From a virus (taxonomy: Duplodnaviria > Heunggongvirae > Uroviricota > Caudoviricetes > Herelleviridae), in IMG/VR virus record IMGVR_UViG_3300030514_000001, positions 1 through 64,000 of that record: a stretch of 64,000 nucleotides of DNA. The stretch is one strand, 5' to 3'. Below are positions 1 to 64,000 of this stretch, in pieces. Position 1 is the first letter of the stretch, and each line of letters begins with the position of its first letter. Both the position numbers and the translations under genes were made by a program. The notes under the pieces are model-generated. The model was not told the origin of the DNA. It searched no databases and saw nothing but the letters and a program-made list of their open reading frames with translations.

Positions 1-30
1 CTATTCTCTCATTACCCACTTAACGCGAAA

Positions 31-237
31 ATGTTAGAAGTAGCGCAAAGCCAAACAGACATGCAAGCGAACATTCATGGTCACGTACACAGTATGACAC
101 AAGGGTTAGATAGAGGAGTTCATTTCTGTGTTTGCACAGAACATACGCATTATACGCCTGTTCCGTTCTGGGAGATTAAAGATTACTATAATGCGGGTAT
201 CTACCTAGAGCGAGGTGAAACTAAATTTGCGTACTAA
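31..237 (+). CDS. hypothetical protein at the window edge
   Basis: 68-aa ORF, His/Cys-rich, no clear RBS; overlaps the start of the next gene. Confidence 0.3.
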   Translation: MLEVAQSQTDMQANIHGHVHSMTQGLDRGVHFCVCTEHTHYTPVPFWEIKDYYNAGIYLERGETKFAY

Positions 238-1309
238 GTTCATAGTATTCTCTGATTTCCATTGGCATAACTTCGAGAACTTTGCGAAGCCTGTAACATA
301 TACATACAAAGGTAAAGAGATTCAAATTACTGATAGATTACTAGCGCAATTAAATACAATTAATAGAGTATTTGAAATAGCTCACGAAAACGATGCAGAC
401 GTTCTGTTTGATGGGGATTACTTCCATGCAAGAAACCGCATTACGACTCTAGTATACAATCTAGGGTTTAATGCAATCTATGATAACATGATGAAGTACC
501 CGGATATCAAACTATACATGATTGTAGGTAACCATGACCAAGCAGATTCTAGTGACTTCCCGGAACATAGTTTAGAAAACTTTAAAGCGATTCCTCGTGT
601 AGTAGTTATGGATGATTTTCAACCTGCATATACAGGTTCCTGCATGCTATATCCTATTTCCTATTCTGATAACGTAGAGTTCATTAAAGGTAAGATTGAC
701 GAATTTGCTAGACATGCAAAAGATGAAGATGAACCTACAATTTTAATGGCGCATATAGGAGTAGACGGAAGTGAAACAGGACAGCATTCGCATCGGCTTG
801 GTGGAGCGTTTAATATTAGTGAACTGTACCCTAATGTATTCACTTATGTTACACTAGGTCACTACCATAAGCGACAGTTCTTAGGTGGGACTGATAATGT
901 GTTTTATGTAGGTAATACAATCCCAGAAAGCTTTTCTGATGAGGGACAAGACAAAGGTGTGTTCTTAATTGATTTAGCTAAAGGAGGTAAGCCGGAGTTC
1001 ATCCCAATCGAGAACAAGAAGTTTATCACGCTAAAAGGTGTAGACGAGAATACACAAGAGATTGTAGATAACAACTACATCCGGTTCATCATTCCACAGG
1101 AACTAGCGACAGAGATTGAAGTATTCAAAGAATCGTCAGACACCATTCGTGTAGAAGTACAAAAAGAATACAAAGCAGATTTACGTATCGACATTGAAGT
1201 GGGTTCCAGTGAAGCGGATATTGTCAAAGAATATACGAATAAGTTCTACACAAACGTACAAGATAAGGCTCTAGCAGTCTTACGAGAAGCACAAACATTA
1301 AATGTTTAG
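215..1309 (+). CDS. sbcD: SbcD/Mre11-like nuclease (calcineurin-like metallophosphoesterase)
   Basis: N-terminal IVFSDFHWH (D-x-H), GNHDQ, LGHYHKRQ phosphoesterase motifs; sits directly upstream of a Rad50/SbcC-like gene; GTG start, so the start is uncertain. Confidence 0.75.
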   Translation: MKLNLRTKFIVFSDFHWHNFENFAKPVTYTYKGKEIQITDRLLAQLNTINRVFEIAHENDADVLFDGDYFHARNRITTLVYNLGFNAIYDNMMKYPDIKLYMIVGNHDQADSSDFPEHSLENFKAIPRVVVMDDFQPAYTGSCMLYPISYSDNVEFIKGKIDEFARHAKDEDEPTILMAHIGVDGSETGQHSHRLGGAFNISELYPNVFTYVTLGHYHKRQFLGGTDNVFYVGNTIPESFSDEGQDKGVFLIDLAKGGKPEFIPIENKKFITLKGVDENTQEIVDNNYIRFIIPQELATEIEVFKESSDTIRVEVQKEYKADLRIDIEVGSSEADIVKEYTNKFYTNVQDKALAVLREAQTLNV

Positions 1310-1336
1310 GAGACTAGTAATAGTCTCTTTTTTTAT
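1309..1336 (+). terminator. rho-independent terminator
   Basis: AGACTA-GTAA-TAGTCT hairpin plus T8 after sbcD. Confidence 0.6.
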
Positions 1337-1364
1337 TGACAAACTTATGGTATCATGGTAAGAT
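1336..1364 (+). promoter_or_regulatory. sigma-A-type promoter (TTGACA-17-TAAGAT)
   Basis: -35/-10 hexamers with a 17-bp spacer, directly after a terminator. Confidence 0.5.
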
Positions 1365-1393
1365 TTACTTATTACTATAAGAGGAGGAGAGAT

Positions 1394-1600
1394 GTGAGTA
1401 AAGTTAATGGGAAGTACAAACAGATTCTAAAAGACTTCATTGACACGTTTTACGGAAAAGAAACGGTTTTTTACATTGATTGCAATAAGAAATGGTACTC
1501 CAGACTTACAGGGGAATACCACAACCACGAATACATAGCGGGTTTAGTAAGAGAAATTCAAGAATACTACATGGAATGCGAGGAGGTACGCAATAAGTGA
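1394..1600 (+). CDS. hypothetical small protein
   Basis: GTG start 5 nt after AGGAGGAG; the track start at 1355 lies inside the promoter -10, so it was moved. Confidence 0.5.
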   Translation: MSKVNGKYKQILKDFIDTFYGKETVFYIDCNKKWYSRLTGEYHNHEYIAGLVREIQEYYMECEEVRNK

Positions 1601-3486
1601 AGTGGGACAAGTTAATAGTTCAGAACTTTCTGGCGATTAACGATGCGGAAATTGATTTAGATAATCAAGGTCTTATCTTAATCGAAGGAGAGAACACTAG
1701 TGATGAGAAGTTCGCTAGTAACGGAGCTGGTAAGTCATCCTTAATTCCGGAATCAATTACATGGTGTTTGTATAACAAGACATCTAAAGGACTTAAAGGT
1801 GATGCAGTAGTTAATAATAAAACGAAAAAGAATACAATGGTTGCCTTAATTGGTGAACTAGATGGAGATACATACAGAATTGAACGATATCGTAAGCATG
1901 CTTTACACGACAATAAAGTTCGATTGTTCAGAAATGATATAGATATTACCGCTAAATCGAATGATGATACGAACGCGGAAATTGAAAAACTGTTAAAAAT
2001 ATCACACTTAACATTCATCAACAGTATCTTATTTGCTCAAGGTGAAGGGTTAGGTGCTTTTGCATCTTTAACAGATGCTAGAAAGAAAGAAATTCTAGAT
2101 AGTTTACTAAACTTAGACATCTACTCTACAGCACAGGAGATAGCGAAGAAGAAAGTAAAAGAAGCTATTGAAAGAATCGAAGCGAAGAAACGTGAGATTG
2201 AACGTTTAGAGTGGGACTTAGAACAAGTAGACAAGCTAGAGGAACAAGACATCAAGAACTATGAAACTACGAAGGATATGTTAAAAGAGGAACAAAAGCA
2301 ACTAGCAGACGTTATTAAGTTGCAAAATGATTACCCGGCTAAGTACTTCGGTTTTGTAGAACAGAAGAGGGATAACATTGTAGCTCTGAATAAGAAGCTA
2401 GATGAGCTTTCTAATATCGACATGTCTATAGAAGAAGCAGATTTTAATAGAGCGCACCGAGCGCTAAATGAAATTGAAAATCAACAACGCGATTTAGAAC
2501 GACAGAAAACAGACTTAGTTAAGAGATACAAGAGCTTAAGTTTTAGTGATAACTGTCCAGTATGCGGAACTCCTATGGATAACAGTCATAAGATTGCAGA
2601 GCAAGAGAATATAAAAAATGAATTACGACCTGTTATGTTGGGTATCCAGCAAATAGAACAAACGAAACAACCATACATAGATGCTGTTAACGAAGCGAGA
2701 GCGCGCTACGATGAGAAATTAGTAGAGCAGAAAACAGTCGTTCAAAGACAGCGTGAAATCACAACAGAGATTAACAGAGATGAAGATTATATTCGTACAT
2801 ATGAAATTAACCTTAGACAACTCAAGAGTAATGTAGAAGTCGTTAAAGAGACAATTAAGAAGCTCCAAAACGTCCCTGAGCCTGTTTCAAGAGATAAGGA
2901 AAGGGAAACTATTAACAAGGCAATTAACGTCGCTAAGAAGGAGCTAGTAGCCTTAGAATTAGCGAAGAAAGAAGATGAAGATGTAGTTAAGGTTTACTCG
3001 AACGAAGGAGTTAAATCTCACGTATTAGACTTCATTACACCAGAGCTTAACCAAAGAGGTAACAAGTACTTAAAACAATTAGCCGGAGAGAACATGGAGC
3101 TAGTGTTTAGTACGAGAACGAAGAAGAAAGATGGTACATACTCTGACAAATTCGATGTGCAGATTATCAATACGGTAGGTGGAGATGATTACAAAGCACA
3201 ATCGGGAGGAGAAAAGAAACGAGCAGACTTATCTATCTCTCTTGCGTTACAAGATTTAATCTTAGAAAATACGAACTTCATTGTATATGATGAGGTATTC
3301 GATGCATTAGATGAGGTTGGTGTAGAAAGTACGATTGAGTTGTTAAAAGAACGAGTGAAAACCATACCAACTATATTCGTTATAACTCAAAACGCGCACT
3401 TCAAAGCGCTATTCGAGAAAGTTATTACAATTACAAAAGACAAACAAGGAATTTCAACAATCAAAAGGGGGAAACAAATTGCATGA
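1597..3486 (+). CDS. sbcC: SbcC/Rad50-like SMC ATPase
   Basis: Walker A SNGAGKSS, long coiled-coil, CPVCG zinc hook, signature QSGGEKKRADLSISLA, Walker B IVYDEVFDALD. Confidence 0.85.
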   Translation: MKWDKLIVQNFLAINDAEIDLDNQGLILIEGENTSDEKFASNGAGKSSLIPESITWCLYNKTSKGLKGDAVVNNKTKKNTMVALIGELDGDTYRIERYRKHALHDNKVRLFRNDIDITAKSNDDTNAEIEKLLKISHLTFINSILFAQGEGLGAFASLTDARKKEILDSLLNLDIYSTAQEIAKKKVKEAIERIEAKKREIERLEWDLEQVDKLEEQDIKNYETTKDMLKEEQKQLADVIKLQNDYPAKYFGFVEQKRDNIVALNKKLDELSNIDMSIEEADFNRAHRALNEIENQQRDLERQKTDLVKRYKSLSFSDNCPVCGTPMDNSHKIAEQENIKNELRPVMLGIQQIEQTKQPYIDAVNEARARYDEKLVEQKTVVQRQREITTEINRDEDYIRTYEINLRQLKSNVEVVKETIKKLQNVPEPVSRDKERETINKAINVAKKELVALELAKKEDEDVVKVYSNEGVKSHVLDFITPELNQRGNKYLKQLAGENMELVFSTRTKKKDGTYSDKFDVQIINTVGGDDYKAQSGGEKKRADLSISLALQDLILENTNFIVYDEVFDALDEVGVESTIELLKERVKTIPTIFVITQNAHFKALFEKVITITKDKQGISTIKRGKQIA

Positions 3487-4082
3487 AAGTAGTGAAATTT
3501 AGTGAGGAAGAGGTTCTAGTCATCTTAGAGACTACTTCACAGGACAAAGAAGAAACAAAGGAAATCTTATTACCATACCGGGAGCTATTAAAGTGGTACC
3601 CACTCAATATTAATTATACATACAAGTATTCAACATCTAAAGATATTATGTATCTAGTAAAAGACGGTACATACAAACGAGACTTATACGATGTAAAATC
3701 AACGAAGCAAGCGAAAGCGCTTCCATTAAAGAAAGGCGTTCCATATAACAAGACAGTACATAACCGTAACATGAAGATTGTAAAGTGGGCGGAAGAGAAT
3801 AACTTAATCGAGGTGAGCGAAGAGAAAGTACTATTAACAGACCCGAAGGTTGGTATCTGTCGTGTACTGGAAACGATTGAGTCCATTAAGCAGCACCTAG
3901 TTAAAAAATACATATTTGAAGAAGGAAAGAATACTGACTTTGATATCGATGTGAACTTAGGATTTCCGAAGTTTACGGACGAACTAATTTATAAATATGC
4001 TACGGAAACAGAATTATACCAACTTGAACTATTAGGAGAGGTTTACACTCTACTTAACCTATACAGACGATTAGAAGAGTGA
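3483..4082 (+). CDS. hypothetical protein
   Basis: 199-aa ORF with RBS AAAGGGGGA; overlaps the upstream stop (ATGA). Confidence 0.55.
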   Translation: MKVVKFSEEEVLVILETTSQDKEETKEILLPYRELLKWYPLNINYTYKYSTSKDIMYLVKDGTYKRDLYDVKSTKQAKALPLKKGVPYNKTVHNRNMKIVKWAEENNLIEVSEEKVLLTDPKVGICRVLETIESIKQHLVKKYIFEEGKNTDFDIDVNLGFPKFTDELIYKYATETELYQLELLGEVYTLLNLYRRLEE

Positions 4083-4091
4083 GGGATTTAA

Positions 4092-5162
4092 ATGTTTCTA
4101 GATTTACTTTATCAGGAGCTAGGAGATAACAAACCAGCATCCGGAGGAGAGACACGATTTAATTGTCAGTTTTGTGGTAATACCAAATATAAGTTTTATG
4201 TACATGATGAAACAGGTTTATGGCAATGTAAAGTGTGCGGGGAGAAAGGTAACCCAGTATCATTCGTAATGAAGCATTTCCAAGTTACATTCCCGGAAGC
4301 GAAAGACATACTGGAAACATATGACTATGAGGTTGGAGAATATAATCGTCAATCCTTATCACATCAAAAGTATGGAGCGCATTTAACAGAAGAAGAGCAG
4401 TTATATATGTACATCATGAATCAAGGGGACGTTCCAGAGGATGAGGTAAAGGTGAAATATACTTGCCCTTATCCACCTTCTAATTGTAAGTCACTCATAG
4501 AGAACTTTAATAATCCAGAAGCGTTCCCTTTCTTTGTTTACTTAAATGGTCGCGGTATTACGTTAGAGCAAATTAAACAACATAATATCTCCTACGTTGT
4601 AGATGGGATAGCTAGATTGTCAGATGATAAAGAACTACGATTAATCAACCATTTAGTGTTCTTTGCGTTTGACCCACATAGAAAGGCGATATACTGGAAC
4701 ACGAGGTCTATAGACCCTAAACCATTCATAAAGAGTTTAAACGCTCCAGCGAAGCCGACAGAGTACTCAAAATCGACGGTAGTTATGAATCTCAACAACG
4801 CATGGAAAGAAGATAAGATTGTCATCGTGGAAGGATTCTTTAATATGACCACAATCGGGAACTGTGCAGTTGTTACATATGGTAAGCAGGTATCGAATCA
4901 ACAAATTAAAACGATACTGGAAGCGACCAAGAAAAAGAAACAACCTATCTACATTTACTTGGATAGAGATGGTTGGGGAGAATCGATTAAAGTAGCTGCG
5001 AAGATTCATAGTTTCGAACCGGATAGAGCTGTCTACTATGTGTACAGTGAAGACGACAAGGATGCGAATGATTTAGGTTACGAAGAAGCTTGGAACAGAA
5101 TTAACAACGCGATTCCGGCTGACACAGAAGGGGAAACTATTTTTAGAATGTTACATTTATAA
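4092..5162 (+). CDS. DNA primase (DnaG-type zinc-binding + TOPRIM)
   Basis: CQFCGN...CKVCGEKGN zinc ribbon; TOPRIM-like IVIVEGFFN and YLDRDGWG acidic motifs. Confidence 0.75.
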   Translation: MFLDLLYQELGDNKPASGGETRFNCQFCGNTKYKFYVHDETGLWQCKVCGEKGNPVSFVMKHFQVTFPEAKDILETYDYEVGEYNRQSLSHQKYGAHLTEEEQLYMYIMNQGDVPEDEVKVKYTCPYPPSNCKSLIENFNNPEAFPFFVYLNGRGITLEQIKQHNISYVVDGIARLSDDKELRLINHLVFFAFDPHRKAIYWNTRSIDPKPFIKSLNAPAKPTEYSKSTVVMNLNNAWKEDKIVIVEGFFNMTTIGNCAVVTYGKQVSNQQIKTILEATKKKKQPIYIYLDRDGWGESIKVAAKIHSFEPDRAVYYVYSEDDKDANDLGYEEAWNRINNAIPADTEGETIFRMLHL

Positions 5163-5176
5163 GGAGGAATAAGGAA

Positions 5177-5431
5177 ATGGAATTAACGGTTTATAACAAT
5201 GCAATGTACGACGATGTAGAAAAAGCTTTGGTTCGTGATGATACTGGAGAAGTATTACTTAAAGGTGATGACTACCACGATAAAATTTCTTATCAGATTC
5301 AAGGAATTATCTTTATTTTACATCACTTAGGTTTAATAACATACGATGACTACGCGTACATCGAAACAGATATTACTAGCGAAGACCAGCTATTTGATGA
5401 ACTAGGATTCTATAACCCGGAGGAATATTAA
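5177..5431 (+). CDS. hypothetical acidic protein
   Basis: 84-aa ORF, RBS AAGGAGGAATAAGGAA. Confidence 0.55.
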   Translation: MELTVYNNAMYDDVEKALVRDDTGEVLLKGDDYHDKISYQIQGIIFILHHLGLITYDDYAYIETDITSEDQLFDELGFYNPEEY

Positions 5432-5444
5432 TTATAAAATCTAG

Positions 5445-5473
5445 TTGACATGTAGTAAAGTTAATGATATATT
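5445..5473 (+). promoter_or_regulatory. sigma-A-type promoter (TTGACA-17-TATATT)
   Basis: Consensus hexamers with a 17-bp spacer, upstream of the dUTPase-like gene. Confidence 0.55.
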
Positions 5474-5511
5474 AATAGATGTAGAAAAGAGAAAGAGGAG
5501 GAAAATACATA

Positions 5512-6342
5512 ATGACAGATTCATTGCAATTATCAGAAGTGGATGGGTTAACAATTCACCCACACACAATTAATGTAGATATCGTTATTGGAGATGGTTA
5601 CTTACCGGAGAATGCTCATGGTAACGACTTCTGTGATGACATACGTGCAGCAGAAGGTCGATTAGTTCCGCCTAGCACATTCGCATCAGTTTTAATTCCT
5701 ACAGGTCTTAAGACAGCGTTTGCAGATAGATACGGGATGAAAGCTAACACACGAAGTGGTTCTGCATATCATACGCCTATCATTCTATCGAATTGTACAG
5801 GCATTATCGAAGGTACATACCGTGGGTACTTAGGTATCCTATTACGAAATACATTTGTAGATTCGTCAGTAGTAGACTTCGTTTTCGACGCAAAAGGTAA
5901 ACGAATTCCGTTATCAGAAGTACCGAAAGAAGTACTAGATAATGCTCGTGAGTTCTACGAAGAAGATTCTGTTACTTTAGGGTACGACAAACCTAAGACG
6001 ATGGAAGACTTTAATAAAGAATTACTAGCTTGGAAGAAGCGTAAAGATGCAGGTGAGTTCGCTATTTCTCGACTTACAGCTATCCGTAAAAAGATTGAAG
6101 CGAATCAACAACTAACAATTCGAGAAAACGACGCATGGCTAGACCAAAAAGCTCCGCAGCCATCAGCACAACAACGTCTATTCGTAGACTTAGTACCTCG
6201 TGGAACTATCTATGTAGCGAAAGGTGAACGAATTGCACAGATTCACTACCAAGACAGAATTAAGGCTAACTACAACGTGGTGGACGAGTTAGATGAAACA
6301 AAACGTGGAGATAGTTCATACGGCGGGACAGGTCTTAAGTAA
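5512..6342 (+). CDS. dUTPase-family protein with a large internal insertion (dUTP diphosphatase or dCTP deaminase-like)
   Basis: Motifs NTRSGSA (II), GIIEGTYRG (III), ERIAQIHYQ (IV), KRGDSSYGGTG (V); about 110 aa inserted between motifs III and IV; strong RBS AAGAGGAGGAAAA. Confidence 0.55.
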   Translation: MTDSLQLSEVDGLTIHPHTINVDIVIGDGYLPENAHGNDFCDDIRAAEGRLVPPSTFASVLIPTGLKTAFADRYGMKANTRSGSAYHTPIILSNCTGIIEGTYRGYLGILLRNTFVDSSVVDFVFDAKGKRIPLSEVPKEVLDNAREFYEEDSVTLGYDKPKTMEDFNKELLAWKKRKDAGEFAISRLTAIRKKIEANQQLTIRENDAWLDQKAPQPSAQQRLFVDLVPRGTIYVAKGERIAQIHYQDRIKANYNVVDELDETKRGDSSYGGTGLK

Positions 6343-6599
6343 TGATTACACTTGGGATTATAGTTTACGTTATAATTTCAATAAGGATTTATTACGCCTA
6401 CAAGAAAGATAACACTAATGAGTACACAGGTGAGTGGAAAAGAGGAGAGTCTAAGAAAATAGGTATGCTATTCGGATTCTCCTTCATACCTGTACTGATT
6501 GTATTTGTACTTCTTCTCGTAGGATGTCTATACTTACTCATGAAGATTGTAATGGGTATGCTATGGATTGTTGGTTGGATTGCTGTTAACATGCCGTAA
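6342..6599 (+). CDS. small membrane protein
   Basis: 85 aa with 2-3 hydrophobic helices. Confidence 0.5.
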   Translation: MITLGIIVYVIISIRIYYAYKKDNTNEYTGEWKRGESKKIGMLFGFSFIPVLIVFVLLLVGCLYLLMKIVMGMLWIVGWIAVNMP

Positions 6600-6611
6600 A
6601 GGGGAGATGTT

Positions 6612-6911
6612 ATGCAAAGTAAGGTTACAGAGTACATAGAACAAATTATTACAGCTAAATTAAATCATGATGGTGAGATGATTCTTCGTCTTCAAGAAGA
6701 TGCTACAGACGAGATAGTAGACTTGAAAGATGTAGGTAACGCTATCATCGATGCAATGGATGATTTAATTTTACATATAGATACATCACAAGCAATGACG
6801 GACGCTAGACTACGAGCTATCGTAGAAAAGTTACCGGAGGAAATACAAAATAACATATACGACGACTTCAATGCACATGAAGACGACTTATTTAAAATAA
6901 AAGGAGACTAA
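6612..6911 (+). CDS. hypothetical acidic protein
   Basis: RBS AAAGGGGAGATG; 99 aa. Confidence 0.55.
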   Translation: MQSKVTEYIEQIITAKLNHDGEMILRLQEDATDEIVDLKDVGNAIIDAMDDLILHIDTSQAMTDARLRAIVEKLPEEIQNNIYDDFNAHEDDLFKIKGD

Positions 6912-6917
6912 ATACAT

Positions 6918-7343
6918 ATGGCAACGAAAACAAAGAAAGAGTTACAAGAAGCTATTGAAAATTTACAAACGTTGGTATCACACATCATGACACAAGGCGC
7001 ATTACCTATTGAGGAAATGCAAGTATATATGGAATACTTATTAACAGGACAAGTTAAAAGCGAAGAGCATGCAGAGCAAATTAATGAACTAGCACAACGA
7101 AGCGCTACAATTTCTGATGCTACTATTCTAGCTCGACTATCATTCACTCAAATTATGCAAGAGATTGACGAAAAGTTAACTCACGTAATGCGAGAAGTGC
7201 AGCTTCAAAAGACTGTACTAGAAAAACTAGGTGCTACAGCAGAAATGTATGAAGAAGCCGCAGAATCTCACGATAAAAAAGTAAAAGAAATGATTGAAGC
7301 TCACACAACTAAAAAGGAGGAAGTTGATGAGACTCAAGTGTGA
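6918..7343 (+). CDS. hypothetical coiled-coil protein
   Basis: RBS AAAAGGAGA; 141 aa. Confidence 0.55.
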   Translation: MATKTKKELQEAIENLQTLVSHIMTQGALPIEEMQVYMEYLLTGQVKSEEHAEQINELAQRSATISDATILARLSFTQIMQEIDEKLTHVMREVQLQKTVLEKLGATAEMYEEAAESHDKKVKEMIEAHTTKKEEVDETQV

Positions 7344-7536
7344 AGTGTATCAAGACACTGATTACGGGGTAATAGAGAAAGCCGGAAATGGTTCTGTATT
7401 TATCGAAATAACTAATAATTGTGAAGAGTACGGGAGAGAGACAGCTAGTTTAAGCTTAAAACCGGAAACATTATACAAATGGTTAACGACAGAGTACGAC
7501 ATTAAAACGTTACAAGGAGAAGCAGAGGAGAAATAA
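7327..7536 (+). CDS. hypothetical protein
   Basis: ATG preceded by AAAAAGGAGGAAG; the track start at 7294 was moved to the RBS-supported ATG. Confidence 0.45.
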   Translation: MRLKCEVYQDTDYGVIEKAGNGSVFIEITNNCEEYGRETASLSLKPETLYKWLTTEYDIKTLQGEAEEK

Positions 7537-7567
7537 TTCTCTGCTCTTTCTTCATAAGGAGGATAAT

Positions 7568-7801
7568 ATGGTAGAGTTACAGTTTGAAATCACACCTAAA
7601 AAAGATATTTATAACTTGCATGAGTTAGTAGCTAAAAAAGGTGTCACGTACAAAGGTAAGATTGAAAGTAGGTATGAGTTCATGTTTTATGGGGAGTACA
7701 TCGACATTTTAGGAGAAAATCTACAATCCTATGTCTACGTAGCCCATGACGACACCGACTATACCATCGTAGGAAAAGGAGTGAAGCGTATTGGCAAGTA
7801 G
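7568..7801 (+). CDS. hypothetical protein
   Basis: RBS TAAGGAGGAT; 77 aa. Confidence 0.5.
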   Translation: MVELQFEITPKKDIYNLHELVAKKGVTYKGKIESRYEFMFYGEYIDILGENLQSYVYVAHDDTDYTIVGKGVKRIGK

Positions 7802-8354
7802 TGGTCGAGGAAGTAAGATTAAAGGTAGTACGTATGAACTGAAAATAGCAAAAGAACTATCGGAGTGGTCAGGAGAAAACGTACACAGAGTACCGCAATC
7901 AGGTGCTGGGGGTTATTCGTGGGGTGCAGATTCCCGGATGAATGGTGATATTGTATTCCCAGTAGGAAGTAAAAATCCGTTTGTATATGAGTTAAAGAAA
8001 AGAGAAGGATGGGATTTATCTCACCTATTCAAGAATATCGGACAAATAAAAGAATGGTTTTCTCAAGTCGTAACTGATTCTAGACGAATGAAATCTCATG
8101 GTATGAGTCCGTGCCTAATCTTTTCTAAAAATAGAGATATAAGTTATGTAGTCATTCCGTACAGTGATGACGTTTACGAGAAGTTAAACAAGCATTTTCC
8201 TGTTTCTAGGCAAACTATATCATTTAAAAACATTAGAGAAGAAGATGAATATTTCGATACACTGTTAACAACATTAGATGGGTTTAAATCTTTTGATAAA
8301 GTATGGTTATTTGAACACTATCAAGATTTTGAGTGGGATATACAAAACGGATGA
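7791..8354 (+). CDS. hypothetical protein
   Basis: TTG start with AAAGGAG 9 nt upstream; 187 aa. Confidence 0.5.
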   Translation: MASSGRGSKIKGSTYELKIAKELSEWSGENVHRVPQSGAGGYSWGADSRMNGDIVFPVGSKNPFVYELKKREGWDLSHLFKNIGQIKEWFSQVVTDSRRMKSHGMSPCLIFSKNRDISYVVIPYSDDVYEKLNKHFPVSRQTISFKNIREEDEYFDTLLTTLDGFKSFDKVWLFEHYQDFEWDIQNG

Positions 8355-8905
8355 TAACTTTCGAAAAAGGTACTAGATGTAAAGACCCTTTGTACAAAAG
8401 GTTAAAAAGTGTACATAGGAGTATGATTAATAGATGTTATAACCCTAACTCTTTTGGTTATAAATGGTACAGAGCTAAAGGTGTCACAGTTTGTGATGAA
8501 TGGTTGAAATTAAACGGTTTTATAGAAACAATACACACTGTAGAAGGTTTCGACCTAGATAAATTTTCTAATGGTGAGTTAGAGCTAGATAAAGATAGTA
8601 AAGATTCTAAAAACAAAGTGTATTCACCGGAAACGTGTATTTTTCTTAGTAAGCTCGAAAACAAACAGTATAAACCATCCTACCAGAAAGAGATGATAGC
8701 TTTATCTCCTACAGATGAAGTATACGTATTTAATAACCAGAAGAAATTTTCTTTGGAACATGGTGTATCGGATGCTAGTATTCGAGATGGTTTAAAAGGG
8801 AAAAACAAACTCCCTCTCGGATGGTTATTCGTCTACAGTAAAGGAAAACAGATTACGAAAGAAGAGTTGATTAGTATTAGAGAAGACTTAAAGAAAAAGA
8901 AATAG
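8351..8905 (+). CDS. conserved phage protein, '...RC-NPN...Y-W-Y...G-V-VCDEW' motif family (paralog of the 31287 gene)
   Basis: ATGA start/stop overlap with the upstream gene; shares the RCxNPN...(I/V)CDEWL motif with ORF 31287-31943. Confidence 0.5.
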   Translation: MITFEKGTRCKDPLYKRLKSVHRSMINRCYNPNSFGYKWYRAKGVTVCDEWLKLNGFIETIHTVEGFDLDKFSNGELELDKDSKDSKNKVYSPETCIFLSKLENKQYKPSYQKEMIALSPTDEVYVFNNQKKFSLEHGVSDASIRDGLKGKNKLPLGWLFVYSKGKQITKEELISIREDLKKKK

Positions 8906-8964
8906 TTTTGATATATTATAACTTGTATACATTTAACACATGAGGGAAGAGGGGATTTAAAAGC

Positions 8965-11286
8965 ATGACATTAATTACAAAAGATAGAGGCACCTACACA
9001 CAGGAAATTAGATTCGTTCGAGAACGGTTTAATTACTTTGTAGATAGCATCTTAGAAGAAACAAACAATAAAGAAGCAATTGAACCATCAGATATTGAAG
9101 AAATTAAGAATGCCGTAATCAGTATGGTAGAAGCGAAGAAAGCAGTAGAAGCGGACAAGCTATTTACCTTCTTAATTCGAGAAACACAATCTCGTATTAA
9201 ACTATCGAACCTACCATTAGCTAATTTTGCATCTGCGGTATACTTACGACAGCTATACAAACAAGCTAGTAAACTACGTGGATTCGATTACAAAGAAGGA
9301 TACGGAGACTACGCTTCACACGTAACAGCAATGGTAGAACGTGGAAAGTATTCAGAAATTCTACTAGATGTCTACACACGAGAAGAGCTGCAAGAAGCAG
9401 GTAAGTTAATCAATAAAGATAGTGACCGTAAGTTTAGCTATAGCGGACTTCAAACTCTAACAAAAACATACTTAGCTAAGAATGATAAAGGACTAGTAAT
9501 GGAGCTTCCCCAAGAGCGATTCCTTACAGTAGCTTTATACCTAATGAGTATTGAGAAGAGAAAGAACCGTATGGAATATGTTAAGAAAGCATATTGGGCT
9601 TTATTCAACCACTATATCGGATTAGCAACACCAACACTTAAAAATGCGGGTGCGCCACATGGCTCGTTATCTTCTTGTCATATCTTAACAATGGATGACA
9701 CGATTGATAGTATCTTCGATGTAGCGAAACAAGTAGCTTTATTCTCGAAGAATGGTTCTGGTATTGGTATCTTCGCTGGATTCTTACGCGCTCGTGGTTC
9801 TCGTATCCGTGGAGTGAAAGTACAGAATAACGGTGTTATCCACCCAGCACGATTACTATCTGTATTAGCGGAGTATGTAGACCAGACAGGAACACGTAAA
9901 GCTGGTATTTCCGTTTACTTACCTGTATGGCATGCAGACATTAAAGACTTCTTGGAACTACGATTAAAAACAGGTTCACAAGAGAAGCGCGCTCATTCTA
10001 TTACAACAGCCGTAACTATCCCGGATGAGTTTATGAGACGATTACAAAACAAGGAATTGTTCACTATCTTTGACCCAACAGAGGTTAAGAAAAAACTAGG
10101 CGTAGACTTAAACATGCAATACGATAAGAAACGTCTACAAGATGGTGAAGAGCCTAATGAGAAAGACCATGCATTTACATACTGGTACCGCAAAGCAGAA
10201 GAACTAGACTTAGAGATTAAAGAAGTCGTAAAAGCTACTGACATCTACAAATCTATCTTCATTAGCCGTAAAACAGGCGGTACACCTTACATGTACTGGA
10301 GTGATACATCAGCACGTCAGAATCCAAATGGACACGTTGGTATGCCGTTCGCATCAAACTTATGTACAGAAATTATCCAGAATATGGAATACGATGAAAT
10401 CATCGAGAATGGTCTAGACGAGAATGGATATGTTGTACTAAAACTTAAAGGTGAAGGGTTAGTAACTTGCAACTTAAGTTCTCTAGTTGGTCACAATACA
10501 CACGACCTAGATGATGAGACATACCAAGAAGTAGTAGACATCCAGTTCCGTATGCTAGATAACGTAATCTCGATGGGACGACTATCGGTTCATCAGGCAA
10601 AACAAACCAACGACTTATATCGAGCTGTAGGTGCAGGATACTTAGGTATGGCAACACTGATGGCTGATAAAGGAATTAAGTGGGAATCAAATGAAGCGAC
10701 TGAGTTTATTGGAGAAGAGTTTAAACGCTACTTAAAAGCACAAATTAAAGCTTCTCATAAGTTATCTTTAGAAAAAGGTTCTTATCCACTGTATGAAGGC
10801 TCTGATTGGGCGACAGGAGAGTTCTTCGATAAGAGGGGTCTAGTTGGGTCTGAATGGGAAGAACTACGCTCTATGGCTGCGTTAGGTATGCGAAACGGGT
10901 ACAATGGTGCAGTTGCTCCAACAGCATCTAACAGTATCATCATGAATGGTTCACCATCTATGGATGCGTTATACGATGTAGCGTACACAGAAAATAAATC
11001 TGGTATGAACGTTCTAATTGTTCCACCGAACTACAATAACAAAACAAAATGGTTCTATAAATCTGGTTTCGAGATGGATGAGATGTGGTCTATCAATCAC
11101 GTAGCAGAAGCACAGAAATATGTTGACCAAGCGATTTCACATAACATGCACGTATCATCGAACATCAAAGGTTCAGAGCTATTACGACTGGACATGGCTG
11201 CATGGGATAAAGGAATGAAAACAATATACTATACTCATACAGAGGATAGAGAGAAACCAGAAGATTGCATTATGTGTGCAGGTTAA
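8965..11286 (+). CDS. nrdE: ribonucleotide reductase large subunit (class I, NrdE-like)
   Basis: 773 aa; active-site SNLCTEI motif; C-terminal redox pair CIMCAG; nrdF lies downstream. Confidence 0.9.
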   Translation: MTLITKDRGTYTQEIRFVRERFNYFVDSILEETNNKEAIEPSDIEEIKNAVISMVEAKKAVEADKLFTFLIRETQSRIKLSNLPLANFASAVYLRQLYKQASKLRGFDYKEGYGDYASHVTAMVERGKYSEILLDVYTREELQEAGKLINKDSDRKFSYSGLQTLTKTYLAKNDKGLVMELPQERFLTVALYLMSIEKRKNRMEYVKKAYWALFNHYIGLATPTLKNAGAPHGSLSSCHILTMDDTIDSIFDVAKQVALFSKNGSGIGIFAGFLRARGSRIRGVKVQNNGVIHPARLLSVLAEYVDQTGTRKAGISVYLPVWHADIKDFLELRLKTGSQEKRAHSITTAVTIPDEFMRRLQNKELFTIFDPTEVKKKLGVDLNMQYDKKRLQDGEEPNEKDHAFTYWYRKAEELDLEIKEVVKATDIYKSIFISRKTGGTPYMYWSDTSARQNPNGHVGMPFASNLCTEIIQNMEYDEIIENGLDENGYVVLKLKGEGLVTCNLSSLVGHNTHDLDDETYQEVVDIQFRMLDNVISMGRLSVHQAKQTNDLYRAVGAGYLGMATLMADKGIKWESNEATEFIGEEFKRYLKAQIKASHKLSLEKGSYPLYEGSDWATGEFFDKRGLVGSEWEELRSMAALGMRNGYNGAVAPTASNSIIMNGSPSMDALYDVAYTENKSGMNVLIVPPNYNNKTKWFYKSGFEMDEMWSINHVAEAQKYVDQAISHNMHVSSNIKGSELLRLDMAAWDKGMKTIYYTHTEDREKPEDCIMCAG

Positions 11287-11404
11287 TATGAAACACTTAC
11301 TAGTCTCTGTATACTTCTTTTTAGATGAGTTACATCATAGGTTTCATAAGTGGATGAGAGAGAAAGTATTTAAAGGTTGGTATTAAAAATCTAGTAAAAT
11401 CTAA

Positions 11405-11433
11405 TTGACAAAAAATACAGAATAGTGTATAGT
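11405..11433 (+). promoter_or_regulatory. sigma-A-type promoter (TTGACA-17-TATAGT)
   Basis: Consensus hexamers with a 17-bp spacer, downstream of nrdE. Confidence 0.55.
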
Positions 11434-11501
11434 ATTACTTGTAAGAGTGAGTCCTTTATAGTAATATCTTACACTATTTTTATTTATAAGGAGGAAAATG
11501 G

Positions 11502-11747
11502 TTGGAAGAGAAAGTAAAGTTGACAGGTAAGTTTATTGTATTAGAAGTTTTAAAGAAAACTAGTGCCAAAGGTTTCAAAGACGTAAAGGTAGACGATGTA
11601 CTTTATTTTGAATGGGACTTAGATGGACACTACAGAGGAGCGCCATATGTAGATTGCTATGTTCGCGGAGAATTTGTAGATAGTAAAAATGGGATGACAG
11701 TTAAAACTCTACTTCATGAGAACTTCTTAGTAGAGGAGACAAGCTAA
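11502..11747 (+). CDS. hypothetical protein
   Basis: TTG start after AAGGAGGAAAA; 81 aa. Confidence 0.45.
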   Translation: MEEKVKLTGKFIVLEVLKKTSAKGFKDVKVDDVLYFEWDLDGHYRGAPYVDCYVRGEFVDSKNGMTVKTLLHENFLVEETS

Positions 11748-11959
11748 TGGTACATAACAGAAAAGATGTAAAAGATGTTATAGAAGCATTAGAGGTTTCT
11801 GACCACTTGGATATTGTAAAGTACATAGATGTCTGGTCTAACGGTGTTACGATTCGTCGTTGGCAAGGACAAGGTAAAGGGAATAATAGAAGTCCAGAAA
11901 ATGGATATAAAAAGATGGTAGCTATTTTAGTAGAGGTAGAAGAAGAGGGTTTATTTTAA
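11747..11959 (+). CDS. hypothetical protein
   Basis: RBS GGAGACAAGC; 70 aa. Confidence 0.5.
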   Translation: MVHNRKDVKDVIEALEVSDHLDIVKYIDVWSNGVTIRRWQGQGKGNNRSPENGYKKMVAILVEVEEEGLF

Positions 11960-11980
11960 AACAAACTGAGGAGGAATAAT

Positions 11981-12388
11981 ATGTATTCATGGAACAATGA
12001 AGATTTTGAATTTGAAGAGTTAGTAGGTAAAACGTTTACACGTATTAAAAACGAAGGGTCGGACGAGCTAGTATTCTACGATACAGACGGAGAGATTTAT
12101 GTAATGTATCATCAACAAGACTGCTGCGAGTCTGTTTACATCGAAGATATTGATGGAGATTTAGACGATTTATTAAATAGTCCGATTTTAATGGCGGAAG
12201 CGGTATCAGAGTCAGGTAACGATACTGGTTATGGTACTTCGACTTGGACGTTCTACAAAATCGCAACAATCAAAGGCACAGTAACACTACGTTGGTTAGG
12301 TGAATCTAATGGTTACTATTCAGAATCAGTAGATTTCATCCGTTTAACAGATGAAGAGGACAAGCGTAGTTACCAAGAAAATAATTAA
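11981..12388 (+). CDS. hypothetical acidic protein
   Basis: RBS GAGGAGGAATAAT; 135 aa. Confidence 0.55.
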   Translation: MYSWNNEDFEFEELVGKTFTRIKNEGSDELVFYDTDGEIYVMYHQQDCCESVYIEDIDGDLDDLLNSPILMAEAVSESGNDTGYGTSTWTFYKIATIKGTVTLRWLGESNGYYSESVDFIRLTDEEDKRSYQENN

Positions 12389-12406
12389 AAAGGAGACAAG
12401 CTATAT

Positions 12407-13513
12407 ATGTTCAATAAAGTAACAACAGAAAAACCATTCCGCATCTATAATGCGATGCATCCTAATCGCGCTACTAAGTTATTCGGTGGCGTGGCTAGTG
12501 GGATTCGTAACTGGGATGACCAACTAGTAGATACATGGTTAGACTACCAGAAAGCTCTATTCGCGGAGTACTGGGTTCCAGAAGAAGTTAGAATGGGTAA
12601 AGACATCGAACAATACAAACAAGAATTAACACCAGCAGAACGAGTAACATACGAACGTGTATCAGGTGCATTAAATTGGCTAGACTCAATGGCTAGTGAT
12701 ATCGTAACAATGCTATTCATGTCTACATCAGACCCAGCATTACGAACACTATTAACAATCATTGCCTCATTCGAAACGATGCATAACGTGTCATATGAAC
12801 ACATGACATCGACTGTAATCGGTTTTGAAGAGAAGCAGAAAGAGTTCGCTAAAGTACGTGAGTTGCCGTTACTAGCAAAGCGTAATGATTTCATCTTAAA
12901 AGAGCTAGAAGAAATGGTAGACATGTTACGAGGTAAACTAGTGCAAGGTAGTGCCATCACATTTACAGAGGATGAAATTACAATTCTATTTAAAGGCTTA
13001 GTAGCTTACCAGATTCTAGAAGGTGAATACTTCTCTGGTGGATTCGTATACTTCCACTCATTAGCTCGTGACAATAAGATGATTGAGTCCAACAACCTAA
13101 TCAACTTAATCAAAGCAGATGAGAACCAGCACTCTGAAATCTTTGGATTAATCATTAAAGTGTTAGTAACAGAGAATCCGCATTTAAACAACCCTGAGTT
13201 AATGGATTGGGCTATGAACTACATTCGTAAAGCAGTAGAGCTAGAGAAAGAGTGGACAGCTTGGTTGTATCAAGATATCGATACATTATCAGTTGCAGAG
13301 TATCACGATTACGCTGAGTACCTAGCTAACTTAATTTGCCGTAATGCTGGATTAAAAGAACCATTCCCTAGCAATACAGAGCTTAAGTCTAAATGGATTG
13401 TTACATACGGTAGTAAGTCTAAAGGTTCTGGAGAAATCGCCCCTAAATCAGACTTCTTACAAGGAAATGCAATTAACTACAAACACGAGGATGGGGACGA
13501 CTTTGACCTCTAA
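12407..13513 (+). CDS. nrdF: ribonucleotide reductase small subunit (ferritin-like, NrdF)
   Basis: 368 aa; ferritin-like di-iron E..H motifs (SFETMHNVSYEHM, ENQHSEIFG); adjacent to nrdE. Confidence 0.85.
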   Translation: MFNKVTTEKPFRIYNAMHPNRATKLFGGVASGIRNWDDQLVDTWLDYQKALFAEYWVPEEVRMGKDIEQYKQELTPAERVTYERVSGALNWLDSMASDIVTMLFMSTSDPALRTLLTIIASFETMHNVSYEHMTSTVIGFEEKQKEFAKVRELPLLAKRNDFILKELEEMVDMLRGKLVQGSAITFTEDEITILFKGLVAYQILEGEYFSGGFVYFHSLARDNKMIESNNLINLIKADENQHSEIFGLIIKVLVTENPHLNNPELMDWAMNYIRKAVELEKEWTAWLYQDIDTLSVAEYHDYAEYLANLICRNAGLKEPFPSNTELKSKWIVTYGSKSKGSGEIAPKSDFLQGNAINYKHEDGDDFDL

Positions 13514-13526
13514 AAAGAAAGCAACC

Positions 13527-13961
13527 ATGTTTGTATATTCTAGGAAGGGGAATACCACAGGTATTCTCGAACTCCTAGATGAGAGTTATTTTGAGTACAT
13601 ATTTGAAGTGGATAACAAAACAATTCCAGCAGAAGTAGAACGAGCATTTTCCGACAGTGACGTACTTTTCATAGGGGTTCCTACTTATTTCCCTACATAC
13701 CAGAAAGAACCTAACTACCCGGCTTATTTACATGCTTTTGAGTATGTAATCAAACACCTAGAAGGTAAAGAGATTGTAGTATTCGGTAGTGGTAGAAGTG
13801 AGTACGAGCTATTCTGTGGAGCTGTAGACTATTTAGGTGACTATCTAAGTGTAAAGAATAAAGTACATAAGTTTAAGTTCGAGGGATTCCCAAAAGTCTC
13901 TGAACAAAAATACTTTAAATGGATGGTGAACGAACTTTTATATGGAAGACAATATATTTGA
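13527..13961 (+). CDS. nrdI: NrdI-like flavodoxin
   Basis: N-terminal VYSRKGNTTG flavodoxin/NrdI phosphate-loop-like motif; sits directly after nrdF; the start is uncertain (the track ORF began at 13398 inside nrdF). Confidence 0.5.
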   Translation: MFVYSRKGNTTGILELLDESYFEYIFEVDNKTIPAEVERAFSDSDVLFIGVPTYFPTYQKEPNYPAYLHAFEYVIKHLEGKEIVVFGSGRSEYELFCGAVDYLGDYLSVKNKVHKFKFEGFPKVSEQKYFKWMVNELLYGRQYI

Positions 13962-14244
13962 TAAAGCGTATATCCAGTCACTAGGGGTTAGTATGGCTCG
14001 AACGATTCTAGAGAAATTGGAGCCGTTCGAGGGAATGACACCAGAAGAACGAGAAGACCACAACACCAAGATGTACCTAGAGCTATACTTCGATTTCTTC
14101 AAAGATGTTTATGGAGAGAATCCGAAGTACGATTACACGAGAGATGGTAATACAATAAATGTAACATTGTACCCAGACTTCTCGTTAGAATCTATCGACG
14201 TATATGTAAAATTAAAGGAGAATGAAGATGAAGAAATTAGTTAA
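13942..14244 (+). CDS. hypothetical protein
   Basis: 100-aa ORF, weak RBS; alternative ATG at 13993. Confidence 0.4.
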   Translation: MEDNIFDKAYIQSLGVSMARTILEKLEPFEGMTPEEREDHNTKMYLELYFDFFKDVYGENPKYDYTRDGNTINVTLYPDFSLESIDVYVKLKENEDEEIS

Positions 14245-14497
14245 ATTTGAACAGCCGGGTTGCACTCCTTGTGCAATGGTAAGCAATTATTTAAAAGAAG
14301 AGTTAAATGTACCACATGAAGCTGTAGACGTTACAGTACATCCAGAGTTCGCAGCGCATTACGAACTAGCTTCTGTTCCAACAGTACTACTATTAGAAGT
14401 AGAAAAGCAGGAAGACGTAATCGGAGAAGAATTAGGACGCTCTATTAAATTCAACCCAGAAGAACTAGATGAATTAGCAGAGAAGTTGCGTAGTTAA
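14222..14497 (+). CDS. thioredoxin-fold redoxin (NrdH/glutaredoxin-like)
   Basis: N-terminal FEQPGCTPCAMV CxxC motif, about 90 aa, within the nrd cluster. Confidence 0.65.
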   Translation: MKMKKLVKFEQPGCTPCAMVSNYLKEELNVPHEAVDVTVHPEFAAHYELASVPTVLLLEVEKQEDVIGEELGRSIKFNPEELDELAEKLRS

Positions 14498-14498
14498 T

Positions 14499-14795
14499 AT
14501 GTACACCTTAAGTAGCATAGCTGACACAGTTATGAAAGAGTTTAATGTTAAATACATAAGTGTTATAGAAGACGGGTTTAAGATAACATTCCGCTTCAAG
14601 AGAAGAGATTATAAAAAGATTACAGATGAAAAGATTACGAAATTTGAATACAAATGTAGACCGATGGGGGTTTGCTTTGCATATGAGGAGGAAAGTAGAT
14701 GGAATGTAATAACAAGTACTGCGTTTGGAACATGTTTGACCAATGTTGCCCGGACAGTGAAGAGCGGTTTAATGAAGCTACTCCGAATGAACTAG
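14499..14795 (+). CDS. hypothetical protein
   Basis: 98 aa; its 3' end overlaps a well-supported start at 14699, so its length is uncertain. Confidence 0.4.
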   Translation: MYTLSSIADTVMKEFNVKYISVIEDGFKITFRFKRRDYKKITDEKITKFEYKCRPMGVCFAYEEESRWNVITSTAFGTCLTNVARTVKSGLMKLLRMN

Positions 14796-15184
14796 ATTGT
14801 CCATCATCATTGCGAGAGGACTTACAGGAAGGACTTTACATAACGCGAGATGAGATTTTAGATGCTGTTGATAATTTAGGTGAACATTCTAGAGTCTATT
14901 TTCTAAACCACATTCTAAGCCAAAGAGATGAAGGAATAAATTTAGAAGAGGCTTTACAGGCATTAACACCAAAAACTCTAATTTATATGATGTTAGACAG
15001 AAGAAATTTACGAGAGTTACTAGAACTAAAACGGAGTGTTAACCTTCTTGGAATTAAACGTCCGTGGCACATTACTATCCTACCTGATGATGACTCTAAC
15101 CTTAAGAGTGTATCTGGCGCACGACCTAGCTTAAGCGAAATAACAGAGGAGGACATGCAGAAATGGAAATCAAAACAAAAGTAG
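14699..15184 (+). CDS. hypothetical Cys-containing protein
   Basis: ATG 7 nt after GAGGAGGA; 161 aa. Confidence 0.5.
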   Translation: MECNNKYCVWNMFDQCCPDSEERFNEATPNELDCPSSLREDLQEGLYITRDEILDAVDNLGEHSRVYFLNHILSQRDEGINLEEALQALTPKTLIYMMLDRRNLRELLELKRSVNLLGIKRPWHITILPDDDSNLKSVSGARPSLSEITEEDMQKWKSKQK

Positions 15185-15381
15185 ACGGAGACTTGTTTAT
15201 CTGTTACTGTGATGATGCAGGAGCCGAGTTCAACATCTATATTGACATTAATACAGCGAAAGTAGATTCAGTAGGTGTAGGTGACCTAACAATAGCGAAT
15301 CTAATAGCTGCAACAAAGAAAGCTAAGAAACTATTTGTAAACTATCTTATCGATACAAAGAGCGAGAGCTTTTTCGATTAA
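15163..15381 (+). CDS. hypothetical protein
   Basis: RBS AGAGGAGGAC; 72 aa. Confidence 0.5.
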   Translation: MEIKTKVDGDLFICYCDDAGAEFNIYIDINTAKVDSVGVGDLTIANLIAATKKAKKLFVNYLIDTKSESFFD

Positions 15382-15396
15382 TATAAAACCACACTA

Positions 15397-15428
15397 AGTA
15401 GAGGAGCATTTAGCCTCTACTTTTTTGT
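15397..15428 (+). terminator. rho-independent terminator
   Basis: GTAGAGG...CCTCTAC stem plus T6. Confidence 0.65.
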
Positions 15429-15440
15429 TTATGGTATAAT
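15411..15440 (+). promoter_or_regulatory. extended -10 promoter (TGgTATAAT)
   Basis: TGGTATAAT immediately after a terminator; no clear -35. Confidence 0.4.
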
Positions 15441-15476
15441 TAAGATAGAGGAAATAAAATATAAGGAGTTAAATAA

Positions 15477-16235
15477 ATGTCTAGAAAAAGAATTTTGAAT
15501 GTTTACAATACTGACCGCTCTAAAAATGTAAACTTAACAACAGTACAAGCCGAGGGAGACGCAATTAAAGTCACACGATTAAACGAAGAAGAGTTAGAAT
15601 CTGCTATGGAAAAACTGGAAAGCCAATCAGAACTATTCCCAGTACGCGACGACAATAAGTATCTAGTATTTAAACAGAAGTACGGAAATGACACATTACA
15701 AGATAAGATTTTTAAACACGGCGGATTCGTACAATACTATAGCGCAGGTAGAGCGCCTGTACCTGTTATTACTTCTCTAGCGCAAGTACCACAATCAGAA
15801 ATCATTTACGCTTGTCAAAAGGAGCATACATTAGAAGATGTAAAGAATGTGCAGCTATCATCAATGGCGACTAGTGTTGTAATCGATGTACCAATTGTGT
15901 TACCGGATATCAATGTATACGACTACCTATTCTCTTTATATCCATTACGTTACCATGTAGATAAGGTTCGTGTATCATTTCCTGCATTAGCGAAAGAGGA
16001 GATTCAAGCACGTCATAAGAAGTACTATAGACTTCGTAACGGTAAGTATTACATGAAGCCGGAATACAAGTACGAATGCTTCTGTCATCTTCAAGACCCA
16101 CTATCGACATGGAAGATGAATATCTGGTTAGTATGTGACGACGAGAAAGATAAAAAGAAAGTAGATGAACTAATAGAGAAAGATAATAAGAAGTTTAAAT
16201 ATACAAACCATGTGTCGCTCATGGAGGGTTGCTAA
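15477..16235 (+). CDS. hypothetical protein
   Basis: RBS TAAGGAG; 252 aa; follows a terminator and an extended -10 promoter. Confidence 0.55.
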   Translation: MSRKRILNVYNTDRSKNVNLTTVQAEGDAIKVTRLNEEELESAMEKLESQSELFPVRDDNKYLVFKQKYGNDTLQDKIFKHGGFVQYYSAGRAPVPVITSLAQVPQSEIIYACQKEHTLEDVKNVQLSSMATSVVIDVPIVLPDINVYDYLFSLYPLRYHVDKVRVSFPALAKEEIQARHKKYYRLRNGKYYMKPEYKYECFCHLQDPLSTWKMNIWLVCDDEKDKKKVDELIEKDNKKFKYTNHVSLMEGC

Positions 16236-16546
16236 TGGATAAGTTAGTAAACCGGGAAGAGATTGCTAGACGTGTAGCGATTAGAGGAGGTTACACGAAA
16301 GGTGAAATGGAGGAAGTTATCAAAACGATAGAAGATGTTATCGAAGAAGCGATAACGGATGGCGATGTCGTTAAGTTTGGGAAGCTCTACAAGCTCTTCC
16401 TGCACGATTTACCCTATAAGAAGTGTTGGGATAACCTTAACCAAAGATACGTAGACAGACACGCTAAGAGAGTCCCTAAATTCGAACTATTATCGCGGTT
16501 AAAGAAAATAGAGATTCCTATTAAAAAGGAGGAACAGAATGATTAG
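16235..16546 (+). CDS. HU/IHF-family DNA-binding protein (TF1-like)
   Basis: About 103 aa; N-terminal helix, GDVVKFGKL beta-arm region and the spacing typical of HU; TAATG overlap with the upstream gene. Confidence 0.55.
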   Translation: MDKLVNREEIARRVAIRGGYTKGEMEEVIKTIEDVIEEAITDGDVVKFGKLYKLFLHDLPYKKCWDNLNQRYVDRHAKRVPKFELLSRLKKIEIPIKKEEQND

Positions 16547-16709
16547 CTGTGCATGCCTCTGTCCCCGGTGTAAACACAACTTAACTAGAAATGGTAGTTT
16601 TAAATCTGATACTGACGAAGGTGTGAGATATACGTGTACGACCTGTGGTTTAAATACCTTATGGTACTTCGATGCACCCGTTCCGATACTAGTAAAAGAA
16701 GAGAAATAA
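16539..16709 (+). CDS. small zinc-ribbon protein
   Basis: 56 aa, CPRC...CTTC; ATG overlaps the upstream stop; not in the ORF track (under 60 aa). Confidence 0.4.
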   Translation: MISCACLCPRCKHNLTRNGSFKSDTDEGVRYTCTTCGLNTLWYFDAPVPILVKEEK

Positions 16710-16730
16710 AAAATCTCTTCTTTTTTTATT
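16698..16730 (+). terminator. rho-independent terminator
   Basis: GAAGAGA...TCTCTTC stem plus T7. Confidence 0.65.
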
Positions 16731-16737
16731 TTTATTG

Positions 16738-16766
16738 TTGACTTTTAGAATAGTAGAGTGTAATAT
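16738..16766 (+). promoter_or_regulatory. sigma-A-type promoter (TTGACT-17-TAATAT)
   Basis: Consensus hexamers with a 17-bp spacer, after a terminator. Confidence 0.6.
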
Positions 16767-16807
16767 AAAGACATAAGATAACAACACAAAAACAAGGAGG
16801 TGCAAAA

Positions 16808-17128
16808 ATGAAGCAATTCGAATACAAATTCGTAGAACCGGGTTTCAAAACATTCTTCAAAAGGGGCGATGACCGACTAACAGAAGAATACGGAAAACAA
16901 GGATGGGAATTTGTTACGGTAGCTGGAGGTAAGTTGGTTTTCCAAAGGGAGATTGTAGAAGATGAAGTGTTTATAACTATCATCGAGAATCCGTTTGGTA
17001 ATGATGCAATAGTAGGAGTACATAGAAACAAAGGAGACGCAATCAGTAGGATGGAATCGAAAGATAACATATGTAAAGAGGAAGATTTCCCTTATAGTCA
17101 CAGGGTAGAAAGATATGATGTAAAATAA
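16808..17128 (+). CDS. hypothetical protein
   Basis: RBS CAAGGAGGTG; follows an early-type promoter. Confidence 0.55.
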   Translation: MKQFEYKFVEPGFKTFFKRGDDRLTEEYGKQGWEFVTVAGGKLVFQREIVEDEVFITIIENPFGNDAIVGVHRNKGDAISRMESKDNICKEEDFPYSHRVERYDVK

Positions 17129-17141
17129 GAGGAGGTTCAGA

Positions 17142-17384
17142 ATGGCTAAAGTACATAAAGTAACATTATACATTGTAGACGCTAATGGTGATTACGATTG
17201 GCATAGCAATGAAGGTATGATAAATGAAGTTGAAGATTGTTTGGATACAAAGATGGATGTAATGACTCGTGTAACATCTGTACAGTCATCAGAGGAGTTT
17301 TACTGGGATGACGACTTAGCAGTAAACAAAACAAACGCAACAGCAAAATATTTCGAAGACCAGCTTAAAAAGGAGGATGAATAA
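17142..17384 (+). CDS. hypothetical acidic protein
   Basis: RBS AGAGGAGG. Confidence 0.55.
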   Translation: MAKVHKVTLYIVDANGDYDWHSNEGMINEVEDCLDTKMDVMTRVTSVQSSEEFYWDDDLAVNKTNATAKYFEDQLKKEDE

Positions 17385-17773
17385 TGAAAAAAGTAAGTAT
17401 TAATTTAACTTTAGAGGATAACGACTTATTTGAAAAGAGTATCAAGGATGCACTAATTTCTCAAGCGAAACAAATTTCTAGAGAAGAAATCGATAAAGCT
17501 CTAGCGTATGAAATACAAAGAGTGACGACAGCTAGAATTAACGAATTAAAGAACGGAAGTTATTGGAGCTACACACAATCAGAAATCACAAAAAATATCG
17601 CAAAACGATTAGAAAAAGAAATAAAAATCGATAAAGACGCACTAACGGCTCTTCTAGAGGAAAAAGTAAATAAGTATTTAGACGACAAAATCCATCAGTT
17701 CGGTGGAATAGACAAGTATGTGCAAAACTATATCAACAATGCTATCGCTGATTTATTAACAAATAAACGGTAG
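17384..17773 (+). CDS. hypothetical protein
   Basis: RBS AAAAAGGAGGA. Confidence 0.55.
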   Translation: MKKVSINLTLEDNDLFEKSIKDALISQAKQISREEIDKALAYEIQRVTTARINELKNGSYWSYTQSEITKNIAKRLEKEIKIDKDALTALLEEKVNKYLDDKIHQFGGIDKYVQNYINNAIADLLTNKR

Positions 17774-17793
17774 ATTTTAGAGGAGGGAGAATA

Positions 17794-17928
17794 ATGTACT
17801 CTCTATTAGTAGGAATTATAATGTTATTAATCTTATTAGCTGGTCTTTGGGCGTTAGCAGGTAAGAAAGGTATTTTCGAATACATTGGCGGTTTAGTAGA
17901 AAAATTTATTAATCTATTTAAAAATTAG
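17794..17928 (+). CDS. small hydrophobic membrane peptide
   Basis: 44 aa, single TM, RBS AGAGGAGGGAGA; immediately upstream of the SPFH gene. Confidence 0.4.
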   Translation: MYSLLVGIIMLLILLAGLWALAGKKGIFEYIGGLVEKFINLFKN

Positions 17929-17940
17929 GAGGAAAATAAT

Positions 17941-18768
17941 ATGAATTTATCAAAAAGCAAATGGAATATGAAAAAGGTAGTAGGAGCATCAGTATTAGGA
18001 GCAATGATTTTAGGTGGCGGTATTTTTACTGCGATGAGTGTTACAAGTATTGAACAAGGTCATGTAGGCGTAGTTTACAACCGTGGATATGGTATCGAGA
18101 AAGAAACATTAGGTCAAGGTTGGCATTGGGTGGCACCGTGGAAACGAGTAACTGCATACCCGATTTCTACAGCAACAGTAAAAGTGGACAAGTTCAATGT
18201 ACAAACGAAAGATGGTAAACCATTAACAGTTAGCTTATCTTACGACTATGCAAACGATGTGGACAAGTTACCAGCAATCTACAATAAATTTAAAGGACAA
18301 GCTCCTGATGTAACAGAGAATGGTTGGTTACAAACTCGTATTAAGAAAGCTACATTAAATGTATTCTCTAACTATTCAGTACTAGAAGTTTTTCAACATC
18401 AAGGAGACATCAACGCTAAGATTGAAAAAGAGTTTAAATCAATGGTAACTAATACAGGATTCCTAGTTGACTCTGTAACGTTAGAAGCACCTAAACCGGA
18501 TGCAAATACAGCTAAAGCGATTCAAGGCGTAGTAGATGCTCAACAGAACTTAGAGAAAGCAGAAATCGAGAAGAAACAAGCTAAAATTACTGCTGATAAG
18601 TTAATCGAAGAGGCGCGCGGTAAAGCCGAAGCTAACCGTGTAGTTCAAGAATCTTTAACACCAGAACTTCTTGAATCGAAGAAAATTGAGAAATGGAATG
18701 GAGAGCTTTCAAAAGTACAAGGTAGCGGAGGTAACATGCTACAACTACCTTCTGACATCTTAAAATAA
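17941..18768 (+). CDS. SPFH/band-7 (prohibitin/HflK-like) membrane protein
   Basis: N-terminal TM, then a band-7 core (IEQGHVGVVYNRGYG...), then a C-terminal coiled coil. Confidence 0.75.
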   Translation: MNLSKSKWNMKKVVGASVLGAMILGGGIFTAMSVTSIEQGHVGVVYNRGYGIEKETLGQGWHWVAPWKRVTAYPISTATVKVDKFNVQTKDGKPLTVSLSYDYANDVDKLPAIYNKFKGQAPDVTENGWLQTRIKKATLNVFSNYSVLEVFQHQGDINAKIEKEFKSMVTNTGFLVDSVTLEAPKPDANTAKAIQGVVDAQQNLEKAEIEKKQAKITADKLIEEARGKAEANRVVQESLTPELLESKKIEKWNGELSKVQGSGGNMLQLPSDILK

Positions 18769-18782
18769 TCTAGTATAACATA

Positions 18783-18810
18783 AGAGAGGCATATTTGTCT
18801 CTCTTTTTTA
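18783..18810 (+). terminator. rho-independent terminator
   Basis: AGAGAGGC...GTCTCTCT stem plus T6, after the SPFH gene. Confidence 0.65.
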
Positions 18811-18839
18811 TTGTTTACTAGTAGAGTTTGTGATATAAT
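18811..18839 (+). promoter_or_regulatory. sigma-A-type promoter (TTGTTT-17-TATAAT) for the DNA polymerase
   Basis: Perfect -10 with a 17-bp spacer after a terminator. Confidence 0.55.
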
Positions 18840-18861
18840 AGAAAGAGAAGGAGGAGATAGG

Positions 18862-21312
18862 TTGAAGATATTATTCGCACAGGAATACCTAAGGGAAAAC
18901 CACATGAAGAAGATGGAAGATGGAAGTCTTAAAAATGTGTTTCTCTCTACTAGAGGCGGTAAGTTATTAAAAAATCTTATTACAGATGGGTTAGAACTAA
19001 CAAACAAAGATTTTTATATTGATTACGCCTACTACGAAGTACCACAAGTTATTGGTAGGGATAAGAGTGGACGAGCCGTGAAGTATAAGCAGCCCGCCCA
19101 GAAAGACGCGAATCCATTGCATGAAGAGTTTAGAGCGCGTATCGTAAAAGAAAGACCAGACATTATCGTTCCTTCTGGTAATCTAGGTTGTAAAGCTCTT
19201 TTGGGAAAAGCATCTATTTCTACGATGCGGGGGGTTCCGCAAAAAGTAAGGATTGTACATAAGACAACTAAGACAGCAGATGCTCCAGACAACATTGTAG
19301 AAGAGTACAGACTATCAAAGGTTTTAAGAGATTTAGAAAACGATTTAAAAATAGCTATGCGAAAACTTGAAAATATCGATAACGGTATTGTCGGTGTCCG
19401 TGACCCGTATCATGAGTTAGTATTACGATATCCGCAAGTTCAACAAGAACGAGATGACGCAGCAGCTATCGTTGAAGGTCTAGAAATAGAAATAGCTGGA
19501 CTGAGACAGTCAGGTATAACACCAGACTTCGAATTACCTACTACTGAGATAGAAGAGAGCCATACTTGTTGGGTTCTACCGATGTACTCAATGGAGTATA
19601 TGCTAGTAAATCCGAAAATTCAGAATTTAGTAGAAGCAGATTTTGGTACACTTAAGAAATTCGTAGACGAAGGTGAAGATGCATTCGTAGCTAAGAAAGT
19701 TAAATACGAAGATGTAACTACTATCGAACGTGTACGAGAGATATTTACGAAGATTGTAAAAGAAGCTCCAGTAGTCGCATGGGATTTAGAGACAAACACT
19801 TTAAGCCCAGAACGAATAGGTGCAAAACCGCTAGTAATCTCTTTATCTTGGAAGGAAGGTACAGGTGCTACAATTCCACTGGAACACAAGGATTTTATGT
19901 GGCTCCCGGGACATCTAGCGGAGATTTATAAATACATAGAAGAGTTTGTAGGCGACGAAAATATAGTAAAGGTCGCGCATAATGGGAAATATGACCAAAA
20001 GTTCTTGAGGTTAACTAGAAATATTACACGATTCAAGAACCATCGAGATACAAAGACAATGTACTACTTACTTGTCAATCAGGATGTTAAAGGGTCATTA
20101 CGATTATCAGACCTAACATATGAATTTACAGATATGGGTGGATATGATAAAGCGTTAGAAGATTACAAGAAACAATACATAGAGGATTATAAAGCGAAAG
20201 AAAAAGCTCGTATCGACCAAGAGAAACTTGATTGGAAGTTAAAATGCGATGCAGAGCGAGAGCAAGCTAGTAACAAGATTAAAGAAATGAAAGCGGATAT
20301 CAATGCTGCAATCAAGGAGTTACGTTCTGAGCTAAAGGTTGTTAATAAGACAATCAAGAAGCTAGAGAAAGATGGACAGCCTCTTACAGAGTTCTTAGCA
20401 GGTAGACCGGAGTACTTAACAAACAGGATTGAAGAGCTTAAACAACAGCGTGATAGGCAAGCGCAAGAGTGGAAGTATGAGAAACCACCTACACCTAAAT
20501 GGGACGAAGTAAAAGCTCCTGTTAACGAGATAGATGGCGGAGACTTCAACTATGAATGGATTCCTTTATGGGAAATGCTTTCTCCATATGCTTCTGGTGA
20601 CGTTGATGTGTGTTTACGTATCTACAACCAATTAGCAGAGAGATGTACGAAGAAAGGTCTTAAGAAGATTGAAGACCTCTATAAAGGGCATTATCCGGAG
20701 CTTGTGAACGTTCTAGCTAAGATTGAGGCTACAGGTATCAAAACGGATATTCCGTACATCAAGAGCCTTGTAGAAGCTTATACGAAGGAAGAAAACAGAC
20801 TTATCGCTCTTATGCGTAAGTTCCCAGAGATTAAGCAACTAGAACAAGAAAAAGAAGAACTATATCGTATGGGGCTAGAAGAGAAGATGAAGCCTGTTAA
20901 ATTCCGTGATACGGAGATAGCGAAGTTACGTGACAAGTATAAGGATGAAGAGGATAGAAGGTTTAATCCGAACTCATCCGATGATAAGCAAAAAGTCATG
21001 TTCAAGTACACAGGTATTAAACTTCCATTCAACCGTGAGCATCTAGTGGATTCTGCTGTAGAGAACAATCTAGAAGAACATGAAATTGAGTGGTACCATT
21101 ACAAGTCTAACTCTGCGAATATGAAGTTCATAGCGAAAAACTACCCAGAGATGAAAGAACTAGCAGAGCTACTAGTAGAGTTCTCATTAGTTAAGACTCG
21201 TAAACAGAACTTCACATACAAGTTCTTAAGTATGGTAGACCATAATGATATCCTGCATGGCTCATTCAACAGTGAAGGTACAGAGACAAGCCGTTTATCA
21301 TCAGCGAACCCT
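18862..21312 (+). CDS. DNA polymerase, family A with 3'-5' exonuclease (exon 1)
   Basis: TTG start after AAGGAGGAG; Exo I VVAWDLETNTL, Exo II HNGKYDQKF, Exo III YASGDVDV; ends in ...ETSRLSSANP just before the intron; the 3' boundary is approximate. Confidence 0.75.
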
Positions 21313-22225
21313 AAAGTCATGTTGGGGTTCTAAAATCCTGTGAATTGACTGGAAACCCCTTAGAGCCTTACACACTCCTTTACACGGTGACGTAGTAAAT
21401 ATAGTAAAAGAGGTAAGGATTGGGCAATCAGCAGCCAAGCTACTTAGGGATAAGTAGAAGGTTCAACGACTAACGCATACGGGCTAGACCAGCCTATGAA
21501 GCGACACGAGCGCAGGAGAATCTAGTAATGTGGTGTTACTAGGAGGTAAAAATGTTTAAAGAAGAATGGAAACCGATAGAAGGTTTCGAAGGTAGATATG
21601 AAATTAGTAACAAAGGTAGGGTGTGGAGTAATCTACGTGGTAAAGAGCTAAGTCAGTGGAAAATCAACAGCGGGTATATGTCCGTTAGGCTCTTTATTGA
21701 TGGCAAACAGAAGAGTAAAACAGTACATAGGCTAGTAGCTAAAGCATTTTGTAGCGGTTATCGAGAAGGTCTAGAAGTGAATCACAAAGACACAGATAGG
21801 ACGAATAACAATTTCGACAACCTAGAGTGGGTTACTAGACTAGAAAATATCCGCGATATCGTAGAACGAGGTACTTTAAATACGCATACCGCAAGAGAAA
21901 AACTGGCTGCCGTATCTAGAAAGAAAGTAGATATGTATACAAAAGATGGTTCAGAATACATACGAACATACAATTCTATCAAAGAAGCTTGTGAAGAAAC
22001 CGGAGCGCAACAAGCGCATATATCTCGTGTCTGTCACGGTAAGCGACAAAGTGCCGGAGGTTATCACTGGAAATTTAACGATTCTGTAGATAAGAACAGA
22101 AGCGTATCAACTAAATGGAAAAAATAAAACAAACACCACATTACTGATTCAAGATATAGTCTATTCTTATATGAAAGTGTAAGAAGTAGTATTTAAAAGG
22201 TACTACGATAATATAAAAAAACATG
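21313..22225 (+). mobile_element. group I self-splicing intron interrupting the DNA polymerase gene (carries a homing endonuclease ORF)
   Basis: Pol reading frame stops shortly after the conserved ...SSANP; the downstream in-frame ORF resumes with QNMPRK (conserved PolA 'QNIP' motif); exon 1 ends in U and the intron ends in G; the 5' part is GC-rich and structured; an HNH ORF lies inside. Boundaries +/- a few nt. Confidence 0.6.
21552..22127 (+). CDS. intron-encoded HNH homing endonuclease (I-HmuI-like)
   Basis: N-terminal EWKPIEGFEGRYEISNKGRVWS, HNH core VNHKDTDRTNNNFDNLEWVT, C-terminal helix-turn-helix; strong RBS AGGAGGTAAAA. Confidence 0.8.
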   Translation: MFKEEWKPIEGFEGRYEISNKGRVWSNLRGKELSQWKINSGYMSVRLFIDGKQKSKTVHRLVAKAFCSGYREGLEVNHKDTDRTNNNFDNLEWVTRLENIRDIVERGTLNTHTAREKLAAVSRKKVDMYTKDGSEYIRTYNSIKEACEETGAQQAHISRVCHGKRQSAGGYHWKFNDSVDKNRSVSTKWKK

Positions 22226-23212
22226 CAAAATATGCCTCGTAAATCCGGGGACGTATATCGATTCGACTATAAACATCCAATCAAGCGTATGTTCATTTCA
22301 AGATTCGAAGGTGGAGCATTAATCCAGCTCGATTATAGCTCGTTAGAGTCTCGTGTAATGGCTTTAGACGCAATGGATATGGATATGATTAAATCGTTCT
22401 TCGATGGCGAGGATATCCACAGACAGACAGCAGCCTTAACGTTCCGTAAGCCACCGGAGGACGTTACAGACGATGAACGTACAAAAGCAAAAGCCGTATC
22501 GTTCGGTCTAGCGTATGGTGAGGTTCCGTTCTCATTCGCACCTAAACATAATATGACTGTAGAGGAAGCAGAAAAACTATTCGAAGACTTCTTCGCTGGG
22601 AAGCCGCGATTGAAAGAGTACATAGAAGAGAATAAAGAAATCGCAATGAAAGCTGGTAGTATCTCATGTCTACAAGGATACACTCGTAATCTACGAGATG
22701 TGTATTCCCAAGATAAGCAGAAACGTAACGGCGCATTACGTCAGGCTACCAACACACGTATACAGGGTTCTGGTGCATTCTTAACGAACAACTCATTAAT
22801 CTACATCAATAACCTAATTGAGAAAATGAACTTACGTTCTCGTATTGTACTAACAGTACACGATAGTATTGTAATCGATTGTCCACCAGAAGAGATTAAG
22901 TTAATGGCTCACATTGGTAAAACAGTCATGGAGAACTTACCTATCGATTGGTTGTGGATTGACTGGGAAGGGGAAAGAAGAAGATTCCCTATCACGGCTG
23001 ATGTCGAGATTGGTGTTACATACAATGATATGGTAGATTACAATCCAGACGATTTAGACACATTCGCGTCTGTAGCAGGTTACTGTAAATACCACGGAGA
23101 CTTAAAGAACGTTAAGAACTATAAGAACTCTAAGGCGATTACAGAAGAGAAGTACGATGAACTAGTAGCAGTAATTAAGTCAAATAAACCGCAATACCAA
23201 AAAATAGCTTAA
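22226..23212 (+). CDS. DNA polymerase, family A (exon 2)
   Basis: Starts QNMPRK...; contains motif C VHDSIVIDCP; no independent RBS. Confidence 0.75.
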   Translation, partial: QNMPRKSGDVYRFDYKHPIKRMFISRFEGGALIQLDYSSLESRVMALDAMDMDMIKSFFDGEDIHRQTAALTFRKPPEDVTDDERTKAKAVSFGLAYGEVPFSFAPKHNMTVEEAEKLFEDFFAGKPRLKEYIEENKEIAMKAGSISCLQGYTRNLRDVYSQDKQKRNGALRQATNTRIQGSGAFLTNNSLIYINNLIEKMNLRSRIVLTVHDSIVIDCPPEEIKLMAHIGKTVMENLPIDWLWIDWEGERRRFPITADVEIGVTYNDMVDYNPDDLDTFASVAGYCKYHGDLKNVKNYKNSKAITEEKYDELVAVIKSNKPQYQKIA

Positions 23213-23221
23213 GGAGGGATT

Positions 23222-23350
23222 ATGGTGGGTATAAAGATATTTACAGAAGAAGAATTAGATGCGATGGACTGGAACGACTTGCTAGAATTGTATCTGATTC
23301 TGTCAGAAAACCTAGACAAAGTAAACATGGAAATTGACAATAGAATTTAA
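23222..23350 (+). CDS. hypothetical small protein
   Basis: 42 aa, RBS TAAGGAGGGAT; not in the track. Confidence 0.35.
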   Translation: MVGIKIFTEEELDAMDWNDLLELYLILSENLDKVNMEIDNRI

Positions 23351-23368
23351 TAAAAAGGAGAGATTTTA

Positions 23369-23623
23369 ATGGAGAAAAAAGCAAAATGGGTTTTTATTGG
23401 AGAGTCTGACGAGTTCTTTACAAAGAGTAAGTTTTACCCGGAGATTGATAGAGCATCTACCGAGTGGGGCGGGATTTCCGAAGAAGCATTTATCGACATT
23501 ATCAATAACGAGTTCGAAGTAGAATATCCAATCGATGAAAATTACAAATTCTTTATCGATAATGATGGAGAGCCACACCTACTAGACAAAGAATTTTGGC
23601 AAATTAATTTCTATAGATTATAA
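23369..23623 (+). CDS. hypothetical protein
   Basis: RBS AAAAGGAGAGA. Confidence 0.5.
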   Translation: MEKKAKWVFIGESDEFFTKSKFYPEIDRASTEWGGISEEAFIDIINNEFEVEYPIDENYKFFIDNDGEPHLLDKEFWQINFYRL

Positions 23624-23637
23624 GGAGGAAAATACAT

Positions 23638-23895
23638 ATGACTATTAACGAGTTAGGTTACGAAGATAACGATTGGTTAGGAAGAGAATGCTATTTACCA
23701 AACTATTTACTAGAGATAGAAATAGAAGGTTCGATGTATACGCTTTGTCGAGTTGCTTATATCGATGAAATTACTGAGACTGTCTATGTTCTATATACAC
23801 ATCCGGACGATGTAGGAGGGGAGGAAGGTACCGCAACACAGCGATACGCATACATACCTAAAGCCGATTTTGCCCAAAATGCGATGTGGACATAA
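23638..23895 (+). CDS. hypothetical protein
   Basis: RBS TAAGGAGGAAAA. Confidence 0.55.
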   Translation: MTINELGYEDNDWLGRECYLPNYLLEIEIEGSMYTLCRVAYIDEITETVYVLYTHPDDVGGEEGTATQRYAYIPKADFAQNAMWT

Positions 23896-23913
23896 AAAAA
23901 TAAAAAAGTTTAG

Positions 23914-23941
23914 GAGAAGGGGTTGACCCTTCTCTTTTTTG
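23914..23941 (+). terminator. rho-independent terminator
   Basis: GAGAAGGG-GTTGA-CCCTTCTC perfect 8-bp stem plus T6. Confidence 0.7.
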
Positions 23942-23986
23942 ATGGTATTCTTTACTTACAGGCAACAACAAATAGGAGGAGATAAC

Positions 23987-24235
23987 ATGATTAAGGTACA
24001 CACGATATGGGATTGGGACAATGGACAACCATTAACAATGGTGTACGACGAAGACGGGCATAAGATTTTACAGATTAATGAAAAGTTTGAAGCGGATTTC
24101 GATACTGTTTACGTGTTTGGTAATGGGCTTTACACACTGGAAAGTATAAAAGATGAGGGTAAGTACTTTATATTCGACGAGTACAACAAAGGAATGAAAG
24201 GGTTGATAACTAAAATGGAGGTGGATTTTAAATGA
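23987..24235 (+). CDS. hypothetical protein
   Basis: ATG after ATAGGAGGAGATAAC; the track start at 23939 overlaps the terminator. Confidence 0.5.
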   Translation: MIKVHTIWDWDNGQPLTMVYDEDGHKILQINEKFEADFDTVYVFGNGLYTLESIKDEGKYFIFDEYNKGMKGLITKMEVDFK

Positions 24236-24588
24236 ACTATAACATGTTTTATAAAGGAACTTACATAGGTTATGTATCAGATAAAGATGTGTTTTTGGAA
24301 TCAGAAGGTGTTACATTTAAAGAACGAGTAGAAAAAGAGGAACCACCATTTAGTATAGCTGTAGAAGTATTCGGTATTGATAAACCTAGTTGGCAAGTAG
24401 TTGATATGGACGATGTTATATTAGAATCAGGTATGGGTGACCCGGACTACGATTACGGGAAAACTTACGAATATAAAGGATGTACCTATGTATTAGAAGA
24501 CCATGGTTATAGCTTCGGTCATTCTAGGTTTGACCTTGTTAAACTAGTAGATGAAAACAGAAGAAGTTTATTACCGGGAGGGGAATAG
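24232..24588 (+). CDS. hypothetical protein
   Basis: ATGA overlap; 118 aa. Confidence 0.55.
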   Translation: MNYNMFYKGTYIGYVSDKDVFLESEGVTFKERVEKEEPPFSIAVEVFGIDKPSWQVVDMDDVILESGMGDPDYDYGKTYEYKGCTYVLEDHGYSFGHSRFDLVKLVDENRRSLLPGGE

Positions 24589-24590
24589 TA

Positions 24591-24875
24591 ATGATTAGTA
24601 AAAAAGATTTTAAGAGATTCAATGATGCGTTCGATGCAGCTTTCGATGACTTGGTGACAGCTATAAAATCTATAGAGAACAAGCCTTTTCAATTCCCTTT
24701 ATACGAATTAACTGGAGAAGAGGGTAGTGAGGGTGTTATGGTTACGTGTCGTGTAACATACTATGACCTAGAAGCTTTTATAGCGGAGGTAGGATTCCGT
24801 GACCCACTAAACGATAACATGATTGACAGAAGATACATAACGTTCAATGAAATCGCTGAGAAAGGAGAATGGTAA
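24591..24875 (+). CDS. hypothetical protein
   Basis: RBS GGGAGGGGAATAG. Confidence 0.55.
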   Translation: MISKKDFKRFNDAFDAAFDDLVTAIKSIENKPFQFPLYELTGEEGSEGVMVTCRVTYYDLEAFIAEVGFRDPLNDNMIDRRYITFNEIAEKGEW

Positions 24876-25183
24876 TGGGTAAAGTTAATATAGGTAAGTT
24901 AAAAAAAGAAGCGGACAAGCTTAAGTTAGTATGTGAAGGATTAAAAGGTCACTATTGTACACTATCATCAATCGTACTAGGCATGTCATGGTTAGGTTTA
25001 TTCCCGGTACATTGTAAGATTAGAGAGGTAGATGTGTTCGAAGGATATGTAGGAGTAGAATTTATAGACCCCGACCCAGACCCGGGAGAGGAACCGATAG
25101 AGCTAATCGAATACGTAAGCATTGAAGAGTTTCAATCGGATGTAAGATGGGGTTGGTTAAAAGAGAGTGATTGGTTAAAATAG
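24869..25183 (+). CDS. hypothetical protein
   Basis: ATG near AAAGGAGA; alternative ATG at 24875. Confidence 0.5.
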   Translation: MVMGKVNIGKLKKEADKLKLVCEGLKGHYCTLSSIVLGMSWLGLFPVHCKIREVDVFEGYVGVEFIDPDPDPGEEPIELIEYVSIEEFQSDVRWGWLKESDWLK

Positions 25184-25198
25184 AGGAGGAATGGTAAT

Positions 25199-25402
25199 AT
25201 GGCAGCAGCATCTCTAACAGTTAGTACAAACGTAGGCGGATACAAAGAGTGGCGCGTTTATGGTGGTAACAGATTAGATGTAAGATGGATGAAAAGCGTT
25301 TACGAGAAAGCAGATTTTGAATGGATTAAAACAAAACATCCTAAGATGACACTAGAAGAATGGAAAACTTTAGACTTGTATTTAAATTTAAATAAGGGGT
25401 GA
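25199..25402 (+). CDS. hypothetical protein
   Basis: RBS AGAGGAGGAATGG. Confidence 0.5.
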   Translation: MAAASLTVSTNVGGYKEWRVYGGNRLDVRWMKSVYEKADFEWIKTKHPKMTLEEWKTLDLYLNLNKG

Positions 25403-25408
25403 ATTTAA

Positions 25409-25582
25409 ATGGAGACAAATAGAGTTTATTACGAGGGGGATTTTGAATATAAGTGGAACGGACTCTTCTATGTGTACCGTCATAAAAGTGAGTTCGATTG
25501 GAGCCTAGTTAAAACTACTAGTTTCCATATGGAAGTTGTTAAACAGTTAGAACACGATTATTTTGAGGAGGGAATCTATTGA
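25409..25582 (+). CDS. hypothetical small protein
   Basis: 57 aa, RBS AAGGGGTGAA; not in the track. Confidence 0.4.
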   Translation: METNRVYYEGDFEYKWNGLFYVYRHKSEFDWSLVKTTSFHMEVVKQLEHDYFEEGIY

Positions 25583-25779
25583 TTAAGTATTTTAAGAAGA
25601 TTTTTTGTAGGCATGATTATGATGCTAAATACGCTTCTATCGCATCAGTTCGTGATGGAGACGATAATTTAGTAATCCAAACAACCATGTACAAGTGTAC
25701 AAAATGTGAAGATGTAATACATAAGGAAGAAGTAACAAAAGTAGAAAAAGATTGGTATATAAAAGAGGAGGAAAATTAA
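25579..25779 (+). CDS. hypothetical small Cys protein
   Basis: TTG start; CRH...CTKCED zinc-ribbon-like. Confidence 0.45.
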   Translation: MIKYFKKIFCRHDYDAKYASIASVRDGDDNLVIQTTMYKCTKCEDVIHKEEVTKVEKDWYIKEEEN

Positions 25780-25780
25780 A

Positions 25781-26047
25781 ATGAAAATTATTTTAGATGA
25801 GCAGGTAGCAGAAACGAGATACGATGTAGGGGATATCATTGTATTAAAAAGCGGTACATATTTTATTCATAAACAGCCGGGAGGTAATGACTATTTCCTT
25901 CTTAGTGAAACTATGGAACATTATGCTAATGGCGCATGGACAAGCATTGAAAAGATGATTAATAGCGTTAAAGGTAACCCGTACTTCAAGCATTATCCTA
26001 AGAAGTCGTTCCAACTAAAAATTGTTAAAAATATTAATAAACTTTAA
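25781..26047 (+). CDS. hypothetical protein
   Basis: RBS AGAGGAGGAAAA. Confidence 0.55.
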   Translation: MKIILDEQVAETRYDVGDIIVLKSGTYFIHKQPGGNDYFLLSETMEHYANGAWTSIEKMINSVKGNPYFKHYPKKSFQLKIVKNINKL

Positions 26048-26055
26048 AAAAGTAC

Positions 26056-26084
26056 TTGCATTATTAATAGAATAGTGGTATTAT
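26056..26084 (+). promoter_or_regulatory. sigma-A-type promoter (TTGCAT-17-TATTAT/TATAAT)
   Basis: Hexamers with a 17-bp spacer. Confidence 0.5.
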
Positions 26085-26141
26085 AATTAGAGAAGATGAT
26101 AGTTGTCTTCTCTATTCTATTTAAAAGGAGGAGAATGCCGT

Positions 26142-26693
26142 TTGATAGACGTAAACGTGGACACGTTAGATTTTCAGAATTTACGCATAAAAGATGAGTC
26201 TGGACAAGAACTAATATACGACATGCGTAATGAATTAAAAATTAACGAGTCTATTTTGCAGCAGGAGATGTTAGAACAACCGTCGAAGTATATATACTGG
26301 TCTTCTTTGTTAGAGAAGCTACGATATTATCAAGAGATGGAAGAACTAAACTTAGAAGTTGTATGGTCGAAGTTAGATGGAGAAGCACGAACGCATATCA
26401 CCGCGCAAGGCGGGAAAGCAACGAAAGACCAAGTGGAAGCATACATAAAGCAACAAGAAGCGTATTTAAAACAGAAAAAGGTTTGCGTACACTATACGCA
26501 TGTTATTGGTCGTTTGCAACGTATTGTGAAAGCGTTTGAGCAACGTAAAGACATGTTACAGTCGTACGGGAAACAAGTAGCAAATGACCTGTCATACGGT
26601 CACGGAGCAGGTAGTAAGTTCATGCAAGACGAACAAGCTTATTTAAACTATGCTCAACAACAAGTCAATCCACAGATAGGTAGAGGCTACTAA
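26142..26693 (+). CDS. hypothetical coiled-coil protein
   Basis: TTG 6 nt after AAAGGAGGAG; the track start at 26103 overlaps the promoter. Confidence 0.5.
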   Translation: MIDVNVDTLDFQNLRIKDESGQELIYDMRNELKINESILQQEMLEQPSKYIYWSSLLEKLRYYQEMEELNLEVVWSKLDGEARTHITAQGGKATKDQVEAYIKQQEAYLKQKKVCVHYTHVIGRLQRIVKAFEQRKDMLQSYGKQVANDLSYGHGAGSKFMQDEQAYLNYAQQQVNPQIGRGY

Positions 26694-26875
26694 TGAAGAC
26701 TCGTGAAGAAATCATGGAAGTATTTAACGAGACTTTAGAGACAGATAAAGAAGTAAGAGAAGCGTGGCACAATAGAGAAATTGGCTACGAGGATTACAAA
26801 AGCTATCTCACTCAAAATAGATGCTATCGATTAGCCCTACAGTGGGTTCTAGGAGAGGCAGATAGATTTGACTAA
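26693..26875 (+). CDS. hypothetical protein
   Basis: TAATG overlap; 60 aa. Confidence 0.5.
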   Translation: MKTREEIMEVFNETLETDKEVREAWHNREIGYEDYKSYLTQNRCYRLALQWVLGEADRFD

Positions 26876-26903
26876 TAAATTTTCGGAAAATTCAGAAAAT
26901 TAG

Positions 26904-26932
26904 TTGACATCCTATTCATAACATGGTATTAT
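26904..26932 (+). promoter_or_regulatory. sigma-A-type promoter (TTGACA-17-TATTAT)
   Basis: Consensus -35; TATAAT overlaps. Confidence 0.6.
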
Positions 26933-27052
26933 AATAGAGTACCAGTTAAGAGAGGAGGGTAAATAAAGTGAAAGGTAACAACGCCACTTAGTTTTTGGGT
27001 AGTACATAGAATACATAAGAAAATTTAAAATAATTAGGAGGAAAATACATAT

Positions 27053-28324
27053 ATGAATTTTGCTGATATCATTGCTAACGAACAGAAGAACTTAGAACAA
27101 CAAGGAGGCGGTGACCATCCGAAGGTAGTTTACCCGGAAACAAAACACCAACGCCTGTTCTTCGAGAAAGGGCAAACGGAATTAATGATTCAATTATTAC
27201 CATCCGGTGATTTAGTAAGCCCGTTCTTCGCACATACTCGTAAGATTTTCCTAAGTGCTAAAACATCTAAAGGTAAAGAGTTAAATGTTAACTTCACTTT
27301 AGATAGCCAAGTAAACGAAGGTTCATTACTAGATAACAAGATTGCAGAGTGGACAGATAAAGGAATGATTCCTACTCCATTCGGTGGACAACAAAAACCT
27401 AAAAATCTTTACCTAGTTAACGTGGTTCGTGTATTCCCACATCCACAGAATCCACAACAATTATACCAAGAGCGCGATGAGCATGGCAACCTAGTAGTTC
27501 GATTATTCGAAATGCCACAAACAGCGTTCAAAACGATTCTTAAGAATCTACAAGACCCGTTCTTATCTGGTGGACGTGAATTATCATTCATCGACCCGAA
27601 TGGTGCGTACCCTATTAAAATCTCAAAACCAGCTAAAGGTCAAATGGAGTATCCAGTAACAGTTTACCAAACAAACTTACCACCATTAGGACAAGGTTGG
27701 GAAACACAGTTAGAGAACTTACCAGCACATGCGGTACCAACTGAGCGTTTAGAGAATGGTTACCAATGGGTAGAAACATTCATCAGCATTAAAGAAGGTA
27801 AACCACAAGGACAGGCTCAACAACAGCCACAAGGACAAGCTCCACAGCAAAATCCTTACGGACAACAAGCTAACCCTTATGGACAAGCTCCAGCTTTAGG
27901 ACAGAATCCTTACGGACAAACAGCTAATACATATCAAGCACCACAAAATACATATGCACCACCAGCTCAAACTGCATACCAAGCACCGCCAGCACCGAGT
28001 TACGGTCAACAAGCAGCTACAGGTTACCAAGCGCCACCAGCGTACCAACCACCTGCATACCAACCGCCAGCGGAGCCTAACATTCAATTACCATCCGGTA
28101 TGAATGAGCCAGACCCGTTTGACATTGGAGTATCGACTGACTTATCTCGAAATGGTGGAGTGGGTGCACCAGTAACGACAGCACCTCCAGTACCGCCAGC
28201 TCAACAACCAGTAAATACAGTACAACAGACAGCGCCACAAACGCAACCTGATTTAACTAAAGTAGCTACAAACGATAACGGGTTCCCTGATATCGATGCT
28301 ATGATTGCGGAAGAGCTTCAATAA
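27053..28324 (+). CDS. putative ssDNA-binding protein with a low-complexity Q/P/Y/G linker and an acidic C-terminal tip
   Basis: N-terminal globular domain of about 250 aa; then NPYGQ/YQAPP repeats; then a C-terminal DIDAMIAEELQ tip like SSB acidic tails; strong RBS; directly downstream of an early promoter and upstream of the recA-like gene. Confidence 0.4.
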   Translation: MNFADIIANEQKNLEQQGGGDHPKVVYPETKHQRLFFEKGQTELMIQLLPSGDLVSPFFAHTRKIFLSAKTSKGKELNVNFTLDSQVNEGSLLDNKIAEWTDKGMIPTPFGGQQKPKNLYLVNVVRVFPHPQNPQQLYQERDEHGNLVVRLFEMPQTAFKTILKNLQDPFLSGGRELSFIDPNGAYPIKISKPAKGQMEYPVTVYQTNLPPLGQGWETQLENLPAHAVPTERLENGYQWVETFISIKEGKPQGQAQQQPQGQAPQQNPYGQQANPYGQAPALGQNPYGQTANTYQAPQNTYAPPAQTAYQAPPAPSYGQQAATGYQAPPAYQPPAYQPPAEPNIQLPSGMNEPDPFDIGVSTDLSRNGGVGAPVTTAPPVPPAQQPVNTVQQTAPQTQPDLTKVATNDNGFPDIDAMIAEELQ

Positions 28325-28333
28325 GATGTAAGT

Positions 28334-28360
28334 CCTAGCCTTTTGGCTAGGCTATCTTTA
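28334..28360 (+). terminator. rho-independent terminator (weaker U-tract)
   Basis: CCTAGCC-TTTT-GGCTAGG stem after the SSB-like gene. Confidence 0.5.
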
Positions 28361-28380
28361 TTAAAAATAGGAGGTAAACA

Positions 28381-28752
28381 ATGACAAACTATATGAAATT
28401 AGAACATGAATTACTAGATGGTGAGTATACAGAGGTATGGTGCGACGAGCCAAAACAAAACTATGTCCATCATGCTCCGCATAAGTTCCAAGTAGTTGCT
28501 ACAGAAGACCGTGATACATTAGCTCTTATCCGATTCCAAGAAGGGGCAATTAAAGAACACGGTGTAAACGGTGTCACAAACGAAGATTTAATCCTTATGA
28601 TTATGAAACGTTTAGAATGTTTCCAAGAAACGAAGTTTGCTTGCCGTGATAATGAAGAGGCTTTAAATGGATTACACAAAGCATTGTACCATTTAACGAA
28701 CCGTACACGCGAACGTAAAGCTCGTGGGGTAGAAGGAACGCACAAAGTATGA
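28381..28752 (+). CDS. hypothetical protein
   Basis: RBS ATAGGAGGTAAAC. Confidence 0.55.
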   Translation: MTNYMKLEHELLDGEYTEVWCDEPKQNYVHHAPHKFQVVATEDRDTLALIRFQEGAIKEHGVNGVTNEDLILMIMKRLECFQETKFACRDNEEALNGLHKALYHLTNRTRERKARGVEGTHKV

Positions 28753-29018
28753 GAAACGAAATCAAAACCGTCGGAGAGTTAATAGACTTTTTGGGTGATT
28801 TTGATAGGGACAAAGAAGTACTTATAGGTCTTAATGAGTTCTTTGCAGACCATATCCGTCTTTATCATGGTTTAGGTGTAACTGGAGGTAGTCCGTTACT
28901 ATTCGGTATGACAGATAAGTTCGCAAAATACATACATGAAACAGATAGAGAGTTAAAAGATTCGATGGAGTATCCAGAGTTAGCGTACATAAATCGAACA
29001 TCAGCATCAAACAAGTAG
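28749..29018 (+). CDS. hypothetical protein
   Basis: ATGA overlap. Confidence 0.55.
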   Translation: MRNEIKTVGELIDFLGDFDRDKEVLIGLNEFFADHIRLYHGLGVTGGSPLLFGMTDKFAKYIHETDRELKDSMEYPELAYINRTSASNK

Positions 29019-29041
29019 TACATAGGAGGAATTATTAATAT

Positions 29042-30244
29042 ATGGCAAAAAAACAAAATAAAGTATCAGCAGCTCCACTAGATATTGATTTATCTATCTT
29101 AGCAGACGAGAGTATGGGATTAGTACTTTTACAAGATTCTGATTATGCAGAAGTATTAGACAGATTACCGTTATTCTTGCCTCGTATCGATAAAATTCTA
29201 GGTGGGGGATTACCTTTTGGACGTATGATTGAGGTTGCAGGGGTACCATCTGGTGGTAAATCTACTTTCACTCATCACGTATTACGCGTAGCTTCTCGAT
29301 TAGGTTGTATCTGCGTACTGATTGACGTAGAGGGTACGAGTGACAAGCAACGTCTAGCATCACTAGGTATTGATATTTCTAAAGTACTAGTTAAACAGCC
29401 GGACTTAAGTAAAGGTCGCGCATTAACAGTTGAAGAAGTAGGTTCTACTATCGAACAAACTTTAGAAATCTTCAAAGCGAAATACCCTAATGCACCAGTT
29501 GTATACGTTTGGGACTCTGTAGGACAAACTCCTTCTGATGTAGAGTTGGATAAAGACTTTGGTGAACAGAACGTAGGCGCGAGAGCGAAAGCGATTACAC
29601 AGTTCGTAACAAAAGTAACACCAATGATTTCTCAATCTAAATCTTTATTCGTAGGAATTAACCAAGTCCGCGACGATATCGGTGGAAATCCAATGTTCAA
29701 ACAGTACAAAGTACCGGGTGGTAAAGCTTGGGAGCATGCTGCAACATTACGATTAGAGATTAAAAAGAAATCAGCTATCAAAAAAGGTTCGGGAGCTACA
29801 GCAGAACACTTAGGACATACTATGGGTGTTAAAACTCGTAAGTCTAAAGTATCTCCACCATTACAAGAAGCAGAAGCAGCGCTACTATCACTTACTGGTA
29901 TTGACTACGAATACAACATCGCTAAGATGGCGGAAGATGAAAAGATTCTAGGAACTACCGGACAAAGTTATGAGTACACAGATGCTACAGGTGAACACCA
30001 CAAAATGAAGAAAGATAACTTTATCGAATGGTTACGAGACGAAGGTTGCTATGTTCGTCAAGAACTATTAAACAAGTTAATCGTAGCTTCTTATGGTGAT
30101 GCTCCGTACCCAGCATTAAATAACGCAACACTACCGATTACTGGTTGGATTGACCAAGTAGAAGAGGTAACCACAGAAATCGACTTACATAAGGAACCGG
30201 AGAAAAGCCAAGACGACTTAGTAGAAGAGATTTTAAAAGGTTAG
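29042..30244 (+). CDS. RecA-family recombinase (UvsX/RecA-like)
   Basis: GGLPFGRMIEVAGVPSGGKST (RecA Walker A context); 400 aa; RBS ATAGGAGGAAT. Confidence 0.8.
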   Translation: MAKKQNKVSAAPLDIDLSILADESMGLVLLQDSDYAEVLDRLPLFLPRIDKILGGGLPFGRMIEVAGVPSGGKSTFTHHVLRVASRLGCICVLIDVEGTSDKQRLASLGIDISKVLVKQPDLSKGRALTVEEVGSTIEQTLEIFKAKYPNAPVVYVWDSVGQTPSDVELDKDFGEQNVGARAKAITQFVTKVTPMISQSKSLFVGINQVRDDIGGNPMFKQYKVPGGKAWEHAATLRLEIKKKSAIKKGSGATAEHLGHTMGVKTRKSKVSPPLQEAEAALLSLTGIDYEYNIAKMAEDEKILGTTGQSYEYTDATGEHHKMKKDNFIEWLRDEGCYVRQELLNKLIVASYGDAPYPALNNATLPITGWIDQVEEVTTEIDLHKEPEKSQDDLVEEILKG

Positions 30245-30300
30245 GGTAATCCCCTTTCCTTTTTCTCTATTACTATCGTACATCAGAGGGAGGAATTTGT

Positions 30301-30657
30301 TTGACACAATGGAAAGAGACTAGAACGGATATTATTTCCGGAACACTAGATTGTTATAGAGAGAGAACGGTAACTGATGATAACTCTACACCCCTATCAT
30401 ATGCTTTAATCCGTGAGAAGATTCGAAATATTATCAAACAAGATAAGAAAGTCCTATTAGAGATTAAAGACTCTTATAGCACACAAACAGTTATTATCCA
30501 GTTTGAGAAAGCATATGACCGCTGGGCAATGGGTACCTCTATTTGTTACTTCGAGGGAGAGGAGTTACGCGTCCCTTATACAGTCCACTATTCCGATATC
30601 CTCTGTAAAAAGATTGGTGTAAAAACCATATTGGAGGGGATGAACCCTATTGGCTAG
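30301..30657 (+). CDS. hypothetical protein (possible late-transcription accessory factor, gp33-like by position)
   Basis: TTG after GAGGGAGGAA; sits immediately upstream of, and overlapping, a sigma-like gene. Confidence 0.45.
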   Translation: MTQWKETRTDIISGTLDCYRERTVTDDNSTPLSYALIREKIRNIIKQDKKVLLEIKDSYSTQTVIIQFEKAYDRWAMGTSICYFEGEELRVPYTVHYSDILCKKIGVKTILEGMNPIG

Positions 30658-31285
30658 AAACGTAGAAAAAGAAAAAGAGCTTATGTTAAATGGAAATAGG
30701 TTTTTAACGAACACAGACGCTCATACGGGCGTTTTCTCACGAGATGTAGATAAACTATTTGTACAATACAAAAACCTCCGTATGAGCGTGTATAACCAGT
30801 ATAAAGGGTATTTATCTGATGCTGCTACTCGCGCAGAGTTATGGAGCTATATTTCCGAACAGTTTGTAAGGCTTGTAAAAGAGTACGAGATTAATGGTGC
30901 TGTAGACTTTCCGGGCTATGTCCAGAATAAGCTCACACTACGAGTAAAGAACAGCTTCATCAAAGGTAACTATCGCGATAGAAATCGCGTATTCGTTACA
31001 AAGAATGAGGTTGACGTTACGAACCTTCTAGAACGTGTGGAAGTGGCTGATACAGAATTAGATTACTATGAGACACTAGAGTACGTTTTACAAGGCGTAT
31101 CCTTCGATGAGATGGAGAAAGATATCTTGTACTTACTAATGCAAGAGCATAAGGATACATACATAGAACAAACGTTACGAGCGAAGTACCAGAAACAAGG
31201 GGTAACAGTAACAGTTATCCGAGAGAAAATAGCAGATGTACAGGAGTTTGTCAAATTCAAGCTAGAAGCAGCATTGGAGGGTTAG
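30650..31285 (+). CDS. putative phage sigma factor (region-2-like; gp34/gp28-like)
   Basis: VDFPGYVQNKLTLRVKNSFIKG resembles sigma region 2.3/2.4; about 210 aa like the small SPO1 sigma factors. Confidence 0.45.
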   Translation: MARNVEKEKELMLNGNRFLTNTDAHTGVFSRDVDKLFVQYKNLRMSVYNQYKGYLSDAATRAELWSYISEQFVRLVKEYEINGAVDFPGYVQNKLTLRVKNSFIKGNYRDRNRVFVTKNEVDVTNLLERVEVADTELDYYETLEYVLQGVSFDEMEKDILYLLMQEHKDTYIEQTLRAKYQKQGVTVTVIREKIADVQEFVKFKLEAALEG

Positions 31286-31286
31286 T

Positions 31287-31943
31287 ATGCGTAATGGGGG
31301 TAGAAAGAGGGAAGACTTGACAGGACATACTAACGAACGCCTCACTGTAGTACAATACAAGGGCAAGGACGACAGAGGTGTGCATCGCTGGGAGTGTTCT
31401 TGCTCATGCGGTACAGTTAGAGTATTATCCGCTAAACATGCGAAAAGTTATAAGAGCTGTGGTTGCCTTAATAGAGGGACAAAGAAACATGGGTACACAG
31501 GAACAAAGTTATATCAAGTTTGGAGTAACATGAGAACACGTATACTTAACCCTAACCACCCCCAGTACAAAGATTACGGAGGTAGAGGGATAAAAATATG
31601 TGATGAATGGTTAAATGAAGCTACAGGCTCTACTAATTTCTTTGAGTGGGCTAATAATAATGGTTACGAAGAAGGACTTACACTTGATAGAATAGAAGTC
31701 GATGGGGACTATGAACCATCTAACTGCAAATGGAGTACGATGCAGGAACAATGTTTCAATAGGCGTAGTAATGTGAACTACACGTTAAATGGTGAAACCA
31801 AGACTGCTACAGAGTGGTCACTATCATTAGGTGGTTCTAGGTCGTTAGTCCGTGAAAGAATTAGACATGGGTGGTCAGTAGAACGCGCATTAACCGAACC
31901 TGTACATATTGAGAACCAACATAGAACTCCCACTAAAAAGTGA
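31287..31943 (+). CDS. conserved phage protein, 'NPN...YGGRGI-ICDEW' motif family with an N-terminal Cys cluster (paralog of the 8351 gene)
   Basis: CSCSCG...CGC zinc cluster, then YQVWSNMRTRILNPNHPQYKDYGGRGIKICDEWL. Confidence 0.5.
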   Translation: MRNGGRKREDLTGHTNERLTVVQYKGKDDRGVHRWECSCSCGTVRVLSAKHAKSYKSCGCLNRGTKKHGYTGTKLYQVWSNMRTRILNPNHPQYKDYGGRGIKICDEWLNEATGSTNFFEWANNNGYEEGLTLDRIEVDGDYEPSNCKWSTMQEQCFNRRSNVNYTLNGETKTATEWSLSLGGSRSLVRERIRHGWSVERALTEPVHIENQHRTPTKK

Positions 31944-31991
31944 GACTAAGTGTTATATTATAGTAGATAACTAAGGAGAGGTGAATAGTAA

Positions 31992-32291
31992 ATGGAAAAT
32001 CACGAAAAACACGAAATATTTATCCCGCAGGAGGCACCACCAATTTCCCCGGGTACTATTGTCCGTTTTGTTGTGTTCTTAGTAGCTTTAGTAAACGCTG
32101 TAGCTTCTTTACTAGGTCATGAGTTAGGATGGCAAGTAGACCAAAGTGTATTGTATGATGTATTATCTGCATTATTCTTAATGGGTTCCAGCTTACACAT
32201 GGCGTGGAAGAATAACAACATCACGAAACAAGCTCGTATCAAAGCACACGCTACCGAGCAAATTACAATTGAGAAAAAAGGAGACAAGTAA
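31992..32291 (+). CDS. small membrane protein (2 TM)
   Basis: Hydrophobic helices VRFVVFLVALVNAVASLL and VLSALFLMGSSL. Confidence 0.5.
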   Translation: MENHEKHEIFIPQEAPPISPGTIVRFVVFLVALVNAVASLLGHELGWQVDQSVLYDVLSALFLMGSSLHMAWKNNNITKQARIKAHATEQITIEKKGDK

Positions 32292-32293
32292 TT

Positions 32294-32770
32294 ATGGCAA
32301 AGAAATTAGCAGACGTTTTAAAATTAGCAACAGTTAAATTGAATCCGGGAGACTTCTTCGCAACAGTATCACGTTCAGAAGGGTACTTACCATCTCGTGA
32401 GGATACTATCTCATTAGCATTAGGTAAATACTTATTCAAAGTAGTTGACAAAGACGGTGCGCGTTTAGTTGTTCCGATGAAACTAGCTGCGGATAATAAG
32501 AGTCTAGTAGAAGTGTTAGACCGACCAGTTATCGTAGCAAAAGGCACAGAACTTACATACACAGTAGGACGTAACCACCCAACATTCCGTGACGGTTATC
32601 AAGGTCGTGGATTCGAAAAGGTTAAAGGTATCGCTGCTGACAAAATGGATAAAGAAATCGTACTTGCATTCCTTGAGTTCGCTAATACAGAGTTCTCATT
32701 AGGTGTAAACGACTTCCGATTAGGTGGAGACGAATTACTAGATTTAGGTACTCCTCCAGTAACACCATAA
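32294..32770 (+). CDS. hypothetical protein
   Basis: RBS AAAGGAGACAAG; followed by a strong terminator. Confidence 0.55.
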   Translation: MAKKLADVLKLATVKLNPGDFFATVSRSEGYLPSREDTISLALGKYLFKVVDKDGARLVVPMKLAADNKSLVEVLDRPVIVAKGTELTYTVGRNHPTFRDGYQGRGFEKVKGIAADKMDKEIVLAFLEFANTEFSLGVNDFRLGGDELLDLGTPPVTP

Positions 32771-32788
32771 GTGAATAAATAACAAAGA

Positions 32789-32819
32789 GTAGAAGGTGTA
32801 AAAACCTTCTATTTTTTTA
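32789..32819 (+). terminator. rho-independent terminator
   Basis: TAGAAGGT...ACCTTCTA stem plus T7. Confidence 0.7.
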
Positions 32820-32831
32820 TGCATAAAACTA

Positions 32832-32860
32832 TTGACTTTTGGTAGATTAGTTGGTAGAAT
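32832..32860 (+). promoter_or_regulatory. sigma-A-type promoter (TTGACT-17-TAGAAT)
   Basis: After a strong terminator. Confidence 0.6.
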
Positions 32861-32890
32861 ATTCTTATGATGAAGAAAGGAGGAGTATGT

Positions 32891-33835
32891 TTGGAGAAAG
32901 AAATCTTAAAAGTGTTTGTTCCACCATCGTTTGAAGGAGTCACAGGTGTAGCGGTTCTAGAAGAATTATTTCTGAACAGCAATATCGATGTGGAGGTGGA
33001 ATATACAAAAACTCTCGATTTCCGAGATGTTAGTAGATTTAAAGGATACAACAACATCATTGTACTAGGTATTGCGTATATGGGTGGGAACTTACCAGTA
33101 GAATTTACTATTGAACTAAACAACCCGTTTACGAACTTCATTCATGTAGCTACATATGGTGAAGAATTACCGGGTGAACATATTATATCTAGAGTGGTAG
33201 AAGATAAAGACCCAATTATAGATGTGTATGATATCCTACAGAGAAGCAATATGTTCCCGTACATCCAGTATGAAGGTGACTGGGAATCAGGAAAAGCAAA
33301 ACAATTAGCGGTAGTAGCTAATAAATATCGTACTTGGACATGGTATGATGATAAGTTAACGAAATACTTACTAGCTATGTACAATGCGATGGGTAAGTAT
33401 ATGCCTACTGCACTAGCAGGTAAGACAATACAACAAGCAGTAACAGATAACAAGTGCGTAATAGCCGGGCAAATGATGGCTATGTCAGAATACATAAAAG
33501 ATAAAATTGAACAAACAAAGACAGCAGATATCGTAATTAACGATGTGCCGTGTAAGTTAAAGGTTGTCTTTGCAGATAGATACATAAATGAGATTGCAAA
33601 TAGATTACTAGAAGTTGGTTATCAAGAGGCACCTACAGTTGTATGTGTAGGACGAGCTACGAAAGGTAACGATATGTTCTCTGTCCGCACTAAAGGTGTA
33701 GACGCGAGAGAGTTTATCAAAGGTGTTAGTGGACGAGCTACAGGTAAAGAGAATGTAGGAAGTCTATTTGTACAAATTAGCTACGCAGAATTGATGAAAA
33801 ATTCGATGGTTACATTACTTAGCGGCGATATTTAA
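32891..33835 (+). CDS. hypothetical protein
   Basis: TTG 6 nt after AAAGGAGGA; the track ATG at 32867 coincides with the predicted transcription start of the upstream promoter. Confidence 0.5.
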   Translation: MEKEILKVFVPPSFEGVTGVAVLEELFLNSNIDVEVEYTKTLDFRDVSRFKGYNNIIVLGIAYMGGNLPVEFTIELNNPFTNFIHVATYGEELPGEHIISRVVEDKDPIIDVYDILQRSNMFPYIQYEGDWESGKAKQLAVVANKYRTWTWYDDKLTKYLLAMYNAMGKYMPTALAGKTIQQAVTDNKCVIAGQMMAMSEYIKDKIEQTKTADIVINDVPCKLKVVFADRYINEIANRLLEVGYQEAPTVVCVGRATKGNDMFSVRTKGVDAREFIKGVSGRATGKENVGSLFVQISYAELMKNSMVTLLSGDI

Positions 33836-33848
33836 AGGAGGAAACAAT

Positions 33849-35153
33849 TTGACGAACAAGAAAGACACAAGAGTAGAAGGTTACTTAGGTACTTCTGCTG
33901 TCATCATGGGTTACTTAAAACGAGAGCGAGGTCATGTACCTTTATCCATTTTCAATAAACTATTTAAAGAAGTAGGATATGAAAGTGTAACGCTTAAAGA
34001 CTTGCAGGAGATAGCTAATCACGTTAACGACGCGGATACACTAACTATGCTATACGAGTTAGCTGTAAAGGGTGAAATCACTTTAGATAACATCCCGGGA
34101 TTAAAAGTTGACGAAGAAGAAAGTGAACCTAAGTTAACTGAGAAAGATGTATTTCCGATGGTAACACCATACATAACTGAAAAAGAGAATAACATGGCGA
34201 ACCTTCGTGAGTTCCGTAAGATGCAACGTGATGGTACCGCGATGAAGTTGCTCTTCGAGAGCCTTAAAAAAGAGCTGATTGAGGAGCTTAAAGACCTTCC
34301 TAGAGCTAAATACATTACCACGGAGAGAAAACCGCCACAGCAGGGCGACAAGAGCCTTATTCTGTGTTTTAGCGATTGGCATGTAGGAATGTATGTCATT
34401 AACGAAACGACAGGCGGTTACAACTTCGATATGTTGACAAGTTATGCAGATAATATCGTAGAAGAAACATTGCGATTAGTAAAAGAGCAGGACATCAAAC
34501 ATCTATACGTGTACAACTTAGGGGATATTACAGAACACATTAATATGCGTAATGTAAACCAAGCGTTTGATGCAGAGATGCACTTGTCACAACAAATCGC
34601 AACTGCTACACGATTAACAGTAGATATCTTAAGTAAGTTGTCGAAACACTTACACGTTACCTATACTCAAATTGCTGGTAACCATGATAGAATGCAAACT
34701 TCTAAGAATGACGTAATCAGTGGAGATAGTACAGCATATATCTTACTCTCTACTTTAATCATGCTGCAAGAGGATTTAGGACAACTTCCTAATGTTACTG
34801 TAGTAGATAATCGTGAATCTATGTACGCGCATACACAGGAGATTGCGGGATTAACAGTAAAAGCAGTACATGGTGACAAAGAGAAGAAAGGTTTACATAA
34901 CATTATCGGAAAGCACGTTAAAACGAAGCTTATTGATTTAATTATTATGGGTCACTTCCATTCTACTTTAATCCAACAAGAGGATTACGCACGATACAAA
35001 GTGGTAGTAGGTAGCCCGCAAGGAGAAAATGACTTCTCTAAAGATAACAACATGTCTTCAAGTTTTGGCTCCCAGATGATTATTATCCTAGAAGAAGGTC
35101 GTAAGTCTCCAGTATTTTACCCAATTATGTTAAAAGAAGGAGAGATTATTTAG
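33849..35153 (+). CDS. metallophosphoesterase (calcineurin-like), second copy
   Basis: LILCFSDWHVG (D-x-H), LGDITEH, IAGNHDRM, MGHFHS motifs; 434 aa. Confidence 0.6.
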   Translation: MTNKKDTRVEGYLGTSAVIMGYLKRERGHVPLSIFNKLFKEVGYESVTLKDLQEIANHVNDADTLTMLYELAVKGEITLDNIPGLKVDEEESEPKLTEKDVFPMVTPYITEKENNMANLREFRKMQRDGTAMKLLFESLKKELIEELKDLPRAKYITTERKPPQQGDKSLILCFSDWHVGMYVINETTGGYNFDMLTSYADNIVEETLRLVKEQDIKHLYVYNLGDITEHINMRNVNQAFDAEMHLSQQIATATRLTVDILSKLSKHLHVTYTQIAGNHDRMQTSKNDVISGDSTAYILLSTLIMLQEDLGQLPNVTVVDNRESMYAHTQEIAGLTVKAVHGDKEKKGLHNIIGKHVKTKLIDLIIMGHFHSTLIQQEDYARYKVVVGSPQGENDFSKDNNMSSSFGSQMIIILEEGRKSPVFYPIMLKEGEII

Positions 35154-35462
35154 ATGGGTATGTTAAAAGATGGAATTTCAATAAGAGAGATAGGTTCTGT
35201 TAAAGGGGAAAGTAAAAAAACATCTTACATACTGACACTAAACACAGCTAAAGGTGTGAAAGATATCCCGTGCGGAGAGAAACCAAGCAATGATTTAATC
35301 AAAAGTCTAATAAAACTATCCGAAGCTTACAAAGCTACATTGACAGAGGTTACGTCTGTAACTACAGAGTATCAAGGTAAAGAGCCGCATACGATGTACT
35401 TTAATAGTAATGATTGGAAGCATGTCGGATTGATGGTAGACACAAAAAGAGGAGGACTTTAA
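35154..35462 (+). CDS. hypothetical protein
   Basis: RBS AAGAAGGAGAG. Confidence 0.55.
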   Translation: MGMLKDGISIREIGSVKGESKKTSYILTLNTAKGVKDIPCGEKPSNDLIKSLIKLSEAYKATLTEVTSVTTEYQGKEPHTMYFNSNDWKHVGLMVDTKRGGL

Positions 35463-35463
35463 A

Positions 35464-35853
35464 ATGGGAAAACAAGTACAAATCGGTAGCATCATGCCAA
35501 AGACTTTAGAAGAGTTAAGAGGAGAGGCACCCGTGTTAGCAAAATGGTATAAAACACTTACGGTTACGCAAGAGTTAGTCATTCAACTAGGTGGAACGTC
35601 TACACTAGTTATTCCGTTGAAGAAATACCCTACAGATGAAGAAGTAGCGACAGTAGTAAAGATAGCAGGAGGGTACGGAGCTAAAATAGTAACTACTTCT
35701 GTAGAAACAAAACCTTACGATTTAATTGATGCGGAAGACGTTGACATGCATTACGGCTGCCACGAGGAGTTGCGAGATTCACCAGTACACATTTTTAACA
35801 CTGAGGAGATTCGAAAAGCTGTTCGTGAACGTATAAAGGAGGGCATGGAGTGA
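35464..35853 (+). CDS. hypothetical protein
   Basis: RBS AAAAGAGGAGGAC. Confidence 0.55.
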   Translation: MGKQVQIGSIMPKTLEELRGEAPVLAKWYKTLTVTQELVIQLGGTSTLVIPLKKYPTDEEVATVVKIAGGYGAKIVTTSVETKPYDLIDAEDVDMHYGCHEELRDSPVHIFNTEEIRKAVRERIKEGME

Positions 35854-36239
35854 CATTATCAACTACCTATCTAGTACTTCTAGCTTGTCTAGGAGCTAGT
35901 ATTGTAATCAAATACACCGAAAACATTCTTGGTTTAATCCAAGAGGTTAAGGCGATTAAAGCAAAGGGAGAAACACCGCTAACTGGTCAAACAGTAGGTT
36001 GCATCGCTGTAGGGTTTGCAGTTGAACTAGGAACCTCTACACTTCTAGTAATGCTATTGAACGATAGATGGGATTTACCTGCTAACTTGTGGGCGCTAGT
36101 ATTATTCATCGGTATTTACGTGATTCGTAATATAGCTGCTTATCTAGTTGTATGGGGTTACTGGTCTGTTGTCGTTAAACTAGGTACGAAGAAAGTGAAA
36201 CAAGAATTACTAGAGGAAATTGGAGAAGAGGGGAAATAA
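35850..36239 (+). CDS. membrane protein (3-4 TM)
   Basis: GTG after AAGGAGGG; hydrophobic helices throughout. Confidence 0.5.
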   Translation: MTLSTTYLVLLACLGASIVIKYTENILGLIQEVKAIKAKGETPLTGQTVGCIAVGFAVELGTSTLLVMLLNDRWDLPANLWALVLFIGIYVIRNIAAYLVVWGYWSVVVKLGTKKVKQELLEEIGEEGK

Positions 36240-36251
36240 CCTCTTCTTTTT
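36224..36251 (+). terminator. rho-independent terminator
   Basis: AGAAGAGG...CCTCTTCT stem plus T-run. Confidence 0.65.
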
Positions 36252-36255
36252 CTTG

Positions 36256-36284
36256 TTGACAAGCAGTAAATAGAATGCTAGTAT
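36256..36284 (+). promoter_or_regulatory. sigma-A-type promoter (TTGACA-17-TAGTAT)
   Basis: After a terminator. Confidence 0.55.
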
Positions 36285-36315
36285 TACATTATAATATGAG
36301 AGGAGGAATTATAGT

Positions 36316-36555
36316 ATGAGTAAAGTAGTAAGAGCAAATAGTAGTGTGCAAAGTACATATGAAGTCATCGTAGGTAATGATTATGCAGAGGTAGCGGTAA
36401 ATGAGTCGAGAAATAAAACGATATCGGTAAAAGGGGAACCAACAACAGAACAACTACAGCATATCCTTGAAATGACCGGGTGTGAGTTGGTTAAAGTTAT
36501 CGAAAATACTACAGCAATTACAATGTACAAGTATAAAGATGGGTGGGCTTTATAA
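36316..36555 (+). CDS. hypothetical protein
   Basis: RBS GAGAGGAGGAAT. Confidence 0.55.
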   Translation: MSKVVRANSSVQSTYEVIVGNDYAEVAVNESRNKTISVKGEPTTEQLQHILEMTGCELVKVIENTTAITMYKYKDGWAL

Positions 36556-36556
36556 T

Positions 36557-36892
36557 ATGTTTGAATTTTTTAAAAGGAAGCGATGCCCTCAATGCGGAGA
36601 AGAATTACGGATGTTCAAAGAGGTAGATTATTGTTCGTTAAATTGTGCAGCTATAGCTAAGTCTCATGAACTGGACGCAACCCAATACATAACAAACCCT
36701 GCAATAGATGTAATATATGATGCAACATGCGAGGTAAAAGGATTTAAACCAGATGCAGCAGAGGTAGTCAGAATATATAGAAGAATACCAGAACGCATAC
36801 ATAATGAAGCTAGAATATGGGGATGGCAAGATACACTAGTACGAGAGAGTGTATATGAATTTTTGGAAGGAGAGTTGAAGTGTGAAGAATGA
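36557..36892 (+). CDS. hypothetical zinc-binding protein
   Basis: CPQCGEE...CSLNC motif; start set just after the upstream stop. Confidence 0.45.
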   Translation: MFEFFKRKRCPQCGEELRMFKEVDYCSLNCAAIAKSHELDATQYITNPAIDVIYDATCEVKGFKPDAAEVVRIYRRIPERIHNEARIWGWQDTLVRESVYEFLEGELKCEE

Positions 36893-37502
36893 CCAAGATA
36901 TATTCGCACTGTCGAATAAGCATTTAACGTATTACAAGCGTGGTGCCTTAACAGTTAATGGAGCGCCGCTTTATATTGTCGAACTGGTGAAAGAACCGGG
37001 AACAGCTTTATACGCAGTTGTATACGATGTACATACGCCTCATCCAGTAGGACAAGGTATTAAACCGAAAAAGAAAGCTAGAAAAGTATCAACTAAGATT
37101 AACACATTTAGTACAAAGACAGTACTAGGTAGACTTGCAAATAGCGTGATTCCATCTAAGAAGCAAGAGTCATGGGTAGAGGAACCGCCTCTGTTTATTG
37201 CCCCAATCGTACCGAATGGTATATCTACTTTAACAGGTAAGCGTGAAGATGGATTCTTTGAACGAGAAAGAGACACACAACGTAGTATTGGTGGAGAATT
37301 AAAATGGGAACGCGGAGAAAATACAGGCGTATTCATTGGACTTTCTTCTATTACATGGTTTGAAGACCTATCTATCCCGGTAGAATCTATCGTAAAAGCT
37401 CTTATTAGAGAACAGCAAGAGCAGAGTGATTTCTTCGACCTTACAGGTAACAATGAAGATAGCTCTAATCCGCTATCAAGATACTACAAAAGTTTAGAAT
37501 AA
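36882..37502 (+). CDS. hypothetical protein
   Basis: GTG after GGAAGGAGAG. Confidence 0.5.
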   Translation: MKNDQDIFALSNKHLTYYKRGALTVNGAPLYIVELVKEPGTALYAVVYDVHTPHPVGQGIKPKKKARKVSTKINTFSTKTVLGRLANSVIPSKKQESWVEEPPLFIAPIVPNGISTLTGKREDGFFERERDTQRSIGGELKWERGENTGVFIGLSSITWFEDLSIPVESIVKALIREQQEQSDFFDLTGNNEDSSNPLSRYYKSLE

Positions 37503-37507
37503 AGTTG

Positions 37508-37536
37508 TTGACTTTTAGGAAATGATAGTTTACTAT
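37508..37536 (+). promoter_or_regulatory. sigma-A-type promoter (TTGACT-17-TACTAT), member of the conserved GTTGTTGACTTT family
   Basis: AAGTTGTTGACTTTTAG upstream context shared with other copies. Confidence 0.6.
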
Positions 37537-37567
37537 AAATATATAAGATATTAAAGGGGGAACCGAA

Positions 37568-37975
37568 ATGGATTTACTAGGATTTTTAAAGAAGAAGTTG
37601 TACCGTAAGGAATGCTGGGCGGAAGTACCGTTCAGAGGATTCGTATTCTTACCGGAAGGTAACTATCCAGCAGATATCTATACGGTAGCAGTTAGAGAGA
37701 AAAAGAAGTTATTTGGTAAAGAGGAGTATTATTTAGAGTATGAAATTTTCTTGGACGAGCCTATTCCAGTACCTTCACCAAAAGATGGTAGCGTTCCGAT
37801 GAACTTGTTCCAGCAGAAGGTAAGAGGAGCTACGGGGTATAAACAAGCCTTAAGTTGGTTAGCGAACAACATTGAGTGGAGAAGAATGTTTGAAAGTGAA
37901 GAAGGATGGGACAAGAACGTTACATACAAGAATGTAGAATTTGATAAGCCGCTATTCGGAGCGGACACGGAGTGA
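37568..37975 (+). CDS. hypothetical protein
   Basis: RBS AAAGGGGGAAC; follows an early-type promoter. Confidence 0.55.
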   Translation: MDLLGFLKKKLYRKECWAEVPFRGFVFLPEGNYPADIYTVAVREKKKLFGKEEYYLEYEIFLDEPIPVPSPKDGSVPMNLFQQKVRGATGYKQALSWLANNIEWRRMFESEEGWDKNVTYKNVEFDKPLFGADTE

Positions 37976-37979
37976 TTAA

Positions 37980-38696
37980 ATGGCAAAGAAGAAGTTCTAT
38001 GAGCAAGATATTAAGGAGTTAATCCTAAATAAAAGGCATGTGTTCATCAAGGACAAGTCTACAAAGTCAATTGTGTTATTTGAAAAAGCAATAGATATTG
38101 GTAGCTGTATCGCGGATTGTCTTATCTTCACTGAGAATGAGTTAATTGGTGTAGAGATTAAAACCGAGAGAGACAGTACGAAGCGACTAAATAACCAGCT
38201 AAAGAGTTACAGTACAATTTGTGATAGAGTTTACGTTCTAGTACATGATAAACATGTAGAGAAGACAGAAGAGATTCTAGAACGAAATGGTCACGGTCAT
38301 GTAGGTATTGTGAGCTACACCGAGTTCCGTGAAGAGCCTGTAGTCGGTATCTACAAGGAAAGCTATAAGTCGCCTAAGAAGAACGTATACACGATGTATC
38401 ACTCGTTACTATGGAAGGATGAAGTTAATCAGCTTTTAGGCTCTATGAAGCGACAGGTGGCTACTCTAGAAGAGTTTGGATTAAATGTATCTACAGCAGA
38501 TAGTCGTAACGAGAAAGGGCTTAACGGTCTTCTAGTGAAATCTATGGCTAGTAAACGTCTTCGCAAAGGTGACATGATTAAAATGATTATAGGTAGATTA
38601 GGAGAAACGAAATCCAATTCGCTCCTATGCAATATATACATAAACAAGAAGTTACACATTGAGAAAAATCTAAGGTATTATCACTTTAAAAACTAA
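37980..38696 (+). CDS. putative PD-(D/E)xK-family nuclease
   Basis: IADCLIF...ELIGVEIKTERD fits the D-x(n)-E-x-K core; 238 aa. Confidence 0.4.
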   Translation: MAKKKFYEQDIKELILNKRHVFIKDKSTKSIVLFEKAIDIGSCIADCLIFTENELIGVEIKTERDSTKRLNNQLKSYSTICDRVYVLVHDKHVEKTEEILERNGHGHVGIVSYTEFREEPVVGIYKESYKSPKKNVYTMYHSLLWKDEVNQLLGSMKRQVATLEEFGLNVSTADSRNEKGLNGLLVKSMASKRLRKGDMIKMIIGRLGETKSNSLLCNIYINKKLHIEKNLRYYHFKN

Positions 38697-38708
38697 GGGG
38701 GAATTACA

Positions 38709-38864
38709 ATGGCAATATCAGAAAAGTTAGAAACGTTATTACGATTAAAGGAAGTAGCGGAGAACACGGATTTAGATTTTCATGAGGTTGTAACATCTAT
38801 TACAGAGTGGGAACGCCTGTCAGAGCGAGATAAATCAGCGAAGGAGGTAGAACCAAAATGTTAG
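38709..38864 (+). CDS. hypothetical small protein
   Basis: 51 aa, RBS AAGGGGGAATTAC; not in the track. Confidence 0.35.
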   Translation: MAISEKLETLLRLKEVAENTDLDFHEVVTSITEWERLSERDKSAKEVEPKC

Positions 38865-39169
38865 GTGTATTCAAAATGAATGACTATGATTGGGTTTGCG
38901 CTCCTACAGAAAGACAAGCGAAACGATTTTACATCGAAGACGTAGGGATTAGTAGAGAAGACATGGAAGAAGACTACTTTGGTGAAGTACCTTTAACAGA
39001 TACAATGTTATTCCACGAGGAAGATGTACCAGAGTTAGATGAAAAGATGTACAATTTCACTAAAGAGTTTTGGTATGGGGAAGAGTATTATCGTGTACCT
39101 TTCTGGTACGTCATATTACAGATGGGTACTGGAGAACCATACCTCATAGCTAGTACGGAAGCAATGTAA
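38858..39169 (+). CDS. hypothetical acidic protein
   Basis: RBS AAGGAGGTAG. Confidence 0.5.
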   Translation: MLGVFKMNDYDWVCAPTERQAKRFYIEDVGISREDMEEDYFGEVPLTDTMLFHEEDVPELDEKMYNFTKEFWYGEEYYRVPFWYVILQMGTGEPYLIASTEAM

Positions 39170-39171
39170 TT

Positions 39172-39291
39172 ATGAAGAAGCTATGTAACAAACACGCAAA
39201 AGAATACATGAAAGAGAATGAACTTATAACTCTATTATATTATAGAGCAGAAAAAGAAGAATGTGATAAATGCAAGGAGGAGAAACAATGA
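39172..39291 (+). CDS. hypothetical small Cys protein
   Basis: 39 aa; fills the gap between genes; weak. Confidence 0.25.
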   Translation: MKKLCNKHAKEYMKENELITLLYYRAEKEECDKCKEEKQ

Positions 39292-39971
39292 CAAGTATCA
39301 CGATTACATACGATTATAATAATGATGCAGATATTAACGAGACATTAGAAGTATTAGTAGCATTAGGGGAGCTTAACTACTGTGTAGAGAGCAGACCGAG
39401 TAAAGGTTCATTACAACTAAAGAAAGTTCATCAAGAAGTAATATCTATGGATTTATTAGATAGAATTGCAGCAGCAGAACAAAAGATTACAGATGATAGT
39501 ATTCTATTAACTAAAACCGAAGTAGAGTTTGAAGGTTTAACTAAATCTCCTGTTCTATCTCGCCCAGCGCCTCGGGTATTTTGTATCGGCGGTGAGTACA
39601 TAGTAGCATACAGTAAAAACGATGCTGTTAACTTCCTTGTAAAAAGAGATAGACTACCGCATAAGGACATATATGCTAAATTCTCACACGAAAGTCAAAT
39701 AGACCAAAGTAGCGCTCTGATGTCATCTTACACGGTAAAAGGTAAATTTAAAGAAGAACTTACCTTAGACTTCCCTTCTGGTGTCCGTGCAGAGTGGATT
39801 AACGGAGATTGCTACTACGACTTGATGTTTGACTACGTAATAAATATGGTTGACTTCATGGAGCCTTTTAAACTAGCTAGTATCGAAACCATCTACGGAG
39901 AAACTAAAGTTGTGTATACAAACATTATACCTAATGTAGTAGAGGGACATCTAAGTGAGAAAGGAGAATAG
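39288..39971 (+). CDS. hypothetical protein
   Basis: ATG after CAAGGAGGAGAAAC; the track start at 39270 includes the RBS. Confidence 0.55.
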   Translation: MTSITITYDYNNDADINETLEVLVALGELNYCVESRPSKGSLQLKKVHQEVISMDLLDRIAAAEQKITDDSILLTKTEVEFEGLTKSPVLSRPAPRVFCIGGEYIVAYSKNDAVNFLVKRDRLPHKDIYAKFSHESQIDQSSALMSSYTVKGKFKEELTLDFPSGVRAEWINGDCYYDLMFDYVINMVDFMEPFKLASIETIYGETKVVYTNIIPNVVEGHLSEKGE

Positions 39972-40470
39972 CGCTCGTAGAAGTATAGCGCGCGGTGTTA
40001 ACGCTAGAACGTTTAATACAGGACTAAATGACAACGGCGCAGAAGCTTATAATAATGCTCTAAAGAAGAAAGAGGGTAAGTACAAGCCCTCTTTTGTAGA
40101 GCCTTATGACAATCTGACAGAGCGTGAAGTTGCTTTAAAACTAGAATATGCCAAAGACTTACTTTCTAAGCATCTGGGAGTCACCAGAGAGCTAATTAAA
40201 CTAGAAACAAAGCGTAGTAAGAAGGTAACTACACTAACCAGTCTTGATGAAGTATACTATGTTAAAGTCGGTACAAGTATTCTAGGTAAGATATCTATCC
40301 GTACACAGCGCACATGGAAATCTACAAGCCTACTATTCGTGTATCAAGAGAAGCAAGTAATGGCGCAAGAAGGTAAAGGTGCATTCAGTAAAACGAATGT
40401 GAAAAAGAAATCGAAAGGTGTGCAAGCACATGGAAAACGAAAATCATACAACAAAAACAACCGTAAATGA
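39955..40470 (+). CDS. hypothetical basic (K/R-rich) protein
   Basis: 171 aa, highly basic. Confidence 0.5.
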   Translation: MRKENSARRSIARGVNARTFNTGLNDNGAEAYNNALKKKEGKYKPSFVEPYDNLTEREVALKLEYAKDLLSKHLGVTRELIKLETKRSKKVTTLTSLDEVYYVKVGTSILGKISIRTQRTWKSTSLLFVYQEKQVMAQEGKGAFSKTNVKKKSKGVQAHGKRKSYNKNNRK

Positions 40471-41308
40471 GGGATTAGTAAGATTAAAAGAATTGCTAGA
40501 AGATAAGACAAAGAAGGTACATGGTATTTCCTATTTTAATGACTTCTTTTCAAAACCGCATCTAGTACGTTCTCATATTTTGAAGGATGAAGTATTACTA
40601 GAAGAAGACGAACTCCGTATTGGATTCTTTATGCGAGTTGATTACAATTCATTTGTAGAGCTAGAGAATACATTAGAGTGGTTAGTAATGAACGAAGCTG
40701 GAGATATTCCGGGATACATTACAGAAGGAGACGTACTGGATAAACCACATCTAGAAGAGCGTGTATCAGAAGGATTAAGCTTGTTCACAGCAGATGTTAT
40801 TCTAAACATGAAATCTCCTAAAGTATCGTTTGAGAATGTAGAGATTGCAGGTCAAACGTTTGTCATCGCTAGAGTATACAATGTTATGCCTTTAGGTGAC
40901 GATGATTCTGTAGAGCAGCAAGTTAATCTATTATTCGGTTCTGCTGGTAAGTTTAGCTTCCTATCTCATTTCGTTGGTAAAAAGCTAACAAACGAAGACG
41001 GGTTAAAGGTACTAGACCTTATTGAAGAAGACAACTTACTAGGTAAAGCGATTCAAGGTGCAGGATTCCGTGATAGTAATAAAGGTCACAGTACTTTCAT
41101 TGGTTCTCATTCTGAGATGATTCAAGTAACTAGATTATTCAGTGGCGGATACTTCTTCCGTTCAGAGGTATCTACTTTAGAGCTTCGTAAGGAATTACTA
41201 GAAACATTAAGTTTTTCAGTAGAAGCAGAGGTAACGTCTCAATCACATAGATTAAACTTCTTTAACAAAAGAAAAGGGATTGAGCTATCTATTTACTTAG
41301 AAATCTAA
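40418..41308 (+). CDS. hypothetical protein
   Basis: 296 aa; alternative ATG at 40430; followed by tandem terminators. Confidence 0.55.
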   Translation: MCKHMENENHTTKTTVNEGLVRLKELLEDKTKKVHGISYFNDFFSKPHLVRSHILKDEVLLEEDELRIGFFMRVDYNSFVELENTLEWLVMNEAGDIPGYITEGDVLDKPHLEERVSEGLSLFTADVILNMKSPKVSFENVEIAGQTFVIARVYNVMPLGDDDSVEQQVNLLFGSAGKFSFLSHFVGKKLTNEDGLKVLDLIEEDNLLGKAIQGAGFRDSNKGHSTFIGSHSEMIQVTRLFSGGYFFRSEVSTLELRKELLETLSFSVEAEVTSQSHRLNFFNKRKGIELSIYLEI

Positions 41309-41326
41309 TAGTTTATAATAACAAAA

Positions 41327-41352
41327 GTCTCACTACTTAGTGGGGCTTTTTA
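41327..41352 (+). terminator. rho-independent terminator (first of a tandem pair)
   Basis: GTCTCACTAC-TT-AGTGGGGC stem plus T5. Confidence 0.55.
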
Positions 41353-41437
41353 GTTTGCTCTAAACAAGATTCTGTTGACTAATCGTAAACAAAATGTTTC
41401 TGTACAAGATACTAAATATTCTGTAAAATAAAAAGTA

Positions 41438-41460
41438 ACACTACCTAGTGAGGTTTTTTC
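41438..41460 (+). terminator. rho-independent terminator (second of the pair, similar in sequence to the first)
   Basis: ACACTACC-TAGTGAGG stem plus T6. Confidence 0.45.
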
Positions 41461-41626
41461 ACTTTTTTGTTTAATTTAGGAAATTGCTAATAGATTTATT
41501 ATATTATAGATAGAGTGCAAAAAAAGCCTATGACAACCGCATTCTTAGGAGGTAACTACCTCATTTAATATATAGCAATAGTCAAAAGGGTTAGAAAATA
41601 AAACGATGAAAAGGTGGAAAAATTCA

Positions 41627-42321
41627 TGTCAAAAGATAAAAAAACTTTAAACTCTGGTAGTGTATTAGTTCAATTATACAAGGATAAGAAGCTCTGCACA
41701 AAAGTAGACAACATGTTAGATGAAGGGAAAACATATGACTACATTATAGAGTTCTGTAAGGAACAAGGTTTAAGTATCTCTAAAGCCTCCCTGACGAACT
41801 ATAAAAAGAAAAGAGAAGAATCTATTGAGACAGGCGTACCATTGCTCCAGCTCTTAGATAAGCGCTCTAAAGACAACGTAACGTACATATCTGAGAAACG
41901 TGTAGAAATGTTTAACGAACAGGAGAAAGAAAGTTACAATCCAATAGGAGCAATCGATAAAGTAGAGAAAGTATTTAACGATATTGAGTTCCTTGATGAA
42001 GTTATCCATAAAGGATTTAAAGGGTTAGCTTCATTTGATATCGTGGACATTCCTTTAGCAATGAAAGCAATGGAAATTAAAGCGAAGATTACCAATAACG
42101 CATTAGGCGGGTTGAGTGTATCAGCATTAAAAGAAATGGCAATCAAAGTACGTTGTAAGGAATCTGCTCTTACAGAAGTAGTCATGAAATATGTACCTGT
42201 AGAACAACACGAACAACTATTTGAAGACTTAGCAGCAGCAGAGCAAGAGTTCTATGACAACTTAGATTTAACTGAGATGGATAGAAAGACTCGTGAGGCA
42301 ATGCAAGCCTTTGGTTTGTGA
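41627..42321 (+). CDS. hypothetical protein
   Basis: ATG 9 nt after AAAGGTGG. Confidence 0.55.
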
Positions 42322-42339
42322 TAATAAGGAGGGATTAAA

Positions 42340-42828
42340 TTGACGATACCGATTACAGAAGTAGCGGACTGGAAAGAGTTGAAATACGAAGTGTATCAAA
42401 CGCTGGAAGATAAAGTTCTGGCGTTACTACGCGGAGAGATTATCTATATCAAAAACTATGAGAAGAATACAGGTACAAGTGTATTAGCTAGGTTAGTAGT
42501 AGAAAGAGGTTTTACGATACCGCAGATTACATACGACATATACGATTCTACAGAGGAAGATAGATATTGGTTACGATTCAATATCGGTTTAACCGACTTA
42601 TCTCTGTTAGATGTATATAAAGTATATGACACTAGTATTTTCCTTAAACCGAATAAATTCAAAGTAGGTGACAACGTAAGTTACACTTCTACAGATGGCA
42701 CATTTGATGCAGCTTATGTTATAGCAGTCTATGAAAGAAATGAAAATGAATTTGCCTATAAACTATCACGAGAGCCGAACGTATTATACGAAGAAAGCCT
42801 ATTAGTATCAAGTAAATTCAATCTTTAG
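42340..42828 (+). CDS. hypothetical protein
   Basis: TTG after TAAGGAGGGAT; followed by a strong terminator. Confidence 0.55.
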   Translation: MTIPITEVADWKELKYEVYQTLEDKVLALLRGEIIYIKNYEKNTGTSVLARLVVERGFTIPQITYDIYDSTEEDRYWLRFNIGLTDLSLLDVYKVYDTSIFLKPNKFKVGDNVSYTSTDGTFDAAYVIAVYERNENEFAYKLSREPNVLYEESLLVSSKFNL

Positions 42829-42860
42829 AACAAGATGAAAAATTCTTGTTCTTTTTTTAT
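42827..42860 (+). terminator. rho-independent terminator
   Basis: AGAACAAGA...TCTTGTTCT 9-bp stem plus T7. Confidence 0.7.
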
Positions 42861-42869
42861 GGAATAGTG

Positions 42870-42898
42870 TTGACTTAAAGTGAATACAATGATAAGCT
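42870..42898 (+). promoter_or_regulatory. sigma-A-type promoter (TTGACT-17-TAAGCT), GTTGACTTAAAGT family
   Basis: Conserved family context; weak -10. Confidence 0.5.
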
Positions 42899-42929
42899 GT
42901 AATCAAGATAACGAAAGGGAGTTGAAGAA

Positions 42930-43121
42930 ATGGAAAACACTACTAAAAAAGTATCAGTTGTAATGGTATCTGATGGGTTTGATTTACCTTATCCAGTTAA
43001 AGTATTTGAAAAGGAACTAGATGCAAAAGAATACATAGAAGAAAAGAAAGTAGAAGGTTCTGGTCTTTACCCGCATCGATACATAGTTGACGCTGTTTTC
43101 GTACCAAAAGAAATATGGTAA
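42930..43121 (+). CDS. hypothetical protein
   Basis: RBS GAAAGGGAG; follows a promoter. Confidence 0.5.
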   Translation: MENTTKKVSVVMVSDGFDLPYPVKVFEKELDAKEYIEEKKVEGSGLYPHRYIVDAVFVPKEIW

Positions 43122-43141
43122 ATTAAAAGGAGGAAAATATA

Positions 43142-43696
43142 ATGATTGATTTAAAGAATGATTTAGTAGAGGACAAGCTAGTAGTTGTAGAGGAGAAAGT
43201 GAAAGCACCAAAAGGTTCTAAGAATCCATTAACACCGGAGCAAGAAGCTGGAGTAGCTAGAATGTACTTACGAGGAGAAAAAGTAGTAGACATCATTGCT
43301 AAGTATAAAATTGCCGCAGGACGTATCTACCGTATCTTAGCTCGTAACGGTATTGAAAAACGCGCACCGGAATACAACCGAGCAGGTAAAGCGAGAATGC
43401 TATCACTTAGCAAATACGAGAAAGATAGAATCGTAGATGATTACATACGGAAAGTACCTGTACGAGAAATCCTAGAAAAGTACGGATTAAACAAATACGC
43501 ACTATACACGGTACTAGATGAGAGAAAGGTTACTCGTCAAACTGAGAAAGATGAAGAAACGAAAACAACAAAGAAAGTACATAAGGATACAAAACAGAAA
43601 CTTCCAGTGGAAGCATACATACAAGATAGAGTCGCATATGTTAAAATTTCACAAGGTACGAACAAAATTGAACAAATCCGCATTGACTATATTTAG
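43142..43696 (+). CDS. putative DNA-binding protein with two helix-turn-helix-like repeats
   Basis: Repeated motif (...EKVVDIIAKYKIAAGRIYRIL.. and ..VPVREILEKYGLNKYALYTVL..); RBS AAAAGGAGGAAAA. Confidence 0.45.
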   Translation: MIDLKNDLVEDKLVVVEEKVKAPKGSKNPLTPEQEAGVARMYLRGEKVVDIIAKYKIAAGRIYRILARNGIEKRAPEYNRAGKARMLSLSKYEKDRIVDDYIRKVPVREILEKYGLNKYALYTVLDERKVTRQTEKDEETKTTKKVHKDTKQKLPVEAYIQDRVAYVKISQGTNKIEQIRIDYI

Positions 43697-43724
43697 TCGT
43701 GCGGGTTCCTAAGGAGGAGTTGTA

Positions 43725-43973
43725 ATGGAAAGAACAGGATGGGAACATTATGATTTAGAAAAAGAGATGAGAGACGCTAGTGTAGCTAAATTACTAGGTA
43801 TGTACAAATGTGAAAAACAAAAGGCTTTGGATACATGCGGAGAGTTCCTAAAGTTAACTGGTAGTTTAACAGATAAAGGCGCGAAAGAGTTCGATGATAA
43901 GTGTCAGTTGCTAGTAGAAGGTGCTAAAAAGATAGCGGAGCGTATTGCAGATAAATTAACGGAGGATGAGTAA
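43725..43973 (+). CDS. hypothetical protein
   Basis: RBS TAAGGAGGAG. Confidence 0.5.
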   Translation: MERTGWEHYDLEKEMRDASVAKLLGMYKCEKQKALDTCGEFLKLTGSLTDKGAKEFDDKCQLLVEGAKKIAERIADKLTEDE

Positions 43974-43974
43974 T

Positions 43975-44235
43975 ATGAACTTATACCGAGAAGTTTCAAT
44001 TGATGAGCTTGAAACAATTCGAGAAGCGTTTATGGAAAGGTACTTTGGAGGATGGCACAAAGCTACATGTGAGTTCCATCAATCACTTGTAGAAGGTAGA
44101 AGAGGCGCAGCTAAGAGGATACTGGACTTAGAATGTAATGGGTTTAACATGATGCGGGAGTTTAAGGATATAGACCGTATCTACAAAGCTATTAAGTTAA
44201 TCGATAGCGGTCAAAAAGTATACACAGATTTATAA
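43975..44235 (+). CDS. hypothetical protein
   Basis: ATG 9 nt after ACGGAGGA. Confidence 0.5.
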   Translation: MNLYREVSIDELETIREAFMERYFGGWHKATCEFHQSLVEGRRGAAKRILDLECNGFNMMREFKDIDRIYKAIKLIDSGQKVYTDL

Positions 44236-44252
44236 AAAGTTTTTAAAAGTTG

Positions 44253-44281
44253 TTGACTTAAAGTAAACAAGATGATAATAT
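44253..44281 (+). promoter_or_regulatory. sigma-A-type promoter (TTGACT-17-TAATAT), AGTTGTTGACTTAAAGTAAA family
   Basis: Near-identical to the 61629 copy over about 38 bp. Confidence 0.65.
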
Positions 44282-44306
44282 AAAGGTAGAGAAAGGGGAT
44301 GAGAAA

Positions 44307-44642
44307 GTGGTAAACAAAATAGAAGAACTAAGAAACTTTGTAGAAGAAAAAGCAGAAGGGTTTAGGAACTTAAATGACTCATCTGATGTAATCGTAATGA
44401 TAGTGCTAAATGACATCCTAGATAAGATTGAAGAACTACAAAATGGGAAGCCAATGTACGTGGTTCAATACCAAGATTTAAAAGGTGAAAGTACATACGA
44501 AGACTACTCACGATATAAATCAGCATCAGAAATCTACTATTACCAGATTAAATCAGTAGCGAAGAACGTGAAACTGTTTATGGAAGTTGATGGAATTAGA
44601 GTAACTATTCTAGATGCGGAGGGTGACAACGATGAGAGTTAA
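44307..44642 (+). CDS. hypothetical acidic protein
   Basis: GTG after AAAGGGGATGAG; follows a promoter. Confidence 0.5.
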   Translation: MVNKIEELRNFVEEKAEGFRNLNDSSDVIVMIVLNDILDKIEELQNGKPMYVVQYQDLKGESTYEDYSRYKSASEIYYYQIKSVAKNVKLFMEVDGIRVTILDAEGDNDES

Positions 44643-44850
44643 ACGTTGGATTTATGAAGTGAAGTATACATTAAAAGATTGCCTGATGCTTACGCGTACA
44701 CTACCAGATTTATATGAAGAAGAGCGCGATGCAGAACTAGAAGCGGAGAAGTTAAAGTTAGAGCTAGGAGACACATATGCAGTTGTCAAAGTGGTTCCGA
44801 GACATCTAGTATCTAACAAGTATAATGTAGAATACAGAAATGGATGGTGA
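44632..44850 (+). CDS. hypothetical protein
   Basis: ATG 9 nt after GCGGAGGG. Confidence 0.5.
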   Translation: MRVKRWIYEVKYTLKDCLMLTRTLPDLYEEERDAELEAEKLKLELGDTYAVVKVVPRHLVSNKYNVEYRNGW

Positions 44851-44856
44851 TTGATT

Positions 44857-45102
44857 ATGAACCTAGAAGAATTAGAAAACAAAATCAAACAGCAAAACGA
44901 ACTTGAGGATAAAATAGCAGCTTTACAAGACGTGTCATACGATTTAGGTAGAGAGATATTCAAGGAGTTCAGAGAGCTTCCATTAGATAAGGTCTTAAAA
45001 TACTACGACATGATGAATAGAGAGAATGATAGTATTGTACGGTATGACATATTCAGAGAAATCATCTTACCTAACAAAGAGAAATTAAAGGAGTTGCTTT
45101 AA
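44857..45102 (+). CDS. hypothetical protein
   Basis: 83-aa frame; weak RBS. Confidence 0.45.
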   Translation: MNLEELENKIKQQNELEDKIAALQDVSYDLGREIFKEFRELPLDKVLKYYDMMNRENDSIVRYDIFREIILPNKEKLKELL

Positions 45103-45552
45103 ATGAAACTAGACTATGGTTCGGGAAGACAACCAAAAGAAGGTTTCATGTCTTCCGACTTCATTGGAACACCAAATTACGATTTCTACATTAAAGACTA
45201 TAAAGTACTTGATACAGAAGACCATATGTTTGATGCGATTCACTGTCGTAATGTAATCCATCATATTCCGGAGAAAGACTTACATATCTTATTTGCAGAG
45301 TTTAATAGATTGCTAAAACCAGATGGAGAGCTTATCATTTCAGAACCACGAGAAGAGTTCCATGAGCAGAATAAGTTCTTAGACTGGATATGGTATCGCT
45401 GGATTACGAACGATACAAACATCATGATTCCAGATGAGTATGTAGATTACAAGAAGTATTTAGTTGATTTCGACATTATTAGCACCGTAGACCATTACAA
45501 TAATGAAGTTCTTACGTTAAAGAAAAAACAAATAATGGCACAAGCCGTATAA
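45103..45552 (+). CDS. small class-I SAM-dependent methyltransferase-like protein
   Basis: LDYGSG (motif I-like), FDAIHCRNVIHHI (motif II), LKPDGELIIS (motif III); only 149 aa. Confidence 0.4.
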   Translation: MKLDYGSGRQPKEGFMSSDFIGTPNYDFYIKDYKVLDTEDHMFDAIHCRNVIHHIPEKDLHILFAEFNRLLKPDGELIISEPREEFHEQNKFLDWIWYRWITNDTNIMIPDEYVDYKKYLVDFDIISTVDHYNNEVLTLKKKQIMAQAV

Positions 45553-45565
45553 GGAGAGTTTAATT

Positions 45566-45769
45566 ATGATGACAATGGTACAAGCACCAACACCAGATAG
45601 ACCGGAAGATAAGTTAGTGGAGTTTATGACAGCAAACAATTTTTCGAAAACAGATATATACGCTGCATTACAGAACATCGAAGAAGCAAACATGGTACTG
45701 TACAGCAAAGAGTGGGACATTAAGTGTAAAAACAATTATGTATGGGTGAAAGGGGAGTTAACACAATGA
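45566..45769 (+). CDS. hypothetical protein
   Basis: RBS TAAGGAGAG. Confidence 0.5.
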   Translation: MMTMVQAPTPDRPEDKLVEFMTANNFSKTDIYAALQNIEEANMVLYSKEWDIKCKNNYVWVKGELTQ

Positions 45770-46074
45770 ACAATGCAGAAGAGATTCTAAGATTACAAGC
45801 GCAGATTAGGAAATTAGAGAACGAACAAGCAGCATTTGACGCTCTATCAGAGGACAAGCAGTTAGCCATAACACTTCATGAACTAATGTGTAACTGGAAT
45901 CATGTAGATGGTTGTGGATGGGAATATGAAATTAGTAAAGGTACACATAACTGGAATGGGTACGCACATAAAAAATGGGTAGAGAATGCACAAAAACTCA
46001 TTAAACTGTGTGCTTGGGATAATGTAGAGTTATCAACAGCAATAGAAATATTAAAAATGGGGAGAGGATTTTAA
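45766..46074 (+). CDS. hypothetical protein
   Basis: ATGA overlap; RBS GAAAGGGGAG. Confidence 0.5.
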   Translation: MNNAEEILRLQAQIRKLENEQAAFDALSEDKQLAITLHELMCNWNHVDGCGWEYEISKGTHNWNGYAHKKWVENAQKLIKLCAWDNVELSTAIEILKMGRGF

Positions 46075-46076
46075 TT

Positions 46077-46289
46077 ATGACAAACCAAAAAATTTACATT
46101 ATTGAGACGGGTATTTGTGACGAGGGAGAGCCATACCAACTTTGTAGAGAGGTACCGGAATGGTGGACTATGCAGGACATTGATGATGATATTCAAGATG
46201 ATGAAGATACAAACATCGGAGCTGAGTTTAAGGAGTGGTCATTCCGTTTATCGACAACACCAGTAGAAGAATATGGGTTATGGATGTAA
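46077..46289 (+). CDS. hypothetical acidic protein
   Basis: RBS GAGAGGAT. Confidence 0.5.
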   Translation: MTNQKIYIIETGICDEGEPYQLCREVPEWWTMQDIDDDIQDDEDTNIGAEFKEWSFRLSTTPVEEYGLWM

Positions 46290-46307
46290 AAAAGTTTAAA
46301 AAAGATG

Positions 46308-46336
46308 TTTACTTTTAGTAAAAGATAGGCTATAAT
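46308..46336 (+). promoter_or_regulatory. sigma-A-type promoter (TTTACT-17-TATAAT)
   Basis: Perfect -10 with a 17-bp spacer. Confidence 0.55.
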
Positions 46337-46367
46337 AAACTTAACAAATAACAAGGGGGAAACAAAA

Positions 46368-47177
46368 ATGACAAAAACACGTAAAGCTACAGGTAAGAGA
46401 GAACCAAAAGGCGCAATGGAGAAAGCGTTTGTAGCATCTGAACGAGTAGAAAAACAATTATTCGAAAATGAAAAGGGAGCGGTTAAAATGACGAAAGCAA
46501 TGCTAATTAACGCTGTATCAAATGAAGAGGTATTTGTTGAAATCAATAAGGACGACCTAGTAGTAGTTACTCGTGAAGGAGTAGGCTCTACAGTTTATAA
46601 TAAACGTTACACAGTTGAGAAGGTAGTTGACCAATTCACATCAGAAGGATGGATTGATGTAACGGAACAAAATAAAGTAATGAAATCAGAAGCGTTAGAC
46701 ACAGTACCGGATTTAGCGATTATTACAGAAATCAAACCATTAGCACCTGTTGAAGAAGAAGTTGACGAGAAAACAGCTATGGTGGCGGAAGTAGATGCAT
46801 ACACAGAGTTACATGCGGAAATCGCAGCACTTAATAAAGAATTAGAGAAGAAGAAAAAAGCGATTCGTACATACATGGATGAAAACAAATTGAAAGTATT
46901 AACTGGTACAAAAGGTAAAGAAGTATATCTTCAAACGAATAAGGCTTCTAATTCTTCTGCTGAGTACACGACTTACGATGTGAATATGATTAAAGATATC
47001 TTAAATGTAGAGCAATACAGCGAAGTTACAGAAGTACGTGTATCCGCTTCATTACTTAAGAAGAAAATTACAGACGGTGAGTTTTCTGAGGGTGAGTTAA
47101 AAGCTATTGAACGTGCTGAGAACTACAAGCTTGGAACGCCTAAATTCACATTACGTAAAGTAAAGGAAGAAAAATAA
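46368..47177 (+). CDS. hypothetical protein
   Basis: RBS CAAGGGGGAAAC; follows a promoter. Confidence 0.55.
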   Translation: MTKTRKATGKREPKGAMEKAFVASERVEKQLFENEKGAVKMTKAMLINAVSNEEVFVEINKDDLVVVTREGVGSTVYNKRYTVEKVVDQFTSEGWIDVTEQNKVMKSEALDTVPDLAIITEIKPLAPVEEEVDEKTAMVAEVDAYTELHAEIAALNKELEKKKKAIRTYMDENKLKVLTGTKGKEVYLQTNKASNSSAEYTTYDVNMIKDILNVEQYSEVTEVRVSASLLKKKITDGEFSEGELKAIERAENYKLGTPKFTLRKVKEEK

Positions 47178-47653
47178 TGACAGAGTTAACAAGAGTAGAA
47201 ATAGAAGCTAAGGTTTTAGCTGATATCATTAAAAAAGAGGAGAGCGCTAATCCGCATAAGGTTATCGCCTCCAAGCTAACTGATTTAGATTGTGAACAAA
47301 TCTTAGCAGCGTCTAGAGGAGCCAAGTTTATTGAAGAGGTAATTAACCGATACGGAGACACAGCGGACGAGCAAGACCCAACTCATTGCGTGTGGCAAGA
47401 TGTAGAATCTCTAGACTATGGTTGGATGTGGTTAAACTATCGAGAAGAGCATATGAAAGAGGTAATGATTGCCCACATCACAACGAGTGTTCGAGCTTTA
47501 CAGAAACGTATGGACGATGGGGAGGAGTTCACATTGGTTAAAACCGTACAAGACGAGTATGGAGACACAGTATCGTTCCACATACTTGATGTTGTAGAGA
47601 ACGGGGATTCTACAGTTTGGACATTCTCTAATGAAGACACCTTTTTAGCATAG
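47177..47653 (+). CDS. hypothetical protein
   Basis: TAATG overlap; followed by a terminator. Confidence 0.55.
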   Translation: MTELTRVEIEAKVLADIIKKEESANPHKVIASKLTDLDCEQILAASRGAKFIEEVINRYGDTADEQDPTHCVWQDVESLDYGWMWLNYREEHMKEVMIAHITTSVRALQKRMDDGEEFTLVKTVQDEYGDTVSFHILDVVENGDSTVWTFSNEDTFLA

Positions 47654-47678
47654 AGCGACATTGTTCGCTCTTTTTTTA
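47652..47678 (+). terminator. rho-independent terminator
   Basis: GAGCGA...TCGCTC stem plus T7. Confidence 0.65.
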
Positions 47679-47687
47679 ATTTTATTG

Positions 47688-47716
47688 TTGACTTTCGGTA
47701 CAGCACATGTTAAGAT
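47688..47716 (+). promoter_or_regulatory. sigma-A-type promoter (TTGACT-17-TAAGAT) for the sigma-factor gene
   Basis: ATTGTTGACTTT family; after a terminator. Confidence 0.6.
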
Positions 47717-47748
47717 ATTAATAGATAAACAAAGAGGAGGAGTTAAAA

Positions 47749-48666
47749 GTGAGTGCAGTAGCAGAAAAGAAAATTAAAAATTACGATTTAATTGTACAAG
47801 CTAAAGAAGGTTCCGAAGATGCAATGGGGAAACTGTTGAAGGAATACCATAAAATGATTTATAGAGAGGTTTGTAGATTTACAAAAGATAAAGATAAACA
47901 AGATGACTTATATCAAATCGGGGCGTTAGCTCTTATAGAAGCGGTAGACCGATTCGATTTATCCACAGGAAATGAGTTTAGTACATACGTATTTATGCAG
48001 ATTAAAGGGAGAATCATGGTGAATATGCGTGATAATCGTACACTCAAGTTCCCTCGACCTATGGTTGAGCTAGGTTTGAAGATTAAGAAGTACGACTTAG
48101 CTAAAAAGGACATAGAGTACATTTGCGAGTACTTAAATGAAACAGAAGATAAAGTTATGGATGCTTTACTATTCATAGATAGAGAGTATGCATTAAGTAC
48201 ATCAGCTACTATAGACTCTGGTAAAAGCAACAATAAAGACACTATAACAATAGGAGACTCGCTTATTAAGGATGCAAATGGAGAACAGTGGGAAAACGCC
48301 ATTATGCTTAGAAGTTATATTGAACGATTACCAAAGGAAGAGCGTGCAGTAATCAATGCAATGTACATAGAAGACAAACAACGGATTGATGTTAGTAAAG
48401 AAATGGGTACTAACCCTACAAACATAAGTAGAATCGAACAGCGCGCCCTAGCTAACTTACGTAGACTGATAAATGGGGAAGAAGTCGTATATAAGAAAGA
48501 AACTAGAGGAGCTAGTGCAAATAACGCTAAAGGGAACCAAACTCTAGCGAAAGAATTGGTTCGTAAAGGTGAGCTAAAACAAATAGAAATTGCTAATTTA
48601 ACGGGGGTTTCAACAGGTACAATTGGGTACTGGGCTAGAAAGATTCGAAATGGTAAAAAAATTTAA
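47749..48666 (+). CDS. sigma-70 family sigma factor (phage-encoded)
   Basis: Region 2 (DLYQIGALALIEAVDRFD...FSTYVFMQIKGRI) and region 4 (ISRIEQRALANLRRL), plus an extra C-terminal HTH; GTG after AAGAGGAGGAG. Confidence 0.65.
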   Translation: MSAVAEKKIKNYDLIVQAKEGSEDAMGKLLKEYHKMIYREVCRFTKDKDKQDDLYQIGALALIEAVDRFDLSTGNEFSTYVFMQIKGRIMVNMRDNRTLKFPRPMVELGLKIKKYDLAKKDIEYICEYLNETEDKVMDALLFIDREYALSTSATIDSGKSNNKDTITIGDSLIKDANGEQWENAIMLRSYIERLPKEERAVINAMYIEDKQRIDVSKEMGTNPTNISRIEQRALANLRRLINGEEVVYKKETRGASANNAKGNQTLAKELVRKGELKQIEIANLTGVSTGTIGYWARKIRNGKKI

Positions 48667-48675
48667 TAAAACTTG

Positions 48676-48704
48676 TTGACTTTAAGTGAAACGTGGTATA
48701 TACT
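48676..48704 (+). promoter_or_regulatory. sigma-A-type promoter (TTGACT-17-TATACT), CTTGTTGACTTTAAGT family
   Basis: Conserved family context. Confidence 0.6.
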
Positions 48705-48728
48705 GGTAAGTACAAGGAGGTGAGACAA

Positions 48729-48920
48729 GTGAAAGCGAAGGAACTAACAGTAACGGTATTAGCCATTATCGGTATGCTATCGATATTGAACTACGTCATC
48801 TTAGTAGCCCCGGGCATCATCAACTTACTGTTCTACGTTGTACTTATCATTGTAGGTGTCACGTCTTATAATCACTTTGCCAACAAGAAGAAAAATAAAG
48901 ACAAAGATGCAGGTAAATAA
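48729..48920 (+). CDS. small membrane protein
   Basis: GTG after CAAGGAGGTGAG; 2 TM. Confidence 0.5.
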   Translation: MKAKELTVTVLAIIGMLSILNYVILVAPGIINLLFYVVLIIVGVTSYNHFANKKKNKDKDAGK

Positions 48921-49023
48921 GAGTACCTATTTTAAGGAGGTGAATACGAAATGTCAGTAGAAAATAACGTTTACGAAATCACTAAATTATTAGCAGAGTA
49001 CAAAGAAGGAAAGGGTAAGTAAG

Positions 49024-49221
49024 TTGAACGAGACAGCACTAGAGAAAATCAGAAATGCAAAAGAATACCTAGAGAGAGCCGAGAGAGCGTTATTAGAGAA
49101 GGATATACAGCTTTCTCTAGGTAATCTAGACAGTGTAGAATTTGAAGTAGAAGCAGCCAAGTGTCTGCTAAGAGATGACCTAAAACAGAGGAGGAATTAT
49201 AATGAGTGGTTTTCTAGATAG
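49024..49221 (+). CDS. hypothetical protein
   Basis: TTG start. Confidence 0.4.
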   Translation: MNETALEKIRNAKEYLERAERALLEKDIQLSLGNLDSVEFEVEAAKCLLRDDLKQRRNYNEWFSR

Positions 49222-49552
49222 AATGTTTAAGAATATGGAGAAGGAATTTATTTTCAAAGGAGAAACACTTACATACAACAAGTTAAAAGAAGAGTTACAT
49301 AGAGATAATGTACTAAAGGTTTATACTGACACATCTCGATTCGAACGTAAATTAATGAAGTCACCAGAAGGGCAAATGTTCTTATATGAGTATCACGAAG
49401 AGATGGGGTTCCCGGACGACAGAATCACTGAATTGTTTGTACTTGTTTCTTCTGAGGAAGATGCGGACAAGCTTAACCAAGACCATTTTATTGCATCAGG
49501 TAGACCTCATATTTACGTAGGTGAAGCTTGCGCTGTAAGTGTACGAGGTTAA
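49202..49552 (+). CDS. hypothetical protein
   Basis: RBS AGAGGAGGAAT. Confidence 0.5.
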   Translation: MSGFLDRMFKNMEKEFIFKGETLTYNKLKEELHRDNVLKVYTDTSRFERKLMKSPEGQMFLYEYHEEMGFPDDRITELFVLVSSEEDADKLNQDHFIASGRPHIYVGEACAVSVRG

Positions 49553-49556
49553 TAGG

Positions 49557-49673
49557 ATGCACATCGAGTTTACAATACCAGAATGGTTAGTAGGAGTTCT
49601 AGGGGTTGTAGTGGCTGCACCGTTACTATTCATACTGTCTGTATACATATACTTCGTACTACGATATAAATAA
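49557..49673 (+). CDS. small TM peptide
   Basis: 38 aa, hydrophobic; not in the track. Confidence 0.3.
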   Translation: MHIEFTIPEWLVGVLGVVVAAPLLFILSVYIYFVLRYK

Positions 49674-49685
49674 GGGGGAACTTAA

Positions 49686-49892
49686 ATGTTAAGAACATCG
49701 AATTTACTGTCACTATTCTTTTTAAGTCTATGGACATTCTTCTGTCTAGGTGCTTTTTACCAGACGGAGTTCGGAGCTTTATCTAGCTCAAATGATTACG
49801 AAAACTTAGGAAGATATTTAGGTATTCTAGGGCTTGCTCAATTGGTTGTCACAGTAGTAAACTTAGTTGATTTATGGAAAGAAAAATACTAA
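49686..49892 (+). CDS. small membrane protein
   Basis: RBS TAAGGGGGAAC; 2 TM. Confidence 0.5.
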   Translation: MLRTSNLLSLFFLSLWTFFCLGAFYQTEFGALSSSNDYENLGRYLGILGLAQLVVTVVNLVDLWKEKY

Positions 49893-49907
49893 TAAGGAGG
49901 ACAAGCT

Positions 49908-50624
49908 TTGTTACAATTTATAGGACGCGGAAGCGCATTTAACACATTAGAAGGTAACAACAGCGCATATTGCATTCACGAAGGAGAACTATTCCTGATT
50001 GACTGCGGTAGCAACGTATTCGAACGATTAGACCATGCAGGTGTTCTAGGAGTCGTAAAGAATATTAAAGTACTAATCACACATACTCACGATGACCATA
50101 TCGGTTCATTAGGAGGACTCATCTTCCACTCATACTTCAATATGGGTACAATGGGAGAGAAGAATATTACGGTATACGCACCGTACACACTTAAGGTTCC
50201 TAAGATTCTAGATTTAATGGGAGTAACCAGCAAGTATTATCATATTAAACAGTTCGAATCACATATCGAATTAGAGTACGCAAATGACCCTGTATTTGTA
50301 CAAGCTGTACCTAATCATCACGTAGAAGAATTACTATCTTATGGGTACTTACTAGACATTAAAGGTAAGTGCGTATACTACAGTGGAGACTCGAACAATA
50401 TCCATCCATACATATTAGGACGATTAGAAAGTGGAATAATCGATTACTTTTATCAAGACACATGCAAAGCTGATTATGAAGGTAATGTACACTTATCCAT
50501 AAATAAGTTGTGTGAACTAGTAGGAAAGAATCGAGATAAGGTTTACTGCATGCACTTAGATAAAGGATTCCCGGTACAGTGGGTGAAAACATTAGGGTTT
50601 AATGTGGTAGAATCAGTTTTCTAG
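49908..50624 (+). CDS. metallo-beta-lactamase-fold hydrolase
   Basis: ITHTHDDHIGSLG (HxHxDH) motif; TTG after TAAGGAGGAC. Confidence 0.6.
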   Translation: MLQFIGRGSAFNTLEGNNSAYCIHEGELFLIDCGSNVFERLDHAGVLGVVKNIKVLITHTHDDHIGSLGGLIFHSYFNMGTMGEKNITVYAPYTLKVPKILDLMGVTSKYYHIKQFESHIELEYANDPVFVQAVPNHHVEELLSYGYLLDIKGKCVYYSGDSNNIHPYILGRLESGIIDYFYQDTCKADYEGNVHLSINKLCELVGKNRDKVYCMHLDKGFPVQWVKTLGFNVVESVF

Positions 50625-50645
50625 ATACATAGAAGGAGCAATAGA

Positions 50646-50816
50646 ATGGAAGAATATCGTTATGCTGTGGTATATCGCAGTAACCCAAAAGTAAGACTAT
50701 CCAAGACGTTTACACGAAAAGGTGATGCGAAAGCATTTCGAAAGAAACGATTCAATGGGGATAAGGAAACATATAAGATAGCGAAATATAAACTTACATT
50801 AGTTGAGGAGGATTAA
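50646..50816 (+). CDS. hypothetical small basic protein
   Basis: 56 aa; not in the track. Confidence 0.4.
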   Translation: MEEYRYAVVYRSNPKVRLSKTFTRKGDAKAFRKKRFNGDKETYKIAKYKLTLVEED

Positions 50817-50817
50817 G

Positions 50818-51129
50818 TTGTCAAAACCTAAATACGAATATAAACACCCGGTCACACTTGATGTGAAAGTATTCGACCCTGTACTATTCAGTGTAGGCTC
50901 TCCGGTTGTTATGCAGATAGAGACAAGTGACTGGGAACGAATGTACTGGAGAGAAGAATACGGTATTGTAGAAGCCTACAATGAAACTGAGTTACATATC
51001 CTTATGGTAGATTACAACGGACAACCAGAAACAAAAGTTGTACAGATTAGGTTCTTGGATGATAGGTTTAATATCATCCCATTAAAAGAATTAATTAAAG
51101 GATTACAGGAGGAACTAGATGCAAAGTAA
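50818..51129 (+). CDS. hypothetical protein
   Basis: TTG after GAGGAGGAT. Confidence 0.5.
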   Translation: MSKPKYEYKHPVTLDVKVFDPVLFSVGSPVVMQIETSDWERMYWREEYGIVEAYNETELHILMVDYNGQPETKVVQIRFLDDRFNIIPLKELIKGLQEELDAK

Positions 51130-52315
51130 ATTATTCATGCCAAAAACATTAAATGTAGGGTATCAAAATAGACAAGGGACTTACACTGGTAGCCTAGCTT
51201 ACGTCATTTATTACGATGAAACGGGTAAACTACGAAAAGAGACATCATGGGAAAGCTGGAGAGATACGAAGATTCCTAATCAAGAATTTGAAAACGTACC
51301 AACAGAAGGATTCGTGTTCAATAAGACAGGCGGAGGGCGACCATCATGGAGTGACCGTAAAGCATTCTGTCGCGTATACGACCCACGAGGATTCGAATTT
51401 GAGATTGATATGGCTAACTTAATGCACATTCTAGAGTGCTGCGATGTAATGAAGGGTAAAGGTATTGTAGGTGAACTGGTATACGCATGGGAAGGTACAG
51501 AGCTTGTTTTAGTACCTGTAAACTCTGCTACATATGAAGAGTCTAAGAGATACACAGATATCTTAATGAATAAGGAACAAATTAAAGCCAAAGACTTAAA
51601 GGTCGGGTATACATACATCGATAAAGATGAATCGAAGTACATTTACTTAGGTAAGTTTCATGAGTACGATTATAGAACAGATTACAACGACTCGTATAGA
51701 AGACAAAAGGTTACGAAATCTAAAGCTAAGAAATTCTTCTTCGCAGAGGAATGTCGCTGGTCTAGTAATAAGGACTGCCCGTGGATGATTAAAACAGTTA
51801 GCTCTTTAGGTAAGAAGTTCATCAAAGAGTTAGAGGTAGGATGCGTCCAAGACTTCACGCCATTCCAAAACATGTTAGAACATTCTCAATACTATTCACC
51901 AGTTGATTCGAGTAAAGATGAGTTGTATCCAATAGACCCAAAGTTCATTATCGAAAGAGTTCTAGATAAAGAAAAACATACATGGGATAGACGAGTAGGA
52001 TTCTACACGAAAGCTCACGGCGATACGCGTGAATACGATATCGTAATGGAGTCGGTGTATGATAAGCCGTATAGTTGGACTGGAAACAGAGATAGAAAAG
52101 TTATCGGCGTAGAAGCAGTAGTTACACATAGATACGGAGAATACGGTAGAGATAGCGAAGCGTATCGCGGTTCATTAGAAGGCTTCTTTACACGATTCAC
52201 TGGAGACATGGAGCCTTGCTTCATTAAGAGATATTTAGAGAACGATAAGTTCTACTCATTTAAAGGTTCAGTACCAGAACACCAAATAAATAAAGATGAT
52301 AAGGAGCAAAAATAA
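51119..52315 (+). CDS. hypothetical protein
   Basis: RBS CAGGAGGAAC; 398 aa. Confidence 0.55.
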   Translation: MQSKLFMPKTLNVGYQNRQGTYTGSLAYVIYYDETGKLRKETSWESWRDTKIPNQEFENVPTEGFVFNKTGGGRPSWSDRKAFCRVYDPRGFEFEIDMANLMHILECCDVMKGKGIVGELVYAWEGTELVLVPVNSATYEESKRYTDILMNKEQIKAKDLKVGYTYIDKDESKYIYLGKFHEYDYRTDYNDSYRRQKVTKSKAKKFFFAEECRWSSNKDCPWMIKTVSSLGKKFIKELEVGCVQDFTPFQNMLEHSQYYSPVDSSKDELYPIDPKFIIERVLDKEKHTWDRRVGFYTKAHGDTREYDIVMESVYDKPYSWTGNRDRKVIGVEAVVTHRYGEYGRDSEAYRGSLEGFFTRFTGDMEPCFIKRYLENDKFYSFKGSVPEHQINKDDKEQK

Positions 52316-52737
52316 TGACAAACTCAAATGATGCAGTAGTATTACAATTACAAGGTAAGGTTGAAGAGAAGAAAAAGAAATTAGCAGCTTTAAAGAAGAA
52401 CCGTCACACATCTACAACAAAGTGTATTCTTGAATGGGAAGGTAAAAACATTAACTTTAACGTAGCTGGGAAGGACGAGCTTACCCTCTTATTAGTTAAA
52501 ATCCATACATTGTTTGTAGCTGCGGATGACTTACTATTAGAAGACTTCGGAGATACAAAGGTACAAGGTCATACACTAGATGAATGGATTCAAGACATCA
52601 AAGGTAAAATCAAGGAGAAAGATATTGCAATCCAAGAAAAAGAACTTAAGATGATTGAAGCACAACTTGATAAGATGTTGTCAGAAGATAAGAAAACAGA
52701 ATTAAAGTTAAAAGAAATTGCAGACCTATTAAACTAG
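52315..52737 (+). CDS. hypothetical coiled-coil protein
   Basis: RBS TAAGGAGCAAAA. Confidence 0.55.
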   Translation: MTNSNDAVVLQLQGKVEEKKKKLAALKKNRHTSTTKCILEWEGKNINFNVAGKDELTLLLVKIHTLFVAADDLLLEDFGDTKVQGHTLDEWIQDIKGKIKEKDIAIQEKELKMIEAQLDKMLSEDKKTELKLKEIADLLN

Positions 52738-52744
52738 TACAACA

Positions 52745-52774
52745 GGCACGGGATACGCTCTCGTGTCTTTCTTT
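52745..52774 (+). terminator. rho-independent terminator (moderate)
   Basis: GGCACGGG...CTCGTGTC stem with G-U pairs plus TTTCTTT. Confidence 0.45.
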
Positions 52775-52788
52775 ATGTGTAAAAGTAA

Positions 52789-52828
52789 TACTTTTTAAAC
52801 TTTTTTATAACTTTTTACGATTTTGTGG
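52789..52828. repeat. phased CTTTTT(T)A repeats (about 10-bp period) upstream of the actin-like gene
   Basis: ACTTTTTAAA / CTTTTTTATAA / CTTTTTACGA / TTTTGTGG, units starting at 52791, 52800, 52811. Confidence 0.4.
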
Positions 52829-52887
52829 TATCAAATAGGCGAATGCTCCATATGATGTATTAAGAAATCACAAAGGGGGAAAACAAA

Positions 52888-53979
52888 ATGACAAAGAAAT
52901 GGCAAGGAACTAGCGTAGGTTTATCTGTAGGTGCAGTAGATGATGGGTTCGGAGATGTAAAATGTGACAACAACGGTCATCCATTCTTAATTCCTTCATT
53001 CGTAACAAACTTTAAAGAGAAACCATCTACAGAGTTTGTAGTAGAAGGTAAGCAGTTAGAATACATCGCTTGTGAAATTGATGGTAAGAAATATGTAGTC
53101 GGAGATTATGCTACAAAGTTAGACCCGGATATTGAATGGACTGGAGGAGAAAATAAACATAATGATAATAAGTTTCCGATTATTATGAAAACTGTTTTAG
53201 GTCTTATGAGCAAGGGTACAAATGAAACCATCTACACACTTATGATGAACTTACCAATTAAGAACGATACACCAGAACGTAGAGAACAACTTACACAACT
53301 TGTAAAAGGTACACATGAGATGAAAATCTCATACGACGGTATCAACTGGATAGAAAGAACAGTCACAGTTGAAGATGTATGTATCAAGAAACAACCGTTC
53401 GGCTCTTTATGTGACCTAATGCTAGACAACAACGGAGAAATCGTTGACCATAACATTGCAAAAGGATTTAACGTATTAGCGGATATTGGAGCAAGAACTT
53501 TGAATGTTCTGACATTGGATTCATTAGAAGAACAACCGGAGCTAACGACTCATACGAACATGGGTATGTTTAGTAGCTACCTACAAATCGGTAAGTACTT
53601 AGAGAATCAACTAGGAGCTACGATTCCAGATGGAAAGTTACCAATGATTATCAAGAATAAAGAAATAAAAGGTATGGACATCACACCAGTCATCAATCAA
53701 GCTTATGAAAATCATGCGAATACCATCCTTAATACACTGGACAGAATACTTATTAATAGCTGGGCTTTTGTAGATACAATCATCTTTACTGGTGGAGGCT
53801 CTGAACTACTCAAACAATACTTATCAGAAAGATTCGCTAACAGAGGAGTTAAGGTGTTGTTCCTAGATAGATACGCAAATGTGCGCGGTTTAAGGAAGTA
53901 CGGGGCACGTATGGCATCGAAAGCGAAGAAGAGTACAGTTACTATTAAAGTCGGCACACAGCCGTATATTAGTAAATGA
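52888..53979 (+). CDS. actin-like ATPase (ParM/StbA/Alp-type)
   Basis: Phosphate-1-like LSVGAVDDGFGDVK, phosphate-2-like ADIGARTLNV, adenosine motif IIFTGGGSELL; 363 aa; RBS AAAGGGGGAAAAC. Confidence 0.6.
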   Translation: MTKKWQGTSVGLSVGAVDDGFGDVKCDNNGHPFLIPSFVTNFKEKPSTEFVVEGKQLEYIACEIDGKKYVVGDYATKLDPDIEWTGGENKHNDNKFPIIMKTVLGLMSKGTNETIYTLMMNLPIKNDTPERREQLTQLVKGTHEMKISYDGINWIERTVTVEDVCIKKQPFGSLCDLMLDNNGEIVDHNIAKGFNVLADIGARTLNVLTLDSLEEQPELTTHTNMGMFSSYLQIGKYLENQLGATIPDGKLPMIIKNKEIKGMDITPVINQAYENHANTILNTLDRILINSWAFVDTIIFTGGGSELLKQYLSERFANRGVKVLFLDRYANVRGLRKYGARMASKAKKSTVTIKVGTQPYISK

Positions 53980-53989
53980 GGTGACTTAA

Positions 53990-54256
53990 ATGCGAAAGTC
54001 AGTCTACCTTCGAGATAAGATGGATGATGACATACTAGAAGTCATTAAGCCATTACTAAAGAACCATAGCTTTGCACATGTAATGAGGGAACTAGCTAGA
54101 GATGGAATCAAGTATAGAAAAGGGGAAGGAGGTGTCGTGTATCCTAAAGTCATACAAAGTGTGACACCTGTAGAATCGGCTCCAATACAAGATGTAAAAT
54201 TAGTCAAAAAAGAAGCATCTGACAAGGATATCGAAAGCAGATTAGATAGTTTCTAA
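53990..54256 (+). CDS. small putative DNA-binding protein (ribbon-helix-helix-like; ParR-like adaptor candidate)
   Basis: N-terminal KSVYLRDKMDDDILEVI beta-strand/helix pattern; 88 aa directly downstream of the actin-like gene. Confidence 0.4.
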   Translation: MRKSVYLRDKMDDDILEVIKPLLKNHSFAHVMRELARDGIKYRKGEGGVVYPKVIQSVTPVESAPIQDVKLVKKEASDKDIESRLDSF

Positions 54257-54261
54257 CAAAA

Positions 54262-54298
54262 CAAAAAGCACATCAGACGACATGCTTCCAAGTTTTAT
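54262..54298. terminator. bidirectional terminator between convergent genes
   Basis: Imperfect palindrome AAGCACAT...ATGTGCTT flanked by T-tracts on both strands; contains the stop codon of the minus-strand HNH gene. Confidence 0.5.
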
Positions 54299-55006
54299 AA
54301 TTTACAATCTGAGATATGTTCTTTCTTACCACATTAAACATATCACCTAATTGTTGATGGGTGTATTGACCTGTACTATGTAATCTTCTGATTTCTCTAA
54401 CTTTATCTTCTGTAAGTTTAGCTGCGTTGGAAGATGTAGGCTGTTTAGAGATAACTGGCTCGTCAACTAAATTAAGATGTTTCCATGTCCTTCCTTTAAT
54501 CACAGCGTCCACCGTACTATCCGTAACATCAAACTGAGCGCTTATTTGTGCTACAGAGAATCTACCTGATTTATACATTTCGACTATCTTATGTACTTTG
54601 TCTTCACTTAACTTACGATTGTGACTCGATTCACCTAAACCCACACTAAGCAACCCGGTATTTACTGCATGTTGTGTGTTTTCCGAAGGTGTGACCCACT
54701 CTAAGTTTGATAGTTCGAAGTTCCGCTTATTACCGTCCTTATGGTTTATGTGCGGCTTATTTAAAGGGTTAGGGATAAAGACGATTGCTAGTAATCTGTG
54801 TAAGAGATAACTTTTAGACACTTTGTTGTGTGTTAGTGTCACTTTAGGATATCTCTTGTCGCTTTAGGATATCTCTTGTCGCTTACGGGGTTTGAAACGC
54901 TAATCATTTTACCTTTACTAATATTCTTAACCTTACCTGTGTTACTTATTTCGTAGTTGTCTCCACATTCAACGACACCCTCTAACGGTTTCCATACTTC
55001 TGTCAT
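54273..55006 (-). pseudogene. free-standing HNH homing endonuclease (NUMOD-like N-terminus + HNH core + HTH), frame-disrupted by a 20-bp tandem duplication
   Basis: Minus strand: ATG at 55006 with GAGGGA RBS encodes MTEVWKPLEGVVECGDNYEISNTGKV...; that frame stops inside the duplicated 20-mer. Removing one copy joins it in-frame to the HNH body (ORF 54273-54842: HKDGNKRNF...NLEWVT). Confidence 0.65.
54842..54881. repeat. perfect 20-bp tandem duplication (CTTTAGGATATCTCTTGTCG x2) inside the HNH endonuclease gene
   Basis: Two identical adjacent 20-mers read directly from the sequence. Confidence 0.9.
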
Positions 55007-55082
55007 AATATTGATTCCCTCTTTCTTATGGTATATCTCTATTATAACATACTTCGAAAATAAATCGGGGGAGGCTACTTTT

Positions 55083-55196
55083 GAAATTCCCTTGCGAGAA
55101 AAACAGAAATGTTCGGGAAAAACAAAACGTTGATTTAACGCTATTTTCCCGATATTAGATAGGGAAAAACGTTAATTCCCTGCGTAATTCCCGCAT
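55083..55196. promoter_or_regulatory. cluster of GGGAAAAAC / AATTCCC direct and inverted repeats in a non-coding region (candidate operator / recognition locus)
   Basis: CGGGAAAAAC (55113), inverted TTTTCCCG (55145), GGGAAAAACGTTAATTCCC partial palindrome (55162), AATTCCCTTGCG / AATTCCCTGCG / AATTCCCGCA repeats; six GGGAA/TTCCC cores in about 110 bp with no ORF. Confidence 0.45.
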
Positions 55197-55216
55197 TTAT
55201 AATAGGGTTATAACGG

Positions 55217-55378
55217 TTAATTCACTATCCCGTAATCATGTAAAACTTTTAAAATCTGCTCTAATTCTTCCATACTAATATCCACGTCTCTATCCTTGTT
55301 GATGTCGTGAAGAACTAAATGATTTACTTTCTGCATTTGTCTCTCATACTGAGCTAAAGAATCTGTGAACCAAGACAT
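55217..55378 (-). CDS. hypothetical small protein (minus strand)
   Basis: 53-aa ORF, one of only two minus-strand coding regions; weak RBS. Confidence 0.3.
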   Translation of the reverse strand: MSWFTDSLAQYERQMQKVNHLVLHDINKDRDVDISMEELEQILKVLHDYGIVN

Positions 55379-55456
55379 ATAATCATCGTCCTCTCTTGTT
55401 TGATATTTCTATCGTTACCAAAAATAAAAAACTTATACATGAAGGAGGAAAAAATT

Positions 55457-55648
55457 ATGGGTATCGTAGCTGTAGGTGCTGGAATCGCGTTAGTTTGTAC
55501 AACTGGAATGGCATTATCAACGGTGTTTAAGTTTCTTCATTCATTCGAAATGGAAGTTGGGGTGAAAAAGGAGAAGCGCGGAAGAGGTAGAGATGTTAAT
55601 GAGGAACGTTTTGAGAACATGGCTAATCGTGCAAGATTAAACAAATAA
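55457..55648 (+). CDS. small membrane protein with a basic C-terminal tail
   Basis: ATG after GAAGGAGGAAAAAATT; N-terminal TM GIVAVGAGIALVCTTGMAL, then KKEKRGRGR. Confidence 0.5.
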   Translation: MGIVAVGAGIALVCTTGMALSTVFKFLHSFEMEVGVKKEKRGRGRDVNEERFENMANRARLNK

Positions 55649-55662
55649 AGGAGATGTTAACG

Positions 55663-56190
55663 ATGATTATTAATTACGATGCGAAAAATAAAGCTGCTTG
55701 GGTTGAGTACACTCCATTCACAAAAGCTCCAATGGTAGATGAGTCGGTTTTTATGTACCAAAATATAAAGGAGGAGATAATGAGCGCAAAGGGTATGCAG
55801 AAGCTCAAAAAAATAAAGAAAGCAAAAAAGATAATCAAAATGTCACTATCAATATTAGGAGCAAGCGCGGGTCTTTCGACGAGAGCATTTGCGAGTGGGG
55901 TAACAGGGAAAACACCTCTACTGGCTCCATTCACACCGAGCGTAATGGTGGAGTACGGGTTGCAAGTAGCCTTTCTAGCGGTGGGTGTAGCAGTAGCATT
56001 AAGTATCGTCCTACTAGTCATAGCGGGAGTACTGAGAATGTTCAGAAAGAGCCAAGAAGCGAACGTATGGACGCAAGACATCATCAAAGGGATAACGCAA
56101 GTACTGATAAGCGTTCCAAGCATTTACATCATCTATCGGGTCGCAAGTTACTTATTCAGAAATTTAAACTTCTTAAGTCTAGGCTTCTAA
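55663..56190 (+). CDS. membrane protein with an internal signal-peptide-like segment and TM
   Basis: ATG 9 nt after AAAGGAG; a strong internal RBS (AAGGAGGAG) precedes the ATG at 55780, which would yield a 136-aa protein with a K-rich n-region, h-region, AFA|S and a TM. Confidence 0.45.
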   Translation: MIINYDAKNKAAWVEYTPFTKAPMVDESVFMYQNIKEEIMSAKGMQKLKKIKKAKKIIKMSLSILGASAGLSTRAFASGVTGKTPLLAPFTPSVMVEYGLQVAFLAVGVAVALSIVLLVIAGVLRMFRKSQEANVWTQDIIKGITQVLISVPSIYIIYRVASYLFRNLNFLSLGF

Positions 56191-57293
56191 AGATTGGAGC
56201 GATACCAGCAGCAACTATCTCTACATTCTTCTTTACTTCTATAGGAGATAAAGCATACGCGGAAACGATTAGTAATGATTCATTCTTTGATAAAGGTAAG
56301 AGCATGTTCTCTGGGTTCATCAAAGATACATTAATACCTACAGGAACACCAAACCCTATAAAAGAAGTAATGGATTGGTTCGGGGAGTTCGTCACTCTTA
56401 TTAAAGACTTACCGCACAATGTAGCGAAGATGTCCGCAGAGCTGTTGTCTTGGATATACGACTTATGCGCTGGACTTATCTTAAAGACTCCTCTGTTCTT
56501 ATTCGATAATGAATGGTTTACAACAATGAGTTTAGGATTTAGCGGAGTATCTATAGGGATTGTAGTTGTTCTTACTGTTGTAGAATGCATTAAAAGAATG
56601 TTATCTGGAGCAAATAAGAAGCTAAGACCGATGGAGTTTTCTACAATTATGAAACGCTGGTCACTTATGGCGGGTGTCACATCGGTAACGCCTTTCTTGT
56701 TCAAGTCCGCATTCAAATTATTAAATCTCATCTCTGGCAAACTTACAAGTATGGGTAGCGAAATTATGACAGCTAGTGCCTTGACTATTACATTTAGTAC
56801 GATTGATGTTATCACATTGTTAGTATTCGATGCGATACTGATTTCTACAGTTATTCCGATGTTATGGACGAATGGAAGAAGATTTTTTGACCTATTGGTA
56901 TTAGGCGTAGTAGCTCCTGTCGCATTAGTATGTTGGGTATTTGATTCACATAGGCATTTCTTCAATCAATGGTTCAATAATGTCAAACATCTATCTCTTG
57001 TGCAAGTCTATCACTCTCTATTCCTACTAATTATCGGGTTATTCATCTTCGGTATCCCGTTCCCAGCCGACTTCACAGGTACAATCGTTAAGTTGCTCGT
57101 TGTAATCGGAGGCTTTGCTCGTATGCAGAACCCACCTAAAATCATTGCAAACAAATTAGATAATGGGAAGGGATTAGATGAAGTAATGAAGAGTAATGTA
57201 AAAGAGACATCTAAAAAGTTAATTAAGAACTTTGCAATGTCAAAAGCTACAATTTTAAGTCCGTTAGCGTTATTTAAGAAAATTAAAAAATAA
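56067..57293 (+). CDS. polytopic integral membrane protein (>=7 TM)
   Basis: 408 aa; K/R-rich segment then hydrophobic core ending AYA (signal-peptide-like), then about 7 TM helices; overlaps the upstream gene by 124 nt in another frame, so the start is uncertain. Confidence 0.5.
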   Translation: MDARHHQRDNASTDKRSKHLHHLSGRKLLIQKFKLLKSRLLKIGAIPAATISTFFFTSIGDKAYAETISNDSFFDKGKSMFSGFIKDTLIPTGTPNPIKEVMDWFGEFVTLIKDLPHNVAKMSAELLSWIYDLCAGLILKTPLFLFDNEWFTTMSLGFSGVSIGIVVVLTVVECIKRMLSGANKKLRPMEFSTIMKRWSLMAGVTSVTPFLFKSAFKLLNLISGKLTSMGSEIMTASALTITFSTIDVITLLVFDAILISTVIPMLWTNGRRFFDLLVLGVVAPVALVCWVFDSHRHFFNQWFNNVKHLSLVQVYHSLFLLIIGLFIFGIPFPADFTGTIVKLLVVIGGFARMQNPPKIIANKLDNGKGLDEVMKSNVKETSKKLIKNFAMSKATILSPLALFKKIKK

Positions 57294-57305
57294 GGAGAGG
57301 TTCTT

Positions 57306-57419
57306 ATGAGTATCACAACACTGATTTTACTGAATACAACGATGTTATTGGCGACTGCTGCTGTGAATGCTGTGCAATGTGTAATCATTATGAAGGAGTT
57401 GAAGCATCGTGAAGAGTAA
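57306..57419 (+). CDS. small hydrophobic peptide
   Basis: 37 aa, RBS TAAGGAGAGG; not in the track. Confidence 0.3.
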   Translation: MSITTLILLNTTMLLATAAVNAVQCVIIMKELKHREE

Positions 57420-59664
57420 AGGATACAAGAACATATCGAACTACTTCTCGCAGATTGAGGATGTATCAGGAGCCTTTAAAACCATCTTAGAACAAGAGAC
57501 AGACGGTGTATTCGGTATAGAGCTGGAGATGTATAAAGGAGGGCGTAATATTACAGTGGTTACGCCCCCACATATCCGTTTTAATGAAACGAACGTTCTA
57601 CCTTATCGTTTAACGTTAGTAGCGCGTCATACAGACGACTTACATGCTTATGAAGGTTATCTATCTAAACCCTCGTTCTTACCGTTGTACGAGGGCATGA
57701 GAGGCTTATTATTACGTGAATTACTGGAGATACAAGTAGGAGAGGATGAAGCACTAGAAATCCAGTGGCTATTCAAGAGATATGTAGATAATTGGCTCCT
57801 AACTTCTATAGAAAGGTATAAGAGTTACTTGAGTGGGAATGAATACCCTGCTGGTTCTAAAATAGGAAGAACATTTCAAGATAAAATCCTTCACGCTATC
57901 AATAAGTTATCATCATTTGATATGGCTCGAACATATAGTGAGAAAGTGGAACAGAAGATTGTTGGTAAAGTGTATAAATTCAAACTAGGAATCACCATTC
58001 GTTCTAAGGAACCTACGGCGCTCGTACAGCAGATTGAAACTATACTACGTAAATACGATTCGCATAATACGGTAAGCTTGTACAAGAGGAAGTTAAAGGG
58101 CTTAAAAGATGAATGTGAGGAAAGACTAGTTATGAACGGGGAGAATGTACTGAGTGATACAGAGATTGTATCCTTATTCGGTGGAACAGTAGTAGCTCCC
58201 CAAGAAGTTGAACACGCTCAATCTGTTACTACTGCACCGAATAAAGTTAGAACACCTAGAAAGGATATCGGAGGTCTAGTCTCGTTGTTGCCTACATATC
58301 CAAGAGAAGAAGTGAAAGTGGATGAAAATATTGTGAGCTACCTAGCCGAAGCCATGAAGCGTGTAGGTCTGATTCCAACAGCGAGACTAGCGAATAGTAC
58401 TGTCACAGCGGGTGCGCGGTTGACTGTTATTCAATGTGATATACCTAAGAAGAAGAACTTAAGTCATCTTATTTCAAAGGCTTCCGATATCCAAGCAGCA
58501 CTAGGAGTCCCTTCTCTTAGTATAGAACAAGGTGAGGAACCTGATACTGCCAAATTTACCCTACCAAACGAAGAAGCAGCCGTTATCAGCCTTAGAGAGC
58601 TTATAGAGAGTCCAGACTTCCAAGAGTACGCGAGTAATCATGCGTTACCATTTATAGTAGGTGTTGATGAAGTAGATACACCAATCTATCTAGACTTGAC
58701 AAAGCTCGTACATCTTATGATTGCAGGTACAACGGGTTCTGGTAAATCTGTATTTATGAATACACTAATCATTTGTCTCATGGCTACGAACTCACCAGAG
58801 ATGTTACGGTTTGTCATGATTGACCCTAAAATAGTAGAACTGGCTCAATACGAAGGGATGGCGCACGTAGATAAGATTGTAACGGATATGGAGAAAGCAG
58901 GGGAAGCACTCAATAAGCTAGTAGAAGAAATGGAGAAGCGATATGAAACGTTTAAGGATGCAGGAGTTAAAAATATAAAGGTCTACAATGAAGTAGCAGA
59001 CTGTAAAATGCCTTATATCGTATGTGTGATTGATGAATACGCAGACCTACATGATACAAACCCACATGTAGAAGAGTATGTCACACGACTAGGACAGAAA
59101 GCCCGTGCTGCTGGAATCCATTTAGTTATCGCTACACAAAGACCGGATGCAAAGGTAATCAGTGGACGTATCAAAGCAAATGTGCAGAATGCAATCAGTT
59201 TCAATTTAAACAGTAATGTAGATTATAAAACAGTATTCGGTAAAGGTATAGGAAATACGACTCTGCTGGGTCGTGGAGATGGTGTCATGAGAATAGTAGC
59301 TCACCCTAAAGAGTTCCAGAGATTCCAGAGCGCTATTGTATCTCCTAATGAAGTGGAAGAAGGTAAAGTGTATCAAAAGATTAGGGATTACTTTGGTGGA
59401 GAGTTAGTCGAAGAGGAGATAGAAGAAACAGAAGAAGTTGATACAGAGGAACCGTTAGTGAAGCTTAAAAAGATTATCGCTCGTACTAGGGAGACGAAGG
59501 TAGGTAGGCTTAGAGAACTCATGGGAATCAAAGCAGAAGTATTAACAGACCTCATGGGTAAGTTAGTGGAAGAAGGTTGGCTCATCAAACACGCTTCTAA
59601 GACAAAAGGATATGAGCTAATCATTCCAGAAGAGATGTTAAACGAATATAAAGGTGATTGGTAA
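57409..59664 (+). CDS. FtsK/SpoIIIE-family DNA translocase-like ATPase (soluble N-domain + motor + gamma-like wHTH)
   Basis: Walker A MIAGTTGSGKS, Walker B VCVIDEYADL, RAAGIHLVIATQRPD motif, C-terminal ETKVGRLRELMGIKAEVLTDLMGKLVEEGWL winged-helix; no TM in the 751 aa. Confidence 0.8.
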   Translation: MKSKGYKNISNYFSQIEDVSGAFKTILEQETDGVFGIELEMYKGGRNITVVTPPHIRFNETNVLPYRLTLVARHTDDLHAYEGYLSKPSFLPLYEGMRGLLLRELLEIQVGEDEALEIQWLFKRYVDNWLLTSIERYKSYLSGNEYPAGSKIGRTFQDKILHAINKLSSFDMARTYSEKVEQKIVGKVYKFKLGITIRSKEPTALVQQIETILRKYDSHNTVSLYKRKLKGLKDECEERLVMNGENVLSDTEIVSLFGGTVVAPQEVEHAQSVTTAPNKVRTPRKDIGGLVSLLPTYPREEVKVDENIVSYLAEAMKRVGLIPTARLANSTVTAGARLTVIQCDIPKKKNLSHLISKASDIQAALGVPSLSIEQGEEPDTAKFTLPNEEAAVISLRELIESPDFQEYASNHALPFIVGVDEVDTPIYLDLTKLVHLMIAGTTGSGKSVFMNTLIICLMATNSPEMLRFVMIDPKIVELAQYEGMAHVDKIVTDMEKAGEALNKLVEEMEKRYETFKDAGVKNIKVYNEVADCKMPYIVCVIDEYADLHDTNPHVEEYVTRLGQKARAAGIHLVIATQRPDAKVISGRIKANVQNAISFNLNSNVDYKTVFGKGIGNTTLLGRGDGVMRIVAHPKEFQRFQSAIVSPNEVEEGKVYQKIRDYFGGELVEEEIEETEEVDTEEPLVKLKKIIARTRETKVGRLRELMGIKAEVLTDLMGKLVEEGWLIKHASKTKGYELIIPEEMLNEYKGDW

Positions 59665-59682
59665 AAAAAAATAAAAAAGTTG

Positions 59683-59711
59683 TTGACTAATAGTAAAGTG
59701 GGTAGTAAGAT
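59683..59711 (+). promoter_or_regulatory. sigma-A-type promoter (TTGACT-17-TAAGAT), AGTTGTTGACT family
   Basis: Directly after the FtsK-like gene, preceded by an A-rich UP-like tract. Confidence 0.6.
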
Positions 59712-59743
59712 AAGTGTATAAGATAAACAAGGAGATGAAGAAA

Positions 59744-60145
59744 ATGAAACGAGAATGGGTTAGAGGTTTTACGCATCAATTTAAGAACTTATTTGAAGAG
59801 GATGGCGTTGTTATTTACGAGGAGGATGTTTGTGAAAAGATGCAGGATATGTTTGATACACTACCTGTTAGGTACAAAATGGATATTGTGCGAGTCGAGA
59901 TATTTGATTGTGATTCATATTTCTTCCAACTAGTAGGTAACAATAATAAAGAAGAATTTTTAACATTAGCGGAACATGTAGAGTATTTACTTAAATACAA
60001 TATCTCAATTGTCAAGAGTTACGATGAGTATAATAACATTTGTAATTTTTTAGGTAGACTAGGAGTTAAACACAGTAGAGAAGTCGAAACCAATTTCGCT
60101 AAAGAGCGTATCTGGGTTATCGGAATAGACAGGGAGTGGAAATAG
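59744..60145 (+). CDS. hypothetical protein
   Basis: ATG after AAGGAGATGAAGAAA; follows a promoter. Confidence 0.5.
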   Translation: MKREWVRGFTHQFKNLFEEDGVVIYEEDVCEKMQDMFDTLPVRYKMDIVRVEIFDCDSYFFQLVGNNNKEEFLTLAEHVEYLLKYNISIVKSYDEYNNICNFLGRLGVKHSREVETNFAKERIWVIGIDREWK

Positions 60146-60391
60146 GTGTCGGTATCATCTTTATTGTACACAAATTATAGTAGTAACCCATACGCAAGGG
60201 AAATAGCAGAATGCAGGTGGTGGATTGAAAATCCTGACGCTAGGAAAAAGAGATTACAAGAAATATATAGTAAAGATTATTTTTGCCCTCATTGTAGAAA
60301 ATCTTTAGCGTGGCATAGTGACCATATGCGATTTATCTGGTTTGAGTGTATAACTGTTGATTGTAGCGGAGAACAAAAAGTATGGTTATAA
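60146..60391 (+). CDS. small zinc-finger protein
   Basis: CPHCRKS...CITVDC; GTG start. Confidence 0.45.
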   Translation: MSVSSLLYTNYSSNPYAREIAECRWWIENPDARKKRLQEIYSKDYFCPHCRKSLAWHSDHMRFIWFECITVDCSGEQKVWL

Positions 60392-60404
60392 GGAGAGGAT
60401 TAAT

Positions 60405-60587
60405 ATGAAAGTTAAAAAGAAATCAGGTAAACCGTTTAAATCAGGGAACAAGGTGAATACAGTTATAGGTATTATCCACCATCCAGAGGTTAAAGGGGAG
60501 AAAGCATACATCTTTAAAGAGGATGCTTCTTATGTGAGTGTAACAATGTGTGAAGAGGTGAAGGAGGGTGAAACAATTGAAGAATAG
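60405..60587 (+). CDS. hypothetical small protein
   Basis: ATG after TAAGGAGAGGAT. Confidence 0.5.
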   Translation: MKVKKKSGKPFKSGNKVNTVIGIIHHPEVKGEKAYIFKEDASYVSVTMCEEVKEGETIEE

Positions 60588-61080
60588 AAAACCGGCTATC
60601 ATCGGATTGGCTGTTGTGTGTCTGTTCACAGGATATCATACGTTTTTTGGGAAAGCGAAGACGGTTACAAATGTAGCTAGTCTTCCGTACACTGAGACAG
60701 ATAGACGAGCGAACCAGTATCAGATTGATGAGTTGAAGTACGAGAAGAATAAAGCGGACTTTATTGAAATTTTAGATTATTTAGTATCATTCGAAAATAT
60801 GGGTTACTTTAATATGAAGTGGGATATCCCAGATAAGTATACTGTAACTGTCTCTTTAGATATTGACAATGCAGCTAGAGTTCACGATGCTACTGCTGTA
60901 CAGGTTTATGATATCGTGAGAGCGAATAAGGATAGCTTCGGGTATTATTTACAAGCTTTTAATAATACATTCCATAATGGGAAAGCTAAAGAAGGCGACT
61001 TAACTCTCATCATAACAAATAAACAGGGTAAAGAGATTGCTCGTACACAGAAGTTATTAGAATCGAGCGCTCACCAGTAA
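60577..61080 (+). CDS. membrane-anchored protein (N-terminal TM)
   Basis: TTG 9 nt after AAGGAGG; N-terminal hydrophobic anchor AIIGLAVVCLFTGY. Confidence 0.5.
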   Translation: MKNRKPAIIGLAVVCLFTGYHTFFGKAKTVTNVASLPYTETDRRANQYQIDELKYEKNKADFIEILDYLVSFENMGYFNMKWDIPDKYTVTVSLDIDNAARVHDATAVQVYDIVRANKDSFGYYLQAFNNTFHNGKAKEGDLTLIITNKQGKEIARTQKLLESSAHQ

Positions 61081-61089
61081 GGAGACAGT

Positions 61090-61191
61090 ATGACTTTGTA
61101 TATGGATTCTCACACGGGTATGATTATAACGGCTGTAGGAGTCATTGCGATTGGTTATCTTATGTTCTGGTTCTTACATAAAATGAAATAA
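61090..61191 (+). CDS. small TM peptide
   Basis: 33 aa, RBS TAAGGAGACAG; not in the track. Confidence 0.3.
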   Translation: MTLYMDSHTGMIITAVGVIAIGYLMFWFLHKMK

Positions 61192-61217
61192 CGTGTGAGA
61201 TTTTTTAAAAATAGTTG

Positions 61218-61246
61218 TTGACTTTAAGTAAATAGTGTGATAAGAT
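61218..61246 (+). promoter_or_regulatory. sigma-A-type promoter (TTGACT-17-TAAGAT), AGTTGTTGACTTTAAGTAAA family
   Basis: Near-identical to other family members. Confidence 0.65.
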
Positions 61247-61287
61247 AAAGACAGTTAAGAAAAACAATTACTTAGGAGGAAATACAA

Positions 61288-61443
61288 ATGACTAAGAAAG
61301 CATGTAGCGAAGTAAAAGAGTGTATCCTTTGTTTTAACACAAATAAGGATGAAATCGAAAAGGTTCCAGTATTTACAGATAGAGATGGGAATGAAGGTGA
61401 GTTTGTAGAGTGGATGTGCAAAGAAGGAAAAGGATGTTGCTAA
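61288..61443 (+). CDS. small Cys-rich (zinc-binding) protein
   Basis: 51 aa, CSEVKECILC...WMCKEGKGCC; RBS TTAGGAGGAAAT; follows a promoter. Confidence 0.4.
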   Translation: MTKKACSEVKECILCFNTNKDEIEKVPVFTDRDGNEGEFVEWMCKEGKGCC

Positions 61444-61456
61444 AGGGGGAGATAAT

Positions 61457-61621
61457 ATGTACGAAGTAATATGGTGGCTAGAAGGGGATGACTTCTCTTC
61501 TAGTGTTCCAGCTAAGACTAGGACAGAAGCGATTGAACGCGCGCAACGGGCTTACGATAATGGGGCTATTAAGGTACAAGTTAAAGAAACAATATATACT
61601 ATAAAAAGAAAAGATGAATAA
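61457..61621 (+). CDS. hypothetical small protein
   Basis: 54 aa, RBS AAAGGGGGAGAT. Confidence 0.4.
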   Translation: MYEVIWWLEGDDFSSSVPAKTRTEAIERAQRAYDNGAIKVQVKETIYTIKRKDE

Positions 61622-61628
61622 AAAGTTG

Positions 61629-61657
61629 TTGACTTAAAGTAAAATAGATGATAATAT
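61629..61657 (+). promoter_or_regulatory. sigma-A-type promoter (TTGACT-17-TAATAT), AGTTGTTGACTTAAAGTAAA family
   Basis: Near-identical to the 44253 copy. Confidence 0.65.
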
Positions 61658-61683
61658 AAAGATAACGAAAGGAGGTGCTGTCT

Positions 61684-61869
61684 GTGGGAAGTGAAATAAC
61701 AGTGGTTTTAGGCGGGTTATCCTGCTTAAGAAGACATGGTTGGTGTAGAATCTTAAAAGACCATGCATCAGAGATTGAATTGATTACACATACTTTAGAT
61801 GAATGTTGCGTTAAGCATTCAAAACAAGAAGATGAAACTTGCGTAAGGATTTACGCTACCATTAAATAA
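61684..61869 (+). CDS. hypothetical small Cys protein
   Basis: GTG after AAAGGAGGTG; follows a promoter. Confidence 0.4.
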   Translation: MGSEITVVLGGLSCLRRHGWCRILKDHASEIELITHTLDECCVKHSKQEDETCVRIYATIK

Positions 61870-61884
61870 TTGGAGGAGATATCA

Positions 61885-62103
61885 ATGGAAAGAGAATTGT
61901 TCTTAAATCAAAGTTATCAAGTAGCGCCGGGTAAAACGAGTGTTACTTCCACACCACTAACATTTGTTAATTATGGTAGAGATGACGTGCTACCTCGAAT
62001 TGACAGGATTATGGAAGCTTATACAGCTAATAGTAAATGCTTTGGCTTTACAAACATTAAGTATTGGTTAACAGATTATAATGTAACGAGAGGGGAATAT
62101 TAA
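61885..62103 (+). CDS. hypothetical protein
   Basis: ATG 7 nt after TTGGAGGAG. Confidence 0.5.
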   Translation: MERELFLNQSYQVAPGKTSVTSTPLTFVNYGRDDVLPRIDRIMEAYTANSKCFGFTNIKYWLTDYNVTRGEY

Positions 62104-62104
62104 A

Positions 62105-62842
62105 ATGAAAACAACATTAAAAAGAGGACATTTAATTAGTAGTGTGTATCTACCAGACGGAAAGTATGTAATTACAGATGTATGGGAACAACAACCCCAG
62201 AACACAGTAGGGAACAGAAGGTCTAGTTATGAGAATAAGTTTAAGGCGGTAGAGGTTCATGATGACGGTTCCTACAAACAACCAATACATGAGATTGAAT
62301 TTAGCACATGCGCAGTTTATACAGGTAGTGTAGCAGAAATTAACATCACAATTCATGATGAGTTAGAAGAAGTATTTCTTTCTAAAGAGGCGAGAGAAAA
62401 ATTAAATGCTACCTCATTGAAGACAGCTAACGCTATGTACACAGTAAGCGCATCTCTAGAGTACAATAGCGGTGAAAGTACAACCCTATACGCAGGTTTC
62501 TCTAACGAAGAAGCAGATAAAGCGGTTAAAAATGCCCGAGGTGACTACGAAGATTTTTATAAAGAAATCTGGGTTGATGGCGTAAAAGTACGCTCGTATT
62601 ATAAGGCGTATAGTAACTCCGAGTGGAAATCAGAAGCAGGAGACATCAGTGATTTATCTGTAGAGACTTTAGCCGCATTAAACAACCTAGAGTTAGCGGT
62701 AGAGCGTATTAAGCGTACAAAAGAAATTAAGGATGTTTTACCAGAGGAAGAGCAAGATAAATTAGAAAAGCTCATCCGCGATACATTTGGACAAGCACAT
62801 GCAATGAGTAGTTTACTAGAAGGTATTCGAGTACCTAACTAA
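62105..62842 (+). CDS. hypothetical protein (shares a domain with the next gene)
   Basis: C-terminal TLYAGFSNEEADKAVK...FYKEIWVDGVKV and ...AALNNLELAV.. resemble ORF 62859. Confidence 0.55.
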   Translation: MKTTLKRGHLISSVYLPDGKYVITDVWEQQPQNTVGNRRSSYENKFKAVEVHDDGSYKQPIHEIEFSTCAVYTGSVAEINITIHDELEEVFLSKEAREKLNATSLKTANAMYTVSASLEYNSGESTTLYAGFSNEEADKAVKNARGDYEDFYKEIWVDGVKVRSYYKAYSNSEWKSEAGDISDLSVETLAALNNLELAVERIKRTKEIKDVLPEEEQDKLEKLIRDTFGQAHAMSSLLEGIRVPN

Positions 62843-62858
62843 GAGGAGGAATATTGAA

Positions 62859-63269
62859 ATGTCAAATAATAATGTAAATATCACTTATGTAGTAACTGGT
62901 TACGATGAGTTGAATGGGTCTACTCCTGTACTATACGCAGGTTTCGATGAGCAATTAGCCGATGATTCTGTTAAAGATTCTATCTTATGCGACTTTGAAA
63001 AAGAGGTGTGGTGCAATGGACAACGGGTACAGTTGTTTTCTAAATCACGAATCGGAGATAAATGGGGTTTAAGAGGGGACGAGCTTAAAAAAATGTTGGA
63101 TGCTGCACTAAACAATTCTTGTGAGTTGGTAAAACAATTAGATAAGTTTGAAAAGGTGAAACAGTTACTAGTCAATCAAGATAACCCGAACCATACCGCA
63201 GATAAGCTAAGAGACATCTCTAACAATGTAAATACAATCAAACACATCATGGAGGATTTATATGTGTAA
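62859..63269 (+). CDS. hypothetical protein (paralogous domain to the C-terminus of 62105-62842)
   Basis: PVLYAGFDEQLADDSVK...FEKEVWCNGQRV and ..AALNNSCELV..; RBS TAAGAGGAGGAAT. Confidence 0.55.
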   Translation: MSNNNVNITYVVTGYDELNGSTPVLYAGFDEQLADDSVKDSILCDFEKEVWCNGQRVQLFSKSRIGDKWGLRGDELKKMLDAALNNSCELVKQLDKFEKVKQLLVNQDNPNHTADKLRDISNNVNTIKHIMEDLYV

Positions 63270-63603
63270 GCGTGAGATGGCTAATAATGGGACAGGCGGT
63301 TGTATCACTTGTCCGTTCGCTTATACGGATGATTCTGAACAGGCACAGAACTACGGTTGCTTACCTTGCGAGTATGACATTATCAAGATGAAAGAGGATA
63401 CTGGGCATAACTGGGCTTGCCATTATGACGAGACGGTTATGTGTGGTGGATTCATCACAGAAGTTAAGCGACGTAGACCAGAATTGGACTTGACTAAAGG
63501 TGGACTAATATCATATGATACATGGTATAAAGAAGGACAAGAAGAAGCTATTAAAGAAGCGGAGGAGAAGTTAAATGAAAAGATATCTAATATTCGGGTT
63601 TGA
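63262..63603 (+). CDS. Cys-rich zinc-binding protein
   Basis: GGCITCPF...GCLPCEYD...WACHYD..MCGG. Confidence 0.5.
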   Translation: MCKREMANNGTGGCITCPFAYTDDSEQAQNYGCLPCEYDIIKMKEDTGHNWACHYDETVMCGGFITEVKRRRPELDLTKGGLISYDTWYKEGQEEAIKEAEEKLNEKISNIRV

Positions 63604-63841
63604 TAATTATTATCCTTGCGGTGGTTTTGATGATTTAGTAGCGGTCACGGATGATTTAACAAAAGGAATTGAATACATCAGAGAGCATCATGAAGACTTA
63701 TTAGAAGGGTTCAGCTCTGGTAGATTTGATAATTTCTATGTATTCGACAGTATAGAGAATCAATGGTATGTAGCTCGTGTAGAACTATCGACAGAGACAA
63801 TTTACTTAGAGGACGTAGAGTTAGACTATAAAGTACTATAG
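63575..63841 (+). CDS. hypothetical protein
   Basis: RBS GCGGAGGAGAAG. Confidence 0.5.
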   Translation: MKRYLIFGFDNYYPCGGFDDLVAVTDDLTKGIEYIREHHEDLLEGFSSGRFDNFYVFDSIENQWYVARVELSTETIYLEDVELDYKVL

Positions 63842-63852
63842 GAGGGTTTACG

Positions 63853-64000
63853 ATGATACAGTACATAAAAGATTATATTAGACTGTTCTGGCACATCAAT
63901 TTATGGGGCGGAGGGATTACACAAGCAGAACTAAGGAGTACACACGAGTTAGCGAAAGCAGCTAATCCCGCGTACAGAGTCAGTATAGGGGGTACGTGGG
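63853..64000 (+). CDS. hypothetical protein (3'-truncated by the window end)
   Basis: ATG 6 nt after GGAGGG; open to the end of the window. Confidence 0.4.
   Translation, partial: MIQYIKDYIRLFWHINLWGGGITQAELRSTHELAKAANPAYRVSIGGTW

Follow-up and report, generated by a model that had tools for sequence, protein, structure and literature searches.

The window analysed here, a stretch of 64,000 nt (positions 1 to 64,000 of IMG/VR record IMGVR_UViG_3300030514_000001) from a Bastille-like, Bequatrovirus-type Bacillus phage (Bastillevirinae), contains a family-A DNA polymerase gene that is very probably (probability about 0.85) interrupted by a group I intron of the Bastille lineage, mobile and self-splicing, at the insertion site known from SPO1, SP82 and Bastille. 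The boundaries of the intron, its folds and their covariation, its homology to known introns, and selection on both the ribozyme and its open reading frame were established by computation (Table 1). The initial annotation had proposed a family-A polymerase split by a group I intron with an I-HmuI-like HNH endonuclease, resembling the SPO1/SP82 polymerase intron; homology, matches to the ribozyme core, the verified helices and a match to the I-HmuI structure 1U3E bear out the proposal, and the likeness to SPO1/SP82 lies in the shared insertion site and endonuclease family.

Table 1. Coordinates of the interrupted polymerase gene, the intron and its structural elements within the window.
Feature	Position	Strand	Remarks
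PolA exon 1	18862..21312	+	N-terminal region, 3'-5' exonuclease domain, start of polymerase domain; ends ...TSRLSSANP
P1 hairpin and internal guide sequence	21307..21329	+	all pairs verified
Group I intron, 907 nt	21313..22219	+	exact gap versus intron-less B4 allele; RF00028; homologous introns
Ribozyme 5' core	21336..21517	+	RF00028 model positions 50-157, 42.3 bits; helices verified
P3, 5' and 3' strands	21336-42; 21511-17	+	in ribozyme 5' core
P4	21346-52 with 21428-33	+
P5 and P5a-c extension	21356-21424	+
P6/P6a	21434-62	+
P7, 5' strand	21466-72	+
P7.1/P7.2 insertion	21474-21503	+
P8, 5' strand	21518..21537	+	pairs with 22132-22150, 19 bp, U21523 bulged; encloses endonuclease gene
Shine-Dalgarno GGAGG of endonuclease gene	21542..21546	+	5 nt before ATG; kept in all relatives
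HNH homing endonuclease gene, I-BasI/I-HmuI type, 191 aa	21552..22127	+	intact, in P8 loop
Ribozyme 3' part	22132..22206	+	RF00028 model positions 221-251, 20.3 bits; helices verified
P8, 3' strand	22132-50	+
J8/7 and P7, 3' strand	22151-61, extended by U22162	+	AAGAUAUAGUC; in ribozyme 3' part
P9	22165-84	+	covariation
P9.1	22186-22206	+	covariation
3' tail	22207..22219	+	GAUAAUAUAAAAA; A at 22219
PolA exon 2	22220..23212	+	NMQNMPRK... at start; motifs A, B, C up to stop; B4 alignment, Pfam

The split gene is identified from its sequence as that of a family-A DNA polymerase (PF00476), an essential phage gene. As initially annotated, the polymerase frame (18811..21333) ends soon after TSRLSSANP, with the C-terminal residues ...TSRLSSANPKVMLGF; its likely start is TTG 18862, 7 nt after a GGAGG at 18850-54. 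Exon 1 has Pfam matches to DNA_pol_A_exo1 (PF01612) and to positions 13-127 of the DNA_pol_A profile, and is colinear with the uninterrupted polymerase gene of phage B4 as far as ...GCGAAYCCN. The remainder of PF00476 (profile 128-377, 193 bits) is found in the downstream open reading frame at 22223..23212, which begins MQNMPRK and continues through VHDSIVIDCP, as had been noticed; no Shine-Dalgarno sequence is present within 20 nt upstream of its ATG. This frame had been described as in-frame, which is true after splicing; in the genome it is shifted by +1 relative to exon 1 (907 mod 3 = 1). The dN/dS ratio of exon 2 is 0.045. With 21313-22219 removed, the predicted spliced polymerase, 1147 aa long from TTG 18862, matches PF00476 in one piece (profile 13-377, 246.4 bits) and aligns with Klentaq through RLSS..PN.QN.P, DYS..E and VHD; its junction, ...SRLSSANPNMQNMPRK..., aligns with the Taq sequence RLSSSDPNLQNIP without gaps.

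The 5' splice site lies at 21312/21313, after U21312, where the initial annotation had placed it, and the 3' splice site at 22219/22220, 6 nt upstream of the earlier placement at 22225/22226 (which the annotation had itself marked for checking), because the intron-less allele of B4 and the P1/P10 pairing both locate the junction there. The B4 sequence is GCGAATCCG followed directly by AACATGCAAAAT; the window has GCGAACCCT, 907 nt, and then AACATGCAAAAT. P1 is formed by the exon sequence AACCCU (21307-12) and GGGGUU (21324-29), with the wobble pair U21312-G21324 at the 5' splice site, and P10 by CAUGUU (21318-23) and the exon 2 sequence AACAUG (22220-25). The 6 bp of P10 are contiguous with P1, so that the ligated exons AACCCU/AACAUG pair in an unbroken 12-bp run with CAUGUUGGGGUU. 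Among 10 related introns of four sequence types, both guide strands vary to fit the exons of the host gene. At this junction, SSANP/NMQNMP, the protein has the same length as bacterial Pol I, and the earlier discrepancy of two residues vanishes. All other combinations of U and G as splice sites were considered and rejected. Use of G22207 as the terminal guanosine (omega-G) would leave an in-frame stop (AUA AUA UAA; Chotacabras has UGA there); the G specific to Chotacabras, in place of A22215, would as last intron base leave 4 extra nt and a shifted frame, and the window has no G there. Sites for 5' cleavage after C21318 (ANPKV/QNMP) or G21321 have neither the U nor the guide pairing, and moving both sites by one or two A's yields an identical mRNA and an intron that still ends in A.

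Two collinear partial matches to the group I model RF00028 were found, at 21336-21517 (42.3 bits; E 2e-7 for the whole window) and 22151-22181 (20.3 bits). The split core was detected by Rfam in E-value mode only, and a scan of the window at the gathering score of 50 bits returned zero matches, since the model is split by 594 nt inserted in a loop (21538-22131), most of which is the HNH open reading frame; the Bastille intron, which is proven to self-splice, is likewise below threshold (47.5 and 24.7 bits). P7 has the form A(C)GACUA / UAGUCU, including the pair G21468-C22161, and J8/7 (AAGAUAUAGUC) is an exact match to the consensus; the guanosine-binding pair and J8/7 are invariant in all relatives and so are uninformative for covariation. 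The 38-nt insertion at 21473-21510 comprises two stacked helices (21474-76 with 21501-03, and 21481-85 with 21491-95) that show changes on both sides in relatives. Extra helices P7.1/P7.2, lying after P7 and before the P3 3' strand, are a trait of subgroup IA in the Michel-Westhof classification, and on these sequence features the intron is classed as IA with a P7.1/P7.2 insertion. No convincing candidate was found for a P9.0 pairing. Membership of the group I introns is argued from direct homology to the Bastille intron.

Selection on the ribozyme is apparent from the pattern of substitution. RNAalifold identified 27 pairs with changes on both sides, drawn from P6 to P9.1, as the MAFFT alignment of ribozymes stripped of their open reading frames misaligned P1-P5 of Bastille and the Wphvirus phages; P1, P10 and P3 of the relatives were therefore checked by explicit strand extraction. 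Five pairs of P8 have changed on both sides among relatives. Compared with Bacillus phage Chotacabras, identity is 94-96% in the ribozyme parts, 87-91% in the flanking exons and 76% in the open reading frame. The 19 ribozyme differences include four compensatory pairs, five that preserve wobble pairing, two that shift a mismatch and four in loops or the tail, with none that breaks a helix. Such compensatory substitutions occur within the lineage of introns ending in A (omega-A), from which it follows that the ribozyme is still under selection, as judged from the sequences. The first 239 nt of the interval are GC-rich, as had been stated (44.4% versus 37.4% for the window, among the highest 2.2% of windows of that size); folded alone as a single sequence, the 5' half of the ribozyme has an unexceptional minimum free energy (z = -1.56), so the ribozyme is not identifiable from thermodynamics alone.

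The gene in the P8 loop has the strong ribosome-binding site initially reported for it (Table 1) and encodes a protein with Pfam matches to NUMOD4 (PF07463, 54.5 bits), HNH_3 (PF13392, 43.3 bits) and I-HmuI_NUMOD-like (PF22083, 33.0 bits), all above their cut-offs. It matches the I-HmuI chain of crystal structure 1U3E end to end (E 3e-35, residues 5-175), with identities of 64% to I-BasI and 42% to I-HmuI, and dN/dS is 0.14-0.20. No variation is seen at H78 and N99 in the alignment with I-BasI and I-HmuI; these are presumably the catalytic histidine and the metal-binding asparagine, equivalent to H75 and N96 of I-HmuI in the 1U3E study. The residue before the catalytic histidine is Asp in I-HmuI, but Asn in this protein and all I-BasI-like proteins. 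A candidate nicking target, GCGAATCCG joined to AACATGCAAAAT, occurs in the intron-less phages B4, B5S, Spock and others.

By analogy with these homologues, the pre-mRNA would fold into P1-P9, and exogenous guanosine, bound in P7 at the pair G21468-C22161, would attack after U21312, which the guide GGGGUU would position in P1. Exon 2 would be held by pairing of its six opening bases with the guide CAUGUU, and the freed 3'-OH of U21312 would then attack the 22219/22220 bond to give an uninterrupted polymerase message. The endonuclease would be translated from its own ribosome-binding site and, like I-BasI and I-HmuI, may nick intron-less polymerase alleles of co-infecting phages beside the insertion site, after which recombinational repair would copy the intron in. 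The Bastille polymerase intron splices both in vitro and in vivo, and that of W.Ph. in vitro (PMC11878797).

Homologous introns are found in Chotacabras, LBC2 and Bastille, and DNA identity to annotated I-BasI introns is 69-83%. The I-BasI intron of Bastille (AY256517) is a closer relative than the SPO1 intron. The Bastille intron, with splice sites taken from the authors' GenBank join in that entry (the Landthaler & Shub 2003 record), shares with the window the gene, the insertion point (..SSAxP/N.QN.P), the P1/P10 guide, the P7.1/P7.2 insertion, the open reading frame in the P8 loop, P9 and P9.1, and a tail of 12-13 nt, at 69% DNA identity across 86% of the intron. Its P5 extension is about 45 nt shorter (ribozyme without the open reading frame 268 nt, versus 313 nt in the window), it ends in ...AAUUG whereas the window intron ends in ...AAAAA, and its host belongs to another genus, Bastillevirus. 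The closest relative in GenBank is an unannotated 907-nt intron of Chotacabras (MN153503), with an identical P1/P10 guide and the same terminal A; it differs by the four compensatory helix changes, by a G four bases upstream of the junction in place of A22215, and by an endonuclease gene with 76% DNA and 73% protein identity. Genes 141-143 of Chotacabras are annotated as two polymerase CDSs and 'I-BasI'. The polymerase introns of SPO1 and SP82 (I-HmuI/I-HmuII) occupy the same polymerase position (PMC3428280) and, like the window intron, encode HNH nicking endonucleases of one fold family; no DNA-level similarity of the SPO1 ribozyme to the window intron appeared among the matches listed, which points to a relation of site and endonuclease family and not of ribozyme lineage. 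Scans for the P8-P7 signature returned zero matches in genome contigs and just one further population in viral and metagenome collections.

The last base of the intron, at the junction defined by homology and P10, is A22219, where omega-G is expected; the interval had been said to end in G, which holds only at the misplaced boundary, and no G occurs anywhere in 22208-22224. At the aligned position the relatives end in ...AAUUG (Bastille), ...ACCGG (LBC2) and ...AUAGAG (Eyuki), and the terminal A is common to Chotacabras and four environmental contigs. The guanosine-binding pair of P7 and its flanks are identical to those of the G-ending relatives. In group I introns the cofactor and the terminal G bind in the same pocket, so the second step of splicing should be strongly impaired with A22219, and ligation must either tolerate the A or use another site. 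Omega-G has been described as 'universally conserved', yet natural exceptions still splice: the hexacoral mitochondrial ND5-717 intron, with omega-A, has its exons perfectly ligated in vivo (PMC6545197, PMC8146996), and omega-G is therefore taken here as a near-universal trait and not a strict criterion. ND5-717 resembles the window intron in its natural omega-A and a large insertion in P8, but is unrelated in sequence, host and gene, and is mitochondrial, vertically inherited and without a homing endonuclease. On balance, the exons are probably ligated accurately at 22219/22220 despite the A. The broader proposal, that the Bequatrovirus-type lineage (the window, Chotacabras and the four contigs) has replaced omega-G by A while keeping a canonical pocket and accurate CCU/AAC ligation in an essential gene, is held at even odds.

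The most serious alternative is that ligation slips to G22225, the nearest G beyond the canonical site and the boundary of the initial annotation. Excision of 913 nt would then preserve the reading frame and join ...SSANP/QNMPRK with loss of N-M; G is the expected occupant of the canonical site in P7, and the protein, two residues shorter, still matches PF00476 strongly (231.9 bits). Nevertheless, the 6-bp P10 helix reaches as far as G22225 and would have to be unformed for that G to be used, CAAAAU has no other P10 partner, and Chotacabras and the window have the same P10 guide strand. The deletion would also strike the most conserved part of RLSSxxPNLQNIP, at a cost of 14.5 bits (231.9 versus 246.4), in a motif that is full-length in all intron-less and G-ending relatives. 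Slippage is accordingly considered unlikely; a junction CCU/AACAUG or the tryptic peptide LSSANPNMQNMPR would be incompatible with it.

It is far less probable that the RNA is unspliced and the enzyme is made in two parts, an 824-aa N-terminal part (...ANPKVMLGF) and a 329-aa C-terminal part from ATG 22223, even though both reading frames are open, GenBank has separate 'DNA polymerase' CDSs in Chotacabras, LBC2, LY2 and Eyuki, and the absence of the terminal G could in principle prevent ligation. ATG 22223 has no Shine-Dalgarno sequence, in contrast to the GGAGG of both the endonuclease gene and the polymerase start; the break splits a contiguous catalytic motif; the ribozyme is better conserved than the exons and has undergone compensatory evolution; the P1/P10 guides follow the exon sequence; and the homologous interruption in Bastille is spliced. 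A decaying, splicing-dead remnant in a non-functional polymerase gene (of a defective phage or an assembly artefact), for which loss of the terminal G would be an expected kind of lesion, is the least probable reading, as the same A is present in the isolated, plaque-forming Chotacabras and in four environmental contigs with exons about 9% different, both exons and the endonuclease frame are intact and under purifying selection, and compensatory substitutions have accumulated inside the omega-A lineage.

The element is of a kind already known, the intron of its relative Bastille having been shown to splice at this classic site. For this phage, and likewise for Chotacabras, LBC2, LY2 and several Wphvirus phages, the polymerase should be annotated as a single joined CDS with an intron; current GenBank annotation there has two 'DNA polymerase' genes and a free-standing HNH gene. 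The main text of the 2025 survey does not name the Bequatrovirus group, which is here added to the genera of Bastillevirinae with polymerase introns. The sole point of broader interest is the absent terminal G: in a limited literature search the only parallel was ND5-717, and if the proposal is true, then as far as that search goes no group I intron of bacteria or phages was previously known to splice without omega-G. It would then offer a natural experiment on how essential omega-G is and a small, tractable system, easily studied in vitro, for how the second splicing step runs without it, possibly by relying on P10, with the help of a protein, or through selection against circularisation and against hydrolysis at the 3' splice site. 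If ligation instead takes place at G22225, the phage manages with a highly conserved motif of its polymerase two residues short, and either outcome would be informative, within a modest scope.

The polymerase gene lies in a replication and nucleotide-metabolism module, together with genes for the large and small subunits of ribonucleotide reductase, a flavodoxin-like protein and an SPFH/band-7 protein; the window contains no tRNA genes. Its two parts are separated by an interruption carrying an HNH endonuclease gene (see table). The likely polymerase start is the TTG at 18862, as initially proposed, with GGAGG (18850-54) seven bases upstream and in agreement with the annotation of phage Chotacabras. 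A terminator-like hairpin (18782-18805; 10-bp stem and T-run) lies 3' of the SPFH/band-7 gene and 5' of the polymerase gene, and after it TGATATAAT (18831-39) was picked out by eye as an extended -10 element upstream of the polymerase start; its weak -35 region (TTGTTT) kept it off the list of the sigma-70 scan. In Bacillus phages B4 and B5S (Herelleviridae, Bastillevirinae, Bequatrovirus), with which the polymerase exons share 95% identity, the gene is uninterrupted, as it is in at least 20 other records among the matches listed (two-piece match, 79% of the query). For one GenBank phage among the matches listed, Chotacabras, the match extends across the interruption and covers the full length, and this region is annotated there as two 'DNA polymerase I' CDSs and 'I-BasI'.

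Reading frames of the interrupted polymerase gene and its endonuclease
Feature	Position	Strand	Description
Polymerase ORF, N-terminal part	18811-21333	+	Pfam 3'-5' exonuclease domain and first third of DNA_pol_A; C-terminal end ...GTETSRLSSANPKVMLGF*
HNH endonuclease ORF	21552..22127	+	191 aa, between the polymerase parts; Pfam NUMOD4, HNH_3, I-HmuI_NUMOD-like
Polymerase ORF, C-terminal part	22223..23212	+	Starts MQNMPRK; Pfam DNA_pol_A, profile 128-377, 193 bits (other two thirds)

The splice junction was set by homology and RNA pairing. Where intron-less B4 reads ...TCATCAGCGAATCCGAACATGCAAAATATGCCT (SSANPNMQNMP), the window has ...TCATCAGCGAACCCT, 907 nt and AACATGCAAAATATGCCT; the intron is therefore 21313..22219, with the junction SSANP|NMQNMP. 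Thus the initial annotation's reading of a split polymerase gene holds, including its 5' splice site (21312|21313), and only its 3' site (22225|22226, after the ATG) moves, 6 nt upstream; the shortened junction that it had flagged as a problem, through deletion of N-M, is absent once this is corrected. PF00476 matches the corrected protein once, over profile 13-377 (246.4 bits, versus 231.9 bits for the earlier junction), and the alignment of this protein to RLSSSDPNLQNIPVR of Taq polymerase has no gaps. In P1, GGGGUU (21324-29) pairs with the last six bases of exon 1 (AACCCU), the pair at the splice site being a U-G wobble, and CAUGUU (21318-23), immediately upstream of this guide, is the exact complement of the first six bases of exon 2 (AACAUG), forming P10. 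As the two guide segments adjoin, the ligated exons sit on a continuous 12-nt guide. Among ten related introns the guide segments fall into four sequence types (window/Chotacabras, LBC2/LY2, Bastille and Wphvirus), each matching the exons of its own phage. Over the 40 nt spanning the insertion site, the window differs from B4 at two positions, both synonymous and in exon 1 (AAC CCT versus AAT CCG), and both fall in P1 (window 21307-21312; B4 record 2796-2801), the T at -1 of the intron-bearing allele being the U of the wobble pair. Such differences could stem from co-conversion of flanking markers as the intron homed, or from selection for pairing in P1.

No Rfam match was found in the window at the gathering score. 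In E-value mode, RF00028 matched 21336-21517 (model 50-157, 42.3 bits, E 2e-7 over all 64 kb of the window) and 22151-22181 (model 221-251, 20.3 bits), two pieces parted by the ORF, with no further group I match within the window. The Bastille intron, which is experimentally self-splicing, gave the same two-piece pattern (47.5 and 24.7 bits), so a sub-threshold score is the normal appearance of an ORF-bearing member. A full secondary structure could be written (P1, P3, P4, P5 with a P5a-c extension, P6/P6a, P7, P7.1/P7.2, P8, P9 and P9.1), in which a 19-bp P8 encloses the ORF and all pairs hold apart from a single C-A mismatch in P5b. Across nine ORF-less ribozymes, RNAalifold identified 27 pairs changed on both sides, and P3 has three compensatory variants among related introns. 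These partial core matches, the complete fold, the two-sided changes and the homology to the Bastille intron bear out the proposal of a group I intron. An insertion of P7.1/P7.2 between P7 and P3' is the mark of subgroup IA, and its presence here points to that subgroup, in agreement with the match of most Bastillevirinae introns to IA models (PMC11878797). The P3-P7 core (21343-21478; approximately 31-166 of the intron) also has DNA matches of ~130 nt and 70-77% identity in phages that infect unrelated hosts (Alteromonas AD45 phages, Flavobacterium FpV3/FpV4, Staphylococcus and Pseudomonas phages), mostly in unannotated or 'hypothetical protein' regions, which suggests that group I introns with this type of core lie unannotated in those genomes.

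The HNH endonuclease with a ribosome-binding site that had been noticed inside the interruption is confirmed by its Pfam domains and by GGAGG five bases upstream of the ATG. The match to I-HmuI (chain 1U3E) runs end to end (E 3e-35); the protein's identity is 73% to the Chotacabras protein, 69% to that of LBC2, 64% to I-BasI and 42% to I-HmuI, and the HNH His and Asn are invariant in all five. With dN/dS of 0.14-0.20 against three relatives, the gene is a maintained one. By analogy, the B4-type intron-less allele, GCGAATCCGAACATGCAAAAT, is a candidate nicking target. Residues about 23-58 (21552-21725; VWSNLRGKELSQWKINSGYMSVRLFIDGKQKSKT), in the N-terminal NUMOD4-proximal part, deviate from an I-BasI-like consensus that is otherwise well conserved (common to Chotacabras, LBC2, Bastille and Eyuki), and synonymous divergence from Chotacabras is well above that of exon 2 (dS about 1.0 for the ORF and 0.57 for the exon). 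Part of the HNH gene may have recombined or had a history unlike that of the ribozyme.

The window intron shares 83% identity with its Chotacabras counterpart, 78% with the LBC2 one and 69%, over 86% of its length, with the I-BasI-bearing introns of Bastille, Hoody T, CAM003 and Anthony. The authors' join for Bastille (AY256517, 686/1540) reads ...GCAGCGCCT|...AATTG|AACCTACAAAAT, which matches the window in codon position, and the literature puts the I-HmuI (SPO1), I-HmuII (SP82) and I-BasI introns all at this position (PMC3428280 for SPO1/SP82). Splicing of the Bastille intron was re-confirmed in 2025, both in vitro and during infection, from 10 min onwards (PMC11878797). The intron of Bacillus phage vB_BceH_LY2 (approximately 1461-1984 of record L005) is a natural ORF-deleted derivative, 514 nt versus 937 nt in its near-twin LBC2, with only a 159-nt remnant annotated 'I-BasI' and the rest of the ribozyme intact; Rfam matches it in one piece (model 1-253, 43.1 bits). 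In the GenBank records of Chotacabras, LBC2, LY2, Eyuki, Smudge, BJ4 and Nigalana, the interrupted polymerase appears as two independent 'DNA polymerase' CDSs and a free HNH or I-BasI gene; none of the seven has an intron feature or a joined CDS, and the upstream CDS runs on past the exon end as far as a spurious stop inside the intron. Environmental contigs obtained from a single group of related samples (L007, L008, L009/L011 and L012: IMG/VR and JGI metagenome contigs 3300028270, 3300027272, 3300028264 and Ga0256899) are identical to the window in the 3' ribozyme part (100%), 96% identical in the 5' part and about 91-92% in the polymerase exons; an intron more alike than its host gene is the pattern expected for recent horizontal spread by homing.

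The element is thus a Bastille-type polymerase intron with an I-BasI-like endonuclease, by that likeness presumably a nicking enzyme, and is of a well-characterised kind; its host genus, Bequatrovirus, is not mentioned in the main text of a 2025 survey. The one trait that stands out is that the terminal guanosine has been lost. The last base at the junction set by homology and P10 is A22219 (tail GAUAAUAUAAAAA), with no G between 22208 and 22224, whereas the aligned ends are ...AAUUG in Bastille, ...ACCGG in LBC2, ...ACUGG in LY2 and ...AUAGAG in the Wphvirus introns. Chotacabras, three IMG/VR contigs and the metagenome contig L012 have A at the same position (L011 is the same 28,259-nt contig as L009 and was not counted apart), which rules out a sequencing error in one record; the contig exons are ~91-92% identical to the window. 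The guanosine-binding region of P7 and J8/7 are identical between A-ending and G-ending introns. In established group I biochemistry, one pocket takes first the cofactor and afterwards the terminal G (summarised in PMC3984707), so A at this position (omega-A) should cripple exon ligation. There is a precedent in hexacoral mitochondria, where the ND5-717 intron has a terminal A and its exons are nevertheless perfectly ligated in vivo; its authors suggested a possible role for omega-A in preventing 3'-splice-site hydrolysis and circularisation (PMC6545197; PMC8146996).

Ligation might instead slip to G22225, the 3' boundary first proposed, which is the nearest G and is in frame. This appears unlikely, as G22225 is at the distal end of P10 and lacks a guide pairing of its own, and its use removes two residues of a conserved motif. 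Accurate omega-A splicing is expected to give the junction ...GAACCCU|AACAUGCAA and the spanning peptide LSSANPNMQNMPR; use of G22225, ...GAACCCU|CAAAAUAUG and LSSANPQNMPR. That the gene is genuinely split, or dead, is very improbable even with both taken together: Chotacabras has been isolated as a phage, which requires that its essential polymerase be expressed, and no Shine-Dalgarno sequence precedes the exon-2 ATG (22223), which counts against independent translation.

Accurate ligation at 22219|22220 is given a probability of roughly 60%. Compared with Chotacabras, whose intron also ends in A, the window has ribozyme segments that are 94-96% identical, an ORF that is 76% identical and flanking exons that are 87-91% identical. 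None of the 19 ribozyme differences opens a helix; they include four compensatory double changes (P3 21337/21516, P3 21339/21514, P5a 21371/21413 and P7.1 21475/21502), the others being five wobble-preserving single changes, two that shift the mismatch within P5b, and four located in loops or in the tail. The fold therefore stayed under selection once the G had been lost, and this loss, common to a small lineage, is apparently compatible with function.

What the first reader, a model, noticed from the sequence alone, without database searches (positions are those of the whole stretch)
41327..50000. Host-takeover-like module: about 15 near-identical strong sigma-A promoters, each driving one to three tiny ORFs
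Between about 41.3 and 50 kb, and again from 59.7 kb to the end of the window, almost every one to two genes is preceded by a copy of a conserved roughly 38-bp promoter: A-tract, AGTTGTTGACTT(T/A)AAGT..., a 17-bp spacer, then TAAGAT/TAATAT/TATAAT. Copies at 44253 and 61629, and at 48676 and 61218, are nearly identical. The genes are mostly 50-150-aa acidic, basic, Cys-rich or single-TM proteins, interspersed with a sigma factor, a mini methyltransferase-like protein and an MBL-fold hydrolase. This resembles the SPO1 terminal host-takeover module, where small early proteins shut off host DNA, RNA and division functions.
Basis: partly seen in the sequence, partly recalled or inferred. Interest (0 to 1): 0.5.

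Follow-up and report, generated by a model that had tools for sequence, protein, structure and literature searches.

The report
Bacillus phage early-promoter array
This part of a Bacillus cereus-group phage related to SPO1 carries a real, conserved family of strong host-type promoters in front of operons of small unknown genes; this is an expected and already described feature of such phages, not a new kind of system.

Summary
The window is a Bequatrovirus (Herelleviridae, Bastillevirinae), 93-95% identical to Bacillus phages B4 and B5S. The repeated promoter is real: A/T tract, TTGTTGACTT, 17-bp spacer, TAnnAT, often with TGn before it. A matrix trained outside the window's homologous part gives 17 hits against 0.5 expected. 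The count was overstated. They head runs of 1 to 11 genes, not 1 to 3. All five copies in 41.3-50 kb sit at orthologous sites in seven relatives and are more conserved than the neighbouring genes. SPO1 early promoters share the architecture, and the region lies just downstream of a homologue of SPO1 gp36.2. However, none of SPO1 gp37-60 has a homologue here, and the region is not in the terminal repeat. In B4 and Spock the densest array (11-13 promoters in about 6 kb, mostly one gene each) lies beyond the window's end, next to the 2.8-kb terminal repeat. The TTGTTGAC -35 signature was already published for the related phage Bc431v3. Best reading: host sigma-A early promoters at the inner edge of a roughly 40-kb early and accessory arm. 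Interest is low to moderate.

The parts
41626..42828 (+). Two-gene unit with no copy of the promoter family. It holds the homologue of SPO1 gp36.2 (41626-42321) and a phrog_1104 'virion structural protein' gene (42340-42828). It probably does not belong to the early set.
   Evidence: blastp to SPO1 gp36.2 gives E = 5e-22. Only a -35-like TTGACT at 41375 lies upstream, with no -10.
42827..42852 (+). Intrinsic-terminator-like hairpin with a T run, directly upstream of promoter P42870.
   Evidence: A terminator is annotated at the orthologous place in BigBertha.
42866..42898 (+). Promoter P42870: GTGTTGACTT, 17 bp, TGaTAAGCT. It heads four genes (42930-44235). The -10 is TAAGAT in all seven relatives, so this phage carries an A-to-C change.
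44245..44301 (+). Promoter, leader and ribosome-binding-site cassette P44253: AAAAGTTGTTGACTTAAAGTAAA..TGaTAATAT. It heads seven genes (44307-46289), including the 149-aa methyltransferase.
   Evidence: (88% identical over 57 nt to 61621-61677).
46300..46336 (+). Promoter P46308: GATGTTTACTT, 17 bp, TATAAT. It has a weaker -35 and a consensus -10. It heads two genes (46368-47653).
   Evidence: (36 bits).
47652..47671 (+). Intrinsic-terminator-like hairpin that ends the P46308 unit, directly upstream of P47688.
   Evidence: Terminators are annotated at the orthologous places in BigBertha and Spock.
47685..47716 (+). Promoter P47688: TTGTTGACTT, 17 bp, TGtTAAGAT. It heads the sigma-factor gene alone.
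47749..48666 (+). Divergent sigma factor of the SigB/SigF/SigG family (305 aa).
   Evidence: Pfam Sigma70_r2 and r4. NCBIfam SigBFG scores 123 bits, below the cut-off of 234. There is no significant similarity to SPO1 gp28.
48662..48704 (+). Promoter P48676: CTTGTTGACTTTAAGTGAAA, 17-bp spacing, TATACT. It heads 11 genes (48729-52737).
49908..50624 (+). MBL-fold hydrolase (238 aa) with an Apyc1-like full-length match. It lies inside the P48676 operon.
   Evidence: Pfam PF23023 Apyc1, E = 1.3e-11, 44.9 bits against a cut-off of 50. PDB 7t28, 7u2s and 7u2r (Apyc1) at 1e-13 to 2e-7; 7fct at 2e-84.
52744..52768 (+). Intrinsic-terminator-like hairpin (10 pairs) that ends the P48676 operon.
59675..59711 (+). 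Promoter P59683: AAAAGTTGTTGACTAATAGTAAA..TAAGAT. It heads four genes (59744-61080).
61210..61246 (+). Promoter P61218: ATAGTTGTTGACTTTAAGTAAA..TGaTAAGAT. It heads two genes (61288-61621).
61621..61677 (+). Promoter, leader and ribosome-binding-site cassette P61629: AAAAGTTGTTGACTTAAAGTAAA..TGaTAATAT. It heads at least six genes that run to the end of the window.
37500..37536 (+). It has the best matrix score in the window.
   Evidence: 47 bits.
16730..16766 (+). A further copy of the extended promoter family, inside the replication module.
   Evidence: 39 bits.

Best explanation
The window comes from a lytic Bacillus cereus-group myophage of the genus Bequatrovirus, close to B4 and B5S. The repeated element is the phage's own family of strong promoters for the host's primary sigma factor (sigma-A).

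Anatomy of the element:
- an upstream A/T tract that resembles an UP element;
- an extended -35 (TTG)TTGACTT;
- a 17-bp spacer that often begins T(T/A)AAGTAAA;
- a -10 of the form TAnnAT, preceded by TGn in 5 of the 8 copies;
- a short conserved leader and a strong ribosome-binding site.

Proposed mechanism. Unmodified host RNA polymerase holoenzyme recognises these cassettes as soon as the DNA enters the cell. It then transcribes rightward operons of small accessory genes. These include a SigF-like sigma factor with its own promoter, an HTH protein, a small methyltransferase and an Apyc1-like MBL hydrolase. Few terminators separate the units, so downstream promoters probably add to read-through transcription.

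The stretch 42.9-52.7 kb, and again 59.7 kb onward, is the inner part of an early and accessory arm of about 40 kb. In close relatives this arm runs to the right terminal repeat, and promoter density rises towards the genome end.

Shown here: the motif, its statistics, its position and orientation, its conservation, its uneven genome-wide distribution in relatives, and its likeness to SPO1 early promoters.

Inferred: use by sigma-A, early timing, and a host-takeover or counter-defence role for the gene products.
For: - Identity of the phage: 95% to B4/B5S over 41327-50000 and 93% over 1-25000.
- Motif statistics: 17 hits against 0.5 expected. It forms the top repeat families D1-D4.
- Position: all eight copies are on the coding strand. 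In 41.3-50 kb each of the five intergenic gaps longer than 60 nt holds one copy.
- Conservation: the five copies in 41.3-50 kb are at orthologous sites in BigBertha, Spock, B4, Chotacabras, Troll, SWEP1 and AvesoBmore. In those eight genomes, invariant columns are 94% for the extended -35, 93% for the -10, 88% for the spacer and 91% for the leader. Nine neighbouring coding segments give 56-82%.
- Uneven distribution in Spock: the exact 8-mer TGTTGACT occurs 22 times in the 38.8-kb right arm, always on the sense strand. It occurs twice in each terminal repeat, 4 times in the left arm (sense strand), once in the 44-kb structural module and 3 times in the 47-kb replication module.
- A different motif marks the late genes: structural-gene upstream regions carry CTATATTA (7 of its 9 + strand hits fall in the structural module). 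This motif is absent from the + strand of the window.
- SPO1 early promoters in the terminal redundancy share the A tract, the GTTGTTGAC-type -35, the 17-bp spacer and the TGn-extended -10.
- El-Arabi et al. 2013 (PMC3601020) reported 27 putative SigA promoters with an AT-rich upstream region and a TTGTTGAC -35 consensus in the related phage Bc431v3.
- In SPO1, sigma-A promoters drive the early genes (PMC13401047). In Listeria phage CKA15, another member of Herelleviridae, genes peaking at 5 min lie in and beyond the terminal repeats, behind promoters with AT-rich upstream regions (PMC12282133).
- The 19-mer GTTGTTGACTTWWAGTAAA is present in several copies in several phage genomes of about 160 kb and in metagenomic viral contigs.
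Against: - There are no transcription data for any Bequatrovirus; none turned up in the paper searches. Use by sigma-A and early timing therefore rest on sequence and analogy.
- The same promoter class precedes replication and nucleotide-metabolism genes (window 16738 and 37508; Spock dhfr and thyA region). It does not single out host-takeover genes.
- The conserved spacer bases (AGTAAA) are not needed for sigma-A recognition and could mean a second factor binds there.
- P42870 carries TAAGCT in this phage, a weaker -10 than the TAAGAT of all relatives.
- The genome-wide test had to be done on the relatives Spock and B4, because only 64 kb of this genome is available.
Confidence: 0.78

Rival explanations
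1. The region is a true counterpart of the SPO1 host-takeover module. On this view it is a dedicated block of early genes whose products shut off host DNA, RNA and division functions, and it descends from or is equivalent to SPO1 genes 37-60.
For: The promoter architecture and the repeated leader and ribosome-binding-site cassettes match SPO1. The region starts just after the gp36.2 homologue, in SPO1 gene order. The genes are small, mostly acidic or basic, of unknown function, and vary between relatives through insertions and deletions.
Against: No homologue of gp37-gp60 was found in the window or in the whole Spock genome. The region is not in the terminal repeat. Runs reach 11 genes, unlike the 1-3 typical of SPO1. 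The much denser single-gene array next to the genome end in B4 and Spock is the better analogue. The recognisable contents (sigma factor, methyltransferase, Apyc1-like hydrolase, actin-like and FtsK-like genes nearby) point to mixed accessory or counter-defence functions.
Confidence: 0.3
2. The cassettes act mainly as portable recombination joints, like the early-promoter stem-loop cassettes of T4-type phages. Their shared sequence would let related phages swap the genes between them. Promoter activity would be real but secondary to the pattern seen.
For: Homology breakpoints against seven relatives abut cassette edges at 42932, 44204-44234, 46287-46294 and 48654-48658. Two cassettes sit directly behind terminator hairpins (42827-42852 and 47652-47671). 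The sigma-factor gene between two cassettes has been replaced by a 34-48% identical allele in relatives whose flanks are about 85% identical. Cassettes 44245 and 61621 are 88% identical over 57 nt.
Against: Nearly all breakpoints are also plain gene boundaries. Promoter-bearing boundaries are not clearly over-represented among them: about 4-5 of 12 breakpoints, against 5 of 23 boundaries (my count). The left breakpoint of the sigma swap lies 78 nt inside the ORF (47827), not at the cassette. The shared core is only about 30-57 nt.
Confidence: 0.15
3. The motif is not read by host sigma-A alone. It would be the target of a phage factor: either the SigF-like sigma factor encoded at 47749, or a repressor or activator that binds the conserved ACTTnnAGTAAA overlapping the -35. 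The sites would then be middle-class or switchable promoters.
For: Spacer positions next to the -35 are conserved beyond what sigma-A needs (information content about 0.8-1.0 bit at the GT of AGT). SPO1 promoters also keep a conserved CTA at the same spacer positions. Two HTH or DNA-binding proteins are encoded in these operons (43142-43696 and 49686-49892).
Against: The hexamers, the 17-bp spacing and the TGn are textbook sigma-A features (my own knowledge of Bacillus promoters). They do not resemble SigF or SigG promoters. The sigma-factor gene itself sits behind one of these promoters, so the factor cannot be required for the first round of transcription. The three-base arms ACT and AGT are too short to count as evidence of an operator.
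Confidence: 0.1

Closest known systems
SPO1 host-takeover module (genes 37-60 in the 13-kb terminal redundancy of Bacillus subtilis phage SPO1)
   Same: Both have host sigma-A-type promoters with an A tract, a (G)TTGTTGAC-type -35, a 17-bp spacer and a TGn-extended -10. Both repeat the leader and ribosome-binding-site cassette. Both carry small genes of unknown function. Both lie downstream of gp36.2 in a gene order collinear with polymerase and gp34.
   Different: No protein homology to gp37-60 was found. The region is in unique sequence, not in the terminal repeat. Runs are longer (1-11 genes). The -10 is TAAGAT or TAATAT rather than AATAAT. The inter-gene hairpin repeats seen between SPO1 genes 44, 46 and 56-59 are not seen here.
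Putative SigA promoters with a TTGTTGAC -35 in Bacillus cereus phage vB_BceM_Bc431v3 (El-Arabi et al. 2013, PMC3601020)
   Same: It has the same signature: AT-rich upstream region, TTGTTGAC, and an extended -10 in about half the sites. It occurs in the same broad group of large B. cereus-group myophages related to SPO1.
   Different: That paper placed most of its sites before nucleotide-metabolism and replication genes and could not define early genes. Here, and in Spock and B4, the densest use is before small ORFs of the right arm and next to the terminal repeat.
Early genes in and beside the long terminal repeats of other Herelleviridae (Listeria phage CKA15, PMC12282133)
   Same: Genes peaking at 5 min extend beyond the terminal repeats. 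Their promoters have AT-rich regions upstream of a TTGAC-type -35.
   Different: It is a different genus and host. Timing there was measured; here it is only inferred.
Early-promoter stem-loop cassettes of T4-type phages
   Same: These are repeated early-promoter cassettes, sometimes behind a hairpin, that flank small variable genes in plastic genome regions.
   Different: The phage family is unrelated. Evidence here that the cassettes mediate gene shuffling is inconclusive.

Membership tests
Bacillus sigma-A (sigma-70 type) promoter | A -35 close to TTGACA and a -10 close to TATAAT (A at position 2, T at position 6), separated by 17 +/- 1 bp. | tested here: met
   All eight copies have TTGACT (TTTACT at 46308), exactly 17 bp, and TAnnnT.
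Bacillus sigma-A (sigma-70 type) promoter | Lies in a non-coding gap upstream of a gene, in the same orientation as the gene. | tested here: met
   All copies are on the + strand, 25-45 nt upstream of a ribosome-binding site. In 41.3-50 kb each of the five gaps longer than 60 nt holds one.
Bacillus sigma-A (sigma-70 type) promoter | Transcription starts there with sigma-A holoenzyme. | not testable with these tools
   This needs 5'-end mapping or in vitro transcription.
SPO1 host-takeover module | Located in the long terminal redundancy. | tested here: not met
   The region maps to Spock 122.8-131.5 kb. The terminal repeats are at 1-2800 and 161498-164297.
SPO1 host-takeover module | Proteins homologous to gp37-gp60 (for example gp38-40, gp44, gp50/51, gp56). 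| tested here: not met
   blastp against the window ORFs and tblastn against the whole Spock genome found nothing below E = 0.005. Only gp36.2, which is not one of genes 37-60, matches (5e-22). Pairwise BLAST cannot see very remote similarity.
SPO1 host-takeover module | Dense early promoters, one per 1-3 small genes. | tested here: not met
   Five promoters head 25 genes in 42.9-52.7 kb, in runs of 4, 7, 2, 1 and 11. The feature is met instead by the array at Spock 153-159 kb and B4 30.9-37.3 kb, outside the window.
SPO1 host-takeover module | Promoter architecture of the SPO1 early class. | tested here: met
   Direct comparison with nine promoters read from the SPO1 terminal redundancy.
SPO1 host-takeover module | Expressed early, with products that shut off host functions. 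| not testable with these tools
   No transcriptome or phenotype data were found for this genus.
TTGTTGAC-type putative SigA promoters of large B. cereus-group myophages related to SPO1 (Bc431v3) | AT-rich upstream region, TTGTTGAC at the -35, and a frequent extended -10. | tested here: met
   Seven of the 8 copies have (T/G/C)TGTTGAC (46308 has ATGTTTAC), and 5 of 8 have TGn. The description is in PMC3601020.
Apyc1 anti-Pycsar cyclic-nucleotide phosphodiesterase (for the hydrolase at 49908-50624) | Reaches the Pfam PF23023 curated score. | tested here: inconclusive
   44.9 bits against a cut-off of 50, with a full-length alignment over profile positions 5-223 of 250. Solved Apyc1 chains match at 1e-13 to 2e-7.
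Apyc1 anti-Pycsar cyclic-nucleotide phosphodiesterase (for the hydrolase at 49908-50624) | MBL metal-binding motif HxHxDH. | tested here: met
   The sequence THTHDDH is visible in the alignment.
Apyc1 anti-Pycsar cyclic-nucleotide phosphodiesterase (for the hydrolase at 49908-50624) | Hydrolyses cCMP and cUMP and rescues the phage from Pycsar. | not testable with these tools
   This needs an enzyme assay.
SPO1 gp28 middle-gene sigma factor (for 47749-48666) | Sequence homology to gp28. | tested here: not met
   BLASTP best E = 0.005 over 40 residues, out of register. phmmer finds no hit at E below 1. The protein is a divergent member of the SigB/F/G family.

The most novel reading that the evidence does not exclude
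The right arm of Bequatrovirus genomes may be a counter-defence and host-manipulation island built from interchangeable promoter, leader and ribosome-binding-site cassettes. On this reading the conserved cassettes drive immediate-early expression and also serve as joints that let phages exchange early genes. The Apyc1-like hydrolase, the strongly acidic small proteins (for example 46077-46289 with net charge -14, and 47177-47653 with net charge -18) and the swappable sigma-factor core would be its cargo. Several of the roughly 40 ORFs of unknown function would then be new inhibitors of Bacillus defence or housekeeping systems.
Probability: 0.25. Interest if true: 0.5.

Novelty: new member of a known kind. 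Interest (0 to 1): 0.25.

Why it matters
The practical value is modest.

- It gives a sequence-based map of the probable early transcription units of a B4-like phage. Database records for this genus annotate ribosome-binding sites and terminators but no promoters.
- It shows that the closest analogue of the SPO1 host-takeover module in this genus lies next to the right terminal repeat, not at the place flagged.
- It lists about 40 small early-operon ORFs, plus an Apyc1-like hydrolase, as candidates for host-takeover or anti-defence screens in the B. cereus group.
- The cassettes are compact and probably very strong, so they could serve as promoter parts for B. cereus or B. thuringiensis.

None of this would surprise a phage specialist.

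Tried and rejected
1. The generic sigma-70 consensus scan shows no enrichment over shuffles. It cannot be used as evidence; only the extended motif can.
2. Homology of the small ORFs to SPO1 gp37-60, and to gp24.1, 25.1, 26.1, 27, 28, 33 and TF1, was sought. Only gp36.2, gp34, gp24.1 and the polymerase match.
3. The sigma factor at 47749 as an orthologue of gp28 is rejected on sequence. A gp28-like role as a middle-gene sigma factor remains possible. So does a role in manipulating sporulation, as shown for some phage SigF-like factors (PMC9429907).
4. PHROGs and Pfam place nearly every ORF in a known phage family of unknown function.
5. PDB sequence searches for 41626-42321, 46368-47177, 47177-47653 and 51119-52315 gave no usable hit.
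6. Rfam and tRNA scans of the whole window found nothing.
7. The highly conserved 300-nt gap at 41309-41625 was tested as a structured RNA. The 5' leader folds no better than shuffles (z = 0.25). The upstream part (z = -2.4) is explained by two similar hairpin and T-run elements pairing with each other.
8. The idea of cassette-mediated gene shuffling remains inconclusive.
9. No paper was found for PDB entry 7FCT.
10. I did not run the large protein searches or structure prediction. Nothing in the verdict on the promoter array depended on them.

Full report
**What the window is.** Megablast of 41327-50000 against deposited phage genomes finds only Bacillus phages of one group. The best matches are B4 and B5S (95% identity over 95% of the query), then Spock and Flapjack (about 93%) and some 25 others at 85%. 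The first 25 kb of the window behaves the same way and carries the DNA polymerase, ribonucleotide reductase and exonuclease genes. All these phages belong to the genus Bequatrovirus (Herelleviridae, Bastillevirinae) and infect the B. cereus group. Window position 1 corresponds to about 81.8 kb in Spock, and the flagged stretch to Spock 122.8-131.5 kb. I fetched the whole Spock genome (164,297 bp, with 2,800-bp terminal repeats) so that genome-wide questions could be asked of a close relative.

- A strict scan (TTGAC[AT], 16-18 bp, TAnnnT) gives 15 sites in the 64-kb window that are intergenic, on the + strand and followed by a ribosome-binding site. A TTTACT variant at 46308 makes 16.
- A weight matrix trained only on Spock sites outside the part homologous to the window gives 17 hits at 8 bits or more, against 0.51 expected by chance.
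- The repeat finder, which knows nothing about promoters, reports the element as its four largest direct-repeat families, with nine members between 37.5 and 61.7 kb.
A TTGACT at 41375 has no -10.
- That makes eight or nine copies, not fifteen.
- The density is 0.61 per kb in the ranges against 0.16 per kb elsewhere in the window (P = 0.008).
- The pair 44253 and 61629 is 88% identical over 57 nt, including leader and ribosome-binding site. The pair 48676 and 61218 is 79% identical over 39 nt.
- The plain sigma-70 consensus scan is not enriched over shuffles. The signal lies in the extended motif.

**Anatomy.** The consensus is an A/T tract, (T/G)TGTTGACTT, a 17-bp spacer often starting T(T/A)AAGTAAA, and TAAGAT, TAATAT or TATAAT. 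TGn sits in front of the -10 in five of the eight copies. A leader of 25-45 nt follows, with a shared (A)AAGGTAACGAAAGGGG-type ribosome-binding region in several copies.

In 41.3-50 kb there are 23 closely packed genes with a median length of 86 aa. Each of the five gaps longer than 60 nt holds one promoter. Hairpins followed by T runs lie at 42827-42852, 47652-47671 and 52744-52768. The runs of genes are therefore:

| Promoter | Genes up to the next promoter or terminator |
|---|---|
| P42870 | 4 |
| P44253 | 7 |
| P46308 | 2, then a terminator |
| P47688 | the sigma factor alone |
| P48676 | 11, then a terminator |
| P59683 | 4 |
| P61218 | 2 |
| P61629 | at least 6 |

'One to three tiny ORFs each' is thus not correct. 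The first two genes of the flagged stretch (41626-42828) have no copy of the promoter. One of them belongs to a PHROG family labelled virion structural protein. The promoter-driven part therefore starts at about 42.87 kb, not at 41.3 kb.

**Conservation.** The five promoters of 41.3-50 kb are present at orthologous places in all seven relatives examined, even where genes between them have been gained, lost or replaced. Across the eight genomes the fraction of invariant columns is:

| Segment | Invariant columns |
|---|---|
| Extended -35 | 94% |
| -10 | 93% |
| Rest of the spacer | 88% |
| Leader | 91% |
| Nine neighbouring coding segments | 56-82% |

The cassettes are under stronger constraint than the genes they serve. 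This phage alone has TAAGCT instead of TAAGAT at P42870.

It is not uniform, but the peak is elsewhere.

- In Spock the exact 8-mer TGTTGACT occurs as follows:

| Spock region | Size | Copies |
|---|---|---|
| Right arm (122.7-161.5 kb) | 38.8 kb | 22, all on the sense strand |
| Each terminal repeat | 2.8 kb | 2 |
| Left arm | about 28 kb | 4, all on the sense (minus) strand |
| Structural module | 44 kb | 1 |
| Replication module | 47 kb | 3 |

- Within the right arm the flagged stretch has 4-5 copies in 8.7 kb. By contrast, 153.1-158.8 kb has 11 in 5.7 kb, most with a single small gene each, ending 2.7 kb from the terminal repeat.
- B4, the closest relative, has 13 copies in 6.4 kb at 30.9-37.3 kb. 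That is 8-14 kb beyond the point matching the window's end.
- Structural-gene upstream regions lack the motif. They share a different one, CTATATTA: 7 of its 9 + strand copies fall in the structural module, and one more sits before the holin gene. The window has no + strand copy.
- The two motifs therefore divide the genome by function, as expected for host-sigma early promoters and phage-sigma late promoters.

**Comparison with SPO1.** I fetched the SPO1 terminal redundancy and read the sequences upstream of its genes. Nine of them carry AAAAAG(T/G)(T/G)NTTGAC(A/T), 17 bp, and (A/T)A(T/A)AAT preceded by TGn. They also have a repeated GTAAAAGGAGAGGTT ribosome-binding cassette. The promoter architecture and the cassette habit are therefore shared.

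Gene content is not shared. Of SPO1 gp36.1 to gp60, only gp36.2 has a homologue (41626-42321, E = 5e-22). Nothing else matches in the window or anywhere in Spock. The only other SPO1 matches among the parts compared are:

- the DNA polymerase, including an inserted homing-endonuclease ORF as in SPO1 gene 31;
- gp34, the late sigma factor, at 30650-31285;
- gp24.1.

The order polymerase, gp34, gp36.2 is collinear with SPO1, so the promoter-rich arm begins where the SPO1 module begins. In this genus, however, it lies in unique sequence about 40 kb long rather than in a 13-kb terminal redundancy.

**What the genes are.** Almost every ORF falls in an existing PHROG family of unknown function. The recognisable ones are:

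- an HTH protein (43142-43696);
- a compact 149-aa class I methyltransferase (45103-45552);
- a DUF7376 protein (46368-47177);
- a divergent SigB/F/G-family sigma factor (47749-48666);
- an MBL-fold hydrolase (49908-50624).

The hydrolase aligns over its full length with Pfam's Apyc1 family, just below the curated cut-off. It also matches solved Apyc1 structures. Apyc1 is a phage enzyme that destroys the cyclic pyrimidine signals of the Pycsar defence system. It was noted to sit beside small genes of unknown function in a variable locus (PMC9117128).

The sigma factor is not an orthologue of SPO1 gp28. Some phage SigF-like factors have been shown to alter host sporulation when expressed in B. 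subtilis (PMC9429907). Its role here is open.

**Mechanism proposed.** Host sigma-A holoenzyme recognises the cassettes on entering DNA. The A tract, the extended -35 and, in most copies, the extended -10 make them strong. Transcription runs rightward through polycistronic units with few terminators. Later promoters add to the read-through, and a few hairpins (before P42870, before P47688 and after 52737) insulate units. The products are accessory early proteins.

This rests on sequence features, position, conservation, the genome partition, and measured behaviour in SPO1 and in a Listeria phage of the same family. It does not rest on any transcript data for this genus, because I found none.

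**What is already known.** El-Arabi et al. (2013) reported 27 putative SigA promoters with AT-rich upstream regions and the atypical -35 consensus TTGTTGAC in the related B. cereus phage Bc431v3. The extended 19-mer occurs in several copies in B5S, BigBertha, Spock, a 161,239-bp genome and several metagenomic viral contigs. The finding is therefore a new instance of a described promoter class in a described kind of phage. The small genes remain uncharacterised.

**Verdict.**

It is not a member of the SPO1 host-takeover module by location, gene content or unit size, and it is not the densest such region of its own kind of genome.
- Interest is 0.25.

Noticed in passing
window 47749-48666: The central part of the sigma-factor gene has been replaced between close relatives. 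DNA homology to Spock, BigBertha, Troll, SWEP1 and AvesoBmore stops at 47827 (26 codons in). It resumes at 48529-48658, near the stop codon. Protein identity is only 34-48%, while the flanks are about 85% identical in DNA. B4, B5S and Chotacabras keep this phage's allele.
   Followed up: partly
window 49908-50624: The MBL-fold hydrolase resembles the anti-Pycsar nuclease Apyc1. Pfam PF23023 scores 44.9 bits against a cut-off of 50 over the full length. PDB Apyc1 chains match at 1e-13 to 2e-7. It is about 60% identical to the solved but apparently unpublished structure 7FCT.
   Followed up: partly
window 41309-41625: This 300-nt non-coding gap is almost invariant in eight genomes and more conserved than the flanking genes. 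It holds two similar hairpin and T-run elements (about 41328-41352 and 41437-41462), a TGTACA-17-TAAAAT site between them, and an invariant stretch TTGCTAATAGATTTATTATATTATAGATAGAGTGC. There is no Rfam match and no significant fold for the leader.
   Followed up: partly
Spock (L002-L004) 28.6-75 kb and 113.5 kb; window + strand: A probable late-promoter element, CTATATTA, recurs upstream of structural genes and of the holin gene in Spock. It is absent from the + strand of the window.
   Followed up: partly
window 18811-23212: The DNA polymerase gene is in two pieces. Between them lies an ORF (21552-22127) that is 42% identical to the SPO1 gp31.2 homing endonuclease. This suggests an intron like that of SPO1 gene 31.
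   Followed up: no
window 1336, 5445, 11405, 26904, 36256: A second flavour of sigma-A-like promoter precedes replication-module genes. It has TTGACA, with (c)tag or taa rather than TTG immediately upstream. It may be a separate (delayed-early?) class.
   Followed up: no
window 62105-62842 and 62859-63269: These are tandem paralogous genes (both phrog_6405 and phrog_28261) with a 48-nt direct repeat at 73% identity.
   Followed up: no
window 52888-53979 and 57409-59664: An actin-like (Alp/ParM family) gene and an FtsK/SpoIIIE-like gene (the latter named only in the annotation of relatives) lie between the two promoter clusters. A short stretch of minus-strand ORFs lies at 54273-55378.
   Followed up: no
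window 42325 and other junctions; L007 2001-2948: B4 carries a homing-endonuclease gene inserted between the homologues of 41626-42321 and 42340-42828. This phage lacks it. Other whole-gene insertions or deletions relative to relatives lie at 43995-44204, 46288, 47179 and 49762-49894.
   Followed up: partly

What the first reader, a model, noticed from the sequence alone, without database searches (positions are those of the whole stretch)
52786..54256. Plasmid-partition-like cassette in a lytic phage: phased T-tract iterons, an actin-like ParM/Alp ATPase and a small RHH-like protein
The 363-aa protein has the actin-fold signature spacing: phosphate-1 VGAVDDGFGDVK, phosphate-2 DIGARTLNV and adenosine IIFTGGGSE. 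It is followed immediately by an 88-aa protein whose N-terminus fits a ribbon-helix-helix DNA binder (ParR-like). Upstream lie three or four CTTTTT units with a period of about 10 bp, a parC-like arrangement. Phage-encoded actin-like filaments for genome positioning are rare and poorly characterised. This trio may position replicating phage DNA or segregate it during sporulation.
Basis: partly seen in the sequence, partly recalled or inferred. Interest (0 to 1): 0.65.

Follow-up and report, generated by a model that had tools for sequence, protein, structure and literature searches.

The report
Phage ParM and ParR-like partition cassette
This Bacillus phage carries an actin-like ParM motor gene followed by a small DNA-binding adaptor gene, the kind of pair plasmids use to distribute their copies; the pair is real, but it is already annotated in dozens of related phages and was linked to unstable lysogeny in a sister genus, so it is mostly known.

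Summary
The window comes from a Bequatrovirus (Bastillevirinae, Herelleviridae), about 95% identical in nucleotides to phages B4 and Spock. ORF 52888-53979 is a ParM/StbA actin-like ATPase. It is already annotated "ParM/partition protein" in GenBank. ORF 53990-54256 is its conserved partner, found in 163 of 177 ParM-carrying phage records. It has an N-terminal domain predicted as ribbon-helix-helix, a variable linker and a conserved C-terminal helix, which is the ParR/adaptor layout.

The three ACTTTTT units upstream are real and unique, both in the window and in a whole congeneric genome. They are conserved only in Bequatrovirus and Bastillevirus, so they are a poor candidate for the family's centromere. 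It consists of TTYCC(C/G) units in direct and inverted orientation, is unique genome-wide, and follows the adaptor gene in every Bastillevirinae genus sampled. In this window a split HNH gene separates it from the adaptor gene.

Citing papers report that Yuan et al. 2015 tied the homologous actin-like protein of phages Bp8p-C/T to unstable lysogeny. I confirmed a truncating 2-bp deletion in Bp8p-C parM. Verdict: a real, ordinary and largely known ParMR-type cassette, with the centromere still unassigned.

The parts
52744..52768 (+). Terminator-like hairpin plus T-run that closes the upstream operon. It marks parM-parR as a separate transcription unit.
   Evidence: 10-bp stem, T-rich tail. An equivalent hairpin or annotated terminator lies upstream of parM in Spock, Troll, Bc431v3 and Grass.
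52785..52791 (+). GTAATAC box. At least one GTRAYAC box lies in the parM promoter/leader region of every lineage sampled. A degenerate inverted copy, GTATTAA, is at 52857-52863.
   Evidence: 14 observed against 0.78 expected over 9 lineages. The motif was defined post hoc. The same heptamer is the core of the 14 x 10-bp iterons upstream of parM on plasmid pPLP3.
52790..52824 (+). Three ACTTTTT units (52790, 52799, 52810) plus a degenerate fourth (ACGATTTT, 52817). They are phased at about one helical turn, just upstream of the promoter-like core.
   Evidence: unique in the window; unique in the Troll genome; genus-restricted: 4 copies in Troll and vB_BcgM, 2 in Hoody T, 1 in Bc431v3, 0 elsewhere.
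52847..52863 (+). Conserved promoter-like core, TCCATATGATGTATTAA: a CCATA(T/A) box followed by a GTATWAY box. The sigma class is unknown. No sigma-70-type consensus promoter lies upstream of parM.
   Evidence: Seen by eye across the upstream regions printed. The sigma-70 scan found no site between 52738 and 52887.
52888..53979 (+). parM: a 363-aa actin-like ATPase of the ParM/StbA family.
   Evidence: Pfam ALP_N 2e-17, MreB-like_C 3e-23, Alp7A_like_C 3e-7. PDB 3js6 ParM 2e-11, pCBH ParM 6e-8. phrog_691 "partition protein" 3e-115. NCBIfam ParM model 1e-22, below its equivalog cut-off. Nucleotide-binding motifs invariant.
53990..54256 (+). parR-like adaptor, 88 aa. Residues 1-45 form a predicted ribbon-helix-helix domain, 46-69 a variable low-complexity linker, and 70-88 a conserved C-terminal helix (KLvKKEaSdkDIEsRLDsF-COOH).
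54273..55006 (-). Inserted NUMOD4/HNH homing-endonuclease gene, split by a 20-bp tandem duplication (54837-54876). It is not part of the cassette, but it separates parR from the repeat array in this phage.
   Evidence: Pfam NUMOD4 and HNH_3. Duplication. Absent at this site in B4, Spock and Troll, present in vB_BcgM.
55084..55210 (.). Array of TTYCC(C/G) units in both orientations. ATTCCC at 55086, 55175 and 55187; TTTCCC at 55145; GGGAAA at 55115 and 55162; degenerate GAGAAAAAC at 55096 and GGGTTA at 55205. This is the best candidate for the centromere or operator bound by the adaptor.
   Evidence: 6 of the window's 63 matches lie within 107 nt. (the only window of 110 nt with more than 3 units in this 64 kb, and likewise in the 163-kb Troll genome). 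(a homologous array after parR in Spock, Troll, Hoody T, Bc431v3, Grass, Bp8p-T, Goe8, Shbh1, L017, L024 and L025; in L023 two small ORFs further on).

Best explanation
The locus is a type II (ParM/ParR-like) DNA-positioning cassette that is a core module of Bastillevirinae phages.

Proposed mechanism:
- ParM (52888-53979) polymerises with ATP into actin-like filaments.
- The 88-aa protein dimerises through an N-terminal ribbon-helix-helix domain. It binds cooperatively to an array of short repeats on the phage genome and holds that DNA to the filament through its conserved C-terminal helix.
- The filaments then move or separate phage genomes that persist as extrachromosomal copies. This gives the unstable-lysogeny or carrier behaviour reported for relatives. 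It may also place genomes so that they are inherited at division or trapped in spores.
- The binding array is most likely the TTYCC(C/G) cluster at 55084-55210 rather than the upstream T-tracts. I read the T-tracts as a lineage-specific, probably bent, upstream promoter element.

Shown here: gene identities, the predicted fold, the domain layout, conservation and gene linkage, and the existence and uniqueness of the repeats. Also shown: the two Bp8p phages, which a published study contrasted for lysogeny, differ by a truncating mutation in this gene.

Inferred: polymerisation, DNA binding, which repeat is bound, the tail-ParM contact, and the biological role in this particular phage.
For: ParM identity. 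Catalytic motifs are invariant across about 25-100% identity.

Operon layout: a 10-nt gap and the same strand. The pair co-occurs in 163 of 177 phage records and in distant metagenomic, plasmid and genome relatives.

Adaptor:
- RHH-type prediction with pLDDT 92.
- The family profile aligns to the NikR RHH in the correct register (E 0.72, weak).
- The layout is a conserved N-domain, a variable linker and a conserved extreme C-terminus.

Array:
- It is unique in the window and in the Troll genome.
- It is present after parR in all Bastillevirinae lineages sampled, with the same layout: a block of direct units, then inverted units, a spacer of roughly 20-65 nt in the lineages where one is resolved, then more inverted units.
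- It is retained where the downstream M23 peptidase gene is absent.
- Jenst-like relatives carry classical iteron arrays upstream of parM whose cores are similar in flavour (TTCACCT, TTAACCC). Their adaptors share the R-x-(S/N)-x-Y-L-R strand with this protein.

Biology:
- PMC8026635 lists Bp8p-C as a plasmid prophage with a ParM-like protein plus an adapter.
- I found that Bp8p-C parM has a 2-bp deletion that truncates it at about residue 134, while Bp8p-T is intact. This is the only difference in 1.65 kb.
- Bcp1, which carries the pair, yields persistent asporogenous lysogens of B. anthracis (PMC2716549).
Against: - No binding, polymerisation or segregation was tested.
- The array is not welded to parR. 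An HNH gene here and in vB_BcgM, and two mini-ORFs in L023, lie between them. In M23-peptidase lineages the array flanks what looks like that gene's promoter. It could therefore be the operator of another regulator.
- A downstream centromere is atypical for type II systems.
- The closest plasmid homologue, pPLP3, has GTAATAC-type iterons. GTRAYAC boxes sit in every Bastillevirinae parM promoter region, which favours a different binding site.
- The iterons in Jenst-like relatives lie next to a replication-initiator gene and could belong to that instead.
- No parMR-less relative exists to serve as a negative control.
Confidence: 0.6

Rival explanations
1. One reading: the phased ACTTTTT units (52790-52824) are the parC-like centromere and operator bound by the RHH protein, as in R1 or pSK41, where the iterons lie upstream of parM.
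For: The position is canonical for type II systems. The array is unique in the window and in the Troll genome. Copy number changes in whole units, 3 against 4, between close relatives. The period is about one helical turn. pPLP3 iterons include T-rich units such as TTTTTAATAC and TTTTTATTAC, which resemble TTTTTTATAAC and TTTTTAAAC here.
Against: The units are absent from Grass, Bp8p-T, Goe8, Shbh1, L017, L023, L024 and L025, whose adaptors keep nearly the same DNA-reading strand. A weight matrix built from the pPLP3 iterons does not single out this region in the window. Three to four copies are few for a segrosome. Phased A/T tracts upstream of the -35 region are a common feature of Bacillus promoters; this rests on my own knowledge of Helmann 1995 and was not checked here.
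Confidence: 0.15
2. The adaptor binds the GTRAYAC boxes in the parM promoter/leader, giving autoregulation and tethering. The TTYCC(C/G) array then belongs to a different protein.
For: At least one box lies in the parM upstream region in all nine lineages, 14 observed against 0.78 expected. In Shbh1 there are 4-6 units at 10-bp phase. The closest plasmid relative, pPLP3, has 14 tandem 10-bp GTAATAC-type iterons at the canonical place.
Against: This phage has only one perfect and one degenerate copy. The first box sits at a near-fixed distance from the CCATAT box in several lineages, so it may be a promoter core element. The pPLP3 adaptor has a different N-terminal strand, FPMNLRLR against RKSVYLR. 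The motif was defined post hoc.
Confidence: 0.2
3. The cassette serves lytic growth rather than plasmid-like inheritance. As with AlpC/AlpA of prophage CGP3 or PhuZ of jumbo phages, the filaments would place replicating genomes at a favourable site and raise replication or packaging efficiency.
For: AlpA/AlpC tether phage DNA to actin-like filaments and are needed for efficient replication (PMC4446434). The pair is a core gene set of a subfamily regarded as virulent (PMC7409376). No integrase was seen near the locus.
Against: The only phenotype reported for this family concerns lysogeny and plaque type rather than burst. This explanation is not exclusive of the best explanation.
Confidence: 0.3
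4. The TTYCC(C/G) array is an operator, or a replication origin, unrelated to ParR. It would control the downstream M23-peptidase / DUF7394 / membrane-protein / FtsK-SpoIIIE genes through another phage regulator. The adaptor would then be only an autorepressor, or the cassette would lack a dedicated centromere.
For: In M23 lineages the array flanks a TATA-rich core just upstream of the M23 peptidase gene. In L023 it stays with that gene when ORFs are inserted after parR. Unit spacing of 7-9 nt is off the helical repeat.
Against: The array is retained in Bequatrovirus, Bastillevirus and Caeruleovirus, where no plus-strand gene follows before a conserved convergent gene. In Goe8 an HNH insertion leaves it with parR. 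It is unique in the genome. Tightly packed direct and inverted short units are how the RHH protein omega binds; this rests on my own knowledge, supported by the title of PDB entry 2bnw.
Confidence: 0.3

Closest known systems
Actin-like protein (gp27) and downstream adapter of Bacillus pumilus phages Bp8p-T and Bp8p-C (Agatevirus, Bastillevirinae; Yuan et al. 2015, Appl Environ Microbiol 81:339; not readable here)
   Same: It is the same gene family and the same synteny: parM, then the adaptor, then a TTTCCC array. ParM is 62% identical and the adaptor about 44% identical. The reported phenotype, an effect on unstable lysogeny, is the likeliest role here. Bp8p-C carries a truncating 2-bp deletion in parM.
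   Different: It belongs to a different genus and host. The upstream T-tract units are absent there. The adapter is labelled HTH in PMC8026635, whereas I predict RHH. I could not check whether that paper mapped a centromere.
pSK41 / R1 ParMRC type II plasmid partition systems
   Same: An actin-like ParM is followed by a small adaptor gene. The best solved relative is 3js6, named only "ParM" by the tool; I recall it as pSK41 ParM. The adaptor has an N-terminal RHH and a C-terminal tail, the ParR architecture as I know it from the ParR literature.
   Different: Identity to plasmid ParMs is only about 23-25%. The adaptor matches no known ParR family. There is no multi-iteron parC upstream overlapping the promoter. 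The best array candidate lies downstream of parR. The replicon is a roughly 160-kb myovirus.
ParM/StbA plus adaptor of Paenibacillus larvae plasmid pPLP3 and of Jenst-like Brevibacillus phages (SecTim467, contig L016)
   Same: These are homologous ParMs (41% and 31% identity) with homologous adaptors directly downstream.
   Different: They have the canonical layout: 14 or more iterons at 10-11-bp phase upstream of parM (GTAATAC, TTCACCT and TTAACCC types). In the Jenst-like elements these lie next to a replication-initiator gene. There is no downstream array.
AlpC/AlpA of Corynebacterium prophage CGP3
   Same: It is a phage-encoded actin-like protein with a co-transcribed DNA-binding adaptor that tethers phage DNA to filaments (PMC4446434).
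   Different: The gene order is reversed, with the adaptor first. No sequence relationship to this adaptor family was found here. The binding repeats (alpS) lie near the alpAC promoter. The demonstrated role is replication efficiency of an excised prophage.
Omega (RHH) of pSM19035 with its heptad arrays
   Different: Omega works with a Walker-type ParA (delta), not an actin-like motor. There is no detectable sequence similarity.

Membership tests
ParM/StbA actin-like ATPases (ALP superfamily) | Actin-fold domains recognised by family profiles | tested here: met
   Pfam ALP_N 64 bits (cut-off 26.3), MreB-like_C 83 bits (27.8), Alp7A_like_C 30.6 bits (22). phrog_691 "partition protein" 3e-115. 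The NCBIfam ParM equivalog scores only 81 bits against a cut-off of 417, so it is a family member, not an equivalog of R1 ParM.
ParM/StbA actin-like ATPases (ALP superfamily) | Conserved phosphate-1, phosphate-2 and adenosine nucleotide-binding motifs | tested here: met
   DDGFGDVK, DIGARTLN and FTGGGS align with solved ParM 3js6 and are invariant in 11 homologues.
ParM/StbA actin-like ATPases (ALP superfamily) | Closer to ParMs than to Hsp70, sugar kinases, MreB or FtsA | tested here: met
   All significant PDB hits are ParMs or the archaeal actin Ta0583. There is no Hsp70 or kinase hit at E <= 1.
ParM/StbA actin-like ATPases (ALP superfamily) | Nucleotide-dependent polymerisation into filaments | not testable with these tools
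   This needs purified protein with EM or light scattering, or GFP imaging.
Type II (ParMRC) partition system | Small adaptor gene immediately downstream of parM, on the same strand, co-conserved with it | tested here: met
   10-nt gap. Found in 163 of 177 phage records, and in every distant relative examined.
Type II (ParMRC) partition system | Adaptor with an N-terminal ribbon-helix-helix DNA-binding domain | tested here: inconclusive
Type II (ParMRC) partition system | Adaptor C-terminal tail that docks on ParM | not testable with these tools
   A conserved C-terminal helix (K74, L85, D86, F88 nearly invariant) behind a disordered linker is compatible with this. No complex prediction or binding test was possible.
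Type II (ParMRC) partition system | parC: multiple iterons upstream of parM, overlapping its promoter | tested here: not met
   Only 3-4 lineage-specific T-tract units and 1-2 GTRAYAC boxes lie upstream. The multi-unit array lies downstream of parR. Plasmid-like relatives do meet this feature.
Type II (ParMRC) partition system | Stabilises or segregates the replicon that carries it | not testable with these tools
   The only indirect support is the published link of the Bp8p homologue to unstable lysogeny and the truncating mutation in Bp8p-C.
Known ParR / centromere-binding protein sequence families (Pfam, NCBIfam) | Significant match to a curated ParR, ParG, CopG or RHH model | tested here: not met
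   There is no hit for this protein. Among 100 family members there are only single sub-threshold hits to RHH_3 (0.0096), RHH_1 (0.073) and Plasmid_stab_B (0.073). PHROGs files it as phrog_3536, unknown function.

The most novel reading that the evidence does not exclude
The unique TTYCC(C/G) array downstream of parR is the centromere, and it embeds the promoter of the next operon: M23 peptidase in most genera, then DUF7394, membrane proteins and an FtsK/SpoIIIE translocase. Binding by the RHH adaptor would then do two things. It would hitch the phage genome to ParM filaments, and it would gate a DNA-translocase module. Together these would form a phage-encoded device that delivers or retains the genome of a nominally virulent myovirus in dividing or sporulating Bacillus cells (carrier state, virospores). 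This would be a type II system with an inverted parM-parR-parC order, coupled to a translocase.
Probability: 0.15. Interest if true: 0.7.

Novelty: already known. Interest (0 to 1): 0.3.

Why it matters
Bastillevirinae phages are promoted as strictly virulent biocontrol agents against the Bacillus cereus group. A conserved, apparently functional plasmid-type partition cassette is the most concrete genomic explanation for the reports that some of them persist as unstable lysogens.

Two results here give cheap, direct experiments for a system whose mechanism is still undescribed. The first is that the partner protein is a ParR-like RHH adaptor; it is annotated "hypothetical" in every GenBank record examined here and is of unknown function in PHROGs. 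The second is the identification of one genome-unique repeat array as its likely target. The gene identities themselves add nothing new.

Tried and rejected
- A weight matrix built from the 14 pPLP3 iterons and scanned over the window did not single out the parM upstream region. It gave 2-3 hits per 60 nt, like other AT-rich spots. I therefore dropped the idea that the T-tracts are recognisably homologous to those iterons.
- Sequence routes to an RHH assignment failed or were weak:
  - phmmer and hmmsearch against the PDB;
  - Pfam on 37 and on 100 family members;
  - NCBIfam;
  - hhalign of the full alignment against a small RHH alignment, which matched linker columns only;
  - hhalign of the trimmed N-domain, which gave the right register but P = 0.02.
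- The sigma-70 consensus scan found no promoter upstream of parM. A resemblance of the CATA-N3-T box to mother-cell sporulation promoters is recollection only and was not pursued.
- The viral-contig scan with ParM gave only 4 near-identical loci, so I sampled diversity through GenBank phage records instead.
- I looked for a relative that has the downstream DUF7394 gene but lacks parMR, to use as a negative control for the array. I found none.
- Rfam found no RNA family in 50000-58000.
- The similarity between the parM Shine-Dalgarno region (GGGGGAAAACAAAATG) and one array unit is not conserved in vB_BcgM. I set it aside as probable chance.
- Yuan et al. 2015 (PMC4272706) is not held in the library, so its content is known only through citing papers.
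Full report
**What the window is.** Megablast of 52300-55400 finds only Bacillus phages. The best matches are B4/B5S (95%), Spock and Flapjack (about 95%), then Troll, BigBertha and others (86-88%). GenBank places these in Herelleviridae, Bastillevirinae, genus Bequatrovirus. About 29% of the query is missing from most relatives. That part is the HNH gene at 54273-55006, which only vB_BcgM and a few others carry at this site.

**Checking the observation.** The two ORFs are as described: 52888-53979 (363 aa) and 53990-54256 (88 aa), 10 nt apart on the + strand. They are invariant in 11 homologues spanning roughly 25-100% identity.

ACTTTTT occurs at 52790, 52799 and 52810, with a degenerate fourth unit at 52817. 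The paired pattern occurs only here in 64 kb, against 0.03 expected. A phased triple T5 occurs only here, against 0.09 expected. In the complete 163-kb genome of the congener Troll, the equivalent 4-unit array is also the only one.

**The ATPase.**
- Pfam gives ALP_N, MreB-like_C and Alp7A_like_C, all above their cut-offs.
- PHROGs gives phrog_691, "partition protein".
- The NCBIfam ParM model matches at 1e-22, far below its equivalog cut-off.
- The best solved relatives are ParMs: 3js6, pCBH ParM, and the Clostridium and Desulfitobacterium ParMs, plus archaeal Ta0583. No Hsp70 or sugar kinase appears.

It is not news, however. Orthologues 96-99.7% identical are annotated "ParM", "partition protein" or "plasmid segregation protein" in many records. 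The Grass genome announcement in 2013 already remarked on a ParM gene of unknown role (PMC3853049). The Bc431v3 paper listed gp105 as a putative segregation protein (PMC3601020).

**The small protein.** It has no Pfam, NCBIfam or PDB sequence match, and PHROGs files it under unknown function. It is nonetheless a tight partner of ParM.
- tblastn finds it in 163 phage records, against 177 for ParM. These cover all Bastillevirinae genera and Jenst-like Brevibacillus phages.
- An exhaustive profile search finds 105 clusters at 50% identity.
- Every distant member whose context I fetched lies directly downstream of an ALP_N/MreB-like_C gene.

Alignments show three parts:
- a conserved N-domain (R-x-S-x-Y-L-R ... 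D-x-D-I-L ... F-A-H-V-M-R-E-L-A-R-D-G-I-K-Y-R);
- a linker variable in length and composition;
- a conserved extreme C-terminus (K-L-x-K-K-E-x-S-x-x-D-I-E-x-R-L-D-x-F).

**Which DNA does it bind? The T-tracts.** I compared the region upstream of parM in eleven and later fourteen lineages. The ACTTTTT units number 4 in Troll and vB_BcgM and 3 here and in Spock. There are 2 in Hoody T (Bastillevirus), 1 in Bc431v3 (Caeruleovirus), and none in Grass, Bp8p-T, Goe8, Shbh1, L017, L023, L024 and L025. The putative DNA-reading strand of the adaptor barely changes across these lineages. A site that most of the family lacks is unlikely to be the family's centromere.

The tracts sit immediately upstream of a conserved promoter-like core, CCATA(T/A) followed by GTATWAY. 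No sigma-70 consensus promoter is present.

**The GTRAYAC boxes.** A second upstream element is more widely conserved. At least one GTRAYAC box lies in every parM promoter/leader region, 14 observed against 0.78 expected, with the motif chosen post hoc. There are up to six units at 10-bp phase in Shbh1. The same heptamer is the core of 14 perfect-phase 10-bp iterons upstream of parM on P. larvae plasmid pPLP3. That plasmid carries the closest plasmid homologue (41% identity) and a homologous adaptor. This window has only one exact copy (52785) and one degenerate inverted copy (52857). The pPLP3 adaptor also has a different N-terminal strand.

**The TTYCC(C/G) array.** Between 55084 and 55210 lie six WTTCCC/GGGAAW units plus degenerate ones, in both orientations. 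The whole window holds 63 such hexamers on both strands, so about 0.1 is expected in that span. No other 110-nt window in the 64 kb exceeds 3 units. The same is true genome-wide in Troll, where the single cluster of 6 lies right after parR.

Homologous arrays follow the adaptor's stop codon within a few to a few tens of nucleotides in Spock, Troll, Hoody T, Bc431v3 (TTACCC units), Grass, Bp8p-T, Goe8 (GTTTCCC), Shbh1, L017, L024 and L025. They are 5-8 fold enriched over locus background. They share one layout: 3-5 direct units spaced 7-9 nt, then one or two inverted units, a spacer of about 20-65 nt, then two or three inverted units. Here and in vB_BcgM an HNH gene has been inserted between parR and the array.

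**Caveats on the array.**
- In M23-peptidase lineages it flanks a TATA-rich core that looks like that gene's promoter.
- In L023 it stays with the M23 gene when two mini-ORFs are inserted after parR.
- A downstream centromere is not the type II norm.
- The Jenst-like iterons adjoin a replication-initiator gene.
- No parMR-less relative exists as a control.

On the other side, the array persists in the three genera that have no plus-strand gene before a conserved convergent 53-aa gene. I put about 45-50% on the array being the adaptor's main target.

**What it is for.** The library does not hold Yuan et al. 2015, but citing papers are explicit. [quoted passage not shown] Bp8p-C is tabulated as a plasmid prophage with a ParM-like protein and an adapter (PMC8026635). 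The Herelleviridae taxonomy paper notes that the strictly virulent lifestyle is "somewhat disputed", citing that work and Schuch and Fischetti 2009 (PMC7409376).

Bp8p-C/T are Agatevirus members of the same subfamily, with the same parM-adaptor-array synteny. Aligning 1.65 kb of the two phages, I found a single difference: a 2-bp deletion in Bp8p-C that truncates ParM after about 134 residues. Bcp1 also carries the pair and gives persistent, asporogenous B. anthracis lysogens (PMC2716549).

The most likely role is therefore positioning or partition of extrachromosomal phage genomes during a carrier or unstable-lysogenic state. A role in lytic replication, as for AlpC/AlpA (PMC4446434), is not excluded. 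The neighbourhood makes a link to sporulation attractive but untested. It includes a sigma-70-family gene at 47749-48666 and an FtsK/SpoIIIE gene at 57409-59664, and sigF/G-like genes lie next to parM in Bc431v3. Spore entrapment of phage genomes is an established phenomenon (PMC9429907).

**Comparison and membership.** The cassette works like a type II ParMRC system and meets the tests for the motor and for gene organisation. The adaptor meets the fold test only at prediction level and belongs to no curated ParR family. The defining upstream multi-iteron parC is not present. I file it as a ParM/ParR-like system of the Bastillevirinae type, the same family as the Bp8p system, not as an orthologue of R1 or pSK41 ParMRC.

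**Verdict.** The core claim is already known from annotation and from one experimental paper on a sister genus. What may be new, and is unproven, is the RHH assignment of the adaptor (annotated "hypothetical" in every GenBank record examined here) and the genome-unique TTYCC(C/G) array as the candidate centromere. Interest 0.3.

Noticed in passing
window 54273-55006 (-), repeat at 54837-54876: A NUMOD4/HNH homing-endonuclease gene is split into a 55-aa and a 189-aa ORF by a perfect-phase 20-bp tandem duplication (TGTCACTTTAGGATATCTCT / TGTCGCTTTAGGATATCTCT). Removing one copy restores a single ORF of about 243 aa. The gene is absent from this site in B4, Spock and Troll and present in vB_BcgM. 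It is either a recently inactivated mobile gene or an assembly artefact.
   Followed up: partly
L022 (Bp8p-C) against L011 (Bp8p-T), parM: Bp8p-C parM has a 2-bp deletion (CACACCTTATC to CACA--TTATC) that truncates the protein after about 134 residues. It is the only difference in 1.65 kb between the two phages.
   Followed up: yes
L015 3754-3893 (P. larvae plasmid pPLP3); L013 about 1066-1240 (Brevibacillus phage SecTim467); L016 about 2660-2800: Relatives with a plasmid-like context carry textbook iteron arrays upstream of parM. pPLP3 has 14 x 10-bp GTAATAC-type units. The other two have TTCACCT or TTAACCC units at 11-bp phase in two inverted blocks, next to a replication-initiator gene.
   Followed up: partly
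window 52847-52863 and the equivalent sites in L007-L012, L014, L017, L023-L025: All parM genes are preceded by a conserved CCATA(T/A) box and then a GTATWAY box, without a sigma-70-type -35/-10 pair. The CATA-N3-T core recalls mother-cell (sigma E/K) sporulation promoters. This rests on memory only and was not tested.
   Followed up: no
window 55217-55378 (-): A 53-aa gene convergent with parR (phrog_5065, unknown function) is conserved in every lineage. This includes those where it overlaps the 3' end of an M23 peptidase gene.
   Followed up: partly
window 55400-59664 (+): Downstream of the array lie a DUF7394 small membrane protein, two multi-pass membrane proteins and a 751-aa FtsK/SpoIIIE-family translocase. 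The same order is kept across the subfamily, with an M23 peptidase gene added in most genera.
   Followed up: partly
window 47749-48666 (+): There is a sigma-70-family sigma factor gene (regions 2 and 4) about 4 kb upstream of parM. In Bc431v3, sigF/sigG-like genes lie immediately upstream of parM.
   Followed up: no
window 52875-52890 against 55114-55129: The parM ribosome-binding region, GGGGGAAAACAAAATG, closely resembles one array unit with its flank, CGGGAAAAACAAAACG. The match is not conserved in vB_BcgM, so it is probably chance. It could be an operator half-site.
   Followed up: partly
L023 2778-3065: In one metagenomic lineage two CxxC-rich mini-ORFs (46 and 44 aa) are inserted between the adaptor gene and the TTCCC array.
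   Followed up: no
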